A DNA stretch of 64,000 nt from Candidatus Buchananbacteria bacterium (lineage in GTDB: Bacteria; Patescibacteriota; Patescibacteriia; 2-01-FULL-39-33): positions 20,671 to 84,670 of the forward strand of contig CAIOLF010000046.1 in the NCBI GenBank assembly GCA_903859075.1, in the 5' to 3' direction. The notes below the pieces were generated by a model. The model saw nothing but the letters and a program-made list of their open reading frames with translations, made no database searches and was not told the origin of the DNA. Numbering within the stretch: position 1 is the first letter of the stretch; each line of letters begins with the position of its first letter. A program made the translations under genes and the position numbers. Positions 1-64,000 of this stretch are shown in pieces.

Positions 1-416
1 TGGCGTAATTGTAAGCGTCATAAACCGTACGATGGTTATCAAAACTAAGCAAATCGCGGGAGAGATCCGGATCAGTCAAACCGCCGACGGAATCCGCCAG
101 CTTGACGGTATGATTACCGCCTGCTGGATAAATAATTGCTAGCCCCTCTTTATCCAGACGTTCAGTGATCGGATCAATAAGCGCGAGTGCCTGGGTTGGC
201 ATGAGGCCTTCCAAAGAAATAGCGCCGATGCGGCTGCCGGGATAAAAACGATGGGAATATTTAGCTTCAAAGAATAAAATTAAAGACAAAAAAATCAAGG
301 CGCAAACAAAAACAGCGGCTATCACCGCGAATAAAATCCACCACTTATTGATCCGACCACCTTCTTCTCGCCTGATTTTAATGTGGAATTTTTTAAAAAT
401 TCCGGCGGGCTTAATC
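1..416 (-). CDS. N-terminal part of a membrane-anchored protein with VanW-like architecture (gene continues past the left window edge)
   Basis: ATG at 416 (reverse strand), open frame to position 1 with no stop. Hand translation: MIKPAGIFKKFHIKIRREEGGRINKWWILFAVIAAVFVCALIFLSLILFF (TM helix) then YPGSRIGAISLEGLMPTQALALIDPITERLDKEGLAIIYPAGGNHTVKLADSVGG. Not in the supplied ORF track because it is truncated. The VanW resemblance is from memory of family N-termini. Confidence 0.4.
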
Positions 417-662
417 ATTGGTATGTAAAATTTGTTTGAGAATCTCTTTAGCGACTTTTTCCTGCCGCTGGCTGGCCAGATTATCGGCGGCACCGATGGC
501 TAACTCAACTAAATCGCCTTCTCCCAAATCATGGGGCAGCTTATCTCTTTGCCAAATCAACTCCTGGCGATCCTCGGTCTTAATGACCGCTTTATCGCCT
601 TCCAATCTATCGATGACTCCTTTTATGACAAAGGCGTCCATTTTATTGCCAGGACTATTCAT
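411..662 (-). CDS. small conserved protein, DUF3006-like
   Basis: 83-aa ORF; the pattern MDAFVIKGVIDRLEGDKAVIKTED...GDLVEL resembles DUF3006 family proteins. It overlaps the downstream gene's start by a few nucleotides, as in operons. Confidence 0.45.
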   Translation of the reverse strand: MNSPGNKMDAFVIKGVIDRLEGDKAVIKTEDRQELIWQRDKLPHDLGEGDLVELAIGAADNLASQRQEKVAKEILKQILHTND

Positions 663-1116
663 TGATTTTCTTGATCTTAATGGCTGAGGTCTTATGCTTC
701 TTCGGCAGCTTGATGGTCAAAACGCCATTTTTTAAATTAGCTCTGATTTTCTGCTGATCGACTTCTTGCGGCAAGACGATGGAACGGCTGAAAGCGCCCC
801 AGTAGCATTCCCGGCAATAATAATTATCTTCCTCAACTTCCTCATCGGTCTCGCGAAAGCCGCGAATAGTCAGTAAATCATTAGTCACGGAAATATCCAA
901 ATTCTTGGGATCGACGCCGGCCATAGTCGATTTTATGACAATATTATCCTTGTCCTGATAGACATCGCAAGATAATTGGCCTTCGCCGGTAAACAATTGC
1001 TCTTGTTGCGGCGAGAAAAAACCGCCCTTATCGGGAGTGTTAAAAAAATTCTCCGGCTCGGCCGGACCGGCAGCCGGCTTGCCATATGCCGATTTAGGAC
1101 GCAGGACATTAGCCAT
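655..1116 (-). CDS. Hsp20/alpha-crystallin family small heat-shock protein
   Basis: 153 aa; alpha-crystallin domain pattern (...LTIRGFRE..., C-terminal GVLTIKLPK motif typical of Hsp20). Confidence 0.8.
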   Translation of the reverse strand: MANVLRPKSAYGKPAAGPAEPENFFNTPDKGGFFSPQQEQLFTGEGQLSCDVYQDKDNIVIKSTMAGVDPKNLDISVTNDLLTIRGFRETDEEVEEDNYYCRECYWGAFSRSIVLPQEVDQQKIRANLKNGVLTIKLPKKHKTSAIKIKKINE

Positions 1117-1183
1117 ATTGATAGTAATGATTATTCTTAACTATATTATACAACAATCTATGATAATAATTCAAGTATAAATA

Positions 1184-1192
1184 TGTTATAAT
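1184..1192 (+). promoter_or_regulatory. extended -10 element (TGtTATAAT) ending 6 nt before the ATPase start codon; suggests a leaderless transcript
   Basis: Sequence atatgTTATAATataattATG; no Shine-Dalgarno between the element and ATG at 1199. Confidence 0.35.
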
Positions 1193-1198
1193 ATAATT

Positions 1199-3796
1199 AT
1201 GAAACCAACCATTACTCTCAACCCGTTACTGGCTAACATCAAGCCATTAACCCTGGAAGCTATCCGAGAAAATTCCCTGAATAAAATCTTTAGGGATCTA
1301 AAATCGGGCAAAAACGGATTGACCGACAAGGAGGCCTTCAGGCGCTCCCGTTTCTTCGGACTTAATGAAGTGGCGCATAAGAAAAAAGTGGCGCCTCTCG
1401 TCAAGCTGTTCTCATATTTCAAAAGCCCGCTAATCATTATCCTCTTGGTAGCCGCTTCTATTTCCGGACTGGCCGGGGAATTCAAAAATTTCTTCATTAT
1501 CATGGGCATGGTCTTGCTGGGAGTCATTCTAAACTTTTATCAAGAACACAAATCCAATCAGGCGGCAAATAAAATCGCCCACCAACTGGAGATCCGGGCT
1601 TCCGTCTGGCGTAATAATTCCCAGAAAGAAATCCTCGCCAAATATATCGTGCCGGGAGACGTGCTGCTGCTCTCAGCCGGCGATATCGTGCCGGCCGACG
1701 GCCGCATCATTTCCGCCGACGATTTTTTCGTCAATGAATCGGTCCTGACCGGCGAAAGCTTTCCCGTGGAGAAAAAAGTCGGCGCAGGCAAAACCGCCAC
1801 CCTCCTCTCCGGAACTCATGTTGTTTCCGGCTATTGCTATTTCATCGCCACTAGCACCGGCGGACAGACCGAATACGGCCGGCTGGCGCAAACCATGACG
1901 GAAGCAGAGACGCCGAATGCTTTTGAAAACGGCGTCAAAAATTTCGGCTTCCTAATCATTAAAATCATCATTATTATCGTCCTGCTGATATTCTTAGTCA
2001 GCGCTTTTGAAAGAAGGGACATTGTCGATTCCTTCGTCTTTGCCTTGGCGGTAGCCGTCGGCGTCACGCCGGAACTGCTGCCCATGATCATGAGCGTCAA
2101 TATGGCCAAGGGCTCGGTCAATATGGCTAAAAAAGGCGTTCTGGTGAAACGGCTCAATGCCATTCCTGATTTCGGCAGCATGGACATCCTCTGCACCGAC
2201 AAAACCGGCACGCTTACCGAGGATCGAATTACTTTAATAAAGCATCTGGACGTCTTTGGAGTGGATTCCCTGGCGGTGCTAAGCCAAGCCTACATCAACG
2301 GCTCACTGGAAACGGGAATAAAAAGCATCCTTGATAAAGCCATCTTGGAATTCAAAGATGTCGATATTAAAGGTATTAAAAAAATCGATGAGATCCCTTA
2401 CGACTTTATGCGCAAGCGATCTTCGGTAATTTATGAGAAAAATAAAAAAAGACGGCTGGTCACCAAGGGAGCGCCGGAAGAAATATTCAAAATCTGTACT
2501 GCCTATGAAGCTAAGGGCAAACATAAAAAACTGACGCCAGCAATGCTTAAAAAAATACAGAAGCTTTATGACGATCTCAGCAATGACGGCTTGCGGGTAC
2601 TGGCCATAGCGATCCGGGAAGTCAAAGACAAAAAACGCGTCTATTCCAAAACCGAAGAAAAAGATCTGACGCTGATCGGCTTTGTCGCTTTTTACGATCC
2701 GCCCAAGGCCAGCGCCAAAGAAACCATTACCGCCATGCGTGATTATGGAATCGAAGTAAAAATTCTCACCGGCGACAGCCCGCTGGTGACCAAAAAAATC
2801 TGCTCCGATCTGGGCTTGGACGTCAAAGGCATCTTAGTCGGCGAAGATTTGAATTTTGACAAAATGAATGATGAGACCATCGCCGCCAAAGCGGCGAATA
2901 ATACCATTTTTGCCAGGTTTTCTCCCATCCAAAAAAATCGCATCATCTCCGCGCTCAAAAAAAACGGCTCCGTCGTCGGCTACTTGGGCGATGGCATTAA
3001 TGACGCGCCGTCGCTAAAAAACGCCGACGTCGCCATCTCCGTCAGCAATGCCGTGGACGTGGCCAAAGAAGCGGCCGACATTATCCTAGTCAACAAAGGA
3101 CTGAAAGAATTAATGGAGGGAGTCATTGAAGGACGCAAGACCTTTGGCAATACCATGAAATACCTGATGATGGGGCTGAGCTCCAACTTCGGCAATATGT
3201 TTTCCATGATCGGCGCCGTGATTTATCTGCCTTTTTTTCCGATGCTGCCCGGCCAAATATTGCTCAATAATCTGCTCTACGACACCTCCCAGCTGTCAAT
3301 CCCCACTGACAATGTGGACTTAGAATATCTGCGCAAGCCGCGGCATTGGGATATGAAATTCATCAAATACTTCATGGTTATCTTTGGCCTGATCAGTTCG
3401 GTCTTTGACATTCTGACCTTTGTCTTGCTTTTTGGCTTTTTCGGACTGAGAAATTCCGTCTTTCAATCCGGCTGGTTTATTGAATCGCTGCTGACCCAGA
3501 TCCTGGTCATTTATATCATTCGAACGAAAAAAATACCTTTTTTGCAATCCCGTCCCAGCAAATATTTGCTTGCCACGACACTGCTGATAATTTCTTTTGG
3601 CTTACTGATCATCAGCACTAATATCGGCCACTTCTTCGGCTTTGGCGATCTGCCTTGGATAGCGTTGGTCTATATAATTATTCTTGTTTTAATTTATCTG
3701 TTAATAGTAGAGATAGCCAAGCAAATCTTTTATCGCCTGCTGCATACGCGGGATGATAAAAAAAATATGTTGCCAGTCAAAACCGCCGCAAAATAA
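1199..3796 (+). CDS. mgtA: P-type ATPase, magnesium-transporting MgtA-like (P3B-type cation pump)
   Basis: 865 aa; TGESFPV, phosphorylation motif ICTDKTGTLT, hinge GDGINDAPSLKNADVAISV, 10 predicted TM segments. The N-terminal region and overall layout resemble MgtA/MgtB. Confidence 0.85.
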   Translation: MKPTITLNPLLANIKPLTLEAIRENSLNKIFRDLKSGKNGLTDKEAFRRSRFFGLNEVAHKKKVAPLVKLFSYFKSPLIIILLVAASISGLAGEFKNFFIIMGMVLLGVILNFYQEHKSNQAANKIAHQLEIRASVWRNNSQKEILAKYIVPGDVLLLSAGDIVPADGRIISADDFFVNESVLTGESFPVEKKVGAGKTATLLSGTHVVSGYCYFIATSTGGQTEYGRLAQTMTEAETPNAFENGVKNFGFLIIKIIIIIVLLIFLVSAFERRDIVDSFVFALAVAVGVTPELLPMIMSVNMAKGSVNMAKKGVLVKRLNAIPDFGSMDILCTDKTGTLTEDRITLIKHLDVFGVDSLAVLSQAYINGSLETGIKSILDKAILEFKDVDIKGIKKIDEIPYDFMRKRSSVIYEKNKKRRLVTKGAPEEIFKICTAYEAKGKHKKLTPAMLKKIQKLYDDLSNDGLRVLAIAIREVKDKKRVYSKTEEKDLTLIGFVAFYDPPKASAKETITAMRDYGIEVKILTGDSPLVTKKICSDLGLDVKGILVGEDLNFDKMNDETIAAKAANNTIFARFSPIQKNRIISALKKNGSVVGYLGDGINDAPSLKNADVAISVSNAVDVAKEAADIILVNKGLKELMEGVIEGRKTFGNTMKYLMMGLSSNFGNMFSMIGAVIYLPFFPMLPGQILLNNLLYDTSQLSIPTDNVDLEYLRKPRHWDMKFIKYFMVIFGLISSVFDILTFVLLFGFFGLRNSVFQSGWFIESLLTQILVIYIIRTKKIPFLQSRPSKYLLATTLLIISFGLLIISTNIGHFFGFGDLPWIALVYIIILVLIYLLIVEIAKQIFYRLLHTRDDKKNMLPVKTAAK

Positions 3797-3803
3797 AAAA
3801 AAC

Positions 3804-3836
3804 AGCTTCTCACGAATCGTGAGAAGCTAACATTGG
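3804..3836 (-). terminator. rho-independent terminator for the RlpA-like gene; the hairpin overlaps the last 6 codons and is A-rich upstream, so partly bidirectional
   Basis: Stem agcttctcacg / cgtgagaagct with loop aat, followed on the minus strand by a T8 run. Confidence 0.6.
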
Positions 3837-4262
3837 CAAACTGGCCATTGGCGGCAAACTGGCCCTGGGGCCCGGCCGCTTAGGCAAGACGAGAGCAAAC
3901 ATTGGAGCCACTCCCTTCTTTTTGAGGCCTAGCTGGTCGGCCGCTCCTTCGGAAATATCGAGATCCCTTTCTGGCTTTGACGGACCTCGGTCATTGATCC
4001 TGACCTTGCAAAACCGCCAGGTTGACAGGTCAAGCCAATTTTCCGAGTAAAGCAGAAGTACCTCCGTATCAAACTGCAGCGTGCGGGACGCCGCAGTATA
4101 GCCGGCGGGAAAAAACTCCTCACCGCTGGCTGTCTGGGTCCCCTGCCTGTACCAGCTTACCACTGACACTGGCGGCAGAAGCTTCGAGATTGGCCGCGTA
4201 GCAGCAGTGCCACCTCCGGGCACCAGCTGCGTTATGGCCAACAGCAACACTAGATGCGTCAT
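3810..4262 (-). CDS. RlpA-like double-psi beta-barrel protein (septal ring lytic transglycosylase family), secreted
   Basis: Motifs SWYRQG..TASGE..TAASRTL..VRINDRGP..DLDISEGAADQLGL match RlpA DPBB. The start was moved to the internal ATG at 4262 (MTHLVLLLAITQLV signal peptide), which has GGAGG 7 nt upstream. The 198-aa ORF-track start at 4406 has no RBS. Confidence 0.7.
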   Translation of the reverse strand: MTHLVLLLAITQLVPGGGTAATRPISKLLPPVSVVSWYRQGTQTASGEEFFPAGYTAASRTLQFDTEVLLLYSENWLDLSTWRFCKVRINDRGPSKPERDLDISEGAADQLGLKKKGVAPMFALVLPKRPGPRASLPPMASLPMLASHDS

Positions 4263-4486
4263 CGACTTACCTCCATGCTCGGCCGAGGCCTCAAATATAC
4301 GAAAAAACATCTCTACAAACCTTACCGTGAAGGAATGCTTTTGGGAGTCGTTTTCTACTTCGAAGCCGGCTAAGGAAATTGGCTGAAGTCCGCGACGAGC
4401 GAACAATCAGCAACACTGCAAGCTTACGTAAGGAACGTTATAAATGCTAAAATAACTGCCGTAATTATAAACGATTTTTGGCCTCG

Positions 4487-4514
4487 TGTCAAGATGCAAT
4501 TTATCTGCTATAAT
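4487..4514 (+). promoter_or_regulatory. putative sigma-70 promoter (TGTCAA-16-TATAAT) upstream of the small basic protein gene
   Basis: Hexamers read directly, 30 nt upstream of ATG at 4545. Confidence 0.35.
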
Positions 4515-4544
4515 TAAACTGACTAAATAATAACTTTAAACAAT

Positions 4545-4817
4545 ATGCCTATCTCCAGAAAAACCGCTGCCAAAAAAAGCGCAGCTGGTAAAATGGCCGC
4601 CGAAAAAGCAGCGCCGATCCGCGGCCAGGTTGCCGTCGACGGCTTCAAAAAAATCGGCGATGACTTAGTCGCCGCCCTCAAAGAGGTACGCAGTCGCTAC
4701 CAAAAATTGGACAAAGACACCAAGAAAAAAATCATCACCGGCGTGGCCGGTACGCTGGCGCTTTTAGCCGGCATCCGCGCCGTAAAAAAGATGGCCAAAA
4801 GAAAGAAGAAAAAATAA
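4545..4817 (+). CDS. small lysine/alanine-rich basic protein with a C-terminal hydrophobic segment; function unknown
   Basis: 90-aa ORF followed by a strong terminator; composition AKKSAAGKMAAEKAAP...KRKKKK. Confidence 0.5.
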   Translation: MPISRKTAAKKSAAGKMAAEKAAPIRGQVAVDGFKKIGDDLVAALKEVRSRYQKLDKDTKKKIITGVAGTLALLAGIRAVKKMAKRKKKK

Positions 4818-4835
4818 AGAAAGCAAGTTTCCCAA

Positions 4836-4868
4836 AGACCCTCCTGGTTTCAGGAGGGTCTTTTTTAT
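4836..4868 (+). terminator. rho-independent terminator
   Basis: agaccctcctg-gtttc-caggagggtct followed by TTTTTTATT. Confidence 0.8.
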
Positions 4869-5072
4869 TGCCGTCCAAATAAGCGAATGTCCCTTATTAT
4901 TTAAAAAAATATGCCCCTATCATGGTGCATAATTAGGCCATTTGACCATTTATTTTTAGTATGTTAAAACTATTGCAGTACCTACTAAATCGGTTAGAGA
5001 GCGAGGTTTGAATGACTTCGCATGGCATAGAAGACATAGGAGTAAGTATTGACGGAAAGGAGAGACTGTGTT

Positions 5073-6113
5073 ATGGCAGCTAAGAGCCTAACGGCCATTG
5101 TGAAAAATCCAGCCGAAGCGCCACCATCGCTGCTGACGCCGAGGCAAATCCAAAGCTTCCTGCGACGTCTGGGAACGGACAAAGAGAGACAATTGCAAAC
5201 CTTGGCCAGAATGGCGGAAACCATGCTCGCCAATCAGGTCAAGCAACGGGCGATCTTGGAAGGACGGCGGACCAAGCTGGAAAGAAAACTGACGCAAATC
5301 CGGCTGGGTCTAAGAGAAACCGGGCGTAATGAAAGGAGAATCACCCGGCTCATCAACGGCCAGGCGGCCAAGCCGCCCGAGGCCGAAGTTAAGCCCGCGG
5401 GCAAAGCCAGCCGCAAACCGCCGGTGAAAAAGAAAGTTACGAAACGCAAGATCAAAAAGCGACCGCCAAAAATCCCGCGGACGCGTAAAGCGACGGGAGC
5501 GGGACCGCGAACCGGAAGCAAAAACGAGTCCCTGTTCAATGAGATTGTCCGTCACGGCAGTAAAGGAATCGCTTCCTCTGAGTTGGTGGATTTCGCAGTC
5601 ACGGATGAGACCATCAATCCGAAACACGAGGAACGCTCAGTAGTCGCCACGCGCGTCTTCGCCATGATCCAATCGCTGCGTGAAGCGGAACTGATTGAGA
5701 ACGTCGGTGAAACGCACAAGGCCGTCTGGCGCAGCACGACAACGGCGGAAGCCAAGGCGCCAAAGCCGGACGAGCAAGCCGACGGGCGGAATGTCCGACC
5801 CCCGAAGCAATCGAACTTGGGTGCTCCGCCAGCCCAGAAACCCACCGAATTGCGGGAACTGAGACAGTCCTTCCTCAACGCACTCCTGTGCGGGAAAAAA
5901 AAAGGGCTGATCCTCGACCGGATCGTCAAGGCGGTCAAAGAGTCGGATCACTCCGGCTTTATGACCGCGGACAAAGATGATGATGAGATCCGTATCGAGG
6001 TCGGCCAGTTCTTGCGAATGAACCGCCCAAATTACGCTTGCGACGCCAAGCTTCCAGAGCATTGGTGGGTCAAGGAGGAAGCCCCTTACCCTTTTGCCAA
6101 AGACCGGAAGTAG
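5073..6113 (+). CDS. hypothetical protein with a Lys/Arg-rich central segment (GC-rich, about 60-65% GC)
   Basis: ORF-track start TTG at 5049 replaced by ATG at 5073, which has AAGGAGAG 10 nt upstream. Contains KPPVKKKVTKRKIKKRPPKIPRTRK. No motif recognised. Confidence 0.55.
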   Translation: MAAKSLTAIVKNPAEAPPSLLTPRQIQSFLRRLGTDKERQLQTLARMAETMLANQVKQRAILEGRRTKLERKLTQIRLGLRETGRNERRITRLINGQAAKPPEAEVKPAGKASRKPPVKKKVTKRKIKKRPPKIPRTRKATGAGPRTGSKNESLFNEIVRHGSKGIASSELVDFAVTDETINPKHEERSVVATRVFAMIQSLREAELIENVGETHKAVWRSTTTAEAKAPKPDEQADGRNVRPPKQSNLGAPPAQKPTELRELRQSFLNALLCGKKKGLILDRIVKAVKESDHSGFMTADKDDDEIRIEVGQFLRMNRPNYACDAKLPEHWWVKEEAPYPFAKDRK

Positions 6114-6670
6114 ACCCGCTCCGCCTGATCCGGCCAATAAACGTGGAGCAGGTGCAGCCGCTATTTCCGTTACTGATCAAGCTGTTCGACCATTGGCTTA
6201 CCTTCCAGCAACTGCTAGAAGTAGCCAAGGCCTACGCGCCGGAAGTCGGCTTTGACTTGAGTTCAACTTCGTCGACCCTAATTGACAATGGCTTCCGACT
6301 GGCCATCGCTAAGTACTCTTTATATGAGGACGAGAACGGCATCGTCAAGCCGATGCGCGTTACTGAGAGGCCAACGCCCGCTAAACGTCCGCGCGCGCAA
6401 CAAACCACGATGGAGAAGAATCTCGTAGAAGACGATGATGGCTGGGAGCAAGTTATCCTGGAAACCGTCAAATACGAAGGGCCGATTTCCACCGACGATG
6501 CCAAAGAGCGAATCCGTGATCAAGGCGGGTCCGATTCGTGGCTCATCCCGAAGGATACGGAGGATGGCGAAATCGAGGACAAGGTCGGTGAGGCAATCGA
6601 CCGACTAGATGGCCGAGGTCTGATCGAAACCGATCCTGATGGAGGAGGATGGGTCATTAGAGAACAATAA
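6038..6670 (+). CDS. hypothetical protein with an acidic C-terminus (GC-rich); start uncertain
   Basis: 210-aa ORF overlapping the previous gene by 76 nt in a different frame. The true start may be GTG near 6143, or the pair may be one gene with a frameshift. Confidence 0.4.
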   Translation: MRRQASRALVGQGGSPLPFCQRPEVDPLRLIRPINVEQVQPLFPLLIKLFDHWLTFQQLLEVAKAYAPEVGFDLSSTSSTLIDNGFRLAIAKYSLYEDENGIVKPMRVTERPTPAKRPRAQQTTMEKNLVEDDDGWEQVILETVKYEGPISTDDAKERIRDQGGSDSWLIPKDTEDGEIEDKVGEAIDRLDGRGLIETDPDGGGWVIREQ

Positions 6671-6676
6671 TTATCC

Positions 6677-6745
6677 AGCTCGAAAACGCAAGTTTTTGAG
6701 CTGTTTCTTTTTTTTGCAAAAAAAAGGATCAGCCATAGCCGATCC
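6677..6745. terminator. pair of convergent terminators between 6670 (+) and 6775 (-)
   Basis: cagctcgaaaac-gcaa-gtttttgagctg then a T-run (plus strand). ggatcagccatagccgatcc is followed by a T8 run when read on the minus strand. Confidence 0.55.
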
Positions 6746-6774
6746 CAAACATACCCTATCCGAAAAAAACATCT

Positions 6775-7263
6775 TTAGAAAATGCTATCTTCCAACTCGT
6801 AATCCTCCACCGTGCTTCCGCCAGCATTGTAGTAAAACGTTCCCCTGACTTTTCGACCATTGAGTACGACTGGCAACCAAAGCGGATCAGCGGGCCACAT
6901 CTCGTCTTTTACCTGAAGCAGCTCTTCTGCCGTAAACCAGCGAGGTTCACCCATTTCCTCAGTTTCCCTCGACTCCCCCTTCCAGTGCCGGCAAATGAAG
7001 ACGTGCATTTGTCTCACTAGGCTATCACCGACAAAATGGAACTCTAGCTCGGCCGCCTTTTGCAACTGCAAAGGACTAATCTCCACCTCCGACTCCTGGG
7101 CGGTTTCCCTGATAGTTGCCGCTTCGATGGTCTCTCCCGGCTCAACTTTACCGCCGTAACCGTTCCACTTGCCGGCACCCCAACCGCGAAGCTTCTTAGC
7201 CAAGGCAACTCGGCCATCGCGGCAGAGCAGGCACAGCGTCAGAATCTTCTTTTCTTTTGCCAT
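6775..7263 (-). CDS. NUDIX hydrolase (MutT-like)
   Basis: Nudix box GGKVEPGETIEAATIRETAQESEVEI. Start set at the internal ATG (MAKEKKIL) with AAAGGAGG upstream, not the longer ORF-track start. Confidence 0.8.
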   Translation of the reverse strand: MAKEKKILTLCLLCRDGRVALAKKLRGWGAGKWNGYGGKVEPGETIEAATIRETAQESEVEISPLQLQKAAELEFHFVGDSLVRQMHVFICRHWKGESRETEEMGEPRWFTAEELLQVKDEMWPADPLWLPVVLNGRKVRGTFYYNAGGSTVEDYELEDSIF

Positions 7264-7368
7264 ATGTTTGATTCCTCCTTTCTTGGGCTCATCATAATAC
7301 AGGCCCGCTCTTTTGGCAAGGGCTCGTTTTGGAAGCAAAAATATGATAAAATGACTGTATAATAGTTA

Positions 7369-8064
7369 ATGGAATATATGAAAAACATCATCACTTTGCT
7401 AATCATCTTGGCTCTGGGACTCTTTATCGGCCAAGCCGCTCTGGCGCATCAGCCGCGCCTAGTCACCGTGAGCGGTCCGATTACTGTCAGTAATCCGGAA
7501 ATCTCCCAGGCCTTTTATGGCGAGCTCAAAGAAGAGCCGGCCACTTATATCATTAAATCAACAAAATCATTCAAGCTATACCTGAATCTCTTGACTCCCG
7601 ACATCACAGGAGCCCGCGAAGATTTTTCCGCGCAAGTGGATTATGAAGACAGCACCAAGGTAAAGAAAAAATTGTTATTTCTTGACGGACAAAACACTTC
7701 TTGGAGCTATATGTATGAGGAATATGCCGGCGACGGCTACTTCAAGGGTCCGGAAGTCAGAGCCGATGCCTATGCCGGCATTTATACCATTAAAGTTTTT
7801 AATCCTGATAATCAAGGTAAGTATGTGTTAGCCGTCGGTGAAACAGAATCTTTTCCGCTGACTGAAATGATAAAAACCTTGATTTTGCTGCCACGGCTTA
7901 AGGCCGACTTCTTTGGCAAACCCTGGTGGACATTCTTATTCAACCAAATTGGAGTTTATGTTTTGTATCTGGTAACAATAGTTGCCGTAGTAATCGCCGT
8001 CATTATTTACATTGTTAAAAAAATAAAACGGAAAAAAGACAAAGCCGCCGAGATCAAAGAATAA
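7369..8064 (+). CDS. secreted protein with N-terminal signal peptide and C-terminal TM anchor; function unknown
   Basis: 231 aa; signal-like MKNIITLLIILALGLFIGQAALA, C-terminal hydrophobic helix plus KKIKRKKDK tail. Confidence 0.6.
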   Translation: MEYMKNIITLLIILALGLFIGQAALAHQPRLVTVSGPITVSNPEISQAFYGELKEEPATYIIKSTKSFKLYLNLLTPDITGAREDFSAQVDYEDSTKVKKKLLFLDGQNTSWSYMYEEYAGDGYFKGPEVRADAYAGIYTIKVFNPDNQGKYVLAVGETESFPLTEMIKTLILLPRLKADFFGKPWWTFLFNQIGVYVLYLVTIVAVVIAVIIYIVKKIKRKKDKAAEIKE

Positions 8065-8083
8065 AAAATGGTAATCGGAGTTA

Positions 8084-8112
8084 TTGCCAAACTTTATTAA
8101 AATTGCTAGAAT
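8084..8112 (+). promoter_or_regulatory. putative sigma-70 promoter (TTGCCA-17-TAGAAT) for cfa
   Basis: Hexamers read directly, 28 nt upstream of ATG at 8140. Confidence 0.45.
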
Positions 8113-8139
8113 ATCGCCATAATTAATCAGTCAAAAAAT

Positions 8140-9258
8140 ATGTCTGCAGGCCTAAAAAAATGGATCAATCAAGTGATTGAGCCGACCGGCATCCGGCTAG
8201 ACGGCCCCAATCATTGGGATCCGCAAATTAAAAACCCCAAACTTTACGATCGCGTCAAGGCGGAGGGATCGCTGGGACTTGGCGATGCTTACGTGGACGG
8301 CTGGTGGGAGTGCGAGCGCCTGGATGAATTTTTCCATCGGCTACTTTCAATAAACATTCATGAGCGCCTCGGGCTATCGCTGCCTATTATCCTAGGATTT
8401 TTAAAAGCCAAGCTGATCAATATGCAAGGAGTGCGGCGCGCTTTCCAAGTCGGCGAGAAGCATTACGATACCGGCAATGACTTGTTTGTCGCCATGCTCG
8501 GGAAAACCATGGCTTACAGCTGTGGCTACTGGAAAAACGCTTCCACTTTGGACGAGGCGCAGGAAGCCAAGCTTGATCTGATCTGCAAAAAATTATATTT
8601 GCGGCCGGACATGAAAATCTTAGATATCGGTTCCGGCTGGGGCAGCCTGGTCAGGCACGCCGCCAAAAATTACAACGTCAGCGCCGTGGGCCTCACTGTT
8701 TCTAAAGAACAAGCTAAATTGGCGACTGAATTGTGCACCGGACTGCCGGTGGAATTCCGCTTGCAAGACTATCGCACCTTAAATGAAAAATTCGACCGGG
8801 TGATTTCCGTCGGCATGTTTGAACATGTGGGAGTGAAAAATTACCGCACTTACATGGAAGTGGCCAAGCGCTGCTTGAAGCCGGACGGCCTCTCAATGCT
8901 CCATACTATTGGCAGTCTCAAATCCGGCAACAGCACCGATCCCTGGATCGGCAAATACATTTTCCCCAACGGCCAACTGCCGTCGGTCAAACAGATTGCC
9001 ACCGCCGCGGAAAAAATCTTTGTCATTGAAGATCTGCATAACTTCGGAATCTATTACGATAAGACATTGATGGCTTGGAAAGAGAATTTTGAAACCGCCT
9101 GGCCGCAGCTCAAAAATAGTTACAGCGAAAAATTCTACCGTATGTGGCGGTATTACCTGCTCTGTTGCGCCGGCGCCTTCCGCGCCCGCTCCATCCAGCT
9201 CTGGCAGATAGTGCTTTCGCCTCATGGAGTTCCTGGGGGCTACGATTCCATCAGATAG
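8140..9258 (+). CDS. cfa: cyclopropane-fatty-acyl-phospholipid synthase (SAM-dependent methyltransferase)
   Basis: 372 aa; aligns by eye along its length with Cfa (HYDTGNDLF..., ILDIGSGWGSL, VGLTVSKEQ, FDRVISVGMFEHVG, PNGQLPS, YYLLCCAGAFRARSIQLWQIVL). Confidence 0.9.
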   Translation: MSAGLKKWINQVIEPTGIRLDGPNHWDPQIKNPKLYDRVKAEGSLGLGDAYVDGWWECERLDEFFHRLLSINIHERLGLSLPIILGFLKAKLINMQGVRRAFQVGEKHYDTGNDLFVAMLGKTMAYSCGYWKNASTLDEAQEAKLDLICKKLYLRPDMKILDIGSGWGSLVRHAAKNYNVSAVGLTVSKEQAKLATELCTGLPVEFRLQDYRTLNEKFDRVISVGMFEHVGVKNYRTYMEVAKRCLKPDGLSMLHTIGSLKSGNSTDPWIGKYIFPNGQLPSVKQIATAAEKIFVIEDLHNFGIYYDKTLMAWKENFETAWPQLKNSYSEKFYRMWRYYLLCCAGAFRARSIQLWQIVLSPHGVPGGYDSIR

Positions 9259-9263
9259 ATTTT

Positions 9264-9290
9264 AAAAGACGCCCGACCGGGCGTCTTTTA
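9264..9290. terminator. bidirectional rho-independent terminator
   Basis: aaaagacgccc-gacc-gggcgtctttt. Confidence 0.8.
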
Positions 9291-9338
9291 AAATTAAACA
9301 AAAAATGCTAAAATAAAATTAGCAATATCTAAGTCATT

Positions 9339-11330
9339 ATGGCTAAAAATCAAAAATCAGCTTTTAAATACCAGCTTTATTTAGCCGGCGGCATTGGCAT
9401 TTGGAAAGATTTTTTCAAGCCAAAGTATTCAGAATTTTTTAATAAAAAAGTTTATTTATTCGAGCCGGGATCTTTAGGCGGACCCAGTGATCACCGCTTT
9501 ATGCCCATTGGCATTGCCTGCTATGACCTCAATGAAATCAACCACGCTGATGCCTTGCTGGTGTATATGAAAAAGTACCGACCGGCTGACGGGTCGCCGA
9601 CCGGCACTGACAGCACCTGGGAATGCGGCTATGCCATCAGCCAGAGCAAACCAATAATTATGCTGATCGAAGATTTGGATCATTTGGATTATTACAATTT
9701 GCAGTGGATGGTAAGCTTTAGCATTAATGCGGTGCTGACCACTGATGAAAAAGTCGCCGAGACCTGCCGCAATCATCCTAAATTCGTCCACACCACCGTA
9801 TTATATGCTCCTTCAAAAAACCAACTGGAATCTAAAATTATTGAATATCTGACAAACTACTACCGCTCGATTTATTCCCGTTCCGGAATCATTAACTATC
9901 AAGTTGATGAGAGAGCCAGAGATTTATTCGGGGAAAAACGTTTGGCGGAAATGACCTTTACTGAAACAACGGCTGATAAGACTATTTATAAATTATTGAC
10001 TGGGCTAAAACAATGCCGATTTAATAATGACTCCGATTATCTTAAAGTTTGCGAAATAGAAAGAAAAGTTTCCGCTCATCTCCGGAACCGACTAACAGAA
10101 AAAAACATCAACTCAGCTTTAGCCGCCGTAATCAAGCATTGGGCCCCAAAAAAAGAAAATATAGTCAGTATTCTAAAACATTCCATTGTGCCGCCGTTTT
10201 TAAAGATCAAAAATCGACATGCCGGCATCATAAAAACTCGCCCGGAACTATTTTTTGAACTCTATGACCTGGTTAATCATCATCTGATTAGAGAGCAAAA
10301 GTTTATTAAAGATCCAGATTTCCCTTATGAAATGGGAGCAATTATTGAGTTGTATAATTGGATGAATACTTATAGTCTCGATGACACCTTCGATAGCTCT
10401 GATTATCGACAAAACATCCCAACAGTCTGGAAACAATTCGGCCGCCGGAATGCTATTTTTACCGGACTTACCGGGCATTTATTAGCCCTAAAATACTTAT
10501 TTTTAATAGCTCGTCCCAAGCCGCAACTGGCCGAGAGATTGGCGGGAATTTTAAATGATTACAATGAATTAATGTATCAAGGCCAAGTTCTGGATTTGAA
10601 ACTGACTTTTAGTTCCAGCCAAAAGAAAAAACTTTTAAATAAATTGGGACTGCGAGCCATCTGCAAGTTATATATCAAAAGAATTTACGGCATTTGCGGC
10701 GGCTTTTATGAAGCCGTCGGCGAGCTGGCCGCCCAGGCCGGAAATAAAGAAGCCCAGGTTCTTAATGGCAAGCAAATTGATAAAATTTCTCCCTTAATAG
10801 GCTTGTACTATGGCTTGATCCAAATGATCAGAAATGATCTGGCTGATTACTTGGTGATTGAAAAAATTAGCGGCATGAGCCACAGTATGAAGGGCATTTC
10901 GCATTCCGATATTAAAGAAGGCAAAATCGATCTGCCTTACTCCATCGCTTTTTATTCATCGAAACTTGATAAAAAAGAGAAAAGATTTCTCTTTACGGCA
11001 TTAGCCGATAAAGAGCTATCCGCTAAAGATAAGCTTCATATCAATGAACTACTTTGGAAATCAGGAGCCATTGATCTGACTGTTGATTTGATAATTAATT
11101 TGGCCAGTCACGTCAAAACTACCTTGCTGACAGAATACCAAGAAACTCCGACTCGCATGAAATGGATGTTTAGCCTGGTCGACATCACCAAAGAAATTCT
11201 AATTCCCTTTAAGAGTTTGGCCTTAAGCCATGGCTGGGTAAAATATCAATACGACCGTAAACTACTTAGAACAATAAGCGATCTGATATTACAACTGGAA
11301 TCAACTCCTCGCCCAAAAAGAATTAAATAA
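9339..11330 (+). CDS. two-domain fusion protein: N-terminal nucleoside 2-deoxyribosyltransferase/LOG-like Rossmann domain, C-terminal trans-polyprenyl diphosphate synthase-like domain
   Basis: N-terminus YLAGGIG...GTDSTWECGYAISQSKPIIMLIED (NDT-like catalytic Glu context). C-terminus LDDTFDSSDYRQNIPTVWKQFGRRNAIFTGLTGHLLALKYL (FARM-like DDxxD..RRG.PT.H..FG), YQGQVLDL (GQxxDL), GLIQMIRNDLADY (degenerate SARM, NDxxD). Confidence 0.65.
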   Translation: MAKNQKSAFKYQLYLAGGIGIWKDFFKPKYSEFFNKKVYLFEPGSLGGPSDHRFMPIGIACYDLNEINHADALLVYMKKYRPADGSPTGTDSTWECGYAISQSKPIIMLIEDLDHLDYYNLQWMVSFSINAVLTTDEKVAETCRNHPKFVHTTVLYAPSKNQLESKIIEYLTNYYRSIYSRSGIINYQVDERARDLFGEKRLAEMTFTETTADKTIYKLLTGLKQCRFNNDSDYLKVCEIERKVSAHLRNRLTEKNINSALAAVIKHWAPKKENIVSILKHSIVPPFLKIKNRHAGIIKTRPELFFELYDLVNHHLIREQKFIKDPDFPYEMGAIIELYNWMNTYSLDDTFDSSDYRQNIPTVWKQFGRRNAIFTGLTGHLLALKYLFLIARPKPQLAERLAGILNDYNELMYQGQVLDLKLTFSSSQKKKLLNKLGLRAICKLYIKRIYGICGGFYEAVGELAAQAGNKEAQVLNGKQIDKISPLIGLYYGLIQMIRNDLADYLVIEKISGMSHSMKGISHSDIKEGKIDLPYSIAFYSSKLDKKEKRFLFTALADKELSAKDKLHINELLWKSGAIDLTVDLIINLASHVKTTLLTEYQETPTRMKWMFSLVDITKEILIPFKSLALSHGWVKYQYDRKLLRTISDLILQLESTPRPKRIK

Positions 11331-11359
11331 AAATCCCTCCGCCGCGGCGGAGGGATTTT
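11331..11359. terminator. bidirectional rho-independent terminator between convergent genes
   Basis: aaatccctccgcc-gcg-gcggagggattt, with an A-run on one side and a T-run on the other. Confidence 0.8.
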
Positions 11360-11362
11360 AAG

Positions 11363-11956
11363 TTATTGTTTTCTTTTTATTTCCAGCCAATCCGGTACCG
11401 GAGTAAAAGTAATTTCTTCCAAATGATCTATTTCTTCCTCGGTGACTTCATAATACTTTTGATAAGCCGTTTCCACGCTGCCATGCAGCGCCTCATTCCA
11501 ATCAAAGCCCAGCTTAGCGGCGACCGACCGCACATTTTCTTCCGTCTCCGCCTCAAGCTCCACAAAAGGCGGTATCCACGGCCAGGTGTCAATCGTCACT
11601 TCACAGCCGCTTAGCTCCCACGTTTCGCGCTTAGTCTCCTGATAGGAGCGGCAATCCAGTCCCGTGGCCAAGAGAAAGTCGCAAGCGGCGTCAAAATTAT
11701 CGACATTAAAAACTATTTCCTTCGTCCCCTGAAAAGTCCGGTCAACTAACCGCTTGTAGCTCATCGTAATCTTTTTGCCTTCATCCCGTACTCTGATCCA
11801 GGCGCCGATTTTCTCCAGGCGTTTATCAGAATAATCAAAAATCTTGCGTCGCATCAACACCTCCGCTTGGACTAGAGTCCCGCCATGACTTTTCAGCGCT
11901 TCCCGTAATTGCCGCGGATTAACGTCTAAGAATTTTGCTTCAACTTCAGTCTTCAT
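11363..11956 (-). CDS. CYTH-domain protein (triphosphate tunnel metalloenzyme family)
   Basis: 197 aa; N-terminal EVEAKF (ExExK signature), size and acidic-residue pattern typical of CYTH. Confidence 0.75.
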   Translation of the reverse strand: MKTEVEAKFLDVNPRQLREALKSHGGTLVQAEVLMRRKIFDYSDKRLEKIGAWIRVRDEGKKITMSYKRLVDRTFQGTKEIVFNVDNFDAACDFLLATGLDCRSYQETKRETWELSGCEVTIDTWPWIPPFVELEAETEENVRSVAAKLGFDWNEALHGSVETAYQKYYEVTEEEIDHLEEITFTPVPDWLEIKRKQ

Positions 11957-11958
11957 AG

Positions 11959-12822
11959 TTACTTTAGAATAATTTTTATTAATAAATCATTAATAAAATC
12001 AAAATCACCATCGCCGGTAATTACCGCATCAAACTTTTCTCTGTAAAGCTGCAGATTTTCTTCAATATTCTTATTTAAAAATCCGACCTTAATCAGATTA
12101 TCATAATTAAAACCGGTAATCATCTCCACGTCGTCCGAACCGTCGCCGAGTAGCAAGACATTTTTTCTTTCCTTGACCTTATCATAAAAAGAAAAATTGT
12201 CCAGCACGGTTTCTTCCTTATTAAAGGCATGAATAATCGGCTCCCTGACGGCAATTGCTCGACCGGCATCGTCCCAAATGAATTCATTAGAGACAATATA
12301 AACATTATCTGAAAGCAAATTCTGCCGCTTAAGATACAAAGAAATCGACTCTACTCCTAAACCGCTGGAAGACATAATCACCAAAGGAATGTCGCGCTCT
12401 CTTAAAAACTCAAAAAACTGCGCCACTCCCGAACGTAGCTGCAATCTTTGCGAGGTGATGGCTCGCTCAACATCTTTTTTCCGCAGGCCGGAAGCGATCA
12501 GCAGATCAAAATGCCTGGACCACCACTGCCGCATGGCCTCACGCTTTTCCGCGTGAGGCACTGACGGATCAATCTCGATCGCGTGATAATAATTGAACAA
12601 TTCTTTGGCTTTATCCGGATAGTCGGGCGTCAGATAGCCCTCGCTGCGCAAGACGGAGATTATTGAAGGCACTTCCTCCCCCGCCACAAACATCTTGGTA
12701 AGCGTACGATCAAAATCCGACAGAACGTGGAGTTTTTCCGCTCCGCCGATACTAATCGCTCTTTTAATCGACTCCAGACGCTGAGAATTAGAAATAATAA
12801 TATCTCCGGTCATATTAATCAT
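11959..12822 (-). CDS. HAD-superfamily pyrimidine 5'-nucleotidase-like protein (UMPH-1/cN-III family)
   Basis: 287 aa; motif I VLSDFDRTLTK, later LLLGDGSDD. Three bp downstream of the CYTH gene, so in an operon. Confidence 0.7.
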   Translation of the reverse strand: MINMTGDIIISNSQRLESIKRAISIGGAEKLHVLSDFDRTLTKMFVAGEEVPSIISVLRSEGYLTPDYPDKAKELFNYYHAIEIDPSVPHAEKREAMRQWWSRHFDLLIASGLRKKDVERAITSQRLQLRSGVAQFFEFLRERDIPLVIMSSSGLGVESISLYLKRQNLLSDNVYIVSNEFIWDDAGRAIAVREPIIHAFNKEETVLDNFSFYDKVKERKNVLLLGDGSDDVEMITGFNYDNLIKVGFLNKNIEENLQLYREKFDAVITGDGDFDFINDLLIKIILK

Positions 12823-12830
12823 TAATTAAA

Positions 12831-13349
12831 TTAGGATTTAATAATTTTTAAATCGCTGACATCCAGACTGCCGCGATACAAAATGTGAGCCACGCCGTGA
12901 AAGGGCAGGACTTTTTGTCCCGCACTGACGGCCTTGGCATAATAGTCCGTGGCGTTCTCCGACAGTTCGGCCAGATCGGCGACTAACTTTGGATCAAACG
13001 GCTTGAATTCATCGGGCTCAATTTTATTGTCTTCCCGCCGATAAAGATAAATCACCGCCCGGTGGCTATCAATGATTTCTAAAGGGACTTCAAAAAAGTT
13101 TTCCCGGAAAGGATGGCCGAGCTTGAGCAAGGCCTCCTTGATTTTTGTCGGATGAACCGCGCTGAAATGCAGTACGTCATTCCAAAGGCAATTAAGGAAA
13201 GGGATGATTTCTTGCAATAGATATTCCCGGCCCTGATATTTTTTTACTGCCGCTTCATAGATCTCCGGGTTAATCTTTTCCATGACATTTAGCGGATAGA
13301 GGATATTGCCCGACATATTGGTCGGGACTTTATGATAAATAAAAGCCAT
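12831..13349 (-). CDS. hypothetical protein, first gene of the nucleotidase/CYTH operon
   Basis: 172-aa ORF, 8 bp upstream of the nucleotidase gene. No motif recognised. Confidence 0.55.
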   Translation of the reverse strand: MAFIYHKVPTNMSGNILYPLNVMEKINPEIYEAAVKKYQGREYLLQEIIPFLNCLWNDVLHFSAVHPTKIKEALLKLGHPFRENFFEVPLEIIDSHRAVIYLYRREDNKIEPDEFKPFDPKLVADLAELSENATDYYAKAVSAGQKVLPFHGVAHILYRGSLDVSDLKIIKS

Positions 13350-13431
13350 ATTTTTTGTGATTATCTGCCCTAATTATAGCTCAATCGGCCCGGCCAGACA
13401 AGCTGAAAAGAAAAGACCGCCAAACGCGAAG

Positions 13432-14163
13432 TCAGCGGTCCAGGAAAAATGCCAGCAAGGCGACGACCAGCAGTATCATCAGATTATCGTCGAGGTAAAA
13501 CCTGGAGAGCTGATGCGCTACCGGACTGGGAAAACAGCGCCGAAGCCGCGAAGTAAGCGGTCTGCACCAGCCGACCCAGCTCGGAGTGTAGGTCTCTGCC
13601 AGTGCGACGGTTACGCTGATGATAAAGATGTTGGCAGCATCTAATCGGCTGCCCAGGAATGCTGCTACTCGGCTCATGACCAAATAACTGACCAAAGCGA
13701 ATACCAGCAATCCCAAGCCGCGGGAGCTGTTGACGCCCCAGCGCGACAGACGATAACGCGCCCAAGCGGCGGCCGGATCTGCCAGGCCTAGAACCATCAC
13801 GGCCATCACCAGGATTGATTCTTTGATGGGCCCCAACCAGACGCCGGTCATCAGTAAGGAGGCTCCCAGCAAATAGTAGGTGCTGGCGGTAAACCTCTGA
13901 TGTTCATGCTCACGCAGAATAAACCGGAATATTGACATCTTGATAAACCGCTCATTGTGGCGCGGGCTTTGATGCCGGACCAAGTCCATCAGCAAAAACA
14001 CTGCCGTCATCATCCAGGCGATGCCGGTGAGCATTGCCAAGGGATTAGCCGGCATCCCGCAGATGTCCCTAAGTCCCCGCCACCAGTAAAAGACGGCGAG
14101 CATTAGAAGACATCCCGAGATATGCCAGATCTTTCGGATCCAGTTGAACTCGTAGATAACCAA
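13432..14163 (-). CDS. integral membrane protein, polyprenol (dolichol/phytol) kinase-like CTP-transferase family
   Basis: 243 aa, 6-7 TM helices. GLADPAAAWARYRLSRWG resembles the G(D)GLAD..GR.(F)G motif of Sec59/VTE5-type kinases. TTG start with AAGGAGGA upstream. Confidence 0.45.
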   Translation of the reverse strand: MVIYEFNWIRKIWHISGCLLMLAVFYWWRGLRDICGMPANPLAMLTGIAWMMTAVFLLMDLVRHQSPRHNERFIKMSIFRFILREHEHQRFTASTYYLLGASLLMTGVWLGPIKESILVMAVMVLGLADPAAAWARYRLSRWGVNSSRGLGLLVFALVSYLVMSRVAAFLGSRLDAANIFIISVTVALAETYTPSWVGWCRPLTSRLRRCFPSPVAHQLSRFYLDDNLMILLVVALLAFFLDR

Positions 14164-14286
14164 GGTGCTATCCTCCTTCTTTTACTGAGTTTGCTTCACT
14201 CTGCCAGTTTCTCTACTTCGGATTATAGACCAAAGGATATTAATTTTCAACTGTGATCAAATAAGCTTATTTTAACAGCTATATTA

Positions 14287-15519
14287 TTAACAGACAAAGG
14301 TCAGCGCTTTGCCCATTTGGTCGCCACGGCCGGTCCGGCCGATGCGATGGACATAATCGTCATAGGTAGCCGGGACATCATAATTAATCACGTGGCTGAC
14401 GTTGGGAATATCCAGGCCTCTGGCGGCGACATCGGTCGCTACCAGAATTTTGGTTTTATTCTCTTTAAATAATCTTAAGGCCGCTTGGCGCTTGCTTTGG
14501 TTCTTGTTGCCATGAATGGCGTCCGCTTTAAAGCCCTTTTGAATCAGACCAACGGATAATCTCTCCACGCCGAATTTGGTCCGGCCGAAAACCAACACTT
14601 TGGTGAATTCCGGCTTGGCCAAAAGATTATGCAGGACGCTTATTTTTTCGTGCTCGTGGCTGATTTTGATAATGTCCTGATCGACATTCTTGGCAGTGTC
14701 TCCGGTCTTGACGGAAATCGTCACCGGGCTGGTTAAAAATTCTTTGACTAGCTTATCAATTTCCCGGCTGACGGTAGCGGAGAAAAATAAGGTCTGGCGA
14801 GTAACCGGCATCAGCGACATGATAAATCTCATATCATTGACAAAGCCCATATCCAGCATGCGGTCGGCTTCGTCAAGCACTAAAGTGGAAAATCTTTCCG
14901 GACGGATCAAGCCGCGCTCGATCAGATCCTTGAGCCGGCCCGGCGTGCCAATGACAAAATTATAGCCGCGGCGCAAATCGGAAATCTGGCGGCCGATGGA
15001 AGCGCCGCCGACGCAGCAGACGGAAAAAATCCTCAATCGTCCGCGGAACGCAATCAATTCTTGATTGATCTGATCAGCCAATTCATGAGTCGGTACGATG
15101 ATTAAAATATTTTCCCGGTTATCCAATATGACTTTATGAAGCAATGGCAAAAGAAAAGCCGCCGTTTTGCCGGTGCCGGTATTGGCAACACCGACCACAT
15201 CGCACCCCTCCAGAATCGCCGGAATCGTCTGGTCTTGGATCGGGGTGGGAGTGACATAACCTTTGGTGACAATATTTTCTTTCAATCTTTGATCAATAGC
15301 AAAATCAGCGAAAGCATGTTGCGGCTGATAGGGCTTGGATTCGGTTTGGGGCTTGGCTTTGCAGACAAACCGGGAGCAATCAATATATTGATCGCGAAAA
15401 CCGCCGCGTCTGGCAAGCGGTCTTTTTCCTCCAAAAGACGGCCGGCCGCTTGAAGCGGCTAAGCGGCGTCTAGGAGAACGGCCGAGGCGAGAGCCCCGTC
15501 CGAAATTCCTGGTAGACAT
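14287..15519 (-). CDS. DEAD-box ATP-dependent RNA helicase
   Basis: 410 aa; Q-motif region, GTGKTAAF (motif I), VLDEADRMLDMGF (DEAD box), SAT, HRIGRTGRG (motif VI). Unusual RG-rich N-terminal extension. Confidence 0.9.
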   Translation of the reverse strand: MSTRNFGRGSRLGRSPRRRLAASSGRPSFGGKRPLARRGGFRDQYIDCSRFVCKAKPQTESKPYQPQHAFADFAIDQRLKENIVTKGYVTPTPIQDQTIPAILEGCDVVGVANTGTGKTAAFLLPLLHKVILDNRENILIIVPTHELADQINQELIAFRGRLRIFSVCCVGGASIGRQISDLRRGYNFVIGTPGRLKDLIERGLIRPERFSTLVLDEADRMLDMGFVNDMRFIMSLMPVTRQTLFFSATVSREIDKLVKEFLTSPVTISVKTGDTAKNVDQDIIKISHEHEKISVLHNLLAKPEFTKVLVFGRTKFGVERLSVGLIQKGFKADAIHGNKNQSKRQAALRLFKENKTKILVATDVAARGLDIPNVSHVINYDVPATYDDYVHRIGRTGRGDQMGKALTFVC

Positions 15520-15755
15520 GAGTTAGGTTTTAATTTTTAGCTTTAAAGCAGACAGGCCACCGGCCATTCATAAATTTCCATCAAAGCTAAATAATTAAAG
15601 CTAGAGTTAAGAAATGCCTGAATTGGGATTTCTTAAAATGGAACTAAATGAGATATACTTTAAGAACTTAAGTATAGCACGCATTAATGTTTTTGTCAAT
15701 TTAAAAACCTCCGCCGGGAGATTTTTGTATTAAATTGACTCAATTGGGCGGCTAT

Positions 15756-16842
15756 TTAAAACAGGTTTGAATTTACCAGCAGTTGCGTTTTCTGGACGCT
15801 GTTCTGATAAATTAGGCGGCTGGCAGCGGAGATAAACGGCCGATTGACAATTTTTTCATTATTTTGAAGATAGTCCAGCATTTTTTGCGGCGTCTTTTTC
15901 AGGATGTTCATCATGGAGTTGAAACTGGCGGCAGAATACATAGAAGTGAAGTCCAAATCATTAAACAGGCCAAGGATTTTGTTTTTATGATAAAGTTGAT
16001 GATCATTGAAAGCCCAATTGTCATGGATGGCGATATAATTAGAAATCTTGTTAGCCAAGCGCTTCGGGTAATTCACTTGCCTTAAAATCTTTTTAGCGAT
16101 TTGTTTGCCGGCTTGCATATGGCTTTTTCTGGAATCGCTGGCAAAGGGACTGTCTATCTTAGCCGCGCTATAACCCACGTCATGCAGCAGGATAAACGGA
16201 ATAAAAATCTGTTCCTCAATATTTTCCTGCTTGGCCAGCAGCAAGCTCTGCTTAATGAGCCATTCAATATGTTTTTCCGTATAGTCCTGTCCCTGATGAT
16301 TGTATCTTTTAGCTAAACGCCAAATCTTGTTATAAATTTCCGGCATAGGGTAGCTCTGCCAATCATGGGAAAAAGTATCTTCGGCATTCTCCAGATAATT
16401 ATTTTCATAAATAAGCTTTTGCCATTTATCAATAATATTTTGGTCAAAAATGTTGCCGATCATTACCTCGCAGCAGACATCATCCTTATCTTCCGGCATA
16501 ATAACCTGGCCATCCGGATTAATCATAAAATAAGCATTGGCTCTCTGGCGCCTGGGGGAGATAATAATATTTATCTGCCGGCCATAGGCGGCCATAATCT
16601 TTTCCGACTCGGCCAAAAAAGTTTTTTCATCAATTAATAATTTTTTTGATATCCGATCGCAGTAGCGGCTCACCGCCGGTAATAGTGATGGATTTGACTC
16701 CCTTCTTTGCCAGCAAAGAAAAAACTTTTTGCAGTTGTGAAAAATCCAATTCCGGAATATTCTTGGGGCCATAGCAAAAATCGCAATCCTTGGTGCAACG
16801 GGAGGTAACGCGGAAAGTGACGATTTCCGGGAAATGGTCCAT
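15756..16842 (-). pseudogene. radical-SAM (CX3CX2C) / HD-domain protein interrupted by a single-base frameshift in an A7 run; either a pseudogene or a homopolymer sequencing error
   Basis: ORF 16630-16842 (RCTKDCDFCYG, GGEPLL) stops after DIKKIIN. Removing one A from aaaaaaa at 16641-16647 reads DIKKLLIDEKTFLAE and continues into ORF 15756-16772, which carries an HD motif (H..IPFILLHDVGY, later H and D). Confidence 0.55.
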
Positions 16843-16927
16843 AAATAAACTTAATTTAAGTACATAATACTCCTTTTTCTGGCCGATGTTAATGCCCGTT
16901 TTCCCCTTTTTAAATCTACAAGCAATA

Positions 16928-16956
16928 TTGACAAAATGGCATTATCATAGTAATCT
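16928..16956 (+). promoter_or_regulatory. putative promoter with exact -35 TTGACA, 17-nt spacer and weak -10 TAATCT
   Basis: Read directly; 46 nt upstream of ATG at 17002. Confidence 0.3.
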
Positions 16957-17001
16957 CTGAGGTAAGAATTGATAGCGGAGAATCAACGAGGAGGGATCGC
17001 C

Positions 17002-17613
17002 ATGTCGCCATTTTATAGAAATACGCATGATGTTGAGGTAGGGTCGCTTATTGCCAGTGGTATTGCCACGAACGAACAACATGCGGAACGAATCCTGAAA
17101 GAAACAAGCAAGCGGAGGGAGCGGGCCGATCTGTACATTTTCTATACTAATCGCCACGTAGTCAAAACGTGCCTAGCGACACGTCCTGTCGATGAACGGC
17201 CGTACAACGGCTCAAATGTCCGGGTAGCCACCATTCCTTCGGGATCAATGAGTCGGATCGGAAAACTCCCGGGATTAACCAGCTCGTTAGCGATTGGCGC
17301 GTTGAAGGAGCTCGTCCCGAAAGCCGAGCTTGCCCAGGAAGCCACCGGTCAGGGAATCAAGCTGGTGGCCTTCGTGAGGAACTTCCAAATTGACGGCAAA
17401 TTAGGCGTCTTCCTGAGCTCCACGTCAGCCGAAGCCATTCACGCTCAGGGAAGGAAGACCCTTGATGAGAAAGAAAATCTGCTTCGCGTAGAATTCTCTC
17501 TCATCGGCGGCGATTTTGTTCTGGGCATGTTCAGCGCCTGGAACCAGCAGCCGTTTGGCGATAGCGTTTCACTGGTTCTGTGGATGCCCAGGTCGCAGAC
17601 CATCGCCTTGTGA
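17002..17613 (+). CDS. hypothetical protein (GC-rich)
   Basis: Start moved to ATG at 17002 (MSPFYRN), which has GAGGAGGG upstream. About 58% GC. No motif recognised. Confidence 0.5.
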   Translation: MSPFYRNTHDVEVGSLIASGIATNEQHAERILKETSKRRERADLYIFYTNRHVVKTCLATRPVDERPYNGSNVRVATIPSGSMSRIGKLPGLTSSLAIGALKELVPKAELAQEATGQGIKLVAFVRNFQIDGKLGVFLSSTSAEAIHAQGRKTLDEKENLLRVEFSLIGGDFVLGMFSAWNQQPFGDSVSLVLWMPRSQTIAL

Positions 17614-17774
17614 ATCAGAAACGACTGCCGCGGATCATTGACGACAAATAAGCCAAGGATTATTTCCTCTGGCTTTTCTTTTTTTATGTAAAAATCTCTC
17701 CCAAAAGCATCTCACGGAAACTAGAAAATGTTGCAAACAGTGTCAGAAAAAATAATTATTGGCCTAAGCTGCCA

Positions 17775-17803
17775 TTGACATAGACTAAATATTATACTAT
17801 GAT
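17775..17803 (+). promoter_or_regulatory. near-consensus sigma-70 promoter TTGACA-17-TATGAT upstream of the S51 peptidase gene
   Basis: Hexamers read directly; the gene start at 17878 has AGGAGGGGG upstream. Confidence 0.5.
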
Positions 17804-17877
17804 AGCTTATCGAACATTTCGCCATACAAGCAACCGCAAATCCAACCGCAAATCGCCCAAACAGGAGGGGGCTGATA

Positions 17878-18651
17878 ATGAAGACTCACGGCAAGAGAAA
17901 TATAGTAGCTATTGGTGGCGGACAAGTATTCGTGCCCTGCAAGCCGCCGGAAACCTTGGCCATTGACGGGTACATCGTCCGCCTGGCCGAGGAGAATTTG
18001 TCGCTAAGCCGGCAACCAAGAAAGCCGCGCCTACTATTTGTCCCAACGGCCAGCGGAGACGACCTTTTGTACTGCAACACCATCTACAATTTGTACGAGT
18101 TGCGTCTCGGCTGCCAGTTCGACCACCTGCGCCTTCTGGCCGAACGCCTGACTGACCAGGAAATCCGCCAGAAAATAAGCTGGGCCGACATTATTTACGT
18201 CGGTGGCGGCAACACCTACCGGATGATGCGAGCCTGGCGACGCCGCGGCGTCGGCCAACTGCTCATCGCTGCCTATAACTCCGGCACGGTGATGTGCGGA
18301 CTTTCCGCCGGAGCGATCTGCTGGTTTGACTCCGGCGTCAGCGACTCGCGCAAGGAGTCCAATCCCACCGATTGGAAACCGATTCTGGTGAAGGGACTGG
18401 GGCTGATACCGGCCGTTTGCTGCCCGCATTATGATTCGGAAGGAGAATGGCGCAAGTCGGCTTGTGAAGATCTGCTGCGGCGCCACCCCTCTCTCCCGGG
18501 CATTGCCTTGGAAGATCTCTGCGCGCTGCAAGCCATCGATGGCAGTCAATACAAAGTGATCTCGCCCGCCGGCAAAAAATGTTACCATTTATCCTGGCAA
18601 GAGGGTCTCTTTGTTCCCCGCAGAATCGCCGAGGAGAAAATCAAATCATAG
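17878..18651 (+). CDS. peptidase S51 family protein (dipeptidase E / cyanophycinase-like)
   Basis: 257 aa; YVGGGNTYRM and GLSAGAI motifs typical of S51 serine peptidases. GC-rich. Confidence 0.7.
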   Translation: MKTHGKRNIVAIGGGQVFVPCKPPETLAIDGYIVRLAEENLSLSRQPRKPRLLFVPTASGDDLLYCNTIYNLYELRLGCQFDHLRLLAERLTDQEIRQKISWADIIYVGGGNTYRMMRAWRRRGVGQLLIAAYNSGTVMCGLSAGAICWFDSGVSDSRKESNPTDWKPILVKGLGLIPAVCCPHYDSEGEWRKSACEDLLRRHPSLPGIALEDLCALQAIDGSQYKVISPAGKKCYHLSWQEGLFVPRRIAEEKIKS

Positions 18652-18658
18652 TAGTATC

Positions 18659-18696
18659 CGCCGTTGCCGCCACTTAGGGCCGCAACGGTTTTTTTA
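18659..18696 (+). terminator. rho-independent terminator
   Basis: ccgttgccgcc-acttaggg-ccgcaacgg followed by a T7 run. Confidence 0.7.
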
Positions 18697-19005
18697 TTGA
18701 TTTTTAACAATATTAGGTATAGTATTTAAACATCATATGGAAAAATTTGATTCGCAAAAACATCTCCAGCTTGCCAGCCATTTGCCTTTTTCTTATTATT
18801 CCCTGCCTTTATACCTGGACTTCTCCGCTTACTTACTGCCCCGGAATAATGAACGAGTGATCGTAACGCAAGACCTTTATTACCCGCATGAATTCCCGGC
18901 TATTTTCTTGCCCCAAAATCCAGAGAATTGGGATAATTTTATTTTTCCTGGGTGGGCTTTGTGATATGCTCAGAACTTTAGAACTGTCTAAAATAGACAA
19001 GGAGC

Positions 19006-20385
19006 TTATTCTATCACTTTAATAATACTTTTGGCTTCAAAATATTCCAATGGCACGATTTTAACGTCGCTTAAGGCCTGCCTTTCCGGCGAATCTTGGG
19101 GTAAACTGTCAATTCTTGCCTCAAGCCATCGCTTTACTTTGTTGGTTTCATTTTTTGGCGCCCGAATCTCTTTTAGTTGTCCGTTTTCTATCGGCTGTTT
19201 TGTCCTTCTTTCCGAAACCAGCCCTGATGTCAGAGTATCCAAATCTTCCCCTGGCAGATCTTTACCTTCATAAATCAAAATCGTAGGAAAGGGGTCGGTC
19301 ATTTCCTGCCGCATTTCTGGCGTTTCATTCTCATAAGTTCTTATTCCATTTTCCAGTTTCGCGATCTCTTGCGACTTTTTGTCAATTTTCCATTGTTCGC
19401 CTCCCTGCTTTAATCTATCTCTCTCTTCATTCAGCGCAACTAACTTTTTTCTTGATTGTTCCGGGTCAAAATAATATTTTCGTTCCTGCAGTCCCTGCAT
19501 TTTTTCAGCCATTAATTCTTCGTCTGAAATTTCCTTGTCACCTTTCATTATTTTTATGGCGGATTCTACTTGGACTCGCTCCTTAGCGCCGAGCTTTGGC
19601 AATTCTGCAAAAACCGTTTTGACAATATCCTCTTCACAGCCGATTCCCATGATGTCTTTTTTATCCAAAGCCAATCTTGACTGCTGTTCATTTTTCCTCG
19701 CATAAAAATAGCTGACGGTTTCCGATTGATCATAGCCGCCGATTACAAAAGATGTCGTATCAATTTCCTCGCCGGTAGCCGCCTGTTCACCGGTGGCGAT
19801 ATTCTTCTTTGATTCCAATGCCCCGTGTTCCAAAATCTTGGCCAAGCCGTAAGAACCGGTGCTATGGTAAATGGGCATATCGGCCAGAGCTTCCTGGGGC
19901 CGGGAATAATGACCCAGCGCTTCTTCAAAAACCTTCGTCTTTGAGCCATCGCTATCCTTTTCCTTGATAAGCTTTCTGGCTTTGGCAATTACCTCTTCCG
20001 CATTCCCTCCCAGCTCAAGATTATTGAACAATGTCAATCTCTTTTTTTCTGCGGCCAATGAATCGAATCTCTCGTTTTCTTTCTGCGCCTGCTCAATAAC
20101 GCTATCTACTAGATTTGCATGGATCATTTCTGTGCTTTCATCGCCAAGCCTTTTACCAAGTCCGCTCTCCAGTTCTGCGAGTTTTGATTGATATTCCATT
20201 TCCCTTTTAACTTGTATCATATCCATTTCTTCCTGGGTGGCAGCTTTGTGATTATATTCAGCTAATTCTTTATTAATTTGTTCAACTCTACTATTCCTTT
20301 TTTCAGTTATAGTTTGCGGAGCCACCTCGGCTTTTGGCTGTTCAATTATTTCCTTTTTATTGGATTGTTGTTCGTGGTCATTCAT
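19006..20385 (-). CDS. hypothetical coiled-coil protein, Glu/Lys-rich
   Basis: 459-aa ORF, AT-rich. Heptad-like charged repeats. No catalytic motif recognised. Confidence 0.55.
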   Translation of the reverse strand: MNDHEQQSNKKEIIEQPKAEVAPQTITEKRNSRVEQINKELAEYNHKAATQEEMDMIQVKREMEYQSKLAELESGLGKRLGDESTEMIHANLVDSVIEQAQKENERFDSLAAEKKRLTLFNNLELGGNAEEVIAKARKLIKEKDSDGSKTKVFEEALGHYSRPQEALADMPIYHSTGSYGLAKILEHGALESKKNIATGEQAATGEEIDTTSFVIGGYDQSETVSYFYARKNEQQSRLALDKKDIMGIGCEEDIVKTVFAELPKLGAKERVQVESAIKIMKGDKEISDEELMAEKMQGLQERKYYFDPEQSRKKLVALNEERDRLKQGGEQWKIDKKSQEIAKLENGIRTYENETPEMRQEMTDPFPTILIYEGKDLPGEDLDTLTSGLVSERRTKQPIENGQLKEIRAPKNETNKVKRWLEARIDSLPQDSPERQALSDVKIVPLEYFEAKSIIKVIE

Positions 20386-20426
20386 ATATCTCTATTTTAC
20401 CATTATATTAATGAATCTCAAACCGC

Positions 20427-20461
20427 TAAAAACAAGACACCTCCCTAATGGAAGGTGTCTT
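20427..20461 (-). terminator. rho-independent terminator downstream of the TrmB gene
   Basis: Minus-strand reading aagacacct(t)cc-attaggg-aggtgtctt followed by GTTTTTAG. Confidence 0.6.
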
Positions 20462-20547
20462 AAATTTGGGTCGCAACCGTGATTTGCTCATACGGATACT
20501 AGCGGATCCAGAGGAGATTGGCTTAATTAAACAGAGATTAAAAAATA

Positions 20548-21348
20548 TTAAACAGTCTTCAGGAATGAATCCGTATACTTAGGTTGCGGTTTTACCGGTT
20601 TGGAAATTTTCCAAATCACCTCAAATTGCTGTTTCATTAAGTTAGTGAAGTCCCTGCTATGCACTACAAAGCCAAAACTTTCCGCCTCGGAAGAAATAAA
20701 AGCGATCTTATCGGAGTACAGCCAATAGCTCATATCCCAATTCATTGGGGACGGTGCGATTCTAAGCTCCCTTAAATGCCCCTTACCAACCCCCAAAAAA
20801 GGATATTCCTTAAGCTTAACCGCTTTATTCGCTGGCCAAATCCCCTTAATTGAGATTTTTTGCTTGATTCTTTTACGATTTAAATCTTCCAAATACTCTC
20901 TTCCCAAGATGTCAACCATATCACTAATCGGCCACATAGTATAGGTTTCTATATTATCATGCCAAAGCATATCTCGCAGTACCTGTCTGATGCCGTCTAT
21001 CCCTGAATAAAATTTAATCTTCGGCTCCAAGGCTGGGCTTGTTTTCAAATTAGACCGCCAATCCTTTATCTTCTTTTTTGCCTTGTTTAGATTATCAATT
21101 TTATCGTCTAATAATCTCTCAAATTCATTTGGCTCATCAATATTAAACATTTTTTTCCCATTTTGTTCCTTTTCGACGACTAAACTATTTTTAATGAGGA
21201 TGCCCAGATTGTCATAAATAGTCGCGCGTGGCAAACCTAAATTCTCCGCCAATTGCCGAGCGGACAAATACCCGGCTTCCGCCAATTTCAAATAGATTCT
21301 ACTGGCAATCTCCGGGATGCTGAGTTCTTTTAAAATCTTATCAATCAT
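20548..21348 (-). CDS. TrmB-family transcriptional regulator
   Basis: 266 aa; N-terminal wHTH LSIPEIASRIYLKLAEAGYLSARQLAENLGLPRATIYDNLGILIKNSLV plus a TrmB-type C-terminal domain. Divergent from the downstream operon. Confidence 0.75.
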   Translation of the reverse strand: MIDKILKELSIPEIASRIYLKLAEAGYLSARQLAENLGLPRATIYDNLGILIKNSLVVEKEQNGKKMFNIDEPNEFERLLDDKIDNLNKAKKKIKDWRSNLKTSPALEPKIKFYSGIDGIRQVLRDMLWHDNIETYTMWPISDMVDILGREYLEDLNRKRIKQKISIKGIWPANKAVKLKEYPFLGVGKGHLRELRIAPSPMNWDMSYWLYSDKIAFISSEAESFGFVVHSRDFTNLMKQQFEVIWKISKPVKPQPKYTDSFLKTV

Positions 21349-21473
21349 ATGACTATATTGATTGTCGCTTGCCGACGGCAGTTTGACACTATTTATTATA
21401 TAGGTTTAAATTAAATAAATCAAATTACGGTATCTGTGCCCGAATATCTTCTAAATTATTAACTAATTGCAAT

Positions 21474-22115
21474 ATGATCGAGAAAATAAAGCACTCAAAG
21501 AAAGTAATTAACGAAGCAATGAATCGGCATCCCAAAATCGCCTTAGCCTGTTCATTTGGCAAGGATAGTATGGTTTTATTGCATTTGGCGCTTCAGCTTA
21601 AGCCGGATATGCCTATTTTTACAATTATGACTCCATTCAAGCCCCGGGAAACCTTTGAGTTTAAGGATCTGGTAACTAAACTTTGGAATTTAAATATTAA
21701 AGAATACATCCAAAAAGATAATATTGGAGCTGAAAAAGAAAAATTATGGCTGAATAATCCAGAAAAATGTTGCGAGTATTTCAAGGTAGAACCAACAATC
21801 AAGGCAATTGACGGTCTGGATGCTTGGATTACCGGCCTGAGGAATACGGAGGGCGAAACTAGAAAAAATTTTAAGGAAGTTGAGCATAAAAAGATAATTA
21901 AAATTAATCCTATTCTTGATTGGACGGAGTTAGATATTTGGCGCTACATCGCTTTTAATCAAATCCCCGTGCATCCCTGGTATAAAAATGGGTACAGAAG
22001 TTTAGGCTGCGAGCCCTGCACTGCTATTATTGCCGATGATCAATCAGAAAGATCCGGCAGATGGCAAAGGACTAATAAATGCGGAGGAGAATGCGGAATA
22101 CATACAAAAATTTAA
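21474..22115 (+). CDS. APS/PAPS reductase family protein (CysH-like, with Fe-S cysteine pattern)
   Basis: 213 aa; SFGKDS PP-loop, CC..KVEP, SLGCEPCT, C-terminal ECGIH catalytic motif. Confidence 0.8.
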   Translation: MIEKIKHSKKVINEAMNRHPKIALACSFGKDSMVLLHLALQLKPDMPIFTIMTPFKPRETFEFKDLVTKLWNLNIKEYIQKDNIGAEKEKLWLNNPEKCCEYFKVEPTIKAIDGLDAWITGLRNTEGETRKNFKEVEHKKIIKINPILDWTELDIWRYIAFNQIPVHPWYKNGYRSLGCEPCTAIIADDQSERSGRWQRTNKCGGECGIHTKI

Positions 22116-23063
22116 TTGCCTGTCGGCACATCTTATATGAAGGACTTGCTTCATTATATTGGCAATACGCCATTAATAAAATTAACCGGGTTCACAACCC
22201 AAAACGATGCCACAATATATGTGAAATTAGAACACTTAAATCCTGCCGGTACGCATAAAGTACGAGCATATTTGAACATGATTGAAAAAATAGAACGGGA
22301 TAAAAAAATCACCAAGAATACGATTTTTGTAGAAGCATCAAGCGGTAATTCAGCAATTGCCGGGGCGTTTATTTGCGCCGTAAAAGGATATAAATTCAAA
22401 GCTTTTATCCCAGATTATGTTTCCAAAGAAAGAGGCAAGATAGTAAAAGCTTACGGAGCGGAGGTTGTGATAAGTAAAATGGAATCTCCATCGCGCCATA
22501 AAGAACAAGCTTTGGAATTCATAAAGCAAGATCCTCAAAATAGAATTTTTATTAATCAATATAATAATTCGGCCAATCCTGAAAGTTTTAAAATTTTAGG
22601 AAAGGAAATTTATAAAAATTGCAATGAAAAAAAAATTATTCCGGACTACTTTTTGTCTGGCGCCGGAACTTATGGACTAATCACGGGGGTGGCTATAAGC
22701 CTTAAAAAATACTATCCAAACATTCAAACTATTCTTATAGAATCACCAACTGCTCCCTATATCCATGCCAAAAGGAATAACTATACTTTTTTGTATCAAA
22801 TACCTGAACTAACCGGGATGGGAGGCGCGTCACTTCCCAAAATTGCCGATGAAAAATTATATGACATTGCGGATGTGGCCGATGAAAAAGATGCCGTAGC
22901 AATGACTAGAAAGTTGGCCAAAGTCGGTTTATTTGTAGGAAAAACATCGGGGGCTAACATCGATATGACTATTAAATATGCTAGAAAACTCGGAAAAGAA
23001 AAAATTATTATCACTAACACGTTTGATACCGGAGAAAGATATTTAAGCGAAAATTTATGGTGA
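22116..23063 (+). CDS. PLP-dependent fold-type II enzyme of the cysteine synthase (CysK/CysM/cysteate synthase) family
   Basis: GNTPLIKL, lysine in KLEHLNPAGTHKVRAY, SSGNSAIAGAF, glycine loop SGAGTYGLITG. The true start is probably ATG at 22137 (MKDLLHYIGNTPL). Confidence 0.75.
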   Translation: MPVGTSYMKDLLHYIGNTPLIKLTGFTTQNDATIYVKLEHLNPAGTHKVRAYLNMIEKIERDKKITKNTIFVEASSGNSAIAGAFICAVKGYKFKAFIPDYVSKERGKIVKAYGAEVVISKMESPSRHKEQALEFIKQDPQNRIFINQYNNSANPESFKILGKEIYKNCNEKKIIPDYFLSGAGTYGLITGVAISLKKYYPNIQTILIESPTAPYIHAKRNNYTFLYQIPELTGMGGASLPKIADEKLYDIADVADEKDAVAMTRKLAKVGLFVGKTSGANIDMTIKYARKLGKEKIIITNTFDTGERYLSENLW

Positions 23064-24145
23064 ATAAAATCCCAAAAATATTCCGAGGAACGCCGTTGCA
23101 TTTGTCAAAATCCGGCCGACTGAATGATTTCGCATATTTGATGATCAACTTGCCATTTTTGTGTAATTACAAATGCAAAAAATGTTTTAATTTGAAAAAT
23201 AATAACTTTTATATTCAAGATAATCCAATAACTACGGATAAAATATTCAAATTAATAAAAGAAGCGAGAGACATGAATGGGAAGGCGGTTATTTTGGCGG
23301 GAGAGGGGGAACCCAGTTTACATAAAAGTATTAAAAAAATTGTCAAAAAGATCGATTCTTCGGGCATGATGACTATTATTTATAGCAATGGAAGTACTCT
23401 AACGGAAGAACTGATTGGCTTTTATGCCGCACACAATGTTTCGTTGGTTATCAGCTTTGATTCATTCTTACCCGAACTCTACCTTAAGTTAACCGGCAAC
23501 AATGATAAAAACATTTTTTTGCAGGTTCTAAAAAATATCAAACAGGCAAGGAAAATTTACGGCAAACTTATTCGGCAGGAAAATGGCTGCCGAGTTGTTA
23601 GATTGGCCTTTAATGCCACTGTTAACGGCTTAAATAAAGAGGAAATGAAAAAAATTAAAGAATTCTGCGGCGATGACATATATTTCATTTGTAATCCATT
23701 GGCTAAATTAGGGAATGCCGTGGGTAATTGGGATGAATTATCATTGGGTAATGACAATTATAAAGAGATTGAGCAGATTATAAGGGAGCTATCAGAGAGT
23801 ACTGGTCCGCTTACCCTGGGCAGCAATGGCCTTTGCGGATACTCAAGTAATGGCATTGCCATTAGCCCCGCCGGAAATTATATGACTTGCGCCTACACTT
23901 CAGCGACGGACGGATTATTGGGAAACGTCTTTAATAAAACATTGTCAGAAAGCTATGCCTACAAGAAGAACCAGGAGCAAAAATTTTATAACACTTATGG
24001 TAATTGTCCGTGCTTGGTTAGATCGCCTAAATTTAAAACATATGTGGAAACATTAGAAAAACAAATTAAAATGAATAATATCTCAATTTATAAAAATTCT
24101 TTAGTTCAACTCCCTTCCTTGCCCAACAAAAAATACCCCAATTAA
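23057..24145 (+). CDS. radical SAM protein with C-terminal Cys-rich SPASM/twitch-like region
   Basis: 362 aa; CNYKCKKC (CX3CX2C), GEGEPSL, C-terminal ...GLCGY...MTCAYT...GNCPCLV. Overlaps the previous gene by 7 nt, so an operon. Confidence 0.75.
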   Translation: MVNKIPKIFRGTPLHLSKSGRLNDFAYLMINLPFLCNYKCKKCFNLKNNNFYIQDNPITTDKIFKLIKEARDMNGKAVILAGEGEPSLHKSIKKIVKKIDSSGMMTIIYSNGSTLTEELIGFYAAHNVSLVISFDSFLPELYLKLTGNNDKNIFLQVLKNIKQARKIYGKLIRQENGCRVVRLAFNATVNGLNKEEMKKIKEFCGDDIYFICNPLAKLGNAVGNWDELSLGNDNYKEIEQIIRELSESTGPLTLGSNGLCGYSSNGIAISPAGNYMTCAYTSATDGLLGNVFNKTLSESYAYKKNQEQKFYNTYGNCPCLVRSPKFKTYVETLEKQIKMNNISIYKNSLVQLPSLPNKKYPN

Positions 24146-24212
24146 GGGATATTTTTTGTTTTTGTACTCATTTATCCTAACAATTAATCTAGGTATAATA
24201 AGTACCAAAATG

Positions 24213-24287
24213 GGTGAGTGACCGGGGTTGAACCGGCAACCGCTCGGACCACAACCGAGTGCTCTAACCAATTGAGCTACACTCACC
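24213..24287 (-). tRNA. tRNA-His (anticodon GTG), with encoded G-1; CCA not encoded
   Basis: Sense sequence GGTGAGTGTAGCTCAATTGGTTAGAGCACTCGGTTGTGGTCCGAGCGGTTGCCGGTTCAACCCCGGTCACTCACC folded by hand: 8-bp acceptor including G-1:C73, anticodon loop TTGTGGT. Confidence 0.85.
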
Positions 24288-24291
24288 ATAA

Positions 24292-24363
24292 TGCTCCCAC
24301 CAGGACTCGAACCTGGATTTTAGGTTCCGGAAACCCATGTTCTATCCCTTGAACTATAGGAGC
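24292..24363 (-). tRNA. tRNA-Arg (anticodon CCG)
   Basis: Sense GCTCCTATAGTTCAAGGGATAGAACATGGGTTTCCGGAACCTAAAATCCAGGTTCGAGTCCTGGTGGGAGCA: cloverleaf folded by hand, T-loop TTCGAGT, anticodon loop TTCCGGA. Confidence 0.8.
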
Positions 24364-24407
24364 TGAATTGTTTTATCAAAATAGATTAGTTCAATTCCTA
24401 TCTTGAC

Positions 24408-24482
24408 TGGTGTCCCCGCTAGGAGTCGAACCTAGATCCAGAGCTTAGAAGGCTCTTGTTCTATCCGTTGAACTACGGGGAC
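24408..24482 (-). tRNA. tRNA-Arg (anticodon TCT), CCA encoded
   Basis: Sense GTCCCCGTAGTTCAACGGATAGAACAAGAGCCTTCTAAGCTCTGGATCTAGGTTCGACTCCTAGCGGGGACACCA; anticodon loop CTTCTAA. Confidence 0.85.
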
Positions 24483-24530
24483 AAAAAACTTTTAATACAA
24501 CTAAAATAATAACAAAAAAACCCGAAAAAG

Positions 24531-25820
24531 TCAAATACTTTGCCCCTTTTGCCCAGTATTTTTAATAAATGACAAATTCTTATAAATCCCGCCGAAGAGC
24601 TTGATAAAGATTATTAAAACCGCAAAACATAAAATTGCCCAGGCTAAATTAAGCGGAGCCAAAAAACTGTAAAAACTAATAAAGGCAATCAGCAGCCAAG
24701 CTATCTTCTTTTGCCATAAAAACATAAAGCTGAGCGGAATGATAAAGTGCCAAGGATAGGACAGGCACAACAGCAATAATGGCACCAGCAAAGAGGCCAG
24801 AGCGCCGGCTCCGATGTCAGAGATTTTCCCTTTCCAAAACAATCTATAGATAAACAAATACAGCGCTAAAAAAATGATCAAAGAAACCATGACTCCCTCG
24901 GCCGAGCTAAGCCAAGGGAAAAAATCATAAATCAGCAATTTGCCCCGGCCCATTCCTCCGCCGCTGCCGCCGATAAAAGCGGCCCTGATCATCGGCCAGA
25001 ATTTAAATCCTAAAATCAGCTTAAGCAATAAAAGAGAAACGCCACCGGTAATAACAAAATAAATAAATTTTCTGACAATATTCTTTTTGCCGCACCAAAA
25101 AGGCAGCAGGAACCAGCCGTAGATTTTTACCAGTCCCGCCAAAGCGCCGAGCCAAACGCCGAATAATTCTTTTTTCTGGACATACCAAGCAGAAAGCAAT
25201 AAAGCGGCAATAAATATATCCGCGTGCGGCGTCGCCAGATTATTAAAGAGCAGCACCGGACAAAGCAAAAACAGATAAGCCAGCTGTTTTTTACCCGTTA
25301 ATCTGTAAATCAAATAAGCCGACCAAAGGTAGCCAGCCAGATTGAATATTTTAAGTCCTGCCAATCCCAGCCATAATTTATCTAGGGATATAAAATTAAT
25401 CACCACCATCGCCAGCTGCCACAACGGCCCGTAGGGACTGTAAATTTTGGTCCACCAGATATGATAAAAATACGATGAATACTGATCGGCCGGCAGATTA
25501 ATTGGCAGTACCTCATAGGGTGAAGCGTGGTAAGAAGCGATCATCTTTCCGTCAAACAGATAGCGGAAAATATCATAGGAAGTTGTCGGCACGGAAAAAA
25601 TAGCCAAGGCCATAACCGCTAGCGGCAGCAACCATAGCCAACGGGAAATCTTCTGTCTTAGAAACAGAAAAAATAAAACCGCAAAAATAAAACCGCTAAT
25701 AATATACCAAATAGAAGTGAACTCATACGTCGGCTTCTGAACGTATGAATTGAAAAAAATAATGAAATTAACAACCAGATAAGCAAAGCAAAAAAATAAA
25801 CTGCTGATTTTTTTTATCAT
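24531..25820 (-). CDS. polytopic membrane protein, GT-C-type glycosyltransferase-like (DUF2029/GT87-like)
   Basis: 429 aa, more than 10 TM helices. A periplasmic-loop motif SYDIFRYLFDGKMIASYHASPY resembles mannosyltransferase-like GT-C proteins. Confidence 0.45.
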   Translation of the reverse strand: MIKKISSLFFCFAYLVVNFIIFFNSYVQKPTYEFTSIWYIISGFIFAVLFFLFLRQKISRWLWLLPLAVMALAIFSVPTTSYDIFRYLFDGKMIASYHASPYEVLPINLPADQYSSYFYHIWWTKIYSPYGPLWQLAMVVINFISLDKLWLGLAGLKIFNLAGYLWSAYLIYRLTGKKQLAYLFLLCPVLLFNNLATPHADIFIAALLLSAWYVQKKELFGVWLGALAGLVKIYGWFLLPFWCGKKNIVRKFIYFVITGGVSLLLLKLILGFKFWPMIRAAFIGGSGGGMGRGKLLIYDFFPWLSSAEGVMVSLIIFLALYLFIYRLFWKGKISDIGAGALASLLVPLLLLCLSYPWHFIIPLSFMFLWQKKIAWLLIAFISFYSFLAPLNLAWAILCFAVLIIFIKLFGGIYKNLSFIKNTGQKGQSI

Positions 25821-25977
25821 GAGGAAGATTAAGCCCCAAAATTCGGAGTTTTAGCCGCTTCCAGGGGCGTTTTATAGATGAATTTTACCCTTATTTTTAT
25901 TATTTTTCAAGCCGGCAACCCTTTGATTATCACCTAAATTATGCTAGAATAGACCTATTAAAACCTCACCCAATCTT

Positions 25978-27024
25978 ATGAAATCCAACCATAACCAAAA
26001 AGTGATTGAATCCCTGCTGGCCCTGCCTGATCAGCTCTCTTCTGCCTGGCAGGAAGGGCAATTTCTCAACGTCAAAAAACTTAGCGGCACAAAATTCAAA
26101 AACATCGTCTGCTGCGGCATGGGCGGCTCCAATCTGGCCATGGAGCTGGTGCGCTCGGTCTACGGCCACCAATTGAAGGTGCCGGTCGTTCTTGTGCGAA
26201 ATTACCATCTGCCTACATTTGCCGGCAAAGACAGTCTGATTATCATCTCCAGCTACTCCGGCACGACCGAGGAAACAATCTCCTGCCTGCGGGAAGCCCG
26301 CCCTAAGAAGCTTAAAATCTTCTGTCTTTCCACTGGCGGCGAAATAATCAGCCAAGCCAAGCGTTACAAATTGCCCTATTACTTGCTGGACCTAAAAAGC
26401 AACCCTTCCGGCCAGCCGCGCTATGGCATCAACTCGCAAATCGGCATTCTCATCGCTTTGCTAAGTAAGCTAAAAATTATCAGCGCTACCACTCGAGAAA
26501 TAGACGCTCTCTCCGCCAACCTAAAAAATCTCAACTTCTCTTATTGGAGCAAAAACGGCGAAGCCAACCCGGCCACTGATCTGGCAGCTCAGCTCGCCAA
26601 CAAGAGCATCATCATCGTCTCAGCTCAATTCCTGGCCGCCAACGGCCACATCCTGGCCAATCAGATAAATGAAAGCGCCAAACAATTGGCCCATCCCTAT
26701 CTTCTGCCGGAACTCAATCATCATCTGCTTGATGGCCTGGCCTTTCCCCGCTCTGTCTCCAAAGCGACAAAATTTGTTTTCCTTAATTCTTCCAACTACG
26801 AAAATAATATCCATAAACGAACAGCCATAACTCAAAAGATATTGAGCCGGCAAAAAATTTCCTTTGTTAATCACTTCTCTCCCGCCTCCAGCCGCTTGGC
26901 CGCTGCGCTAGAAATATTGCTCTTCGGCTCCTGGGTCAGCTATTATCTCAGCGAAATCAATGGCGTCGATCCGACCGATGTTCCTTGGGTGAAATTTCTC
27001 AAAGCGGAACTTAAAAAAAATTAA
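25978..27024 (+). CDS. SIS-domain bifunctional phosphoglucose/phosphomannose isomerase (archaeal-type PGI/PMI)
   Basis: 348 aa; IVCCGMGGSNLAMEL, LIIISSYSGTTEET, FCLSTGGE; two SIS halves. Confidence 0.7.
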   Translation: MKSNHNQKVIESLLALPDQLSSAWQEGQFLNVKKLSGTKFKNIVCCGMGGSNLAMELVRSVYGHQLKVPVVLVRNYHLPTFAGKDSLIIISSYSGTTEETISCLREARPKKLKIFCLSTGGEIISQAKRYKLPYYLLDLKSNPSGQPRYGINSQIGILIALLSKLKIISATTREIDALSANLKNLNFSYWSKNGEANPATDLAAQLANKSIIIVSAQFLAANGHILANQINESAKQLAHPYLLPELNHHLLDGLAFPRSVSKATKFVFLNSSNYENNIHKRTAITQKILSRQKISFVNHFSPASSRLAAALEILLFGSWVSYYLSEINGVDPTDVPWVKFLKAELKKN

Positions 27025-27145
27025 GGTACTAATATACGAATTATGCTAATGAAACTAATGGATACTAATAATAAATTACTAAAAAATAATTCGTAACCAT
27101 TCGTATCATTAGTATCTATTAGTATATTAGTATCTTTAATCCCTT

Positions 27146-28765
27146 ATGTTGACTTTTAAGAAAATTAATCATCAGCTGATCAATAACCAGTTCCTTGCCG
27201 GATTGGTTGTTTTTTTAATCTCGCTTATCATCTTTTCTTATCTGCAATTTTATCCCGGCATCAACGACCCGGATGCCTTTTACCACGTCAAAATTGCCCA
27301 GCTGATGAGCCAGCGGGGACTGATTACCGATTTCCCCTGGATGCAATTTTCCACCTGGAAAGACGGCTTTGTCGACCACCATTTCCTCTACCACGTGCTG
27401 CTGATACCCTTTGTCAGTTTTTTGCCGCCGCTTATCGGCGGAAAAATCTTTCAGATCATTCTCTGCTCTTTAGCCGTACTCGCCTTTTATTGGATGTTAA
27501 AAAAACTAAAAATCAAAGCCGCTTTCTGGTTTACTCTCGTCTTATTCCTGGCGCCATCGCTGCTCTTTCGCGTCAGCTTGGTCAAGGCGCAGCCGCTATC
27601 GCTGATAATCCTTTTTATCGGCTTGCATTTTATTTTCAATAAAAAACATTTTTCGCTTTTTTTAACCTCGCTGATTTACGTCCTGAGCTACGGCGGCTGG
27701 ATTTTGCTGCCGATTTTTTCCGTGCTTTACGCGCTGGTCGCGGCCTTTGATCAAGCGCTCCAATCCCTGCCCCAATTGCCCAAAAGCTACTGGCGCGCCG
27801 GCTGGCAACTGCTGCTTCGCTCATTAAAAAATTTATTCTCTTCCAAACTGTTTTGGCCGCTGGCCGCCTTTTCCGGCGCGGCCGCCGGACTGATTATCAA
27901 CCCTTTCTTCCCGCAGAATATTAATTTTTACTGGGTGCATATTTTCAAAATCGGCCTAATCAACTATCAAAAATACGTCGGCGTCGGCGGCGAATGGTAT
28001 CCGCTGAACTTTTCCGATTTGGCCTACCACGCGCTTATCCCTTTACTGCTGGCGACTATCGGGGCCGGCCTGCTGTTGTTTTATTTCCGCTCCAGCCGCA
28101 CCCCGGCCAAATTCTTCCTACTAAGTTCTTTTTTGCTACTGCTTTTGACGCTTAAATCACAACGAAATATTGAATACTTAATTCCTTTTTTGGTCGCTTC
28201 CGCCGCCGGCTCGCTTAATCTTTTCTGGGAAAACCAGCAGGCCCAAAACTGCCTGCTTCAGCTGGCCGGCAAGCTGAAAAAACTTTTTCCTGAAGCTTGG
28301 GTCAAAAAAACTGCCTGGTCGTTGGCTATCGTCATGCTTCTTTGTCTGGGAATTTTCTGCTTAGTTGACGCCAAAAAAAGATTAACGGACACCTCATTTT
28401 CCTTTGACTATTTAGGCGGCGCTTCGCGCTATCTGGCGAGCCACAGCCAGCCGCGCGATCTGGTGCTAAACAGCAACTGGTCCTATTTCCCGATGCTGTT
28501 TTATCATAATGACAAAAATTATTACGTCATCGGGCTTGATCCGACATTCATGTATCTCTATGATAAAAATCTGCAGAAAAAGATGATTGATATTACTTTG
28601 GGTAAGAGATATGAAGAGGCCTACGGAATCATTAAAAATGAATTGCGGGCAAAATACGTCCAAGTGGAAGCGAAGAATACCCTGTTCAAAAGCATCTTGG
28701 ATAATAACTTCAAATTCAAGAAGGTTTATGAAGACGGTGAAGGAGCGATTTATGAAGTGCTATAA
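27146..28765 (+). CDS. polytopic membrane glycosyltransferase, GT-C fold (ArnT/PMT/STT3-like) with C-terminal soluble domain
   Basis: 539 aa; about 12 TM helices, DPDAFYH in the first extracytoplasmic loop, C-terminal globular domain of about 120 aa. Confidence 0.5.
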   Translation: MLTFKKINHQLINNQFLAGLVVFLISLIIFSYLQFYPGINDPDAFYHVKIAQLMSQRGLITDFPWMQFSTWKDGFVDHHFLYHVLLIPFVSFLPPLIGGKIFQIILCSLAVLAFYWMLKKLKIKAAFWFTLVLFLAPSLLFRVSLVKAQPLSLIILFIGLHFIFNKKHFSLFLTSLIYVLSYGGWILLPIFSVLYALVAAFDQALQSLPQLPKSYWRAGWQLLLRSLKNLFSSKLFWPLAAFSGAAAGLIINPFFPQNINFYWVHIFKIGLINYQKYVGVGGEWYPLNFSDLAYHALIPLLLATIGAGLLLFYFRSSRTPAKFFLLSSFLLLLLTLKSQRNIEYLIPFLVASAAGSLNLFWENQQAQNCLLQLAGKLKKLFPEAWVKKTAWSLAIVMLLCLGIFCLVDAKKRLTDTSFSFDYLGGASRYLASHSQPRDLVLNSNWSYFPMLFYHNDKNYYVIGLDPTFMYLYDKNLQKKMIDITLGKRYEEAYGIIKNELRAKYVQVEAKNTLFKSILDNNFKFKKVYEDGEGAIYEVL

Positions 28766-28777
28766 TGTCCAAAACTA

Positions 28778-28806
28778 TTGACAAAACACAAAAAGTATGC
28801 TATAAT
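28778..28806 (+). promoter_or_regulatory. perfect-consensus sigma-70 promoter TTGACA-17-TATAAT
   Basis: ttgacaaaacacaaaaagtatgctataat read directly; about 150 nt upstream of the lipoprotein ATG. Confidence 0.55.
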
Positions 28807-28954
28807 TATATTTATACTACCTTATTAGCAAATCTGTGATTTTAGCTAAAATATAATAAATAATCCCAAAGTAGCTAAGATTATAGGTTTGGAAATAATG
28901 TAATCAACAGTACAAATGGTCGACTGCCAAAGGCAGCGACTTAGGGAGAATACA

Positions 28955-29344
28955 ATGAAAATGAGTTCTTTCGCGATCCTGGCTGCTCTGGCGATGATCC
29001 TGGCACTGGGCAGTGGCTGTGCCACCAGCGGGCCGGAATACGAGCGGAGCGCCTTTCATCAGGTCGTCGCCGGCCTTGACCACCCTCTTCGTGAGGGCGT
29101 GGTCGAAAACGGGCGTGACTATTCGGTAACCGTTTCAATCGACGGTGGCCCAGAGAAGTCGATTCCGGCCAGGTGTTTTACCACAATGTGCGCTCATGCC
29201 AATGCTAAATCGCACTTCGTGGTGAAGGCGGGATCAAGAGTCGTCTATGACGGCTACTACCCCATCTACAACGAACCCCTGGGCCACCTGTACGTGATGC
29301 CCGGGGGAAAAGGCATGGATACCGGCTGGATCTTCGGGATCTAG
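28955..29344 (+). CDS. putative lipoprotein (GC-rich, about 62% GC), function unknown
   Basis: Start at ATG 28955 with AGGGAGA upstream; signal peptide MKMSSFAILAALAMILALGSGC with a lipobox-like LGSGC. The ORF-track start 28916 has no RBS. Confidence 0.55.
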   Translation: MKMSSFAILAALAMILALGSGCATSGPEYERSAFHQVVAGLDHPLREGVVENGRDYSVTVSIDGGPEKSIPARCFTTMCAHANAKSHFVVKAGSRVVYDGYYPIYNEPLGHLYVMPGGKGMDTGWIFGI

Positions 29345-29363
29345 CCACAACCGTAAAACAAAA

Positions 29364-29410
29364 CCGCGGCGGGAAGCATGTTTGCGCTTCCCGCCGCGTT
29401 TCCTTTTCAA
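29364..29410. terminator. bidirectional GC-rich terminator between the lipoprotein and the first pilin gene
   Basis: ccgcggcgggaagc-atgtttgc-gcttcccgccgcgg, flanked by A/T runs on both sides. Confidence 0.8.
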
Positions 29411-29419
29411 AAAATAATT

Positions 29420-29851
29420 TTATCCGGCCGTGCCCCCGGCAGCTGTCTTGCCAATCTGAGCGATTACGAAAGAGGTAATGGCATAAGCCATAAAAATAAT
29501 CACAATGGCGACAACGCCCTGAATGATGGTCTTTCTGGCTTTGGTAATTTTAGTTTCATCGCCTTGAGCCATCATCCACATGAATCCGGCGTAAATAACG
29601 ATGAGCACGAACACAACGCCGAGCAGTCCCAGTAAGACCCCAACCACATTGCCGATGGTCTTCGGCAGATTGGCGCCCTCACCGCCTAATTGCTGAAGTC
29701 CAGTGGCCGTAAGATTTCCTTCTATATTGGTCACAATATCGGCCGAGGCCGGATGTACCAGGCCTAGCCCCAAAACCGGCACGGCCAGGAACATAACCAC
29801 CATCAGAAAAGAAAATAGATGTTTTCTCTTTTCCTTTAATAATTTTTTCAT
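29420..29851 (-). CDS. TrbC/VirB2-like (T4SS-type) pilin family small membrane protein, paralog 5 of 5
   Basis: 143 aa; N-terminal signal/TM, conserved C-terminal block IYAGFMWMMAQGDETKITKARKTIIQGVVAIVIIFMAYAITSFV shared with neighbours. Confidence 0.6.
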   Translation of the reverse strand: MKKLLKEKRKHLFSFLMVVMFLAVPVLGLGLVHPASADIVTNIEGNLTATGLQQLGGEGANLPKTIGNVVGVLLGLLGVVFVLIVIYAGFMWMMAQGDETKITKARKTIIQGVVAIVIIFMAYAITSFVIAQIGKTAAGGTAG

Positions 29852-29953
29852 AGCTTTTTAGTTAATTTTATATTAATTATTTATTTTTACTTTCAATCAC
29901 TTAGGCGGACTGCCGCCTAAGCCATGAAAACAATCTATCTAAACTAGAAGATT

Positions 29954-30364
29954 CTATCTGAACTTGAAAATATTGACCACAAACGACGTAATACCATAAG
30001 AAAGCATGACAATAATAAACCCAGTGAGTGCCGTAATGATTATATTGCGAGCTGATTTTATTTTTGTCTCGTCGCCGCGAGCCAGCATCCACATTACTCC
30101 GGCATAAATCGTCAAGACCAGAAAAAGAACTCCGATACCGGCCAGCACTGTTTTAATCACATTGCCGACAAAACTCGGCAGACTGGTCGATCTATCCAGA
30201 CCGGTGCCGGCGACCGCTCTCCTCAGTCCGGAAATCGGATTTACCGTGTCCGCGGCATAAACGGCGGTAAAACAAAAAATCCCTACAAGCAGAAAAAACA
30301 GCAAGGTGCTCAAAAAACGATAATTGATTTTATTTTTCCAAAGCATTTTTCTGGGTTTAATCAA
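29954..30364 (-). CDS. TrbC/VirB2-like pilin family small membrane protein, paralog 4
   Basis: 136 aa; IYAGVMWMLARGDETKIKSARNIIITALTGFIIVMLSYGITSFV. Confidence 0.6.
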   Translation of the reverse strand: MIKPRKMLWKNKINYRFLSTLLFFLLVGIFCFTAVYAADTVNPISGLRRAVAGTGLDRSTSLPSFVGNVIKTVLAGIGVLFLVLTIYAGVMWMLARGDETKIKSARNIIITALTGFIIVMLSYGITSFVVNIFKFR

Positions 30365-30403
30365 GGGGGGCGTAAAAACGCCCCCTTTGTTAAATTATAT
30401 TTA

Positions 30404-30781
30404 TTACACTGTGGCGTTGCTCTGGGCAGCCAAGCTGCCAATAACAAATTGGGCGATGGCGAAAGCGGCAAAAATAACCACCAAACCGATAATACCGGCG
30501 ATGATGAGTTTTTTGGCTTTGGTCACCTTTTCTTCGTTGCCGGCAGCAGTCATCCACATAAAACCGCCGTAAAGGATGATAAGAACCGCTACGACGCCGA
30601 GCAATCCCATAATGACATTGACGATGCCGCCAATCATCGGGACAAATTCCGCAGTGCCGCCTCCGGCTGCTTCTCTGAAATTTGTAAAGTTCTCACTTTG
30701 GGCAAAAACGATGGCTGGCATAATGAAGGCCATAACAGCCGCGGAAATCGCAGAAATCTTAATTAAAGCTAATTTTTTCAT
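30404..30781 (-). CDS. TrbC/VirB2-like pilin family small membrane protein, paralog 3
   Basis: 125 aa; signal peptide then LYGGFMWMTAAGNEEKVTKAKKLIIAGIIGLVVIFAAFAIAQFV. Confidence 0.6.
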   Translation of the reverse strand: MKKLALIKISAISAAVMAFIMPAIVFAQSENFTNFREAAGGGTAEFVPMIGGIVNVIMGLLGVVAVLIILYGGFMWMTAAGNEEKVTKAKKLIIAGIIGLVVIFAAFAIAQFVIGSLAAQSNATV

Positions 30782-30926
30782 GTTGTCACCCCCTTTCTTG
30801 GCCTCGCTTTATAAAAAAAATTATTAGCGAGAGTTGTTATTTATATACTAATTATAAAACATTCTGCTGATTTAAGCCACTATTTATCCACACTAAAACA
30901 AAAAAAATGCGCCTAATTTGGAGCAA

Positions 30927-31292
30927 TTATCTCGCCGAAGCTCCCGGCGTCGGATAGCCGAAGGCGTTGAAAACAAGCACCAAGATGCTATAAGAGGCAA
31001 AAATAATCACCAGACCGGCCACCGCCCAGATCATGGTTTTTTTGGCTTTGGTAATCTTTCCGGCATCGCCGCCGGAAGTCATCCAAGTAAATCCCGCCCA
31101 AATAAAAGCCAGTAAAGCGATTACGCCCAACATTCCCAGCGTGACATTGAGGGCATTGCTTAGCATCGCCGATAAGTCCGCTGCCGGAGCTGCCGGATGA
31201 TAAGTAACGCTGTCCGCCTGGGCATGGACCGTACCGGCAAACGCTAGCCAGGAAACAGTCGAGGTAAACGATGCTAAGAAAAATTTCTTCAT
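30927..31292 (-). CDS. TrbC/VirB2-like pilin family small membrane protein, paralog 2
   Basis: 121 aa; signal peptide (...AGTVHA) then IWAGFTWMTSGGDAGKITKAKKTMIWAVAGLVIIFASYSI. Confidence 0.6.
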   Translation of the reverse strand: MKKFFLASFTSTVSWLAFAGTVHAQADSVTYHPAAPAADLSAMLSNALNVTLGMLGVIALLAFIWAGFTWMTSGGDAGKITKAKKTMIWAVAGLVIIFASYSILVLVFNAFGYPTPGASAR

Positions 31293-31299
31293 AGAATAA

Positions 31300-31779
31300 T
31301 TATTGGCCGCCGCACTTATACGTCTGCAAACTGCTGCTTTTTGTCATTGCGCTCAAAGCGCTAGGAAAAGCGCCGGAAGGAGAGCTGCCGTAGAAAGCAA
31401 AAACTAAAGTGTTGGCCAAGGTCCAAGAAGCAAAAATTATCAGCAGGCCGACCAGAGTGGCAATGATGATATTTTTCCCCATAGTAATGCGATCGCTGCC
31501 ATAAGCGGTGATCATTATGATGCCGCCGATAATAAACATCAAAATGGCAATCGCTCCCGAGAAAGAAACAATCATGTCCGACGCATTAACGCCCACCTGA
31601 ATTAGATCGCAGGGGGTGCAATTGCCGGTGCCAATGCAGCCAGGGCTGACCCCTTGCATTAAGTAGGCGCCGCTGCCTGCGCCGCCTTCGTCCGCAGCGC
31701 CAGCCGCTGAGGCCAAAAAAACATTAGCGCCAAGAATCAGGCTCATAACGATTAACATTGTCGCTGCTATTTTTTTCAT
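31300..31779 (-). CDS. divergent member of the same small-membrane-protein family, Cys-rich ectodomain, paralog 1
   Basis: 159 aa; signal peptide, CIGTGNCTPC, then ITAYGSDRITMGKNIIIATLVGLLIIFASWTL (weaker match to the family block). Confidence 0.5.
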   Translation of the reverse strand: MKKIAATMLIVMSLILGANVFLASAAGAADEGGAGSGAYLMQGVSPGCIGTGNCTPCDLIQVGVNASDMIVSFSGAIAILMFIIGGIIMITAYGSDRITMGKNIIIATLVGLLIIFASWTLANTLVFAFYGSSPSGAFPSALSAMTKSSSLQTYKCGGQ

Positions 31780-31792
31780 AAGTCAAGGTTAC

Positions 31793-33211
31793 TTATTTTT
31801 TCGCCGGCGGGATCGGATCGGGAAGATTCTGCTCAGTGTCCACCGTCTGGGCGATTTTTTCCAACGCTATGCTCAGAATATCTTTTATCTGCCTGGGATC
31901 GGTTGCCGCCAGATATTTGTCGATCATCTCCGCGAAAGCGGCTTCGGCTGCCTTCGGCTCTTTGCCCTTATACCAAGTCTTGGCCGTCAAAATCTGGGAA
32001 ACTGAAGGGTATAAATCCTGATCTTCGATTTGCTTTTCGATTAATTTTTTGAGCGCCGTCGGACGCTTGGTCTTGTCTAAGAATTTTTTGGCCTCCGCGT
32101 CCTTGGTGGTGGCAAAAAGCACAAAATCCCAGGCTTCATCTTTATATTTCGTTTTTTTAGAAACCGACTCCACCCAATAATCGGCATAATTAGCCGTGGG
32201 GTTGCCGGGAATCTGGGGGATCGGCGCGATAGTAAAATTAAGCTTGGGAGCGCGAGCCCGGATAATCGGAATTTGAAAATTATAATCAAGGATAAAAGCC
32301 GTTTTTCCCGAAAGAAAAGTCTCAAAAGCGCTGCTGGCCATGGAGCCGTTCCAGCTGTAAACGCCCTTTAAGGGATTGGCAAAATCAGTATAAAACTGCA
32401 AAGCTACCTGTCCCTCGCTCTCCTTCTCGCCCTTTTTGGGAGTAAAAAATGTCGGTTGTCCCAAGGGGCCGGCCATCTGGGCGCCGTTCTGCATCATTAA
32501 GACGGAAAGGATGTCAAAACTTTGCTCGACGTTGGCGCCGGTACCCAAGGCCGCGCCCGAGAGAATAATATTATTATCCTGATCTATCTTGGTTATTTTT
32601 TGGACTGCCTGCTGAAATGATTTCCAATCAGCCGGCACCTGGGAGATTCCGGCCTGATTAAGAATGTCTTTATTATAAAACATTATCAAACTCTCCAAGC
32701 TCAGCGGCAAGCCGTAGACTTGCTGACGCAAAATAACGTCATCAGCGACAGTATCAGCGAACAATTCTTTAAGCTGACGCAGGCTGGGCGTCGGTGAAGT
32801 CTTGAGAGTGACAACCGTTTCCTTTTTAATCGTGCCTTGAATTTCTGAATAAGCCATGGTTAACTGGGACGGCATCGGCTCGATCTTGGCCTGATAACTT
32901 CTTATCCAACTCTGAGGGATGGAGAAAATGTCCGGCCCGCGATCCTCGGCTAAAGCATTTAAAAGCTCCGTCTCGTACTCCTCATAACGGAATTTGCGGT
33001 AATTAATCCTGATATTGGGGTGAGCCGTCTGATAATCCTTGATAATATCAGTAAAAGAATCGTCATCATCCCAAACACGCCAATAATTAAGAGTGATATC
33101 TTTCATTTTTTCCTGGGTCTGCTGATCCTGGAGCTTGCAGCCGAAGCCGGAAGTTATTAAGAAAACGGCTATGAGCGATAAACTTAATATGCGGGAATAG
33201 CTATTCTTCAT
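31793..33211 (-). CDS. extracellular solute-binding protein family 1 (ABC-type sugar-binding-like) lipoprotein
   Basis: 472 aa; signal plus lipobox-like ITSGFGC, SBP_bac_1-like N-terminal block LNYWRVWDDDD...PDIF. Heads the pilin operon; no permease or ATPase genes are adjacent. Confidence 0.7.
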   Translation of the reverse strand: MKNSYSRILSLSLIAVFLITSGFGCKLQDQQTQEKMKDITLNYWRVWDDDDSFTDIIKDYQTAHPNIRINYRKFRYEEYETELLNALAEDRGPDIFSIPQSWIRSYQAKIEPMPSQLTMAYSEIQGTIKKETVVTLKTSPTPSLRQLKELFADTVADDVILRQQVYGLPLSLESLIMFYNKDILNQAGISQVPADWKSFQQAVQKITKIDQDNNIILSGAALGTGANVEQSFDILSVLMMQNGAQMAGPLGQPTFFTPKKGEKESEGQVALQFYTDFANPLKGVYSWNGSMASSAFETFLSGKTAFILDYNFQIPIIRARAPKLNFTIAPIPQIPGNPTANYADYWVESVSKKTKYKDEAWDFVLFATTKDAEAKKFLDKTKRPTALKKLIEKQIEDQDLYPSVSQILTAKTWYKGKEPKAAEAAFAEMIDKYLAATDPRQIKDILSIALEKIAQTVDTEQNLPDPIPPAKK

Positions 33212-33214
33212 AAA

Positions 33215-33259
33215 AATGTCTTAAATTATAATGTCTTAAATTATAATGTCTTAAATTAT
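33215..33259. repeat. three tandem copies of a 15-bp unit (aatgtcttaaattat), each carrying TATAAT on the minus strand, starting 4 nt upstream of the SBP start codon
   Basis: Read directly: aatgtcttaaattat x3 at 33215-33229, 33230-33244 and 33245-33259. Confidence 0.85.
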
Positions 33260-33346
33260 AAAAAATGCCCTAAATGATCGTGCCTGGCCTCAGCAATTCA
33301 TTAATTTTATTATAGCATATTTACGCGTATAATAAAAAATATCTCC

Positions 33347-33375
33347 TTGACAAAAATAAAGTCGCCTTGTATACT
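33347..33375 (+). promoter_or_regulatory. near-consensus sigma-70 promoter TTGACA-17-TATACT
   Basis: ttgacaaaaataaagtcgccttgtatact; followed by an AAGGAGA Shine-Dalgarno and ATG at 33435. Confidence 0.55.
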
Positions 33376-33434
33376 AATTTTTGGTCGCTCAGTACAGGCG
33401 GCTGTAGTGTAAGTCAAATCAAGGAGAAATAGGC

Positions 33435-33824
33435 ATGGCGAGTAAAAAGACGAATGTATGGGAAACAATCATGGCCTCGTTAAATGAGGACGAGGACGCC
33501 GCGGTCTGGCAAAAGCTGCCCAAGGACGATGATGCCGGACTGCCTAGCGGGATCCACGCCTGGCAAATCAACTTGGCCCTAATGAGAATAATCCGGGCCA
33601 GTGATCCGCCCAAACGCCTGCACCGGCGCCTGGTGCTCGCGGTAATCCATAACTCGGCCATTAACGCCGACGAGACGCAGTATCGGGCTGAGGCGGCCAA
33701 AGTCATCCGGCTGCTCTTGGGCCGAGAATTGCTGCAAGACGCCCTCGATGAGGCAGTCGGCGACAAGCGAGACAACTTGGCCGCTCTTCGAGACGAAGTT
33801 ATCCAATTGGACGTGGGGAAGTAG
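33435..33824 (+). CDS. hypothetical protein (GC-rich, about 60%), last gene before the palindrome axis
   Basis: 129-aa ORF with a strong promoter and Shine-Dalgarno; Asp/Glu-rich N-terminus. No motif recognised. Confidence 0.55.
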   Translation: MASKKTNVWETIMASLNEDEDAAVWQKLPKDDDAGLPSGIHAWQINLALMRIIRASDPPKRLHRRLVLAVIHNSAINADETQYRAEAAKVIRLLLGRELLQDALDEAVGDKRDNLAALRDEVIQLDVGK

Positions 33825-33844
33825 AACGACGGGGATACCTCCCT

Positions 33845-33890
33845 TATGACACAAAAGGTTCGGACTTAAGTCCGAACCTTTTGTGTCATA
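33845..33890. repeat. axis of the window-scale inverted repeat; locally a perfect hairpin gacacaaaaggttcggac-TTAA-gtccgaaccttttgtgtc centred on CTTAAG
   Basis: Read directly; the centre lies between 33867 and 33868. Confidence 0.9.
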
Positions 33891-33910
33891 AGGGAGGTAT
33901 CCCCGTCGTT

Positions 33911-34300
33911 CTACTTCCCCACGTCCAATTGGATAACTTCGTCTCGAAGAGCGGCCAAGTTGTCTCGCTTGTCGCCGACTGCCTCATCGAGGGCGTCTTG
34001 CAGCAATTCTCGGCCCAAGAGCAGCCGGATGACTTTGGCCGCCTCAGCCCGATACTGCGTCTCGTCGGCGTTAATGGCCGAGTTATGGATTACCGCGAGC
34101 ACCAGGCGCCGGTGCAGGCGTTTGGGCGGATCACTGGCCCGGATTATTCTCATTAGGGCCAAGTTGATTTGCCAGGCGTGGATCCCGCTAGGCAGTCCGG
34201 CATCATCGTCCTTGGGCAGCTTTTGCCAGACCGCGGCGTCCTCGTCCTCATTTAACGAGGCCATGATTGTTTCCCATACATTCGTCTTTTTACTCGCCAT
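33911..34300 (-). CDS. mirror copy of 33435-33824: hypothetical GC-rich protein
   Basis: Identical protein on the opposite strand at 67735 - x. Confidence 0.55.
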   Translation of the reverse strand: MASKKTNVWETIMASLNEDEDAAVWQKLPKDDDAGLPSGIHAWQINLALMRIIRASDPPKRLHRRLVLAVIHNSAINADETQYRAEAAKVIRLLLGRELLQDALDEAVGDKRDNLAALRDEVIQLDVGK

Positions 34301-34475
34301 GCCTATTTCTCCTTGATTTGACTTACACTACAGCCGCCTGTACTGAGCGACCAAAAATTAGTATACAAGGCGACTTTATTTTTGTCAAGGAGATATTTTT
34401 TATTATACGCGTAAATATGCTATAATAAAATTAATGAATTGCTGAGGCCAGGCACGATCATTTAGGGCATTTTTT

Positions 34476-34520
34476 ATAATTTAAGACATTATAATTTAAG
34501 ACATTATAATTTAAGACATT
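34476..34520. repeat. mirror copy of the 3 x 15-bp tandem repeat
   Basis: Reverse complement of 33215-33259. Confidence 0.85.
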
Positions 34521-34523
34521 TTT

Positions 34524-35942
34524 ATGAAGAATAGCTATTCCCGCATATTAAGTTTATCGCTCATAGCCGTTTTCTTAATAACTTCCGGCTTCGGCTGCAA
34601 GCTCCAGGATCAGCAGACCCAGGAAAAAATGAAAGATATCACTCTTAATTATTGGCGTGTTTGGGATGATGACGATTCTTTTACTGATATTATCAAGGAT
34701 TATCAGACGGCTCACCCCAATATCAGGATTAATTACCGCAAATTCCGTTATGAGGAGTACGAGACGGAGCTTTTAAATGCTTTAGCCGAGGATCGCGGGC
34801 CGGACATTTTCTCCATCCCTCAGAGTTGGATAAGAAGTTATCAGGCCAAGATCGAGCCGATGCCGTCCCAGTTAACCATGGCTTATTCAGAAATTCAAGG
34901 CACGATTAAAAAGGAAACGGTTGTCACTCTCAAGACTTCACCGACGCCCAGCCTGCGTCAGCTTAAAGAATTGTTCGCTGATACTGTCGCTGATGACGTT
35001 ATTTTGCGTCAGCAAGTCTACGGCTTGCCGCTGAGCTTGGAGAGTTTGATAATGTTTTATAATAAAGACATTCTTAATCAGGCCGGAATCTCCCAGGTGC
35101 CGGCTGATTGGAAATCATTTCAGCAGGCAGTCCAAAAAATAACCAAGATAGATCAGGATAATAATATTATTCTCTCGGGCGCGGCCTTGGGTACCGGCGC
35201 CAACGTCGAGCAAAGTTTTGACATCCTTTCCGTCTTAATGATGCAGAACGGCGCCCAGATGGCCGGCCCCTTGGGACAACCGACATTTTTTACTCCCAAA
35301 AAGGGCGAGAAGGAGAGCGAGGGACAGGTAGCTTTGCAGTTTTATACTGATTTTGCCAATCCCTTAAAGGGCGTTTACAGCTGGAACGGCTCCATGGCCA
35401 GCAGCGCTTTTGAGACTTTTCTTTCGGGAAAAACGGCTTTTATCCTTGATTATAATTTTCAAATTCCGATTATCCGGGCTCGCGCTCCCAAGCTTAATTT
35501 TACTATCGCGCCGATCCCCCAGATTCCCGGCAACCCCACGGCTAATTATGCCGATTATTGGGTGGAGTCGGTTTCTAAAAAAACGAAATATAAAGATGAA
35601 GCCTGGGATTTTGTGCTTTTTGCCACCACCAAGGACGCGGAGGCCAAAAAATTCTTAGACAAGACCAAGCGTCCGACGGCGCTCAAAAAATTAATCGAAA
35701 AGCAAATCGAAGATCAGGATTTATACCCTTCAGTTTCCCAGATTTTGACGGCCAAGACTTGGTATAAGGGCAAAGAGCCGAAGGCAGCCGAAGCCGCTTT
35801 CGCGGAGATGATCGACAAATATCTGGCGGCAACCGATCCCAGGCAGATAAAAGATATTCTGAGCATAGCGTTGGAAAAAATCGCCCAGACGGTGGACACT
35901 GAGCAGAATCTTCCCGATCCGATCCCGCCGGCGAAAAAATAA
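34524..35942 (+). CDS. mirror copy of 31793-33211: solute-binding lipoprotein
   Basis: Identical 472-aa protein. Confidence 0.7.
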   Translation: MKNSYSRILSLSLIAVFLITSGFGCKLQDQQTQEKMKDITLNYWRVWDDDDSFTDIIKDYQTAHPNIRINYRKFRYEEYETELLNALAEDRGPDIFSIPQSWIRSYQAKIEPMPSQLTMAYSEIQGTIKKETVVTLKTSPTPSLRQLKELFADTVADDVILRQQVYGLPLSLESLIMFYNKDILNQAGISQVPADWKSFQQAVQKITKIDQDNNIILSGAALGTGANVEQSFDILSVLMMQNGAQMAGPLGQPTFFTPKKGEKESEGQVALQFYTDFANPLKGVYSWNGSMASSAFETFLSGKTAFILDYNFQIPIIRARAPKLNFTIAPIPQIPGNPTANYADYWVESVSKKTKYKDEAWDFVLFATTKDAEAKKFLDKTKRPTALKKLIEKQIEDQDLYPSVSQILTAKTWYKGKEPKAAEAAFAEMIDKYLAATDPRQIKDILSIALEKIAQTVDTEQNLPDPIPPAKK

Positions 35943-35955
35943 GTAACCTTGACTT

Positions 35956-36435
35956 ATGAAAAAAATAGCAGCGACAATGTTAATCGTTATGAGCCTGATT
36001 CTTGGCGCTAATGTTTTTTTGGCCTCAGCGGCTGGCGCTGCGGACGAAGGCGGCGCAGGCAGCGGCGCCTACTTAATGCAAGGGGTCAGCCCTGGCTGCA
36101 TTGGCACCGGCAATTGCACCCCCTGCGATCTAATTCAGGTGGGCGTTAATGCGTCGGACATGATTGTTTCTTTCTCGGGAGCGATTGCCATTTTGATGTT
36201 TATTATCGGCGGCATCATAATGATCACCGCTTATGGCAGCGATCGCATTACTATGGGGAAAAATATCATCATTGCCACTCTGGTCGGCCTGCTGATAATT
36301 TTTGCTTCTTGGACCTTGGCCAACACTTTAGTTTTTGCTTTCTACGGCAGCTCTCCTTCCGGCGCTTTTCCTAGCGCTTTGAGCGCAATGACAAAAAGCA
36401 GCAGTTTGCAGACGTATAAGTGCGGCGGCCAATAA
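35956..36435 (+). CDS. mirror copy of 31300-31779: pilin-family paralog 1
   Basis: Identical 159-aa protein. Confidence 0.5.
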   Translation: MKKIAATMLIVMSLILGANVFLASAAGAADEGGAGSGAYLMQGVSPGCIGTGNCTPCDLIQVGVNASDMIVSFSGAIAILMFIIGGIIMITAYGSDRITMGKNIIIATLVGLLIIFASWTLANTLVFAFYGSSPSGAFPSALSAMTKSSSLQTYKCGGQ

Positions 36436-36442
36436 TTATTCT

Positions 36443-36808
36443 ATGAAGAAATTTTTCTTAGCATCGTTTACCTCGACTGTTTCCTGGCTAGCGTTTGCCG
36501 GTACGGTCCATGCCCAGGCGGACAGCGTTACTTATCATCCGGCAGCTCCGGCAGCGGACTTATCGGCGATGCTAAGCAATGCCCTCAATGTCACGCTGGG
36601 AATGTTGGGCGTAATCGCTTTACTGGCTTTTATTTGGGCGGGATTTACTTGGATGACTTCCGGCGGCGATGCCGGAAAGATTACCAAAGCCAAAAAAACC
36701 ATGATCTGGGCGGTGGCCGGTCTGGTGATTATTTTTGCCTCTTATAGCATCTTGGTGCTTGTTTTCAACGCCTTCGGCTATCCGACGCCGGGAGCTTCGG
36801 CGAGATAA
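36443..36808 (+). CDS. mirror copy of 30927-31292: pilin-family paralog 2
   Basis: Identical 121-aa protein. Confidence 0.6.
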   Translation: MKKFFLASFTSTVSWLAFAGTVHAQADSVTYHPAAPAADLSAMLSNALNVTLGMLGVIALLAFIWAGFTWMTSGGDAGKITKAKKTMIWAVAGLVIIFASYSILVLVFNAFGYPTPGASAR

Positions 36809-36953
36809 TTGCTCCAAATTAGGCGCATTTTTTTTGTTTTAGTGTGGATAAATAGTGGCTTAAATCAGCAGAATGTTTTATAATTAGTATATAAATAACA
36901 ACTCTCGCTAATAATTTTTTTTATAAAGCGAGGCCAAGAAAGGGGGTGACAAC

Positions 36954-37331
36954 ATGAAAAAATTAGCTTTAATTAAGATTTCTGCGATTTCCGCGGCTGT
37001 TATGGCCTTCATTATGCCAGCCATCGTTTTTGCCCAAAGTGAGAACTTTACAAATTTCAGAGAAGCAGCCGGAGGCGGCACTGCGGAATTTGTCCCGATG
37101 ATTGGCGGCATCGTCAATGTCATTATGGGATTGCTCGGCGTCGTAGCGGTTCTTATCATCCTTTACGGCGGTTTTATGTGGATGACTGCTGCCGGCAACG
37201 AAGAAAAGGTGACCAAAGCCAAAAAACTCATCATCGCCGGTATTATCGGTTTGGTGGTTATTTTTGCCGCTTTCGCCATCGCCCAATTTGTTATTGGCAG
37301 CTTGGCTGCCCAGAGCAACGCCACAGTGTAA
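36954..37331 (+). CDS. mirror copy of 30404-30781: pilin-family paralog 3
   Basis: Identical 125-aa protein. Confidence 0.6.
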   Translation: MKKLALIKISAISAAVMAFIMPAIVFAQSENFTNFREAAGGGTAEFVPMIGGIVNVIMGLLGVVAVLIILYGGFMWMTAAGNEEKVTKAKKLIIAGIIGLVVIFAAFAIAQFVIGSLAAQSNATV

Positions 37332-37370
37332 TAAATATAATTTAACAAAGGGGGCGTTTTTACGCCCCCC

Positions 37371-37781
37371 TTGATTAAACCCAGAAAAATGCTTTGGAAA
37401 AATAAAATCAATTATCGTTTTTTGAGCACCTTGCTGTTTTTTCTGCTTGTAGGGATTTTTTGTTTTACCGCCGTTTATGCCGCGGACACGGTAAATCCGA
37501 TTTCCGGACTGAGGAGAGCGGTCGCCGGCACCGGTCTGGATAGATCGACCAGTCTGCCGAGTTTTGTCGGCAATGTGATTAAAACAGTGCTGGCCGGTAT
37601 CGGAGTTCTTTTTCTGGTCTTGACGATTTATGCCGGAGTAATGTGGATGCTGGCTCGCGGCGACGAGACAAAAATAAAATCAGCTCGCAATATAATCATT
37701 ACGGCACTCACTGGGTTTATTATTGTCATGCTTTCTTATGGTATTACGTCGTTTGTGGTCAATATTTTCAAGTTCAGATAG
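37371..37781 (+). CDS. mirror copy of 29954-30364: pilin-family paralog 4
   Basis: Identical 136-aa protein. Confidence 0.6.
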   Translation: MIKPRKMLWKNKINYRFLSTLLFFLLVGIFCFTAVYAADTVNPISGLRRAVAGTGLDRSTSLPSFVGNVIKTVLAGIGVLFLVLTIYAGVMWMLARGDETKIKSARNIIITALTGFIIVMLSYGITSFVVNIFKFR

Positions 37782-37883
37782 AATCTTCTAGTTTAGATAG
37801 ATTGTTTTCATGGCTTAGGCGGCAGTCCGCCTAAGTGATTGAAAGTAAAAATAAATAATTAATATAAAATTAACTAAAAAGCT

Positions 37884-38315
37884 ATGAAAAAATTATTAAA
37901 GGAAAAGAGAAAACATCTATTTTCTTTTCTGATGGTGGTTATGTTCCTGGCCGTGCCGGTTTTGGGGCTAGGCCTGGTACATCCGGCCTCGGCCGATATT
38001 GTGACCAATATAGAAGGAAATCTTACGGCCACTGGACTTCAGCAATTAGGCGGTGAGGGCGCCAATCTGCCGAAGACCATCGGCAATGTGGTTGGGGTCT
38101 TACTGGGACTGCTCGGCGTTGTGTTCGTGCTCATCGTTATTTACGCCGGATTCATGTGGATGATGGCTCAAGGCGATGAAACTAAAATTACCAAAGCCAG
38201 AAAGACCATCATTCAGGGCGTTGTCGCCATTGTGATTATTTTTATGGCTTATGCCATTACCTCTTTCGTAATCGCTCAGATTGGCAAGACAGCTGCCGGG
38301 GGCACGGCCGGATAA
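37884..38315 (+). CDS. mirror copy of 29420-29851: pilin-family paralog 5
   Basis: Identical 143-aa protein. Confidence 0.6.
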   Translation: MKKLLKEKRKHLFSFLMVVMFLAVPVLGLGLVHPASADIVTNIEGNLTATGLQQLGGEGANLPKTIGNVVGVLLGLLGVVFVLIVIYAGFMWMMAQGDETKITKARKTIIQGVVAIVIIFMAYAITSFVIAQIGKTAAGGTAG

Positions 38316-38390
38316 AATTATTTTTTGAAAAGGAAACGCGGCGGGAAGCGCAAACATGCTTCCCGCCGCGGTTTTGTTTTACGGTTGTGG

Positions 38391-38780
38391 CTAGATCCCG
38401 AAGATCCAGCCGGTATCCATGCCTTTTCCCCCGGGCATCACGTACAGGTGGCCCAGGGGTTCGTTGTAGATGGGGTAGTAGCCGTCATAGACGACTCTTG
38501 ATCCCGCCTTCACCACGAAGTGCGATTTAGCATTGGCATGAGCGCACATTGTGGTAAAACACCTGGCCGGAATCGACTTCTCTGGGCCACCGTCGATTGA
38601 AACGGTTACCGAATAGTCACGCCCGTTTTCGACCACGCCCTCACGAAGAGGGTGGTCAAGGCCGGCGACGACCTGATGAAAGGCGCTCCGCTCGTATTCC
38701 GGCCCGCTGGTGGCACAGCCACTGCCCAGTGCCAGGATCATCGCCAGAGCAGCCAGGATCGCGAAAGAACTCATTTTCAT
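38391..38780 (-). CDS. mirror copy of 28955-29344: GC-rich lipoprotein
   Basis: Identical protein. Confidence 0.55.
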   Translation of the reverse strand: MKMSSFAILAALAMILALGSGCATSGPEYERSAFHQVVAGLDHPLREGVVENGRDYSVTVSIDGGPEKSIPARCFTTMCAHANAKSHFVVKAGSRVVYDGYYPIYNEPLGHLYVMPGGKGMDTGWIFGI

Positions 38781-38969
38781 TGTATTCTCCCTAAGTCGCT
38801 GCCTTTGGCAGTCGACCATTTGTACTGTTGATTACATTATTTCCAAACCTATAATCTTAGCTACTTTGGGATTATTTATTATATTTTAGCTAAAATCACA
38901 GATTTGCTAATAAGGTAGTATAAATATAATTATAGCATACTTTTTGTGTTTTGTCAATAGTTTTGGACA

Positions 38970-40589
38970 TTATAGCACTTCATAAATCGCTCCTTCACCG
39001 TCTTCATAAACCTTCTTGAATTTGAAGTTATTATCCAAGATGCTTTTGAACAGGGTATTCTTCGCTTCCACTTGGACGTATTTTGCCCGCAATTCATTTT
39101 TAATGATTCCGTAGGCCTCTTCATATCTCTTACCCAAAGTAATATCAATCATCTTTTTCTGCAGATTTTTATCATAGAGATACATGAATGTCGGATCAAG
39201 CCCGATGACGTAATAATTTTTGTCATTATGATAAAACAGCATCGGGAAATAGGACCAGTTGCTGTTTAGCACCAGATCGCGCGGCTGGCTGTGGCTCGCC
39301 AGATAGCGCGAAGCGCCGCCTAAATAGTCAAAGGAAAATGAGGTGTCCGTTAATCTTTTTTTGGCGTCAACTAAGCAGAAAATTCCCAGACAAAGAAGCA
39401 TGACGATAGCCAACGACCAGGCAGTTTTTTTGACCCAAGCTTCAGGAAAAAGTTTTTTCAGCTTGCCGGCCAGCTGAAGCAGGCAGTTTTGGGCCTGCTG
39501 GTTTTCCCAGAAAAGATTAAGCGAGCCGGCGGCGGAAGCGACCAAAAAAGGAATTAAGTATTCAATATTTCGTTGTGATTTAAGCGTCAAAAGCAGTAGC
39601 AAAAAAGAACTTAGTAGGAAGAATTTGGCCGGGGTGCGGCTGGAGCGGAAATAAAACAACAGCAGGCCGGCCCCGATAGTCGCCAGCAGTAAAGGGATAA
39701 GCGCGTGGTAGGCCAAATCGGAAAAGTTCAGCGGATACCATTCGCCGCCGACGCCGACGTATTTTTGATAGTTGATTAGGCCGATTTTGAAAATATGCAC
39801 CCAGTAAAAATTAATATTCTGCGGGAAGAAAGGGTTGATAATCAGTCCGGCGGCCGCGCCGGAAAAGGCGGCCAGCGGCCAAAACAGTTTGGAAGAGAAT
39901 AAATTTTTTAATGAGCGAAGCAGCAGTTGCCAGCCGGCGCGCCAGTAGCTTTTGGGCAATTGGGGCAGGGATTGGAGCGCTTGATCAAAGGCCGCGACCA
40001 GCGCGTAAAGCACGGAAAAAATCGGCAGCAAAATCCAGCCGCCGTAGCTCAGGACGTAAATCAGCGAGGTTAAAAAAAGCGAAAAATGTTTTTTATTGAA
40101 AATAAAATGCAAGCCGATAAAAAGGATTATCAGCGATAGCGGCTGCGCCTTGACCAAGCTGACGCGAAAGAGCAGCGATGGCGCCAGGAATAAGACGAGA
40201 GTAAACCAGAAAGCGGCTTTGATTTTTAGTTTTTTTAACATCCAATAAAAGGCGAGTACGGCTAAAGAGCAGAGAATGATCTGAAAGATTTTTCCGCCGA
40301 TAAGCGGCGGCAAAAAACTGACAAAGGGTATCAGCAGCACGTGGTAGAGGAAATGGTGGTCGACAAAGCCGTCTTTCCAGGTGGAAAATTGCATCCAGGG
40401 GAAATCGGTAATCAGTCCCCGCTGGCTCATCAGCTGGGCAATTTTGACGTGGTAAAAGGCATCCGGGTCGTTGATGCCGGGATAAAATTGCAGATAAGAA
40501 AAGATGATAAGCGAGATTAAAAAAACAACCAATCCGGCAAGGAACTGGTTATTGATCAGCTGATGATTAATTTTCTTAAAAGTCAACAT
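38970..40589 (-). CDS. mirror copy of 27146-28765: GT-C membrane glycosyltransferase
   Basis: Identical 539-aa protein. Confidence 0.5.
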   Translation of the reverse strand: MLTFKKINHQLINNQFLAGLVVFLISLIIFSYLQFYPGINDPDAFYHVKIAQLMSQRGLITDFPWMQFSTWKDGFVDHHFLYHVLLIPFVSFLPPLIGGKIFQIILCSLAVLAFYWMLKKLKIKAAFWFTLVLFLAPSLLFRVSLVKAQPLSLIILFIGLHFIFNKKHFSLFLTSLIYVLSYGGWILLPIFSVLYALVAAFDQALQSLPQLPKSYWRAGWQLLLRSLKNLFSSKLFWPLAAFSGAAAGLIINPFFPQNINFYWVHIFKIGLINYQKYVGVGGEWYPLNFSDLAYHALIPLLLATIGAGLLLFYFRSSRTPAKFFLLSSFLLLLLTLKSQRNIEYLIPFLVASAAGSLNLFWENQQAQNCLLQLAGKLKKLFPEAWVKKTAWSLAIVMLLCLGIFCLVDAKKRLTDTSFSFDYLGGASRYLASHSQPRDLVLNSNWSYFPMLFYHNDKNYYVIGLDPTFMYLYDKNLQKKMIDITLGKRYEEAYGIIKNELRAKYVQVEAKNTLFKSILDNNFKFKKVYEDGEGAIYEVL

Positions 40590-40710
40590 AAGGGATTAAA
40601 GATACTAATATACTAATAGATACTAATGATACGAATGGTTACGAATTATTTTTTAGTAATTTATTATTAGTATCCATTAGTTTCATTAGCATAATTCGTA
40701 TATTAGTACC

Positions 40711-41757
40711 TTAATTTTTTTTAAGTTCCGCTTTGAGAAATTTCACCCAAGGAACATCGGTCGGATCGACGCCATTGATTTCGCTGAGATAATAGCTGAC
40801 CCAGGAGCCGAAGAGCAATATTTCTAGCGCAGCGGCCAAGCGGCTGGAGGCGGGAGAGAAGTGATTAACAAAGGAAATTTTTTGCCGGCTCAATATCTTT
40901 TGAGTTATGGCTGTTCGTTTATGGATATTATTTTCGTAGTTGGAAGAATTAAGGAAAACAAATTTTGTCGCTTTGGAGACAGAGCGGGGAAAGGCCAGGC
41001 CATCAAGCAGATGATGATTGAGTTCCGGCAGAAGATAGGGATGGGCCAATTGTTTGGCGCTTTCATTTATCTGATTGGCCAGGATGTGGCCGTTGGCGGC
41101 CAGGAATTGAGCTGAGACGATGATGATGCTCTTGTTGGCGAGCTGAGCTGCCAGATCAGTGGCCGGGTTGGCTTCGCCGTTTTTGCTCCAATAAGAGAAG
41201 TTGAGATTTTTTAGGTTGGCGGAGAGAGCGTCTATTTCTCGAGTGGTAGCGCTGATAATTTTTAGCTTACTTAGCAAAGCGATGAGAATGCCGATTTGCG
41301 AGTTGATGCCATAGCGCGGCTGGCCGGAAGGGTTGCTTTTTAGGTCCAGCAAGTAATAGGGCAATTTGTAACGCTTGGCTTGGCTGATTATTTCGCCGCC
41401 AGTGGAAAGACAGAAGATTTTAAGCTTCTTAGGGCGGGCTTCCCGCAGGCAGGAGATTGTTTCCTCGGTCGTGCCGGAGTAGCTGGAGATGATAATCAGA
41501 CTGTCTTTGCCGGCAAATGTAGGCAGATGGTAATTTCGCACAAGAACGACCGGCACCTTCAATTGGTGGCCGTAGACCGAGCGCACCAGCTCCATGGCCA
41601 GATTGGAGCCGCCCATGCCGCAGCAGACGATGTTTTTGAATTTTGTGCCGCTAAGTTTTTTGACGTTGAGAAATTGCCCTTCCTGCCAGGCAGAAGAGAG
41701 CTGATCAGGCAGGGCCAGCAGGGATTCAATCACTTTTTGGTTATGGTTGGATTTCAT
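40711..41757 (-). CDS. mirror copy of 25978-27024: PGI/PMI SIS-domain isomerase
   Basis: Identical 348-aa protein. Confidence 0.7.
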   Translation of the reverse strand: MKSNHNQKVIESLLALPDQLSSAWQEGQFLNVKKLSGTKFKNIVCCGMGGSNLAMELVRSVYGHQLKVPVVLVRNYHLPTFAGKDSLIIISSYSGTTEETISCLREARPKKLKIFCLSTGGEIISQAKRYKLPYYLLDLKSNPSGQPRYGINSQIGILIALLSKLKIISATTREIDALSANLKNLNFSYWSKNGEANPATDLAAQLANKSIIIVSAQFLAANGHILANQINESAKQLAHPYLLPELNHHLLDGLAFPRSVSKATKFVFLNSSNYENNIHKRTAITQKILSRQKISFVNHFSPASSRLAAALEILLFGSWVSYYLSEINGVDPTDVPWVKFLKAELKKN

Positions 41758-41914
41758 AAGATTGGGTGAGGTTTTAATAGGTCTATTCTAGCATAATTTA
41801 GGTGATAATCAAAGGGTTGCCGGCTTGAAAAATAATAAAAATAAGGGTAAAATTCATCTATAAAACGCCCCTGGAAGCGGCTAAAACTCCGAATTTTGGG
41901 GCTTAATCTTCCTC

Positions 41915-43204
41915 ATGATAAAAAAAATCAGCAGTTTATTTTTTTGCTTTGCTTATCTGGTTGTTAATTTCATTATTTTTTTCAATTCATACGTTCAGAA
42001 GCCGACGTATGAGTTCACTTCTATTTGGTATATTATTAGCGGTTTTATTTTTGCGGTTTTATTTTTTCTGTTTCTAAGACAGAAGATTTCCCGTTGGCTA
42101 TGGTTGCTGCCGCTAGCGGTTATGGCCTTGGCTATTTTTTCCGTGCCGACAACTTCCTATGATATTTTCCGCTATCTGTTTGACGGAAAGATGATCGCTT
42201 CTTACCACGCTTCACCCTATGAGGTACTGCCAATTAATCTGCCGGCCGATCAGTATTCATCGTATTTTTATCATATCTGGTGGACCAAAATTTACAGTCC
42301 CTACGGGCCGTTGTGGCAGCTGGCGATGGTGGTGATTAATTTTATATCCCTAGATAAATTATGGCTGGGATTGGCAGGACTTAAAATATTCAATCTGGCT
42401 GGCTACCTTTGGTCGGCTTATTTGATTTACAGATTAACGGGTAAAAAACAGCTGGCTTATCTGTTTTTGCTTTGTCCGGTGCTGCTCTTTAATAATCTGG
42501 CGACGCCGCACGCGGATATATTTATTGCCGCTTTATTGCTTTCTGCTTGGTATGTCCAGAAAAAAGAATTATTCGGCGTTTGGCTCGGCGCTTTGGCGGG
42601 ACTGGTAAAAATCTACGGCTGGTTCCTGCTGCCTTTTTGGTGCGGCAAAAAGAATATTGTCAGAAAATTTATTTATTTTGTTATTACCGGTGGCGTTTCT
42701 CTTTTATTGCTTAAGCTGATTTTAGGATTTAAATTCTGGCCGATGATCAGGGCCGCTTTTATCGGCGGCAGCGGCGGAGGAATGGGCCGGGGCAAATTGC
42801 TGATTTATGATTTTTTCCCTTGGCTTAGCTCGGCCGAGGGAGTCATGGTTTCTTTGATCATTTTTTTAGCGCTGTATTTGTTTATCTATAGATTGTTTTG
42901 GAAAGGGAAAATCTCTGACATCGGAGCCGGCGCTCTGGCCTCTTTGCTGGTGCCATTATTGCTGTTGTGCCTGTCCTATCCTTGGCACTTTATCATTCCG
43001 CTCAGCTTTATGTTTTTATGGCAAAAGAAGATAGCTTGGCTGCTGATTGCCTTTATTAGTTTTTACAGTTTTTTGGCTCCGCTTAATTTAGCCTGGGCAA
43101 TTTTATGTTTTGCGGTTTTAATAATCTTTATCAAGCTCTTCGGCGGGATTTATAAGAATTTGTCATTTATTAAAAATACTGGGCAAAAGGGGCAAAGTAT
43201 TTGA
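41915..43204 (+). CDS. mirror copy of 24531-25820: GT-C-like membrane protein
   Basis: Identical 429-aa protein. Confidence 0.45.
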   Translation: MIKKISSLFFCFAYLVVNFIIFFNSYVQKPTYEFTSIWYIISGFIFAVLFFLFLRQKISRWLWLLPLAVMALAIFSVPTTSYDIFRYLFDGKMIASYHASPYEVLPINLPADQYSSYFYHIWWTKIYSPYGPLWQLAMVVINFISLDKLWLGLAGLKIFNLAGYLWSAYLIYRLTGKKQLAYLFLLCPVLLFNNLATPHADIFIAALLLSAWYVQKKELFGVWLGALAGLVKIYGWFLLPFWCGKKNIVRKFIYFVITGGVSLLLLKLILGFKFWPMIRAAFIGGSGGGMGRGKLLIYDFFPWLSSAEGVMVSLIIFLALYLFIYRLFWKGKISDIGAGALASLLVPLLLLCLSYPWHFIIPLSFMFLWQKKIAWLLIAFISFYSFLAPLNLAWAILCFAVLIIFIKLFGGIYKNLSFIKNTGQKGQSI

Positions 43205-43252
43205 CTTTTTCGGGTTTTTTTGTTATTATTTTAGTTGTATTAAAAGTTTTTT

Positions 43253-43327
43253 GTCCCCGTAGTTCAACGGATAGAACAAGAGCCTTCTAAGCTCTGGATC
43301 TAGGTTCGACTCCTAGCGGGGACACCA
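43253..43327 (+). tRNA. mirror copy: tRNA-Arg (TCT)
   Basis: Reverse complement of 24408-24482. Confidence 0.85.
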
Positions 43328-43371
43328 GTCAAGATAGGAATTGAACTAATCTATTTTGATAAAACAATTCA

Positions 43372-43443
43372 GCTCCTATAGTTCAAGGGATAGAACATGG
43401 GTTTCCGGAACCTAAAATCCAGGTTCGAGTCCTGGTGGGAGCA
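43372..43443 (+). tRNA. mirror copy: tRNA-Arg (CCG)
   Basis: Reverse complement of 24292-24363. Confidence 0.8.
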
Positions 43444-43447
43444 TTAT

Positions 43448-43522
43448 GGTGAGTGTAGCTCAATTGGTTAGAGCACTCGGTTGTGGTCCGAGCGGTTGCC
43501 GGTTCAACCCCGGTCACTCACC
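43448..43522 (+). tRNA. mirror copy: tRNA-His (GTG)
   Basis: Reverse complement of 24213-24287. Confidence 0.85.
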
Positions 43523-43589
43523 CATTTTGGTACTTATTATACCTAGATTAATTGTTAGGATAAATGAGTACAAAAACAAAAAATATCCC

Positions 43590-44678
43590 TTAATTGGGGT
43601 ATTTTTTGTTGGGCAAGGAAGGGAGTTGAACTAAAGAATTTTTATAAATTGAGATATTATTCATTTTAATTTGTTTTTCTAATGTTTCCACATATGTTTT
43701 AAATTTAGGCGATCTAACCAAGCACGGACAATTACCATAAGTGTTATAAAATTTTTGCTCCTGGTTCTTCTTGTAGGCATAGCTTTCTGACAATGTTTTA
43801 TTAAAGACGTTTCCCAATAATCCGTCCGTCGCTGAAGTGTAGGCGCAAGTCATATAATTTCCGGCGGGGCTAATGGCAATGCCATTACTTGAGTATCCGC
43901 AAAGGCCATTGCTGCCCAGGGTAAGCGGACCAGTACTCTCTGATAGCTCCCTTATAATCTGCTCAATCTCTTTATAATTGTCATTACCCAATGATAATTC
44001 ATCCCAATTACCCACGGCATTCCCTAATTTAGCCAATGGATTACAAATGAAATATATGTCATCGCCGCAGAATTCTTTAATTTTTTTCATTTCCTCTTTA
44101 TTTAAGCCGTTAACAGTGGCATTAAAGGCCAATCTAACAACTCGGCAGCCATTTTCCTGCCGAATAAGTTTGCCGTAAATTTTCCTTGCCTGTTTGATAT
44201 TTTTTAGAACCTGCAAAAAAATGTTTTTATCATTGTTGCCGGTTAACTTAAGGTAGAGTTCGGGTAAGAATGAATCAAAGCTGATAACCAACGAAACATT
44301 GTGTGCGGCATAAAAGCCAATCAGTTCTTCCGTTAGAGTACTTCCATTGCTATAAATAATAGTCATCATGCCCGAAGAATCGATCTTTTTGACAATTTTT
44401 TTAATACTTTTATGTAAACTGGGTTCCCCCTCTCCCGCCAAAATAACCGCCTTCCCATTCATGTCTCTCGCTTCTTTTATTAATTTGAATATTTTATCCG
44501 TAGTTATTGGATTATCTTGAATATAAAAGTTATTATTTTTCAAATTAAAACATTTTTTGCATTTGTAATTACACAAAAATGGCAAGTTGATCATCAAATA
44601 TGCGAAATCATTCAGTCGGCCGGATTTTGACAAATGCAACGGCGTTCCTCGGAATATTTTTGGGATTTTATTCACCAT
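43590..44678 (-). CDS. mirror copy of 23057-24145: radical SAM/SPASM protein
   Basis: Identical 362-aa protein. Confidence 0.75.
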   Translation of the reverse strand: MVNKIPKIFRGTPLHLSKSGRLNDFAYLMINLPFLCNYKCKKCFNLKNNNFYIQDNPITTDKIFKLIKEARDMNGKAVILAGEGEPSLHKSIKKIVKKIDSSGMMTIIYSNGSTLTEELIGFYAAHNVSLVISFDSFLPELYLKLTGNNDKNIFLQVLKNIKQARKIYGKLIRQENGCRVVRLAFNATVNGLNKEEMKKIKEFCGDDIYFICNPLAKLGNAVGNWDELSLGNDNYKEIEQIIRELSESTGPLTLGSNGLCGYSSNGIAISPAGNYMTCAYTSATDGLLGNVFNKTLSESYAYKKNQEQKFYNTYGNCPCLVRSPKFKTYVETLEKQIKMNNISIYKNSLVQLPSLPNKKYPN

Positions 44679-45619
44679 AAATTTTCGCTTAAATATCTTT
44701 CTCCGGTATCAAACGTGTTAGTGATAATAATTTTTTCTTTTCCGAGTTTTCTAGCATATTTAATAGTCATATCGATGTTAGCCCCCGATGTTTTTCCTAC
44801 AAATAAACCGACTTTGGCCAACTTTCTAGTCATTGCTACGGCATCTTTTTCATCGGCCACATCCGCAATGTCATATAATTTTTCATCGGCAATTTTGGGA
44901 AGTGACGCGCCTCCCATCCCGGTTAGTTCAGGTATTTGATACAAAAAAGTATAGTTATTCCTTTTGGCATGGATATAGGGAGCAGTTGGTGATTCTATAA
45001 GAATAGTTTGAATGTTTGGATAGTATTTTTTAAGGCTTATAGCCACCCCCGTGATTAGTCCATAAGTTCCGGCGCCAGACAAAAAGTAGTCCGGAATAAT
45101 TTTTTTTTCATTGCAATTTTTATAAATTTCCTTTCCTAAAATTTTAAAACTTTCAGGATTGGCCGAATTATTATATTGATTAATAAAAATTCTATTTTGA
45201 GGATCTTGCTTTATGAATTCCAAAGCTTGTTCTTTATGGCGCGATGGAGATTCCATTTTACTTATCACAACCTCCGCTCCGTAAGCTTTTACTATCTTGC
45301 CTCTTTCTTTGGAAACATAATCTGGGATAAAAGCTTTGAATTTATATCCTTTTACGGCGCAAATAAACGCCCCGGCAATTGCTGAATTACCGCTTGATGC
45401 TTCTACAAAAATCGTATTCTTGGTGATTTTTTTATCCCGTTCTATTTTTTCAATCATGTTCAAATATGCTCGTACTTTATGCGTACCGGCAGGATTTAAG
45501 TGTTCTAATTTCACATATATTGTGGCATCGTTTTGGGTTGTGAACCCGGTTAATTTTATTAATGGCGTATTGCCAATATAATGAAGCAAGTCCTTCATAT
45601 AAGATGTGCCGACAGGCAA
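44672..45619 (-). CDS. mirror copy of 22116-23063: CysK-family PLP enzyme
   Basis: Identical 315-aa protein. Confidence 0.75.
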   Translation of the reverse strand: MPVGTSYMKDLLHYIGNTPLIKLTGFTTQNDATIYVKLEHLNPAGTHKVRAYLNMIEKIERDKKITKNTIFVEASSGNSAIAGAFICAVKGYKFKAFIPDYVSKERGKIVKAYGAEVVISKMESPSRHKEQALEFIKQDPQNRIFINQYNNSANPESFKILGKEIYKNCNEKKIIPDYFLSGAGTYGLITGVAISLKKYYPNIQTILIESPTAPYIHAKRNNYTFLYQIPELTGMGGASLPKIADEKLYDIADVADEKDAVAMTRKLAKVGLFVGKTSGANIDMTIKYARKLGKEKIIITNTFDTGERYLSENLW

Positions 45620-46261
45620 TTAAATTTTTGTATGTATTCCGCATTCTCCTCCGCATTTATTAGTCCTTTGCCATCTGCCGGATCTTTCTGATTGATCATC
45701 GGCAATAATAGCAGTGCAGGGCTCGCAGCCTAAACTTCTGTACCCATTTTTATACCAGGGATGCACGGGGATTTGATTAAAAGCGATGTAGCGCCAAATA
45801 TCTAACTCCGTCCAATCAAGAATAGGATTAATTTTAATTATCTTTTTATGCTCAACTTCCTTAAAATTTTTTCTAGTTTCGCCCTCCGTATTCCTCAGGC
45901 CGGTAATCCAAGCATCCAGACCGTCAATTGCCTTGATTGTTGGTTCTACCTTGAAATACTCGCAACATTTTTCTGGATTATTCAGCCATAATTTTTCTTT
46001 TTCAGCTCCAATATTATCTTTTTGGATGTATTCTTTAATATTTAAATTCCAAAGTTTAGTTACCAGATCCTTAAACTCAAAGGTTTCCCGGGGCTTGAAT
46101 GGAGTCATAATTGTAAAAATAGGCATATCCGGCTTAAGCTGAAGCGCCAAATGCAATAAAACCATACTATCCTTGCCAAATGAACAGGCTAAGGCGATTT
46201 TGGGATGCCGATTCATTGCTTCGTTAATTACTTTCTTTGAGTGCTTTATTTTCTCGATCAT
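45620..46261 (-). CDS. mirror copy of 21474-22115: APS/PAPS reductase-like protein
   Basis: Identical 213-aa protein. Confidence 0.8.
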   Translation of the reverse strand: MIEKIKHSKKVINEAMNRHPKIALACSFGKDSMVLLHLALQLKPDMPIFTIMTPFKPRETFEFKDLVTKLWNLNIKEYIQKDNIGAEKEKLWLNNPEKCCEYFKVEPTIKAIDGLDAWITGLRNTEGETRKNFKEVEHKKIIKINPILDWTELDIWRYIAFNQIPVHPWYKNGYRSLGCEPCTAIIADDQSERSGRWQRTNKCGGECGIHTKI

Positions 46262-46386
46262 ATTGCAATTAGTTAATAATTTAGAAGATATTCGGGCACA
46301 GATACCGTAATTTGATTTATTTAATTTAAACCTATATAATAAATAGTGTCAAACTGCCGTCGGCAAGCGACAATCAATATAGTCAT

Positions 46387-47187
46387 ATGATTGATAAGAT
46401 TTTAAAAGAACTCAGCATCCCGGAGATTGCCAGTAGAATCTATTTGAAATTGGCGGAAGCCGGGTATTTGTCCGCTCGGCAATTGGCGGAGAATTTAGGT
46501 TTGCCACGCGCGACTATTTATGACAATCTGGGCATCCTCATTAAAAATAGTTTAGTCGTCGAAAAGGAACAAAATGGGAAAAAAATGTTTAATATTGATG
46601 AGCCAAATGAATTTGAGAGATTATTAGACGATAAAATTGATAATCTAAACAAGGCAAAAAAGAAGATAAAGGATTGGCGGTCTAATTTGAAAACAAGCCC
46701 AGCCTTGGAGCCGAAGATTAAATTTTATTCAGGGATAGACGGCATCAGACAGGTACTGCGAGATATGCTTTGGCATGATAATATAGAAACCTATACTATG
46801 TGGCCGATTAGTGATATGGTTGACATCTTGGGAAGAGAGTATTTGGAAGATTTAAATCGTAAAAGAATCAAGCAAAAAATCTCAATTAAGGGGATTTGGC
46901 CAGCGAATAAAGCGGTTAAGCTTAAGGAATATCCTTTTTTGGGGGTTGGTAAGGGGCATTTAAGGGAGCTTAGAATCGCACCGTCCCCAATGAATTGGGA
47001 TATGAGCTATTGGCTGTACTCCGATAAGATCGCTTTTATTTCTTCCGAGGCGGAAAGTTTTGGCTTTGTAGTGCATAGCAGGGACTTCACTAACTTAATG
47101 AAACAGCAATTTGAGGTGATTTGGAAAATTTCCAAACCGGTAAAACCGCAACCTAAGTATACGGATTCATTCCTGAAGACTGTTTAA
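46387..47187 (+). CDS. mirror copy of 20548-21348: TrmB-family regulator
   Basis: Identical 266-aa protein. Confidence 0.75.
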   Translation: MIDKILKELSIPEIASRIYLKLAEAGYLSARQLAENLGLPRATIYDNLGILIKNSLVVEKEQNGKKMFNIDEPNEFERLLDDKIDNLNKAKKKIKDWRSNLKTSPALEPKIKFYSGIDGIRQVLRDMLWHDNIETYTMWPISDMVDILGREYLEDLNRKRIKQKISIKGIWPANKAVKLKEYPFLGVGKGHLRELRIAPSPMNWDMSYWLYSDKIAFISSEAESFGFVVHSRDFTNLMKQQFEVIWKISKPVKPQPKYTDSFLKTV

Positions 47188-47349
47188 TATTTTTTAATCT
47201 CTGTTTAATTAAGCCAATCTCCTCTGGATCCGCTAGTATCCGTATGAGCAAATCACGGTTGCGACCCAAATTTAAGACACCTTCCATTAGGGAGGTGTCT
47301 TGTTTTTAGCGGTTTGAGATTCATTAATATAATGGTAAAATAGAGATAT

Positions 47350-48729
47350 ATGAATGACCACGAACAACAATCCAATAAAAAGGAAATAATTGAACAGCCA
47401 AAAGCCGAGGTGGCTCCGCAAACTATAACTGAAAAAAGGAATAGTAGAGTTGAACAAATTAATAAAGAATTAGCTGAATATAATCACAAAGCTGCCACCC
47501 AGGAAGAAATGGATATGATACAAGTTAAAAGGGAAATGGAATATCAATCAAAACTCGCAGAACTGGAGAGCGGACTTGGTAAAAGGCTTGGCGATGAAAG
47601 CACAGAAATGATCCATGCAAATCTAGTAGATAGCGTTATTGAGCAGGCGCAGAAAGAAAACGAGAGATTCGATTCATTGGCCGCAGAAAAAAAGAGATTG
47701 ACATTGTTCAATAATCTTGAGCTGGGAGGGAATGCGGAAGAGGTAATTGCCAAAGCCAGAAAGCTTATCAAGGAAAAGGATAGCGATGGCTCAAAGACGA
47801 AGGTTTTTGAAGAAGCGCTGGGTCATTATTCCCGGCCCCAGGAAGCTCTGGCCGATATGCCCATTTACCATAGCACCGGTTCTTACGGCTTGGCCAAGAT
47901 TTTGGAACACGGGGCATTGGAATCAAAGAAGAATATCGCCACCGGTGAACAGGCGGCTACCGGCGAGGAAATTGATACGACATCTTTTGTAATCGGCGGC
48001 TATGATCAATCGGAAACCGTCAGCTATTTTTATGCGAGGAAAAATGAACAGCAGTCAAGATTGGCTTTGGATAAAAAAGACATCATGGGAATCGGCTGTG
48101 AAGAGGATATTGTCAAAACGGTTTTTGCAGAATTGCCAAAGCTCGGCGCTAAGGAGCGAGTCCAAGTAGAATCCGCCATAAAAATAATGAAAGGTGACAA
48201 GGAAATTTCAGACGAAGAATTAATGGCTGAAAAAATGCAGGGACTGCAGGAACGAAAATATTATTTTGACCCGGAACAATCAAGAAAAAAGTTAGTTGCG
48301 CTGAATGAAGAGAGAGATAGATTAAAGCAGGGAGGCGAACAATGGAAAATTGACAAAAAGTCGCAAGAGATCGCGAAACTGGAAAATGGAATAAGAACTT
48401 ATGAGAATGAAACGCCAGAAATGCGGCAGGAAATGACCGACCCCTTTCCTACGATTTTGATTTATGAAGGTAAAGATCTGCCAGGGGAAGATTTGGATAC
48501 TCTGACATCAGGGCTGGTTTCGGAAAGAAGGACAAAACAGCCGATAGAAAACGGACAACTAAAAGAGATTCGGGCGCCAAAAAATGAAACCAACAAAGTA
48601 AAGCGATGGCTTGAGGCAAGAATTGACAGTTTACCCCAAGATTCGCCGGAAAGGCAGGCCTTAAGCGACGTTAAAATCGTGCCATTGGAATATTTTGAAG
48701 CCAAAAGTATTATTAAAGTGATAGAATAA
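47350..48729 (+). CDS. mirror copy of 19006-20385: coiled-coil hypothetical protein
   Basis: Identical 459-aa protein. Confidence 0.55.
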   Translation: MNDHEQQSNKKEIIEQPKAEVAPQTITEKRNSRVEQINKELAEYNHKAATQEEMDMIQVKREMEYQSKLAELESGLGKRLGDESTEMIHANLVDSVIEQAQKENERFDSLAAEKKRLTLFNNLELGGNAEEVIAKARKLIKEKDSDGSKTKVFEEALGHYSRPQEALADMPIYHSTGSYGLAKILEHGALESKKNIATGEQAATGEEIDTTSFVIGGYDQSETVSYFYARKNEQQSRLALDKKDIMGIGCEEDIVKTVFAELPKLGAKERVQVESAIKIMKGDKEISDEELMAEKMQGLQERKYYFDPEQSRKKLVALNEERDRLKQGGEQWKIDKKSQEIAKLENGIRTYENETPEMRQEMTDPFPTILIYEGKDLPGEDLDTLTSGLVSERRTKQPIENGQLKEIRAPKNETNKVKRWLEARIDSLPQDSPERQALSDVKIVPLEYFEAKSIIKVIE

Positions 48730-49083
48730 GCTCCTTGTCTATTTTAGACAGTTCTAAAGTTCTGAGCATATCACAAAGCCCACCCAGGAAAAATAAAATT
48801 ATCCCAATTCTCTGGATTTTGGGGCAAGAAAATAGCCGGGAATTCATGCGGGTAATAAAGGTCTTGCGTTACGATCACTCGTTCATTATTCCGGGGCAGT
48901 AAGTAAGCGGAGAAGTCCAGGTATAAAGGCAGGGAATAATAAGAAAAAGGCAAATGGCTGGCAAGCTGGAGATGTTTTTGCGAATCAAATTTTTCCATAT
49001 GATGTTTAAATACTATACCTAATATTGTTAAAAATCAATAAAAAAACCGTTGCGGCCCTAAGTGGCGGCAACGGCGGATACTA

Positions 49084-49857
49084 CTATGATTTGATTTTCT
49101 CCTCGGCGATTCTGCGGGGAACAAAGAGACCCTCTTGCCAGGATAAATGGTAACATTTTTTGCCGGCGGGCGAGATCACTTTGTATTGACTGCCATCGAT
49201 GGCTTGCAGCGCGCAGAGATCTTCCAAGGCAATGCCCGGGAGAGAGGGGTGGCGCCGCAGCAGATCTTCACAAGCCGACTTGCGCCATTCTCCTTCCGAA
49301 TCATAATGCGGGCAGCAAACGGCCGGTATCAGCCCCAGTCCCTTCACCAGAATCGGTTTCCAATCGGTGGGATTGGACTCCTTGCGCGAGTCGCTGACGC
49401 CGGAGTCAAACCAGCAGATCGCTCCGGCGGAAAGTCCGCACATCACCGTGCCGGAGTTATAGGCAGCGATGAGCAGTTGGCCGACGCCGCGGCGTCGCCA
49501 GGCTCGCATCATCCGGTAGGTGTTGCCGCCACCGACGTAAATAATGTCGGCCCAGCTTATTTTCTGGCGGATTTCCTGGTCAGTCAGGCGTTCGGCCAGA
49601 AGGCGCAGGTGGTCGAACTGGCAGCCGAGACGCAACTCGTACAAATTGTAGATGGTGTTGCAGTACAAAAGGTCGTCTCCGCTGGCCGTTGGGACAAATA
49701 GTAGGCGCGGCTTTCTTGGTTGCCGGCTTAGCGACAAATTCTCCTCGGCCAGGCGGACGATGTACCCGTCAATGGCCAAGGTTTCCGGCGGCTTGCAGGG
49801 CACGAATACTTGTCCGCCACCAATAGCTACTATATTTCTCTTGCCGTGAGTCTTCAT
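49084..49857 (-). CDS. mirror copy of 17878-18651: peptidase S51
   Basis: Identical 257-aa protein. Confidence 0.7.
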   Translation of the reverse strand: MKTHGKRNIVAIGGGQVFVPCKPPETLAIDGYIVRLAEENLSLSRQPRKPRLLFVPTASGDDLLYCNTIYNLYELRLGCQFDHLRLLAERLTDQEIRQKISWADIIYVGGGNTYRMMRAWRRRGVGQLLIAAYNSGTVMCGLSAGAICWFDSGVSDSRKESNPTDWKPILVKGLGLIPAVCCPHYDSEGEWRKSACEDLLRRHPSLPGIALEDLCALQAIDGSQYKVISPAGKKCYHLSWQEGLFVPRRIAEEKIKS

Positions 49858-50121
49858 TATCAGCCCCCTCCTGTTTGGGCGATTTGCGGTTGGATTTGCG
49901 GTTGCTTGTATGGCGAAATGTTCGATAAGCTATCATAGTATAATATTTAGTCTATGTCAATGGCAGCTTAGGCCAATAATTATTTTTTCTGACACTGTTT
50001 GCAACATTTTCTAGTTTCCGTGAGATGCTTTTGGGAGAGATTTTTACATAAAAAAAGAAAAGCCAGAGGAAATAATCCTTGGCTTATTTGTCGTCAATGA
50101 TCCGCGGCAGTCGTTTCTGAT

Positions 50122-50733
50122 TCACAAGGCGATGGTCTGCGACCTGGGCATCCACAGAACCAGTGAAACGCTATCGCCAAACGGCTGCTGGTTCCAGGCG
50201 CTGAACATGCCCAGAACAAAATCGCCGCCGATGAGAGAGAATTCTACGCGAAGCAGATTTTCTTTCTCATCAAGGGTCTTCCTTCCCTGAGCGTGAATGG
50301 CTTCGGCTGACGTGGAGCTCAGGAAGACGCCTAATTTGCCGTCAATTTGGAAGTTCCTCACGAAGGCCACCAGCTTGATTCCCTGACCGGTGGCTTCCTG
50401 GGCAAGCTCGGCTTTCGGGACGAGCTCCTTCAACGCGCCAATCGCTAACGAGCTGGTTAATCCCGGGAGTTTTCCGATCCGACTCATTGATCCCGAAGGA
50501 ATGGTGGCTACCCGGACATTTGAGCCGTTGTACGGCCGTTCATCGACAGGACGTGTCGCTAGGCACGTTTTGACTACGTGGCGATTAGTATAGAAAATGT
50601 ACAGATCGGCCCGCTCCCTCCGCTTGCTTGTTTCTTTCAGGATTCGTTCCGCATGTTGTTCGTTCGTGGCAATACCACTGGCAATAAGCGACCCTACCTC
50701 AACATCATGCGTATTTCTATAAAATGGCGACAT
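50122..50733 (-). CDS. mirror copy of 17002-17613: GC-rich hypothetical protein
   Basis: Identical protein. Confidence 0.5.
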   Translation of the reverse strand: MSPFYRNTHDVEVGSLIASGIATNEQHAERILKETSKRRERADLYIFYTNRHVVKTCLATRPVDERPYNGSNVRVATIPSGSMSRIGKLPGLTSSLAIGALKELVPKAELAQEATGQGIKLVAFVRNFQIDGKLGVFLSSTSAEAIHAQGRKTLDEKENLLRVEFSLIGGDFVLGMFSAWNQQPFGDSVSLVLWMPRSQTIAL

Positions 50734-50892
50734 GGCGATCCCTCCTCGTTGATTCTCCGCTATCAATTCTTACCTCAGAGATTACTATGATAATGCCATT
50801 TTGTCAATATTGCTTGTAGATTTAAAAAGGGGAAAACGGGCATTAACATCGGCCAGAAAAAGGAGTATTATGTACTTAAATTAAGTTTATTT

Positions 50893-51979
50893 ATGGACCA
50901 TTTCCCGGAAATCGTCACTTTCCGCGTTACCTCCCGTTGCACCAAGGATTGCGATTTTTGCTATGGCCCCAAGAATATTCCGGAATTGGATTTTTCACAA
51001 CTGCAAAAAGTTTTTTCTTTGCTGGCAAAGAAGGGAGTCAAATCCATCACTATTACCGGCGGTGAGCCGCTACTGCGATCGGATATCAAAAAAATTATTA
51101 ATTGATGAAAAAACTTTTTTGGCCGAGTCGGAAAAGATTATGGCCGCCTATGGCCGGCAGATAAATATTATTATCTCCCCCAGGCGCCAGAGAGCCAATG
51201 CTTATTTTATGATTAATCCGGATGGCCAGGTTATTATGCCGGAAGATAAGGATGATGTCTGCTGCGAGGTAATGATCGGCAACATTTTTGACCAAAATAT
51301 TATTGATAAATGGCAAAAGCTTATTTATGAAAATAATTATCTGGAGAATGCCGAAGATACTTTTTCCCATGATTGGCAGAGCTACCCTATGCCGGAAATT
51401 TATAACAAGATTTGGCGTTTAGCTAAAAGATACAATCATCAGGGACAGGACTATACGGAAAAACATATTGAATGGCTCATTAAGCAGAGCTTGCTGCTGG
51501 CCAAGCAGGAAAATATTGAGGAACAGATTTTTATTCCGTTTATCCTGCTGCATGACGTGGGTTATAGCGCGGCTAAGATAGACAGTCCCTTTGCCAGCGA
51601 TTCCAGAAAAAGCCATATGCAAGCCGGCAAACAAATCGCTAAAAAGATTTTAAGGCAAGTGAATTACCCGAAGCGCTTGGCTAACAAGATTTCTAATTAT
51701 ATCGCCATCCATGACAATTGGGCTTTCAATGATCATCAACTTTATCATAAAAACAAAATCCTTGGCCTGTTTAATGATTTGGACTTCACTTCTATGTATT
51801 CTGCCGCCAGTTTCAACTCCATGATGAACATCCTGAAAAAGACGCCGCAAAAAATGCTGGACTATCTTCAAAATAATGAAAAAATTGTCAATCGGCCGTT
51901 TATCTCCGCTGCCAGCCGCCTAATTTATCAGAACAGCGTCCAGAAAACGCAACTGCTGGTAAATTCAAACCTGTTTTAA
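50893..51979 (+). pseudogene. mirror copy of 15756-16842: frameshifted radical-SAM/HD gene, carrying the same A7 frameshift
   Basis: Both ORF fragments are identical, at 50893-51105 and 50963-51979. Confidence 0.55.
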
Positions 51980-52215
51980 ATAGCCGCCCAATTGAGTCAA
52001 TTTAATACAAAAATCTCCCGGCGGAGGTTTTTAAATTGACAAAAACATTAATGCGTGCTATACTTAAGTTCTTAAAGTATATCTCATTTAGTTCCATTTT
52101 AAGAAATCCCAATTCAGGCATTTCTTAACTCTAGCTTTAATTATTTAGCTTTGATGGAAATTTATGAATGGCCGGTGGCCTGTCTGCTTTAAAGCTAAAA
52201 ATTAAAACCTAACTC

Positions 52216-53448
52216 ATGTCTACCAGGAATTTCGGACGGGGCTCTCGCCTCGGCCGTTCTCCTAGACGCCGCTTAGCCGCTTCAAGCGGCCGGCCGTCTT
52301 TTGGAGGAAAAAGACCGCTTGCCAGACGCGGCGGTTTTCGCGATCAATATATTGATTGCTCCCGGTTTGTCTGCAAAGCCAAGCCCCAAACCGAATCCAA
52401 GCCCTATCAGCCGCAACATGCTTTCGCTGATTTTGCTATTGATCAAAGATTGAAAGAAAATATTGTCACCAAAGGTTATGTCACTCCCACCCCGATCCAA
52501 GACCAGACGATTCCGGCGATTCTGGAGGGGTGCGATGTGGTCGGTGTTGCCAATACCGGCACCGGCAAAACGGCGGCTTTTCTTTTGCCATTGCTTCATA
52601 AAGTCATATTGGATAACCGGGAAAATATTTTAATCATCGTACCGACTCATGAATTGGCTGATCAGATCAATCAAGAATTGATTGCGTTCCGCGGACGATT
52701 GAGGATTTTTTCCGTCTGCTGCGTCGGCGGCGCTTCCATCGGCCGCCAGATTTCCGATTTGCGCCGCGGCTATAATTTTGTCATTGGCACGCCGGGCCGG
52801 CTCAAGGATCTGATCGAGCGCGGCTTGATCCGTCCGGAAAGATTTTCCACTTTAGTGCTTGACGAAGCCGACCGCATGCTGGATATGGGCTTTGTCAATG
52901 ATATGAGATTTATCATGTCGCTGATGCCGGTTACTCGCCAGACCTTATTTTTCTCCGCTACCGTCAGCCGGGAAATTGATAAGCTAGTCAAAGAATTTTT
53001 AACCAGCCCGGTGACGATTTCCGTCAAGACCGGAGACACTGCCAAGAATGTCGATCAGGACATTATCAAAATCAGCCACGAGCACGAAAAAATAAGCGTC
53101 CTGCATAATCTTTTGGCCAAGCCGGAATTCACCAAAGTGTTGGTTTTCGGCCGGACCAAATTCGGCGTGGAGAGATTATCCGTTGGTCTGATTCAAAAGG
53201 GCTTTAAAGCGGACGCCATTCATGGCAACAAGAACCAAAGCAAGCGCCAAGCGGCCTTAAGATTATTTAAAGAGAATAAAACCAAAATTCTGGTAGCGAC
53301 CGATGTCGCCGCCAGAGGCCTGGATATTCCCAACGTCAGCCACGTGATTAATTATGATGTCCCGGCTACCTATGACGATTATGTCCATCGCATCGGCCGG
53401 ACCGGCCGTGGCGACCAAATGGGCAAAGCGCTGACCTTTGTCTGTTAA
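52216..53448 (+). CDS. mirror copy of 14287-15519: DEAD-box RNA helicase
   Basis: Identical 410-aa protein. Confidence 0.9.
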   Translation: MSTRNFGRGSRLGRSPRRRLAASSGRPSFGGKRPLARRGGFRDQYIDCSRFVCKAKPQTESKPYQPQHAFADFAIDQRLKENIVTKGYVTPTPIQDQTIPAILEGCDVVGVANTGTGKTAAFLLPLLHKVILDNRENILIIVPTHELADQINQELIAFRGRLRIFSVCCVGGASIGRQISDLRRGYNFVIGTPGRLKDLIERGLIRPERFSTLVLDEADRMLDMGFVNDMRFIMSLMPVTRQTLFFSATVSREIDKLVKEFLTSPVTISVKTGDTAKNVDQDIIKISHEHEKISVLHNLLAKPEFTKVLVFGRTKFGVERLSVGLIQKGFKADAIHGNKNQSKRQAALRLFKENKTKILVATDVAARGLDIPNVSHVINYDVPATYDDYVHRIGRTGRGDQMGKALTFVC

Positions 53449-53571
53449 TAATATAGCTGTTAAAATAAGCTTATTTGATCACAGTTGAAAATTAATATCC
53501 TTTGGTCTATAATCCGAAGTAGAGAAACTGGCAGAGTGAAGCAAACTCAGTAAAAGAAGGAGGATAGCACC

Positions 53572-54303
53572 TTGGTTATCTACGAGTTCAACTGGATCCG
53601 AAAGATCTGGCATATCTCGGGATGTCTTCTAATGCTCGCCGTCTTTTACTGGTGGCGGGGACTTAGGGACATCTGCGGGATGCCGGCTAATCCCTTGGCA
53701 ATGCTCACCGGCATCGCCTGGATGATGACGGCAGTGTTTTTGCTGATGGACTTGGTCCGGCATCAAAGCCCGCGCCACAATGAGCGGTTTATCAAGATGT
53801 CAATATTCCGGTTTATTCTGCGTGAGCATGAACATCAGAGGTTTACCGCCAGCACCTACTATTTGCTGGGAGCCTCCTTACTGATGACCGGCGTCTGGTT
53901 GGGGCCCATCAAAGAATCAATCCTGGTGATGGCCGTGATGGTTCTAGGCCTGGCAGATCCGGCCGCCGCTTGGGCGCGTTATCGTCTGTCGCGCTGGGGC
54001 GTCAACAGCTCCCGCGGCTTGGGATTGCTGGTATTCGCTTTGGTCAGTTATTTGGTCATGAGCCGAGTAGCAGCATTCCTGGGCAGCCGATTAGATGCTG
54101 CCAACATCTTTATCATCAGCGTAACCGTCGCACTGGCAGAGACCTACACTCCGAGCTGGGTCGGCTGGTGCAGACCGCTTACTTCGCGGCTTCGGCGCTG
54201 TTTTCCCAGTCCGGTAGCGCATCAGCTCTCCAGGTTTTACCTCGACGATAATCTGATGATACTGCTGGTCGTCGCCTTGCTGGCATTTTTCCTGGACCGC
54301 TGA
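53572..54303 (+). CDS. mirror copy of 13432-14163: polyprenol-kinase-like membrane protein
   Basis: Identical 243-aa protein. Confidence 0.45.
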   Translation: MVIYEFNWIRKIWHISGCLLMLAVFYWWRGLRDICGMPANPLAMLTGIAWMMTAVFLLMDLVRHQSPRHNERFIKMSIFRFILREHEHQRFTASTYYLLGASLLMTGVWLGPIKESILVMAVMVLGLADPAAAWARYRLSRWGVNSSRGLGLLVFALVSYLVMSRVAAFLGSRLDAANIFIISVTVALAETYTPSWVGWCRPLTSRLRRCFPSPVAHQLSRFYLDDNLMILLVVALLAFFLDR

Positions 54304-54385
54304 CTTCGCGTTTGGCGGTCTTTTCTTTTCAGCTTGTCTGGCCGGGCCGATTGAGCTATAATTAGGGCAGATAATCACAAAAAAT

Positions 54386-54904
54386 ATGGCTTTTATTTAT
54401 CATAAAGTCCCGACCAATATGTCGGGCAATATCCTCTATCCGCTAAATGTCATGGAAAAGATTAACCCGGAGATCTATGAAGCGGCAGTAAAAAAATATC
54501 AGGGCCGGGAATATCTATTGCAAGAAATCATCCCTTTCCTTAATTGCCTTTGGAATGACGTACTGCATTTCAGCGCGGTTCATCCGACAAAAATCAAGGA
54601 GGCCTTGCTCAAGCTCGGCCATCCTTTCCGGGAAAACTTTTTTGAAGTCCCTTTAGAAATCATTGATAGCCACCGGGCGGTGATTTATCTTTATCGGCGG
54701 GAAGACAATAAAATTGAGCCCGATGAATTCAAGCCGTTTGATCCAAAGTTAGTCGCCGATCTGGCCGAACTGTCGGAGAACGCCACGGACTATTATGCCA
54801 AGGCCGTCAGTGCGGGACAAAAAGTCCTGCCCTTTCACGGCGTGGCTCACATTTTGTATCGCGGCAGTCTGGATGTCAGCGATTTAAAAATTATTAAATC
54901 CTAA
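54386..54904 (+). CDS. mirror copy of 12831-13349: hypothetical protein
   Basis: Identical 172-aa protein. Confidence 0.55.
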   Translation: MAFIYHKVPTNMSGNILYPLNVMEKINPEIYEAAVKKYQGREYLLQEIIPFLNCLWNDVLHFSAVHPTKIKEALLKLGHPFRENFFEVPLEIIDSHRAVIYLYRREDNKIEPDEFKPFDPKLVADLAELSENATDYYAKAVSAGQKVLPFHGVAHILYRGSLDVSDLKIIKS

Positions 54905-54912
54905 TTTAATTA

Positions 54913-55776
54913 ATGATTAATATGACCGGAGATATTATTATTTCTAATTCTCAGCGTCTGGAGTCGATTAAAAGAGCGATTAGTATCGGCGGAGCGGAAA
55001 AACTCCACGTTCTGTCGGATTTTGATCGTACGCTTACCAAGATGTTTGTGGCGGGGGAGGAAGTGCCTTCAATAATCTCCGTCTTGCGCAGCGAGGGCTA
55101 TCTGACGCCCGACTATCCGGATAAAGCCAAAGAATTGTTCAATTATTATCACGCGATCGAGATTGATCCGTCAGTGCCTCACGCGGAAAAGCGTGAGGCC
55201 ATGCGGCAGTGGTGGTCCAGGCATTTTGATCTGCTGATCGCTTCCGGCCTGCGGAAAAAAGATGTTGAGCGAGCCATCACCTCGCAAAGATTGCAGCTAC
55301 GTTCGGGAGTGGCGCAGTTTTTTGAGTTTTTAAGAGAGCGCGACATTCCTTTGGTGATTATGTCTTCCAGCGGTTTAGGAGTAGAGTCGATTTCTTTGTA
55401 TCTTAAGCGGCAGAATTTGCTTTCAGATAATGTTTATATTGTCTCTAATGAATTCATTTGGGACGATGCCGGTCGAGCAATTGCCGTCAGGGAGCCGATT
55501 ATTCATGCCTTTAATAAGGAAGAAACCGTGCTGGACAATTTTTCTTTTTATGATAAGGTCAAGGAAAGAAAAAATGTCTTGCTACTCGGCGACGGTTCGG
55601 ACGACGTGGAGATGATTACCGGTTTTAATTATGATAATCTGATTAAGGTCGGATTTTTAAATAAGAATATTGAAGAAAATCTGCAGCTTTACAGAGAAAA
55701 GTTTGATGCGGTAATTACCGGCGATGGTGATTTTGATTTTATTAATGATTTATTAATAAAAATTATTCTAAAGTAA
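54913..55776 (+). CDS. mirror copy of 11959-12822: HAD 5'-nucleotidase-like protein
   Basis: Identical 287-aa protein. Confidence 0.7.
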   Translation: MINMTGDIIISNSQRLESIKRAISIGGAEKLHVLSDFDRTLTKMFVAGEEVPSIISVLRSEGYLTPDYPDKAKELFNYYHAIEIDPSVPHAEKREAMRQWWSRHFDLLIASGLRKKDVERAITSQRLQLRSGVAQFFEFLRERDIPLVIMSSSGLGVESISLYLKRQNLLSDNVYIVSNEFIWDDAGRAIAVREPIIHAFNKEETVLDNFSFYDKVKERKNVLLLGDGSDDVEMITGFNYDNLIKVGFLNKNIEENLQLYREKFDAVITGDGDFDFINDLLIKIILK

Positions 55777-55778
55777 CT

Positions 55779-56372
55779 ATGAAGACTGAAGTTGAAGCAA
55801 AATTCTTAGACGTTAATCCGCGGCAATTACGGGAAGCGCTGAAAAGTCATGGCGGGACTCTAGTCCAAGCGGAGGTGTTGATGCGACGCAAGATTTTTGA
55901 TTATTCTGATAAACGCCTGGAGAAAATCGGCGCCTGGATCAGAGTACGGGATGAAGGCAAAAAGATTACGATGAGCTACAAGCGGTTAGTTGACCGGACT
56001 TTTCAGGGGACGAAGGAAATAGTTTTTAATGTCGATAATTTTGACGCCGCTTGCGACTTTCTCTTGGCCACGGGACTGGATTGCCGCTCCTATCAGGAGA
56101 CTAAGCGCGAAACGTGGGAGCTAAGCGGCTGTGAAGTGACGATTGACACCTGGCCGTGGATACCGCCTTTTGTGGAGCTTGAGGCGGAGACGGAAGAAAA
56201 TGTGCGGTCGGTCGCCGCTAAGCTGGGCTTTGATTGGAATGAGGCGCTGCATGGCAGCGTGGAAACGGCTTATCAAAAGTATTATGAAGTCACCGAGGAA
56301 GAAATAGATCATTTGGAAGAAATTACTTTTACTCCGGTACCGGATTGGCTGGAAATAAAAAGAAAACAATAA
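55779..56372 (+). CDS. mirror copy of 11363-11956: CYTH-domain protein
   Basis: Identical 197-aa protein. Confidence 0.75.
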   Translation: MKTEVEAKFLDVNPRQLREALKSHGGTLVQAEVLMRRKIFDYSDKRLEKIGAWIRVRDEGKKITMSYKRLVDRTFQGTKEIVFNVDNFDAACDFLLATGLDCRSYQETKRETWELSGCEVTIDTWPWIPPFVELEAETEENVRSVAAKLGFDWNEALHGSVETAYQKYYEVTEEEIDHLEEITFTPVPDWLEIKRKQ

Positions 56373-56404
56373 CTTAAAATCCCTCCGCCGCGGCGGAGGG
56401 ATTT

Positions 56405-58396
56405 TTATTTAATTCTTTTTGGGCGAGGAGTTGATTCCAGTTGTAATATCAGATCGCTTATTGTTCTAAGTAGTTTACGGTCGTATTGATATTTTACCCA
56501 GCCATGGCTTAAGGCCAAACTCTTAAAGGGAATTAGAATTTCTTTGGTGATGTCGACCAGGCTAAACATCCATTTCATGCGAGTCGGAGTTTCTTGGTAT
56601 TCTGTCAGCAAGGTAGTTTTGACGTGACTGGCCAAATTAATTATCAAATCAACAGTCAGATCAATGGCTCCTGATTTCCAAAGTAGTTCATTGATATGAA
56701 GCTTATCTTTAGCGGATAGCTCTTTATCGGCTAATGCCGTAAAGAGAAATCTTTTCTCTTTTTTATCAAGTTTCGATGAATAAAAAGCGATGGAGTAAGG
56801 CAGATCGATTTTGCCTTCTTTAATATCGGAATGCGAAATGCCCTTCATACTGTGGCTCATGCCGCTAATTTTTTCAATCACCAAGTAATCAGCCAGATCA
56901 TTTCTGATCATTTGGATCAAGCCATAGTACAAGCCTATTAAGGGAGAAATTTTATCAATTTGCTTGCCATTAAGAACCTGGGCTTCTTTATTTCCGGCCT
57001 GGGCGGCCAGCTCGCCGACGGCTTCATAAAAGCCGCCGCAAATGCCGTAAATTCTTTTGATATATAACTTGCAGATGGCTCGCAGTCCCAATTTATTTAA
57101 AAGTTTTTTCTTTTGGCTGGAACTAAAAGTCAGTTTCAAATCCAGAACTTGGCCTTGATACATTAATTCATTGTAATCATTTAAAATTCCCGCCAATCTC
57201 TCGGCCAGTTGCGGCTTGGGACGAGCTATTAAAAATAAGTATTTTAGGGCTAATAAATGCCCGGTAAGTCCGGTAAAAATAGCATTCCGGCGGCCGAATT
57301 GTTTCCAGACTGTTGGGATGTTTTGTCGATAATCAGAGCTATCGAAGGTGTCATCGAGACTATAAGTATTCATCCAATTATACAACTCAATAATTGCTCC
57401 CATTTCATAAGGGAAATCTGGATCTTTAATAAACTTTTGCTCTCTAATCAGATGATGATTAACCAGGTCATAGAGTTCAAAAAATAGTTCCGGGCGAGTT
57501 TTTATGATGCCGGCATGTCGATTTTTGATCTTTAAAAACGGCGGCACAATGGAATGTTTTAGAATACTGACTATATTTTCTTTTTTTGGGGCCCAATGCT
57601 TGATTACGGCGGCTAAAGCTGAGTTGATGTTTTTTTCTGTTAGTCGGTTCCGGAGATGAGCGGAAACTTTTCTTTCTATTTCGCAAACTTTAAGATAATC
57701 GGAGTCATTATTAAATCGGCATTGTTTTAGCCCAGTCAATAATTTATAAATAGTCTTATCAGCCGTTGTTTCAGTAAAGGTCATTTCCGCCAAACGTTTT
57801 TCCCCGAATAAATCTCTGGCTCTCTCATCAACTTGATAGTTAATGATTCCGGAACGGGAATAAATCGAGCGGTAGTAGTTTGTCAGATATTCAATAATTT
57901 TAGATTCCAGTTGGTTTTTTGAAGGAGCATATAATACGGTGGTGTGGACGAATTTAGGATGATTGCGGCAGGTCTCGGCGACTTTTTCATCAGTGGTCAG
58001 CACCGCATTAATGCTAAAGCTTACCATCCACTGCAAATTGTAATAATCCAAATGATCCAAATCTTCGATCAGCATAATTATTGGTTTGCTCTGGCTGATG
58101 GCATAGCCGCATTCCCAGGTGCTGTCAGTGCCGGTCGGCGACCCGTCAGCCGGTCGGTACTTTTTCATATACACCAGCAAGGCATCAGCGTGGTTGATTT
58201 CATTGAGGTCATAGCAGGCAATGCCAATGGGCATAAAGCGGTGATCACTGGGTCCGCCTAAAGATCCCGGCTCGAATAAATAAACTTTTTTATTAAAAAA
58301 TTCTGAATACTTTGGCTTGAAAAAATCTTTCCAAATGCCAATGCCGCCGGCTAAATAAAGCTGGTATTTAAAAGCTGATTTTTGATTTTTAGCCAT
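56405..58396 (-). CDS. mirror copy of 9339-11330: NDT/LOG-like plus polyprenyl-synthase-like fusion protein
   Basis: Identical 663-aa protein. Confidence 0.65.
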   Translation of the reverse strand: MAKNQKSAFKYQLYLAGGIGIWKDFFKPKYSEFFNKKVYLFEPGSLGGPSDHRFMPIGIACYDLNEINHADALLVYMKKYRPADGSPTGTDSTWECGYAISQSKPIIMLIEDLDHLDYYNLQWMVSFSINAVLTTDEKVAETCRNHPKFVHTTVLYAPSKNQLESKIIEYLTNYYRSIYSRSGIINYQVDERARDLFGEKRLAEMTFTETTADKTIYKLLTGLKQCRFNNDSDYLKVCEIERKVSAHLRNRLTEKNINSALAAVIKHWAPKKENIVSILKHSIVPPFLKIKNRHAGIIKTRPELFFELYDLVNHHLIREQKFIKDPDFPYEMGAIIELYNWMNTYSLDDTFDSSDYRQNIPTVWKQFGRRNAIFTGLTGHLLALKYLFLIARPKPQLAERLAGILNDYNELMYQGQVLDLKLTFSSSQKKKLLNKLGLRAICKLYIKRIYGICGGFYEAVGELAAQAGNKEAQVLNGKQIDKISPLIGLYYGLIQMIRNDLADYLVIEKISGMSHSMKGISHSDIKEGKIDLPYSIAFYSSKLDKKEKRFLFTALADKELSAKDKLHINELLWKSGAIDLTVDLIINLASHVKTTLLTEYQETPTRMKWMFSLVDITKEILIPFKSLALSHGWVKYQYDRKLLRTISDLILQLESTPRPKRIK

Positions 58397-58476
58397 AATG
58401 ACTTAGATATTGCTAATTTTATTTTAGCATTTTTTGTTTAATTTTAAAAGACGCCCGGTCGGGCGTCTTTTAAAAT

Positions 58477-59595
58477 CTATCTGATGGAATCGTAGCCCCC
58501 AGGAACTCCATGAGGCGAAAGCACTATCTGCCAGAGCTGGATGGAGCGGGCGCGGAAGGCGCCGGCGCAACAGAGCAGGTAATACCGCCACATACGGTAG
58601 AATTTTTCGCTGTAACTATTTTTGAGCTGCGGCCAGGCGGTTTCAAAATTCTCTTTCCAAGCCATCAATGTCTTATCGTAATAGATTCCGAAGTTATGCA
58701 GATCTTCAATGACAAAGATTTTTTCCGCGGCGGTGGCAATCTGTTTGACCGACGGCAGTTGGCCGTTGGGGAAAATGTATTTGCCGATCCAGGGATCGGT
58801 GCTGTTGCCGGATTTGAGACTGCCAATAGTATGGAGCATTGAGAGGCCGTCCGGCTTCAAGCAGCGCTTGGCCACTTCCATGTAAGTGCGGTAATTTTTC
58901 ACTCCCACATGTTCAAACATGCCGACGGAAATCACCCGGTCGAATTTTTCATTTAAGGTGCGATAGTCTTGCAAGCGGAATTCCACCGGCAGTCCGGTGC
59001 ACAATTCAGTCGCCAATTTAGCTTGTTCTTTAGAAACAGTGAGGCCCACGGCGCTGACGTTGTAATTTTTGGCGGCGTGCCTGACCAGGCTGCCCCAGCC
59101 GGAACCGATATCTAAGATTTTCATGTCCGGCCGCAAATATAATTTTTTGCAGATCAGATCAAGCTTGGCTTCCTGCGCCTCGTCCAAAGTGGAAGCGTTT
59201 TTCCAGTAGCCACAGCTGTAAGCCATGGTTTTCCCGAGCATGGCGACAAACAAGTCATTGCCGGTATCGTAATGCTTCTCGCCGACTTGGAAAGCGCGCC
59301 GCACTCCTTGCATATTGATCAGCTTGGCTTTTAAAAATCCTAGGATAATAGGCAGCGATAGCCCGAGGCGCTCATGAATGTTTATTGAAAGTAGCCGATG
59401 GAAAAATTCATCCAGGCGCTCGCACTCCCACCAGCCGTCCACGTAAGCATCGCCAAGTCCCAGCGATCCCTCCGCCTTGACGCGATCGTAAAGTTTGGGG
59501 TTTTTAATTTGCGGATCCCAATGATTGGGGCCGTCTAGCCGGATGCCGGTCGGCTCAATCACTTGATTGATCCATTTTTTTAGGCCTGCAGACAT
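58477..59595 (-). CDS. cfa: mirror copy of 8140-9258: cyclopropane-fatty-acyl-phospholipid synthase
   Basis: Identical 372-aa protein. Confidence 0.9.
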   Translation of the reverse strand: MSAGLKKWINQVIEPTGIRLDGPNHWDPQIKNPKLYDRVKAEGSLGLGDAYVDGWWECERLDEFFHRLLSINIHERLGLSLPIILGFLKAKLINMQGVRRAFQVGEKHYDTGNDLFVAMLGKTMAYSCGYWKNASTLDEAQEAKLDLICKKLYLRPDMKILDIGSGWGSLVRHAAKNYNVSAVGLTVSKEQAKLATELCTGLPVEFRLQDYRTLNEKFDRVISVGMFEHVGVKNYRTYMEVAKRCLKPDGLSMLHTIGSLKSGNSTDPWIGKYIFPNGQLPSVKQIATAAEKIFVIEDLHNFGIYYDKTLMAWKENFETAWPQLKNSYSEKFYRMWRYYLLCCAGAFRARSIQLWQIVLSPHGVPGGYDSIR

Positions 59596-59670
59596 ATTTT
59601 TTGACTGATTAATTATGGCGATATTCTAGCAATTTTAATAAAGTTTGGCAATAACTCCGATTACCATTTT

Positions 59671-60366
59671 TTATTCTTTGATCTCGGCGGCTTTGTCTTT
59701 TTTCCGTTTTATTTTTTTAACAATGTAAATAATGACGGCGATTACTACGGCAACTATTGTTACCAGATACAAAACATAAACTCCAATTTGGTTGAATAAG
59801 AATGTCCACCAGGGTTTGCCAAAGAAGTCGGCCTTAAGCCGTGGCAGCAAAATCAAGGTTTTTATCATTTCAGTCAGCGGAAAAGATTCTGTTTCACCGA
59901 CGGCTAACACATACTTACCTTGATTATCAGGATTAAAAACTTTAATGGTATAAATGCCGGCATAGGCATCGGCTCTGACTTCCGGACCCTTGAAGTAGCC
60001 GTCGCCGGCATATTCCTCATACATATAGCTCCAAGAAGTGTTTTGTCCGTCAAGAAATAACAATTTTTTCTTTACCTTGGTGCTGTCTTCATAATCCACT
60101 TGCGCGGAAAAATCTTCGCGGGCTCCTGTGATGTCGGGAGTCAAGAGATTCAGGTATAGCTTGAATGATTTTGTTGATTTAATGATATAAGTGGCCGGCT
60201 CTTCTTTGAGCTCGCCATAAAAGGCCTGGGAGATTTCCGGATTACTGACAGTAATCGGACCGCTCACGGTGACTAGGCGCGGCTGATGCGCCAGAGCGGC
60301 TTGGCCGATAAAGAGTCCCAGAGCCAAGATGATTAGCAAAGTGATGATGTTTTTCATATATTCCAT
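59671..60366 (-). CDS. mirror copy of 7369-8064: secreted/membrane-anchored protein
   Basis: Identical 231-aa protein. Confidence 0.6.
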   Translation of the reverse strand: MEYMKNIITLLIILALGLFIGQAALAHQPRLVTVSGPITVSNPEISQAFYGELKEEPATYIIKSTKSFKLYLNLLTPDITGAREDFSAQVDYEDSTKVKKKLLFLDGQNTSWSYMYEEYAGDGYFKGPEVRADAYAGIYTIKVFNPDNQGKYVLAVGETESFPLTEMIKTLILLPRLKADFFGKPWWTFLFNQIGVYVLYLVTIVAVVIAVIIYIVKKIKRKKDKAAEIKE

Positions 60367-60471
60367 TAACTATTATACAGTCATTTTATCATATTTTTGC
60401 TTCCAAAACGAGCCCTTGCCAAAAGAGCGGGCCTGTATTATGATGAGCCCAAGAAAGGAGGAATCAAACAT

Positions 60472-60960
60472 ATGGCAAAAGAAAAGAAGATTCTGACGCT
60501 GTGCCTGCTCTGCCGCGATGGCCGAGTTGCCTTGGCTAAGAAGCTTCGCGGTTGGGGTGCCGGCAAGTGGAACGGTTACGGCGGTAAAGTTGAGCCGGGA
60601 GAGACCATCGAAGCGGCAACTATCAGGGAAACCGCCCAGGAGTCGGAGGTGGAGATTAGTCCTTTGCAGTTGCAAAAGGCGGCCGAGCTAGAGTTCCATT
60701 TTGTCGGTGATAGCCTAGTGAGACAAATGCACGTCTTCATTTGCCGGCACTGGAAGGGGGAGTCGAGGGAAACTGAGGAAATGGGTGAACCTCGCTGGTT
60801 TACGGCAGAAGAGCTGCTTCAGGTAAAAGACGAGATGTGGCCCGCTGATCCGCTTTGGTTGCCAGTCGTACTCAATGGTCGAAAAGTCAGGGGAACGTTT
60901 TACTACAATGCTGGCGGAAGCACGGTGGAGGATTACGAGTTGGAAGATAGCATTTTCTAA
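60472..60960 (+). CDS. mirror copy of 6775-7263: NUDIX hydrolase
   Basis: Identical protein. Confidence 0.8.
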   Translation: MAKEKKILTLCLLCRDGRVALAKKLRGWGAGKWNGYGGKVEPGETIEAATIRETAQESEVEISPLQLQKAAELEFHFVGDSLVRQMHVFICRHWKGESRETEEMGEPRWFTAEELLQVKDEMWPADPLWLPVVLNGRKVRGTFYYNAGGSTVEDYELEDSIF

Positions 60961-61064
60961 AGATGTTTTTTTCGGATAGGGTATGTTTGGGATCGGCTAT
61001 GGCTGATCCTTTTTTTTGCAAAAAAAAGAAACAGCTCAAAAACTTGCGTTTTCGAGCTGGATAA

Positions 61065-61697
61065 TTATTGTTCTCTAATGACCCATCCTCCTCCATCAGG
61101 ATCGGTTTCGATCAGACCTCGGCCATCTAGTCGGTCGATTGCCTCACCGACCTTGTCCTCGATTTCGCCATCCTCCGTATCCTTCGGGATGAGCCACGAA
61201 TCGGACCCGCCTTGATCACGGATTCGCTCTTTGGCATCGTCGGTGGAAATCGGCCCTTCGTATTTGACGGTTTCCAGGATAACTTGCTCCCAGCCATCAT
61301 CGTCTTCTACGAGATTCTTCTCCATCGTGGTTTGTTGCGCGCGCGGACGTTTAGCGGGCGTTGGCCTCTCAGTAACGCGCATCGGCTTGACGATGCCGTT
61401 CTCGTCCTCATATAAAGAGTACTTAGCGATGGCCAGTCGGAAGCCATTGTCAATTAGGGTCGACGAAGTTGAACTCAAGTCAAAGCCGACTTCCGGCGCG
61501 TAGGCCTTGGCTACTTCTAGCAGTTGCTGGAAGGTAAGCCAATGGTCGAACAGCTTGATCAGTAACGGAAATAGCGGCTGCACCTGCTCCACGTTTATTG
61601 GCCGGATCAGGCGGAGCGGGTCTACTTCCGGTCTTTGGCAAAAGGGTAAGGGGCTTCCTCCTTGACCCACCAATGCTCTGGAAGCTTGGCGTCGCAA
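61065..61697 (-). CDS. mirror copy of 6038-6670: hypothetical acidic protein
   Basis: Identical 210-aa protein. Confidence 0.4.
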   Translation of the reverse strand: MRRQASRALVGQGGSPLPFCQRPEVDPLRLIRPINVEQVQPLFPLLIKLFDHWLTFQQLLEVAKAYAPEVGFDLSSTSSTLIDNGFRLAIAKYSLYEDENGIVKPMRVTERPTPAKRPRAQQTTMEKNLVEDDDGWEQVILETVKYEGPISTDDAKERIRDQGGSDSWLIPKDTEDGEIEDKVGEAIDRLDGRGLIETDPDGGGWVIREQ

Positions 61698-62662
61698 GCG
61701 TAATTTGGGCGGTTCATTCGCAAGAACTGGCCGACCTCGATACGGATCTCATCATCATCTTTGTCCGCGGTCATAAAGCCGGAGTGATCCGACTCTTTGA
61801 CCGCCTTGACGATCCGGTCGAGGATCAGCCCTTTTTTTTTCCCGCACAGGAGTGCGTTGAGGAAGGACTGTCTCAGTTCCCGCAATTCGGTGGGTTTCTG
61901 GGCTGGCGGAGCACCCAAGTTCGATTGCTTCGGGGGTCGGACATTCCGCCCGTCGGCTTGCTCGTCCGGCTTTGGCGCCTTGGCTTCCGCCGTTGTCGTG
62001 CTGCGCCAGACGGCCTTGTGCGTTTCACCGACGTTCTCAATCAGTTCCGCTTCACGCAGCGATTGGATCATGGCGAAGACGCGCGTGGCGACTACTGAGC
62101 GTTCCTCGTGTTTCGGATTGATGGTCTCATCCGTGACTGCGAAATCCACCAACTCAGAGGAAGCGATTCCTTTACTGCCGTGACGGACAATCTCATTGAA
62201 CAGGGACTCGTTTTTGCTTCCGGTTCGCGGTCCCGCTCCCGTCGCTTTACGCGTCCGCGGGATTTTTGGCGGTCGCTTTTTGATCTTGCGTTTCGTAACT
62301 TTCTTTTTCACCGGCGGTTTGCGGCTGGCTTTGCCCGCGGGCTTAACTTCGGCCTCGGGCGGCTTGGCCGCCTGGCCGTTGATGAGCCGGGTGATTCTCC
62401 TTTCATTACGCCCGGTTTCTCTTAGACCCAGCCGGATTTGCGTCAGTTTTCTTTCCAGCTTGGTCCGCCGTCCTTCCAAGATCGCCCGTTGCTTGACCTG
62501 ATTGGCGAGCATGGTTTCCGCCATTCTGGCCAAGGTTTGCAATTGTCTCTCTTTGTCCGTTCCCAGACGTCGCAGGAAGCTTTGGATTTGCCTCGGCGTC
62601 AGCAGCGATGGTGGCGCTTCGGCTGGATTTTTCACAATGGCCGTTAGGCTCTTAGCTGCCAT
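61622..62662 (-). CDS. mirror copy of 5073-6113: Lys/Arg-rich hypothetical protein
   Basis: Identical protein. Confidence 0.55.
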   Translation of the reverse strand: MAAKSLTAIVKNPAEAPPSLLTPRQIQSFLRRLGTDKERQLQTLARMAETMLANQVKQRAILEGRRTKLERKLTQIRLGLRETGRNERRITRLINGQAAKPPEAEVKPAGKASRKPPVKKKVTKRKIKKRPPKIPRTRKATGAGPRTGSKNESLFNEIVRHGSKGIASSELVDFAVTDETINPKHEERSVVATRVFAMIQSLREAELIENVGETHKAVWRSTTTAEAKAPKPDEQADGRNVRPPKQSNLGAPPAQKPTELRELRQSFLNALLCGKKKGLILDRIVKAVKESDHSGFMTADKDDDEIRIEVGQFLRMNRPNYACDAKLPEHWWVKEEAPYPFAKDRK

Positions 62663-62917
62663 AACACAGTCTCTCCTTTCCGTCAATACTTACTCCTATG
62701 TCTTCTATGCCATGCGAAGTCATTCAAACCTCGCTCTCTAACCGATTTAGTAGGTACTGCAATAGTTTTAACATACTAAAAATAAATGGTCAAATGGCCT
62801 AATTATGCACCATGATAGGGGCATATTTTTTTAAATAATAAGGGACATTCGCTTATTTGGACGGCAATAAAAAAGACCCTCCTGAAACCAGGAGGGTCTT
62901 TGGGAAACTTGCTTTCT

Positions 62918-63190
62918 TTATTTTTTCTTCTTTCTTTTGGCCATCTTTTTTACGGCGCGGATGCCGGCTAAAAGCGCCAGCGTACCGGCCACGCCGGTGA
63001 TGATTTTTTTCTTGGTGTCTTTGTCCAATTTTTGGTAGCGACTGCGTACCTCTTTGAGGGCGGCGACTAAGTCATCGCCGATTTTTTTGAAGCCGTCGAC
63101 GGCAACCTGGCCGCGGATCGGCGCTGCTTTTTCGGCGGCCATTTTACCAGCTGCGCTTTTTTTGGCAGCGGTTTTTCTGGAGATAGGCAT
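62918..63190 (-). CDS. mirror copy of 4545-4817: small basic protein
   Basis: Identical 90-aa protein. Confidence 0.5.
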   Translation of the reverse strand: MPISRKTAAKKSAAGKMAAEKAAPIRGQVAVDGFKKIGDDLVAALKEVRSRYQKLDKDTKKKIITGVAGTLALLAGIRAVKKMAKRKKKK

Positions 63191-63472
63191 ATTGTTTAAA
63201 GTTATTATTTAGTCAGTTTAATTATAGCAGATAAATTGCATCTTGACACGAGGCCAAAAATCGTTTATAATTACGGCAGTTATTTTAGCATTTATAACGT
63301 TCCTTACGTAAGCTTGCAGTGTTGCTGATTGTTCGCTCGTCGCGGACTTCAGCCAATTTCCTTAGCCGGCTTCGAAGTAGAAAACGACTCCCAAAAGCAT
63401 TCCTTCACGGTAAGGTTTGTAGAGATGTTTTTTCGTATATTTGAGGCCTCGGCCGAGCATGGAGGTAAGTCG

Positions 63473-63925
63473 ATGACGCATCTAGTGTTGCTGTTGGCCA
63501 TAACGCAGCTGGTGCCCGGAGGTGGCACTGCTGCTACGCGGCCAATCTCGAAGCTTCTGCCGCCAGTGTCAGTGGTAAGCTGGTACAGGCAGGGGACCCA
63601 GACAGCCAGCGGTGAGGAGTTTTTTCCCGCCGGCTATACTGCGGCGTCCCGCACGCTGCAGTTTGATACGGAGGTACTTCTGCTTTACTCGGAAAATTGG
63701 CTTGACCTGTCAACCTGGCGGTTTTGCAAGGTCAGGATCAATGACCGAGGTCCGTCAAAGCCAGAAAGGGATCTCGATATTTCCGAAGGAGCGGCCGACC
63801 AGCTAGGCCTCAAAAAGAAGGGAGTGGCTCCAATGTTTGCTCTCGTCTTGCCTAAGCGGCCGGGCCCCAGGGCCAGTTTGCCGCCAATGGCCAGTTTGCC
63901 AATGTTAGCTTCTCACGATTCGTGA
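63473..63925 (+). CDS. mirror copy of 3810-4262: RlpA-like DPBB protein
   Basis: Identical protein. Confidence 0.7.
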   Translation: MTHLVLLLAITQLVPGGGTAATRPISKLLPPVSVVSWYRQGTQTASGEEFFPAGYTAASRTLQFDTEVLLLYSENWLDLSTWRFCKVRINDRGPSKPERDLDISEGAADQLGLKKKGVAPMFALVLPKRPGPRASLPPMASLPMLASHDS

Positions 63926-63938
63926 GAAGCTGTTTTTT

Positions 63939-64000
63939 TTATTTTGCGGCGGTTTTGACTGGCAACATATTTTTTTTATCATCCCGCGTATGCAGCAGGC
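63939..64000 (-). CDS. mgtA: 3'-terminal 62 nt of the mirrored MgtA-type ATPase copy (gene continues beyond the right window edge)
   Basis: Reverse complement of 3735-3796, encoding the ...LLHTRDDKKNMLPVKTAAK C-terminus and stop. Confidence 0.5.
   Translation of the reverse strand, partial: LLHTRDDKKNMLPVKTAAK

Follow-up and report, generated by a model that had tools for sequence, protein, structure and literature searches.

Results

Organisation of the locus

The window (the whole stretch of DNA analysed, 64,000 nucleotides) carries six consecutive co-directional ORFs on the minus strand, running from 33211 to 29420. A gene for an SBP_bac_1 lipoprotein (SBP, 31793-33211, 472 aa, PF01547) is followed by five small-protein genes, all matching PF18895: P1 (31300-31779, 159 aa), P2 (30927-31292, 121 aa, also PF04956), P3 (30404-30781, 125 aa, also NF045849), P4 (29954-30364) and P5 (29420-29851, 143 aa, also NF045849), and the five minus-strand pilin-like genes of 121-159 aa reported in a preliminary description were thus borne out. 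P4 has 136 aa if read from a TTG, but its start is more probably the ATG at 30346 (Met7), which gives 130 aa; this later start is backed by alignment with relatives and by an independent gene call, also of 130 aa. The intergenic gaps from SBP to P5 are 13, 7, 145, 39 and 102 bp. Homologs of SBP and the pilins belong to Patescibacteria (CPR), and the locus, from an uncultured bacterium of ultra-small size, lies near Buchananbacteria and Falkowbacteria (class ABY1).

Positions 3735-33867 and 33868-64000 form the two arms of a perfect palindrome in the window: they are reverse complements over 30,133 bp, with 0 mismatches and zero spacer, and probably reflect an assembly foldback. As the window is palindromic, the operon locus is present twice, and a second copy with its terminator lies on the plus strand at 34524..38370 (genes 34524-38315) as an exact mirror image in the right arm. 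Gene by gene, every gene is identical to its own mirror copy, so this copy carries no independent information and the unique sequence in the window amounts to 33.9 kb. The preliminary description had overlooked the duplication at 34524-38315.

A probable operon promoter, the extended -10 element ATATGCTATAAT, is located on the minus strand at 33309..33320, about 100 nt ahead of the SBP start; the assignment draws on consensus and conservation, since the ATATGYTATAAT element also precedes the SBP ortholog of close relatives (L081, L082/L083, L084/L085). Between promoter and SBP ATG, the 5' leader contains a perfect tandem repeat of AATGTCTTAAATTAT (33215..33261, 15-bp x 3.1, TRF score 94, 100% matches), which is missing upstream of SBP in close relatives and at 78 other loci and is thus strain-specific. 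A weaker sigma-70-like match overlaps this repeat. Directly 3' of the P3 stop, a minus-strand RNA stem-loop without U-tract (30356..30394, core GGGGGCG...CGCCCCC) has a dG of -20.8 kcal/mol and z of -4.6, with equally stable structures in 0/200 shuffles, and L081, L082 and L084 have equivalent hairpins at the corresponding position (z -4.6 to -5.7); it may act in differential expression or mRNA stability. A second minus-strand stem-loop between P4 and P5 (29890..29930) has a dG of -24.9 kcal/mol and z of -3.7 (1/200 shuffles equally stable). A bidirectional intrinsic-terminator-like hairpin at 29365..29398, with 11 G-C pairs in a 14-bp stem and with T-runs on each strand, ends both the operon and the convergent gene 28916-29344. 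Tight packing (gaps 7-145 bp), the conserved extended -10 element and the terminal hairpin together suggest that SBP and the five pilin genes are transcribed as a single unit from a Patescibacteria (class ABY1-like) chromosome, which we consider likely jointly with the whole explanation given below.

Five small proteins of the T4SS pilin family

The PF18895 (T4SS_pilin) gathering cut-off of 26.6 was passed by all five small proteins, P1 with 31.4 bits, P2 39.5, P3 45.5, P4 28.6 and P5 32.4, and five adjacent genes passing a curated-family threshold is far beyond chance. P2 also matched PF04956 (TrbC/VirB2, 31.5 bits, cut-off 27.9), P5 falling just under that cut-off with 27.8, while NCBIfam NF045849, a Mycoplasma-ICE pilin-like family with a cut-off of 40 bits, was passed by P3 (46.9 bits) and P5 (42.4 bits) and P2 stayed below it (33.2 bits). 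The profile searches (PF18895 5/5, PF04956 in P2, NF045849 in P3 and P5) agree with the proposal of TrbC/VirB2-like pilins of the CPR/Patescibacteria type. Among the 551 database homologs of P3 are some that NCBI names 'pilin', and pairwise identity among the five proteins is 25-54%. A profile of the small proteins against solved VirB2 sequences gave no significant match (8cue, E=8.7). DctQ, the small subunit of TRAP systems, matched P5 weakly (23.3 bits, below threshold), and one homolog carries that name in a JGI annotation.

By hydropathy, each protein starts with a signal peptide and a short variable segment, followed by two helices, TM1 and TM2, which a short charged loop joins; the AxA-like cleavage sites are ASA|A, VHA|Q, VFA|Q, VYA|A and ASA|D. 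The AF2 model of P3 is a hairpin (H46-77/H83-120, pLDDT about 93), so that hydropathy, cleavage sites and model all match the expected signal peptide or N-terminal TM with a two-TM hairpin. In a Foldseek search no structural neighbour was significant; the ATP-synthase c subunit ranked first among hairpin matches, and this non-specific outcome makes the fold compatible with VirB2 and not diagnostic of it. The block (I/L)(Y/W)(A/G)G(F/V)(M/T)WM..A.G(D/N)E.K(I/V).KA(R/K)K.II, previously assigned to all five proteins, holds for P2-P5, and P1 carries a diverged form of it (IIMITAYGSDRITMGKNIII) and has its own loop motif, YGSDRITMGKN. The block had been placed as a separate element ahead of the second TM but actually spans the last part of TM1 and the loop between the helices. 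Nor are all the ectodomains unrelated, as had been stated: they comprise about 15-35 residues, and P4 and P5 align almost full-length (38% identity).

Paralogs among related genomes

Best matches among paralogs fell at the same position in 86% (chance 14%) and 59% (chance 20%) of cases. On this sequence comparison the paralogs predate the divergence of the compared genomes, with their order kept, and such old, order-conserved paralogs are evidence against ongoing tandem diversification. P3 keeps 77-79% identity to its counterparts in near relatives, its TM-loop-TM core hardly varies, and its conservation equals that of SBP between near strains; as the best conserved pilin, followed by a conserved stem-loop, it is a candidate for the major subunit. 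When ectodomains were compared across strains, near-strain differences clustered in the mature N-terminal segment of the pilins, the predicted pilus surface. Thus, of the antigenic or host-contact variation suggested earlier, variability in predicted surface segments stands, but the tandem diversification itself is ancient and order-conserved.

P1 is set apart. Its residues 48-57 are the Cys-rich CIGTGNCTPC noted earlier in one ectodomain, and C48, C54, C57 and C156 are invariant in 7 orthologs. The structure model of P1 has low confidence (pLDDT 52), and disulfides in this protein are putative. P1-type proteins are usually Cys-bearing across loci, with Cys-rich modules, some large, appended at N- or C-termini in relatives. 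P1 holds position 1 in 14/14 and 28/29 sets, and is a position-locked orthologous group directly 3' of SBP. Its locking to SBP, the cysteines on both extracellular ends and the Cys-rich elaboration suggest a specialised, exposed subunit.

The solute-binding lipoprotein

SBP matched PF01547 with 99.6 bits in the Pfam profile search, its signal sequence ends in an invariant TSGFGC (Cys25), and the solved structures nearest to it are those of oligosaccharide-binding proteins (4r9f, for example, with E=1e-26); it is probably a family-1 (CUT1, oligosaccharide-type) solute-binding lipoprotein. Orthologs across Patescibacteria share 50-60% identity and 71 invariant columns, including Cys25. Neither an ABC permease nor an ATPase was found in the window or within ±10 kb at 80 related loci, which extends to those loci the earlier remark that cognate genes are lacking. 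At 77 of 78 related genome loci, a same-strand pilin ORF begins between -60 and +160 bp relative to the SBP stop (median gap 5 bp), and all pilin ORFs at related loci (352/352) lie downstream of SBP on the same strand. The pilin family is the sole near-universal neighbour of SBP; flanks are rearranged between genomes, and the upstream neighbours vary even among 76-84% identical relatives. At many loci the remaining array has shifted 2-8 kb away, P1 being kept beside SBP.

Discussion

VirB2-like proteins have two TM helices, a charged cytoplasmic lumen-lining loop and termini outside (bioRxiv 10.64898/2025.12.18.695078), a description with which the predicted topology of the five proteins agrees. 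Our preferred explanation, which we hold to be likely, is that the locus encodes a surface-anchored oligosaccharide-type SBP and five distinct VirB2-like pilins. Pre-pilins would be exported by Sec and cleaved at the AxA sites, and each would form a helical hairpin in the membrane, its Lys-rich loop (net +1 to +3) facing the cytoplasm. A putative VirB4/VirB6-type T4SS encoded elsewhere in the genome would then extract and polymerise them into a pilus or wall-spanning conduit, in which the loop may line the lumen, while the variable N-terminus and the C-terminus would form the outer surface, an arrangement known from solved conjugative pili and proposed in the PrgF model. The 33.9 kb of unique sequence contain no recognisable VirB4, VirB6, VirB3/PrgI or TrsD, in line with the earlier remark on VirB4/VirB6-like genes, and VirB4 or other T4SS machinery did not recur within 10 kb of the 80 related loci; in GCA_000995525.1, an ABY1 relative with the same locus, VirB4, TrsD and a T4CP are encoded elsewhere in the genome. 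We found no pilus observation for any ABY1 organism in the literature consulted. SBP would most likely be a ligand-binding, glycan-recognising accessory of the pilin apparatus and not the receptor for an adjacent ABC importer; this is the least secure step of the explanation.

The family's normal job is ABC import, and a plain transport role for SBP is possible. CUT1 systems can share ATPases, and permease genes could sit elsewhere in the genome. The pilins may thus be as proposed and SBP an ordinary oligosaccharide receptor, its importer genes lying elsewhere and its adjacency reflecting inherited synteny or co-regulation. SBP is indeed a bona fide PF01547 protein, and among solved structures it is closest to receptors of sugar transport. 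Its conservation far exceeds that of the pilins, as would be expected if it served the housekeeping uptake of a fixed ligand. The 80 loci all belong to a single clade, and shared ancestry therefore contributes to the conserved adjacency. However, this reading accords poorly with an SBP-P1 junction kept at 77/78 loci (median gap 5 bp) despite reshuffled flanks, or with P1 staying beside SBP where the remaining array has moved 2-8 kb, and no locus has an ABC component within 10 kb. We regard this reading as rather unlikely, and the conserved SBP-P1 pairing makes a putative apparatus-linked role more plausible than it was when a surface receptor, rather than a transporter component, was first suggested.

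Two further readings concern the pilins themselves. The two-helix proteins might stay in the membrane, as an oligomeric pore or accessory ring serving together with SBP in unconventional uptake or as membrane anchors for displayed Cys-rich modules, related to VirB2 by ancestry or compositional similarity only. The lack of T4SS machinery in the window and of any that recurs near related loci, the non-specific fold search with its ATP-synthase c-ring match, and the DctQ match of P5 (23.3 bits) with the JGI name of one homolog would fit; however, three independent sources of curated pilin profiles give matches above threshold, homologous arrays lie within T4SS clusters and are essential in Southlakia, PF18895 covers PrgF, whose pilus-type assembly has experimental support, and the DctQ match is below threshold and confined to hydrophobic helices, making this very improbable. 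It seems just as hard to credit that the paralogs are alternative versions of one pilin, recently duplicated to vary an exposed surface or to suit different hosts. An identity of only 25-54%, strain differences concentrated in the predicted exposed N-terminal segment and the same idea raised by analogy with Bartonella and Anaplasma (PMC12102498) speak for such a cassette, but the paralogs are older than the divergence of the compared genomes and keep their order, P3 is as conserved as SBP between near strains, the locus has no near-identical copies, pseudogene cassettes or recombination repeats, and the single operon has no sign of alternative expression beyond fixed stem-loops.

In Patescibacteria, 441 tandem arrays of divergent VirB2-like pilins, of 2-11 genes each, are known from 383 assemblies (PMC12102498), with a mean identity of 25% and a maximum of 54% within arrays (PMC12102498, Quinonero-Coronel et al. 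2025), and a six-pilin array is essential in Ca. Southlakia epibionticum ML1 (PMC10633639, Wang et al. 2023; PMC12857230). Like the genes here (25-54% identity), these are tandem, co-directional PF18895/VirB2-like genes of low identity with a signal peptide and two helices (PMC12102498, PMC10633639). However, the Southlakia array lies within a T4SS cluster, whereas ours has no T4SS gene nearby and begins with an orphan SBP followed by a specialised first pilin that bears cysteines, an order conserved across ABY1-type genomes. PrgF-type proteins match PF18895 in a published table, and PrgF of Enterococcus faecalis pCF10 (MPF-FATA) shares with our pilins two helices, a short charged loop proposed to line the lumen and, putatively, a monoderm-type T4SS context (bioRxiv 10.64898/2025.12.18.695078). 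PrgF is, however, a single conjugative-plasmid gene beside VirB6/VirB4 homologs whose loop gives a negative lumen, whereas the five paralogs here are chromosomal, have cleavable signal peptides and Lys-rich loops, and expose longer termini. The Mbov_0395 family of Mycoplasma ICEs (NF045849), whose cut-off P3 and P5 passed, likewise comes from a wall-less/monoderm lineage with FATA-type conjugation, but its model is an equivalog for ICE-borne conjugation genes, while the genes here are multiplied, lie on no recognisable ICE and include three (P1, P2, P4) below the cut-off. Multiple divergent VirB2 copies also lie side by side in the T4SSs of host-associated Bartonella and Anaplasma (cited in PMC12102498). 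These are diderm pathogens whose copies are read as antigenic or host-range variants, in contrast to the ancient, order-conserved orthologous groups found here.

For SBP, PrgZ/TraC of enterococcal conjugative plasmids are pheromone-binding lipoproteins, family-5 peptide binders using the host Opp permease, and ChvE of Agrobacterium signals via VirA. Like SBP, they combine an SBP fold alongside a T4SS with the lack of own permease genes, and they serve as sensors or receptors feeding a signal or ligand to other components, as SBP may do; SBP differs in being of the family-1 oligosaccharide type and co-transcribed with pilins.

Since arrays of such pilins have already been published, the array itself belongs to a known type. 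The order-conserved orthology of the paralogs is not described in PMC12102498 or PMC10633639, neither of which mentions an SBP-headed array with a Cys-bearing first pilin. The tight pairing of SBP with this special pilin, kept across many related genomes, seems not to have been described before, and the five paralogs look like a fixed, anciently differentiated subunit set rather than interchangeable variants.

Results

Six close-packed open reading frames (ORFs) on the minus strand run from position 33211 of the window to 29420, with intergenic gaps of 13, 7, 145, 39 and 102 bp. The operon is headed by a family-1 solute-binding protein (SBP; 31793-33211, 472 aa), followed by five small pilin-like proteins, P1 (31300-31779, 159 aa, with the Cys-rich string CIGTGNCTPC), P2 (30927-31292, 121 aa), P3 (30404-30781, 125 aa), P4 (29954-30364, 136 aa) and P5 (29420-29851, 143 aa); relatives and an independent gene call suggest that P4 probably starts at an internal ATG, giving 130 aa. 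The SBP start is preceded, at a distance of about 100 nt, by an extended -10 element, ATATGCTATAAT (33309-33320, minus strand), and the nearest relatives have this element at the equivalent position as ATATGYTATAAT. The leader between this element and the SBP start codon contains 3.1 perfect tandem copies of a 15-bp repeat (AATGTCTTAAATTAT; 33215-33261), which was not found upstream of SBP in close relatives or in 78 other SBP loci and, on this comparison, is a strain-specific insertion. As an operator the repeat was excluded from the conserved system, since no relative carries it. A strong bidirectional hairpin terminator (29365-29398) lies downstream of P5. Within the operon, a G+C-rich stem-loop without U-tract lies directly 3' of the P3 stop (30356-30394, minus strand; dG -20.8 kcal/mol, z -4.6) and is kept in position and pairing in close relatives (L081 6772-6828, L082 3455-3511 and L084 5024-5082; z -4.6 to -5.7), and a second stem-loop is located 3' of P4 (29890-29930, minus strand). 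Hairpins inside pilus operons are a common means of setting subunit stoichiometry, and by analogy these stem-loops may serve as stoichiometry or mRNA-stability elements of the pilin operon.

Bases 33868-64000 repeat the stretch 3735-33867 as its exact reverse complement (30,133 bp, 0 mismatches, no spacer), this right arm leaving the window, and the operon appears a second time as a mirror copy on the plus strand (34524-38370). Independent information comes only from positions 1-33867, hereafter the unique half. For a perfect palindrome this large and without spacer, a foldback chimera made in assembly is the simplest and most likely origin, and an independent assembly of the locus stops about 100 bp before the palindrome centre; a hairpin telomere, the hairpin end of a linear molecule, was ranked below this as a remote alternative. 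The operon is nevertheless real, because contigs obtained independently from other samples carry it too.

The preliminary description had likened the five small proteins to TrbC/VirB2 and T4SS pilins, and profile searches bore this out. All five scored above the 26.6-bit gathering score of PF18895 (T4SS_pilin), with 31.4, 39.5, 45.5, 28.6 and 32.4 bits for P1 to P5, respectively, and an independently assembled version of the locus also carried precomputed PF18895 matches. For PF04956 (TrbC/VirB2, gathering score 27.9 bits), P2 reached 31.5 bits, P5 fell 0.1 bit under with 27.8 bits, and P1, P3 and P4 were unreported. NF045849, the Mbov_0395 family pilin-like conjugal transfer protein of Mycoplasma ICEs (cut-off 40 bits), was matched by P3 (46.9 bits) and P5 (42.4 bits), while P2 (33.2 bits) and P4 (25.7 bits) stayed below the cut-off and P1 gave no match to this profile. 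Several close homologs carry the NCBI name 'pilin'. A sub-threshold DctQ match of P5 was put down to hydrophobic-helix similarity only.

Hydropathy gave the same layout for P1-P5, namely a hydrophobic signal sequence with an AxA-type site, a variable segment of 15-35 residues, a helix, a loop and a second helix, and an AlphaFold2 model of P3 built from 56 sequences showed a helical hairpin (residues 46-77 and 83-120) with a five-residue loop at pLDDT of about 93. The loop follows the consensus G-D/N-E-x-K-I/V-T-K-A-K/R-K in P2-P5 and reads YGSDRITMGKN in P1; all five loops are net positive, in agreement with the positive-inside rule, suggesting that the termini are outside and the loop cytoplasmic. 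Pairwise identity among P1-P5 is 25-54%. The earlier account of five small minus-strand genes with a signal sequence, helices and a conserved block proved accurate, and the topology it had proposed was predicted for all five proteins, although the block itself covers the loop and the part of helix 1 that leads into it. The ectodomains had been called mutually unrelated: the segments are indeed variable, but they are short, and P4 and P5 can be aligned over almost their whole length. Neither of two comparisons linked the proteins directly to a solved pilin. A profile of 27 pilins had no significant match to a solved pilin among PDB sequences, VirB2 (8cue) appearing only at E=8.7, and its top matches, designed 'Pizza' beta-propeller repeats, were spurious, having a short GxxWxTxxGxxxK-like string in common. 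Foldseek of the P3 model against the PDB had no match at E<=0.001, and the 38 matches listed included no pilin, the best hairpin match being an ATP-synthase c subunit; because a two-helix hairpin is too generic, this null is uninformative rather than negative evidence. The family assignment is therefore based on architecture together with the three curated sequence profiles.

SBP matched PF01547 (family-1, CUT1 solute-binding protein) at 99.6 bits, and its 80 matches among PDB sequences at E<=1e-3 were all sugar or oligosaccharide binders (best 4r9f, 1e-26); the closest solved relatives are CUT1-type oligosaccharide binders, including binders of maltose, trehalose and arabino-oligosaccharide. 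The signal sequence closes in an invariant TSGFGC (Cys25), thus SBP is probably lipid-anchored. Among the ORFs of 110 aa or more in the unique half, none had an ABC permease or ATPase domain, and no ABC ATPase or permease lay within 10 kb on either side in 80 related loci, where every protein with Walker A and LSGGQ motifs was an SMC, and no permease family was among the 30 most recurrent neighbour clusters of related SBP loci. The claim that SBP lacks a cognate permease or ATPase thus held over this whole range.

Scanning one genome per species yielded at least 536 stretches with an SBP relative, of which the best 80 (47-60% identity) were taken with 10-kb flanks; searched with an HMM made from P1-P5, these 80 loci gave 352 pilin-like ORFs. 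All 352 are downstream of SBP and on the same strand. In 77 of the 78 loci with room, a same-strand pilin ORF starts between -60 and +160 bp from the SBP stop (median gap 5 bp), the sole exception having its first pilin at +427 bp. When all ORFs were clustered, the pilin family was the only near-universal neighbour (79/81 loci), the next commonest families occurring in at most 49 loci and differing by sub-clade. The same pairing of SBP with a first pilin was seen in an Uhrbacteria genome (first pilin 454 aa) and in GW2011_GWF2_39_8. What follows the first pilin depends on the lineage: 3-8 further pilins follow directly in Buchananbacteria-like genomes, like in the window, and 2-8 kb of unrelated genes separate it from a six-pilin array in Falkowbacteria-like genomes. 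These inserted genes encode a RodZ-like HTH protein, a methyltransferase, a UPF0102 protein, a GT2 and a membrane protein of about 535 aa; they had been considered as hidden T4SS parts, a candidacy rejected on the RodZ-like, methyltransferase, UPF0102 and GT2 assignments. The gene upstream of SBP varies even among relatives with 76-84% SBP identity (Laminin_G_3, Wzy_C plus tRNA, Cation_efflux). This upstream region is a synteny breakpoint, with other genes there in every close relative.

The paralogs keep their identity by position. P1 found its best hit at position 1 in 14/14 five-gene arrays and in 28 of 29 seven-gene sets, and P3, P4 and P5 found theirs at positions 3, 4 and 5 in 11, 10 and 10 of the 14 five-gene arrays, respectively. 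Over all genome pairs, best hits fell at the same position in 86% of cases for the 1+6 sets, where chance would give 14%, and in 59% for the five-gene arrays, where chance would give 20%; median identity was 35% within an array vs 35-58% between positional orthologs. The duplications therefore predate the divergence of these lineages, with gene order retained. Among near relatives P3 is 77-79% identical, near the 76-83% of SBP, with an almost invariant helix-loop-helix core and changes nearly all in the mature N-terminus of about 20 residues; P5 shows a similar pattern of a changing mature N-terminus and a stable core, and P1, P2 and P4 are 51-67% identical.

Four cysteines are invariant in P1 orthologs, three of them towards the N-terminus (C48, C54 and C57) and one towards the C-terminus (C156). 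Across the 80 loci, at least two cysteines were present in 64 of 79 first-position pilins vs 17 of 278 others, and many first-position pilins have large Cys-rich N- or C-terminal modules, which gave no Pfam match. Large modules of this kind occur in the first pilins of L034 (227 aa), L064 (270 aa), L080 (226 aa) and L086 (11419-12783, 454 aa). The L034 protein has the same GYxCMD…CRxGYCPGGTNIQCCxP module at both ends, and occasionally a Cys-rich module sits on another array member, as in the third pilin of L014 (318 aa). The AlphaFold2 model of P1, built from 7 sequences, had a pLDDT of 52, too low to judge a hypothetical bond between the N-terminal Cys cluster and the C-terminal Cys, which would be a disulfide counterpart to the cyclisation of TrbC/VirB2.

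SBP homologs (50-84% identity) and pilin homologs all came from Patescibacteria metagenome bins (Buchananbacteria, Falkowbacteria, Uhrbacteria and 'Parcubacteria group'), one homolog-bearing assembly being classed as ABY1 in a published dataset (PMC12102498). No T4SS, relaxase or ABC-transporter gene was found in the unique half, in keeping with the earlier statement that VirB4/VirB6-like genes are lacking from the window; VirB4 was absent from its 33.9 kb of unique sequence, and no VirB4-sized ATPase recurred within 10 kb on either side in the 80 related loci. For GW2011_GWF2_39_8 (GCA_000995525.1), VirB4, TrsD, T4CP and one Tfc9-type VirB2 are given in Table S3 of PMC12102498. The first three of these sit elsewhere in that genome than the SBP-pilin locus, and the PF18895 pilin that follows SBP there (L087 11498-12061) is absent from the same table; ABY1 pilin loci of the SBP-linked type may be under-counted in that survey.

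A polytopic membrane protein of about 540 aa (27146-28765, plus strand) adjoins the array in convergent orientation and is kept at L081 8341-9966 and L082 5056-6681 (61-62% identity). In 27 other loci, L037 (14618-16231) being an example, a protein of the same size stands beside a GT2 and directly precedes the six-pilin array; the two types resemble each other only weakly, at the C-terminus (E=6e-4). The window protein matched nothing in Pfam, NCBIfam or PDB sequences, and a GT-C-type glycosyltransferase and a divergent VirB6-like platform are both possible identities for it. Convergent with P5, and with the bidirectional terminator in common, is a lipoprotein-like ORF of 142 aa (…LGSGC…; 28916-29344, plus strand), which has 57% G+C vs 45% regionally, is 42-45% identical in L081 and L082, and had no family match. 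Divergent from SBP, a 129-aa ORF with 57% G+C (33435-33824, plus strand) abuts the palindrome centre and matched neither Pfam nor NCBIfam. The remaining genes of the unique half are ordinary chromosomal ones, encoding a P-type ATPase, NUDIX, a cyclopropane-fatty-acid-synthase-like methyltransferase, a DEAD helicase, a PAPS reductase-like protein, a PLP enzyme, a radical SAM protein, a PGI-like SIS protein and three tRNAs. ARAGORN placed the latter, His-GTG, Arg-CCG and Arg-TCT, in a cluster at 24212-24482 (minus strand), of which the Rfam tRNA model at its gathering threshold recovered the two Arg genes only. A 198-aa DPBB_1 protein (RlpA/lytic-transglycosylase-like; 3810-4406, minus strand) is encoded about 25 kb away from the pilin operon and may be an enzyme of cell-wall remodelling.

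Discussion

Tandem VirB2-like arrays are already described in Patescibacteria, with 441 arrays of 2-11 genes recorded in 383 assemblies at a mean identity of 25% and a maximum of 54% (PMC12102498), and the window array, five adjacent genes with 25-54% identity, fits that definition of 2-11 pilin genes, tandem or with one gene in between, of low mutual identity. In Southlakia, an essential array of six pilins lies inside the T4SS cluster (PMC10633639; reviewed in PMC12857230). A link of SBP to pilin arrays was not found in these three papers or in a full-text literature search, and the conserved SBP-P1 module, its separation from virB4 and the order-conserved orthology of the paralogs appear to be new.

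VirB2-like proteins are described as membrane proteins whose two helices are joined by a short, charged loop on the cytoplasmic side. They are extracted onto a VirB6 platform, and once the pilus is assembled the loop faces the lumen with both termini outside, an arrangement that experiments also support for the Gram-positive PrgF (bioRxiv 10.64898/2025.12.18.695078). If P1-P5 assemble into such a filament, the Lys-rich loops would line the lumen, and the exposed surface would consist of the variable N-terminal segments together with the Cys-bearing N- and C-terminal ends of P1; these predicted exposed segments are where strain variation and domain accretion occur. An old paralog set with a fixed order favours a heteromeric structure whose subunits are differentiated, with P3 as candidate major subunit and P1 as a putative specialised exposed subunit, and the filament would depend on a distal T4SS. 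SBP is co-transcribed with P1 and probably translationally close to it. Given this co-transcription, a conservation above that of any pilin and the lack of a transporter partner nearby, we read SBP as a putative glycan-binding accessory of this same surface apparatus. Taken one step further, the SBP-P1 pair might be the dedicated ligand-capture head of a Patescibacterial T4SS-type pilus, recognising a host envelope glycan, or capturing a host sugar, via the Cys-bearing P1 as the nucleating or capping subunit of a heteropolymeric conduit made of the other, order-conserved pilins; we put this forward tentatively, as a rather unlikely reading taken as a whole.

Alternatively, SBP could be an ordinary importer receptor and its adjacency to the pilins inherited synteny, which is possible without being probable; this explanation is strained by the SBP-P1 junction, which outlasts repeated rearrangement of both flanks. 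It is quite improbable that the small proteins are non-pilus membrane subunits, given that curated pilin profiles are passed and that homologous T4SS-embedded arrays are essential in Saccharimonadia. The preliminary description had suggested antigenic or host-contact variation, and an array serving as a cassette for antigenic or host-range variation now seems very doubtful: positional orthology speaks against it, and near-identical copies and recombination repeats are absent.

For the essential T4SS and pilin arrays of Patescibacteria, published ideas of an uptake or signalling conduit have come without a molecular handle. A highly conserved, soluble sugar-type SBP tied genetically to one specialised pilin in hundreds of species is such a handle, as its ligand can be screened in vitro and its contact with P1 modelled. 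In addition, a fixed and ordered paralog set moves the working model from variant cassettes to a multi-subunit filament, which changes the experiments that are sensible. Were SBP an ordinary transporter receptor, the locus would be just another member of a catalogued class. Should SBP and P1 instead form a ligand-capture head, SBP would be coupled to a VirB2-type filament instead of an ABC permease, and ABY1-class episymbionts would gain a pilus-based host-recognition or uptake device that fills the missing 'adhesin/VirB5-like' role of these systems.

Follow-up and report, generated by a model that had tools for sequence, protein, structure and literature searches.

A 60-kb palindrome in a Patescibacteria contig is very probably an assembly or library fold-back at a native terminator hairpin

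Genes and features of the locus

The window, that is, the whole 64,000-nt stretch of DNA analysed here, carries a gene-bearing left arm that closes with a small gene and a hairpin, followed by a right arm that is the reverse complement of the left. The features referred to throughout are given below, with coordinates in the window; L001 and L002 are two metagenomic relatives that are described further on.

3735-33867, + strand: left arm, in all likelihood genuine Patescibacteria chromosomal sequence, which goes on leftward to position 1
33347-33375, + strand: promoter-like site (TTGACA-17-TATACT) upstream of the 129-aa gene
33422-33427, + strand: ribosome-binding site AAGGAG, 7 nt before the ATG of the 129-aa gene, read directly from the sequence
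33435-33824, + strand: last apparently genuine gene, with an ATG start, encoding a 129-aa protein to which no function is assigned
33855-33880, + strand: putative intrinsic-terminator hairpin with an 11-bp stem (stem AAGGTTCGGAC at 33855-33865, loop TTAA at 33866-33869, stem GTCCGAACCTT at 33870-33880)
33866, + strand: loop base T (C in relatives), by which the hairpin becomes perfectly palindromic with zero spacer (CTTAAG)
33880/33881: probable artefactual junction, at which the alignment with L001 and L002 ends
33881-64000, - strand: probably spurious mirror copy, the reverse complement of 3735-33854

In positions 1-33,867, 37 ORFs were scanned against Pfam, and the matches in the left arm were to cellular housekeeping and envelope genes. 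These encode a P-type ATPase, an Hsp20 protein, a NUDIX protein, a cyclopropane-fatty-acid-synthase-like methyltransferase, a DEAD-box helicase, a peptidase S51, a PAPS reductase, a PALP enzyme, a radical-SAM protein and a phosphoglucose-isomerase-like SIS protein, as well as a solute-binding protein (SBP_bac_1; 31793-33211, - strand). Homologues of the latter are labelled by their sources as Patescibacteria, Buchananbacteria, Uhrbacteria or Parcubacteria. The same scan of 37 ORFs returned no protelomerase, telomere-resolvase, tyrosine-recombinase, integrase or other recombinase domain. The left arm also contains a cluster of three tRNA genes (His/Arg/Arg). A megablast search of positions 20000-33867 gave only a tRNA-His match among phages and no match among plasmids, so that the stretch corresponds to no mobile element on record. 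Judged by its sequence, the left arm is best assigned to chromosomal Patescibacteria DNA, and not to a phage or plasmid.

Several other features of the left arm were recorded. Five tandem paralogues of small T4SS_pilin/TrbC-like membrane proteins (121-159 aa; 29420-31779, - strand) adjoin the SBP_bac_1 gene, and this arrangement of pilin-like cluster and SBP_bac_1 is kept in the relatives L004-L009. Between the cluster and the ORF at 28916-29344 (+) sits a strong bidirectional terminator-like hairpin at 29365-29398, with 13-14 pairs (11 of them G-C) and T-runs on both strands. The ORF at 9339-11330 (+) encodes a 663-aa protein in which a weak N-terminal nucleoside 2-deoxyribosyltransferase-like match is combined with a polyprenyl synthetase domain, an unusual fusion. 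It converges with the gene at 11363-11956 (-), and between the two lies a 30-nt perfect zero-spacer palindrome, AAAATCCCTCCGCCGCGGCGGAGGGATTTT (11330-11359), which is longer than the 26-nt native palindrome at the axis described below and looks like a bidirectional terminator. Further to the left, the region 4400-6700 has a raised G+C content (0.515) and a strong AT skew (0.25); the Lys/Arg-rich ORFs within it (4545-4817, 5049-6113 and 6038-6670) gave no Pfam match.

The gene that closes the left arm encodes the 129-aa protein, for which no Pfam match was obtained. Near-identical variants of this protein, with 2 aa differences, are encoded by L001 and L002, and a homologue with 48% identity is found in L004. 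With its promoter-like site (also present in L001, at 1283-1311), its ribosome-binding site and three substitutions only against its relatives, the gene looks real.

A perfect palindrome centred 43 nt past the last stop codon

A repeat search revealed that positions 3735-33867 and 33868-64000 form a reverse-complementary inverted repeat of 30,133 nt per arm, with 100% complementarity and a spacer of 0 nt, and a base-by-base comparison of the two arms found 0 mismatches. The axis falls between 33867 and 33868, within CTTAAG and 43 nt 3' of the stop codon at 33824. A first-pass annotation of this DNA had placed a CTTAAG-centred axis past the stop codon of the last gene, and both the sequence and the ORF end at 33824 proved to be as it described them. 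On either side of the TTAA at 33866-33869 stand gacacaaaaggttcggac (33848-33865) and gtccgaaccttttgtgtc (33870-33887). The right arm holds mirrored versions of the 129-aa gene (33911-34300) and of the tRNA cluster (43253-43523). As the right arm ends at 64000, together with the window itself, the figure of 30,133 nt per arm is a lower bound. The one contig from which an identical 129-aa protein is recorded, in NCBI and ENA, measures 109,074 nt; if all of it is palindromic, each arm may be as long as 54.5 kb. The number of perfect palindromes with 13-nt arms expected in 33.9 kb of this composition is 0.0006, and the palindrome is thus not explicable by chance.

The hairpin at the axis has the anatomy of an intrinsic terminator

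The stem of the hairpin at 33855-33880 starts 30 nt past the stop codon at 33824, and the hairpin is co-oriented with the 129-aa gene and preceded by an A-tract. It consists of 11 pairs, 6 of which are G-C, closed by a 4-nt loop, and in the window strain the whole element is a 26-nt perfect palindrome. RNA folding gave -17.7 kcal/mol (z = -5.3) for the TTAA loop of the window, and -17.8 kcal/mol (z = -3.8) for the CTAA version of L001. In both L001 and L002 the hairpin reads AAGGTTCGGAC-CTAA-GTCCGAACCTT and is followed by the tail CTTCTTTTTT, and a terminator scan of L001 1200-1996 returned hairpin and tail as the sole terminator-like site. In the window, the hairpin is followed by TTTT and then GTGTCATAAGGG, which is not a proper T-tract, and it was missing from the list of sites that the scan returned for the window; the tract is missing because the mirrored left arm stands where the tail would be. 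The earlier description of a stem-loop followed by a T-rich tract thus stands as regards the stem-loop, and as regards the tract in the relatives, but fails for the tract in the window itself.

The more distant relative L004 (Logan SRR23086384), in which the solute-binding protein is 84% identical to that of the window, provides a further comparison. Downstream of its homologue of the 129-aa gene, L004 reads AAGGTTCGGAA-AATC-TTCCGAACCTT and then CTTTTTATT. The stem is thus the same, with a compensatory change from C-G to A-T at the apical pair, while the loop is different and a T-tract is kept directly 3' of the stem (CTTTTTATT, as against CTTCTTTTTT in L001 and L002); the sequence past the T-tract is partly conserved with the other relatives. 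Since the stem, through a compensatory change, and the T-tract are both kept in L004, 33855-33880 can be considered a conserved intrinsic terminator, and everything in its sequence marks it as the ordinary rho-independent terminator of the 129-aa gene. It shares with intrinsic terminators the G+C-rich 11-bp stem, the 4-nt loop and, in the relatives, the T-tract after the stem, and nothing about it is unusual save that the T-tract of the window has given way to the mirrored left arm. An Rfam search of L001 and L002 gave nothing significant.

Relatives depart from the window at the foot of the stem

L001 (ENA ERZ27247850, MEGAHIT contig k141_856419, 1996 nt) and L002 (JGI 3300027896, Ga0209777_10212074, 1549 nt) are metagenome contigs that were reached through the near-identical variants of the 129-aa protein in a protein collection. 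They derive from separate samples and separate pipelines, and are 100% identical to one another across 1482 nt. Both align to positions 32542-33880 of the window with 98.0% identity, so that the comparison is one with 98%-identical relatives and not with the window's own sample, and in both the match extends no further than 33880, which is the foot of the stem and lies 13 nt right of the axis. At this point the two contigs read ...GACACAAAAGGTTCGGAC-CTAA-GTCCGAACCTT, then CTTCTTTTTTATAAAAAATTTGATATTTAAATC..., and run on for a further 180-225 nt; past the hairpin they have CTTCTTTTTTATAAAAAATTTG..., a T-tract followed by sequence that is absent from the window, and in L001 the tail directly past the position equivalent to 33880 begins CTTCTTCTTTTTTATAAAAAATTTG... 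In contrast, the window past GTCCGAACCTT reads TTGTGTCATAAGGGAGG..., the reverse complement of its own left arm, and from 33881 on nearly every position differs between the window and L001 and L002. When the downstream sequence of the relatives was searched for in the window, chance matches only were obtained, of 15 nt or less and with E>2. No long inverted self-match was found in any of nine related loci. The first-pass annotation had supposed a short native palindrome around cggacTTAAGtccg, with everything to its right a copy of the left arm, and had predicted a divergence at about 33882. The course of L001 and L002 agrees with both suppositions, the observed divergence at 33881 being one base off.

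An exact 22-nt pattern, GGGGATACCTCCCTTATGACAC, was also searched for in viral, genome and metagenome collections and gave 0 matches in them; the relatives carry a SNP inside this pattern (33835 A/G). A degenerate hairpin pattern, AAAAGGTTCGGACNTAAGTCCGAACCTT, retrieved L002 only from the metagenome collection and nothing from the genome collection. A same-strain contig, ERZ1426812 (6124 nt), stops about 100 nt before the axis; it and ERZ1426843 are contigs of the same study, known from gene tables alone. Altogether, contigs of five assemblies terminate within about 300 nt of the axis.

Origin of the mirrored half

As the relatives share the hairpin with the window and then continue into unrelated DNA, the mirrored right half is to be seen as an assembly or library fold-back artefact. 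That the 60-kb palindrome arose by such a fold-back at a native terminator hairpin, and is not biological, is in our estimate very probable (roughly 0.92). The window displays identical arms, no spacer and mirrored genes, and L001, L002 and L004 all continue past the hairpin without a mirror. Perfect arms with zero spacer over 30,133 nt are, moreover, the product expected of a graph that visits the same nodes twice. The fold-back could have originated in library preparation or amplification, or in the strand-symmetric graph of the assembler. In either case the path would have followed the left stem to the loop, turned there, returned through the right stem and then run along the reverse complement of the sequence just traversed, the true downstream DNA being skipped in favour of the mirrored left arm.

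The base in the loop bears on how an assembler would treat this hairpin. The TTAA allele, in the reconstructed native sequence, contains self-reverse-complementary k-mers up to k=25, with six at k=21, whereas the CTAA allele contains 0 at k of 15 or more and has a perfect arm length of 1 at the axis. The default starting k in MEGAHIT and SPAdes is 21, and a fold-back junction in a strand-symmetric de Bruijn graph is therefore to be expected for the TTAA allele only. The C-to-T change in the loop would have produced the perfect 26-nt palindrome, and with it, at k of 25 or less, a point at which a de Bruijn graph can fold back. An origin of the TTAA from a single template switch on a CTAA loop was rejected by reasoning: the centre would have stayed CTAA or TTAG, and perfect symmetry would be lacking. 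The simplest account of T33866 is accordingly a true SNP of the strain.

We also considered whether a perfect palindrome longer than k suffices for a fold-back, and rejected this, since the palindrome at 11330-11359 was assembled through normally. An extra condition is therefore needed, namely chimeric reads or loss of the true continuation. In three other assemblies the true continuation comes to an end 85-225 nt past the hairpin, in or just after a strongly structured, GC-rich element; being hard to assemble and dead-ending, it could thus have been pruned. Removal of this short true branch by tip-clipping would have left the fold-back path as the sole remaining extension. Alternatively, real fold-back chimeric reads may have supplied the extra ingredient.

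Contigs of this kind have been met before. Contigs in which the second half exactly mirrors the first were discarded as artefacts from SPAdes assemblies of M. bovis isolates (PMC9455707), and mirrored contigs were likewise reported as artefacts in single-cell cyanobacterial genomes (bioRxiv 10.1101/2023.06.06.543983). The 'chimeric hairpin' edges of the rnaSPAdes paper join an edge to its own reverse complement and lead to a chimeric palindromic sequence (bioRxiv 10.1101/420208). The window resembles these palindromic ('hairpin') de Bruijn contigs, and fold-back chimeric reads, in the joining of an edge to its own reverse complement. In contrast to them, however, the seed of the fold is here pinned to a specific native terminator hairpin and a loop SNP, and the arms, of at least 30 kb and possibly 54.5 kb, are of unusual length.

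A chimera formed specifically by template switching in MDA (phi29), as suggested in the first-pass annotation, would be a sub-case of the artefact, and one that we regard as possible but doubtful. In its favour, Patescibacteria samples are often low-biomass filtrates. MDA chimeras are, furthermore, mostly inverted (more than 85% inverted sequences), and in more than 70% the complementarity that primes them is 2-21 nt long (Lasken and Stockwell 2007, PMC1855051), so that they have in common with the window an inverted junction primed at short self-complementarity. They typically show a deletion between the inverted segments, though, whereas the window has none; SPAdes assemblies of isolates sequenced without amplification yield palindromic contigs as well (PMC9455707), and nothing shows that the sample had been amplified.

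A real palindrome, be it a giant inverted duplication or a hairpin-closed linear replicon, would have come about through in vivo fold-back replication at the SNP-perfected terminator, and this we hold to be most improbable. For the duplication, a fold-back during replication or repair at the terminator hairpin is envisaged, leading to a genuine giant palindrome on the chromosome or on an amplified episome, and the fold point is indeed a native hairpin, at which biological fold-back priming would also occur. However, 0 mismatches and 0 spacer over 30 kb demand an extremely recent event, and all relatives run on normally past the hairpin. A reduced genome would be unlikely to carry 30 kb or more of housekeeping genes twice, and the giant perfect palindrome would need stable upkeep. 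Work on SbcCD in E. coli has established that long perfect palindromes in bacteria are either unstable or lethal, and to our knowledge giant perfect palindromes are not tolerated by the bacteria studied so far. The artefact, on the other hand, is common and documented (PMC9455707; 10.1101/420208), and a duplication in vivo is thus very unlikely. The other form, a covalently closed hairpin telomere of a linear replicon, in which the assembler read round the tip and the axis is the true molecular end, had been put forward as an alternative in the first-pass annotation. Such a closed end, when sequenced through, would be expected to yield a zero-spacer palindrome, as would the protelomerase telomeres of phage N15 (TelN/telRL), Borrelia (ResT) and Agrobacterium (TelA) when the end is read round, and several contigs do end near the axis. 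The proposal is nevertheless contradicted by the relatives, since the 98%-identical contigs extend 180-225 nt past the hairpin in non-mirrored sequence and L004 likewise continues. In place of an extended conserved palindromic target site there is a native palindrome of 26 nt, interrupted at the loop in relatives and with the anatomy of a terminator, T-tract included; no resolvase-type domain occurs among the 37 ORFs of 1-33,867, the 34 kb examined; and the gene content is that of a Patescibacteria chromosome, with no relevant match in phage and plasmid collections. A telomere at this position is therefore hardly credible.

Implications for the deposited contig

With a fold-back artefact as the preferred reading, the main value of the case lies in quality control, and the contig should be trimmed at the axis. 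The deposited contig, probably of 109,074 nt, carries a mirror duplicate of at least 30 kb, which would inflate the genome size, double single-copy markers and tRNAs and distort estimates of completeness and contamination, and which might be misread as an inverted terminal repeat or a hairpin telomere. Beyond this, the case pinpoints where the fold-back is likely to have nucleated, at a native terminator hairpin perfected by one loop SNP, and a simple recipe results for detecting and trimming such fold-backs. On this reading there is no new biology at the locus: the palindrome is not a real feature, and the hairpin is an ordinary terminator.

Sequence beyond the terminator in relatives

About 45 nt past the terminator, the relatives carry a GC-rich branched hairpin element (L002:1365-1432, equal to L001:1857-1924, and L004:1-35 on the minus strand), and L001, L002 and L004 all end inside or just past it. 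With a folding energy as RNA of -42.3 kcal/mol (z -4.6), the element precedes TGTTTTTT, and L004 shares the sequence at its start, CGCYTTCGCTCGKCTT. No Rfam family matched the element (L002:1365-1432); a small RNA, a convergent terminator and a dispersed repeat are all possible identities. The flank of the SBP gene that faces the axis differs between relatives, with Laminin_G_3 in L004, Wzy_C and Polysacc_synt in L006 and Cation_efflux in L007-L009. The sequence past the terminator thus varies from one relative to another, a possible reason for the breaks that assemblies show here.

At the opposite end of L001, positions 1-514 are AT-rich and show no similarity to the window, and an SBP ORF (387 aa, partial) runs uninterrupted through the stretch. 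L002:1-22 matches the window at the point where L001:1-514 departs from it. The mismatch reflects either a mosaic or recombinant SBP gene or a chimeric MEGAHIT contig.
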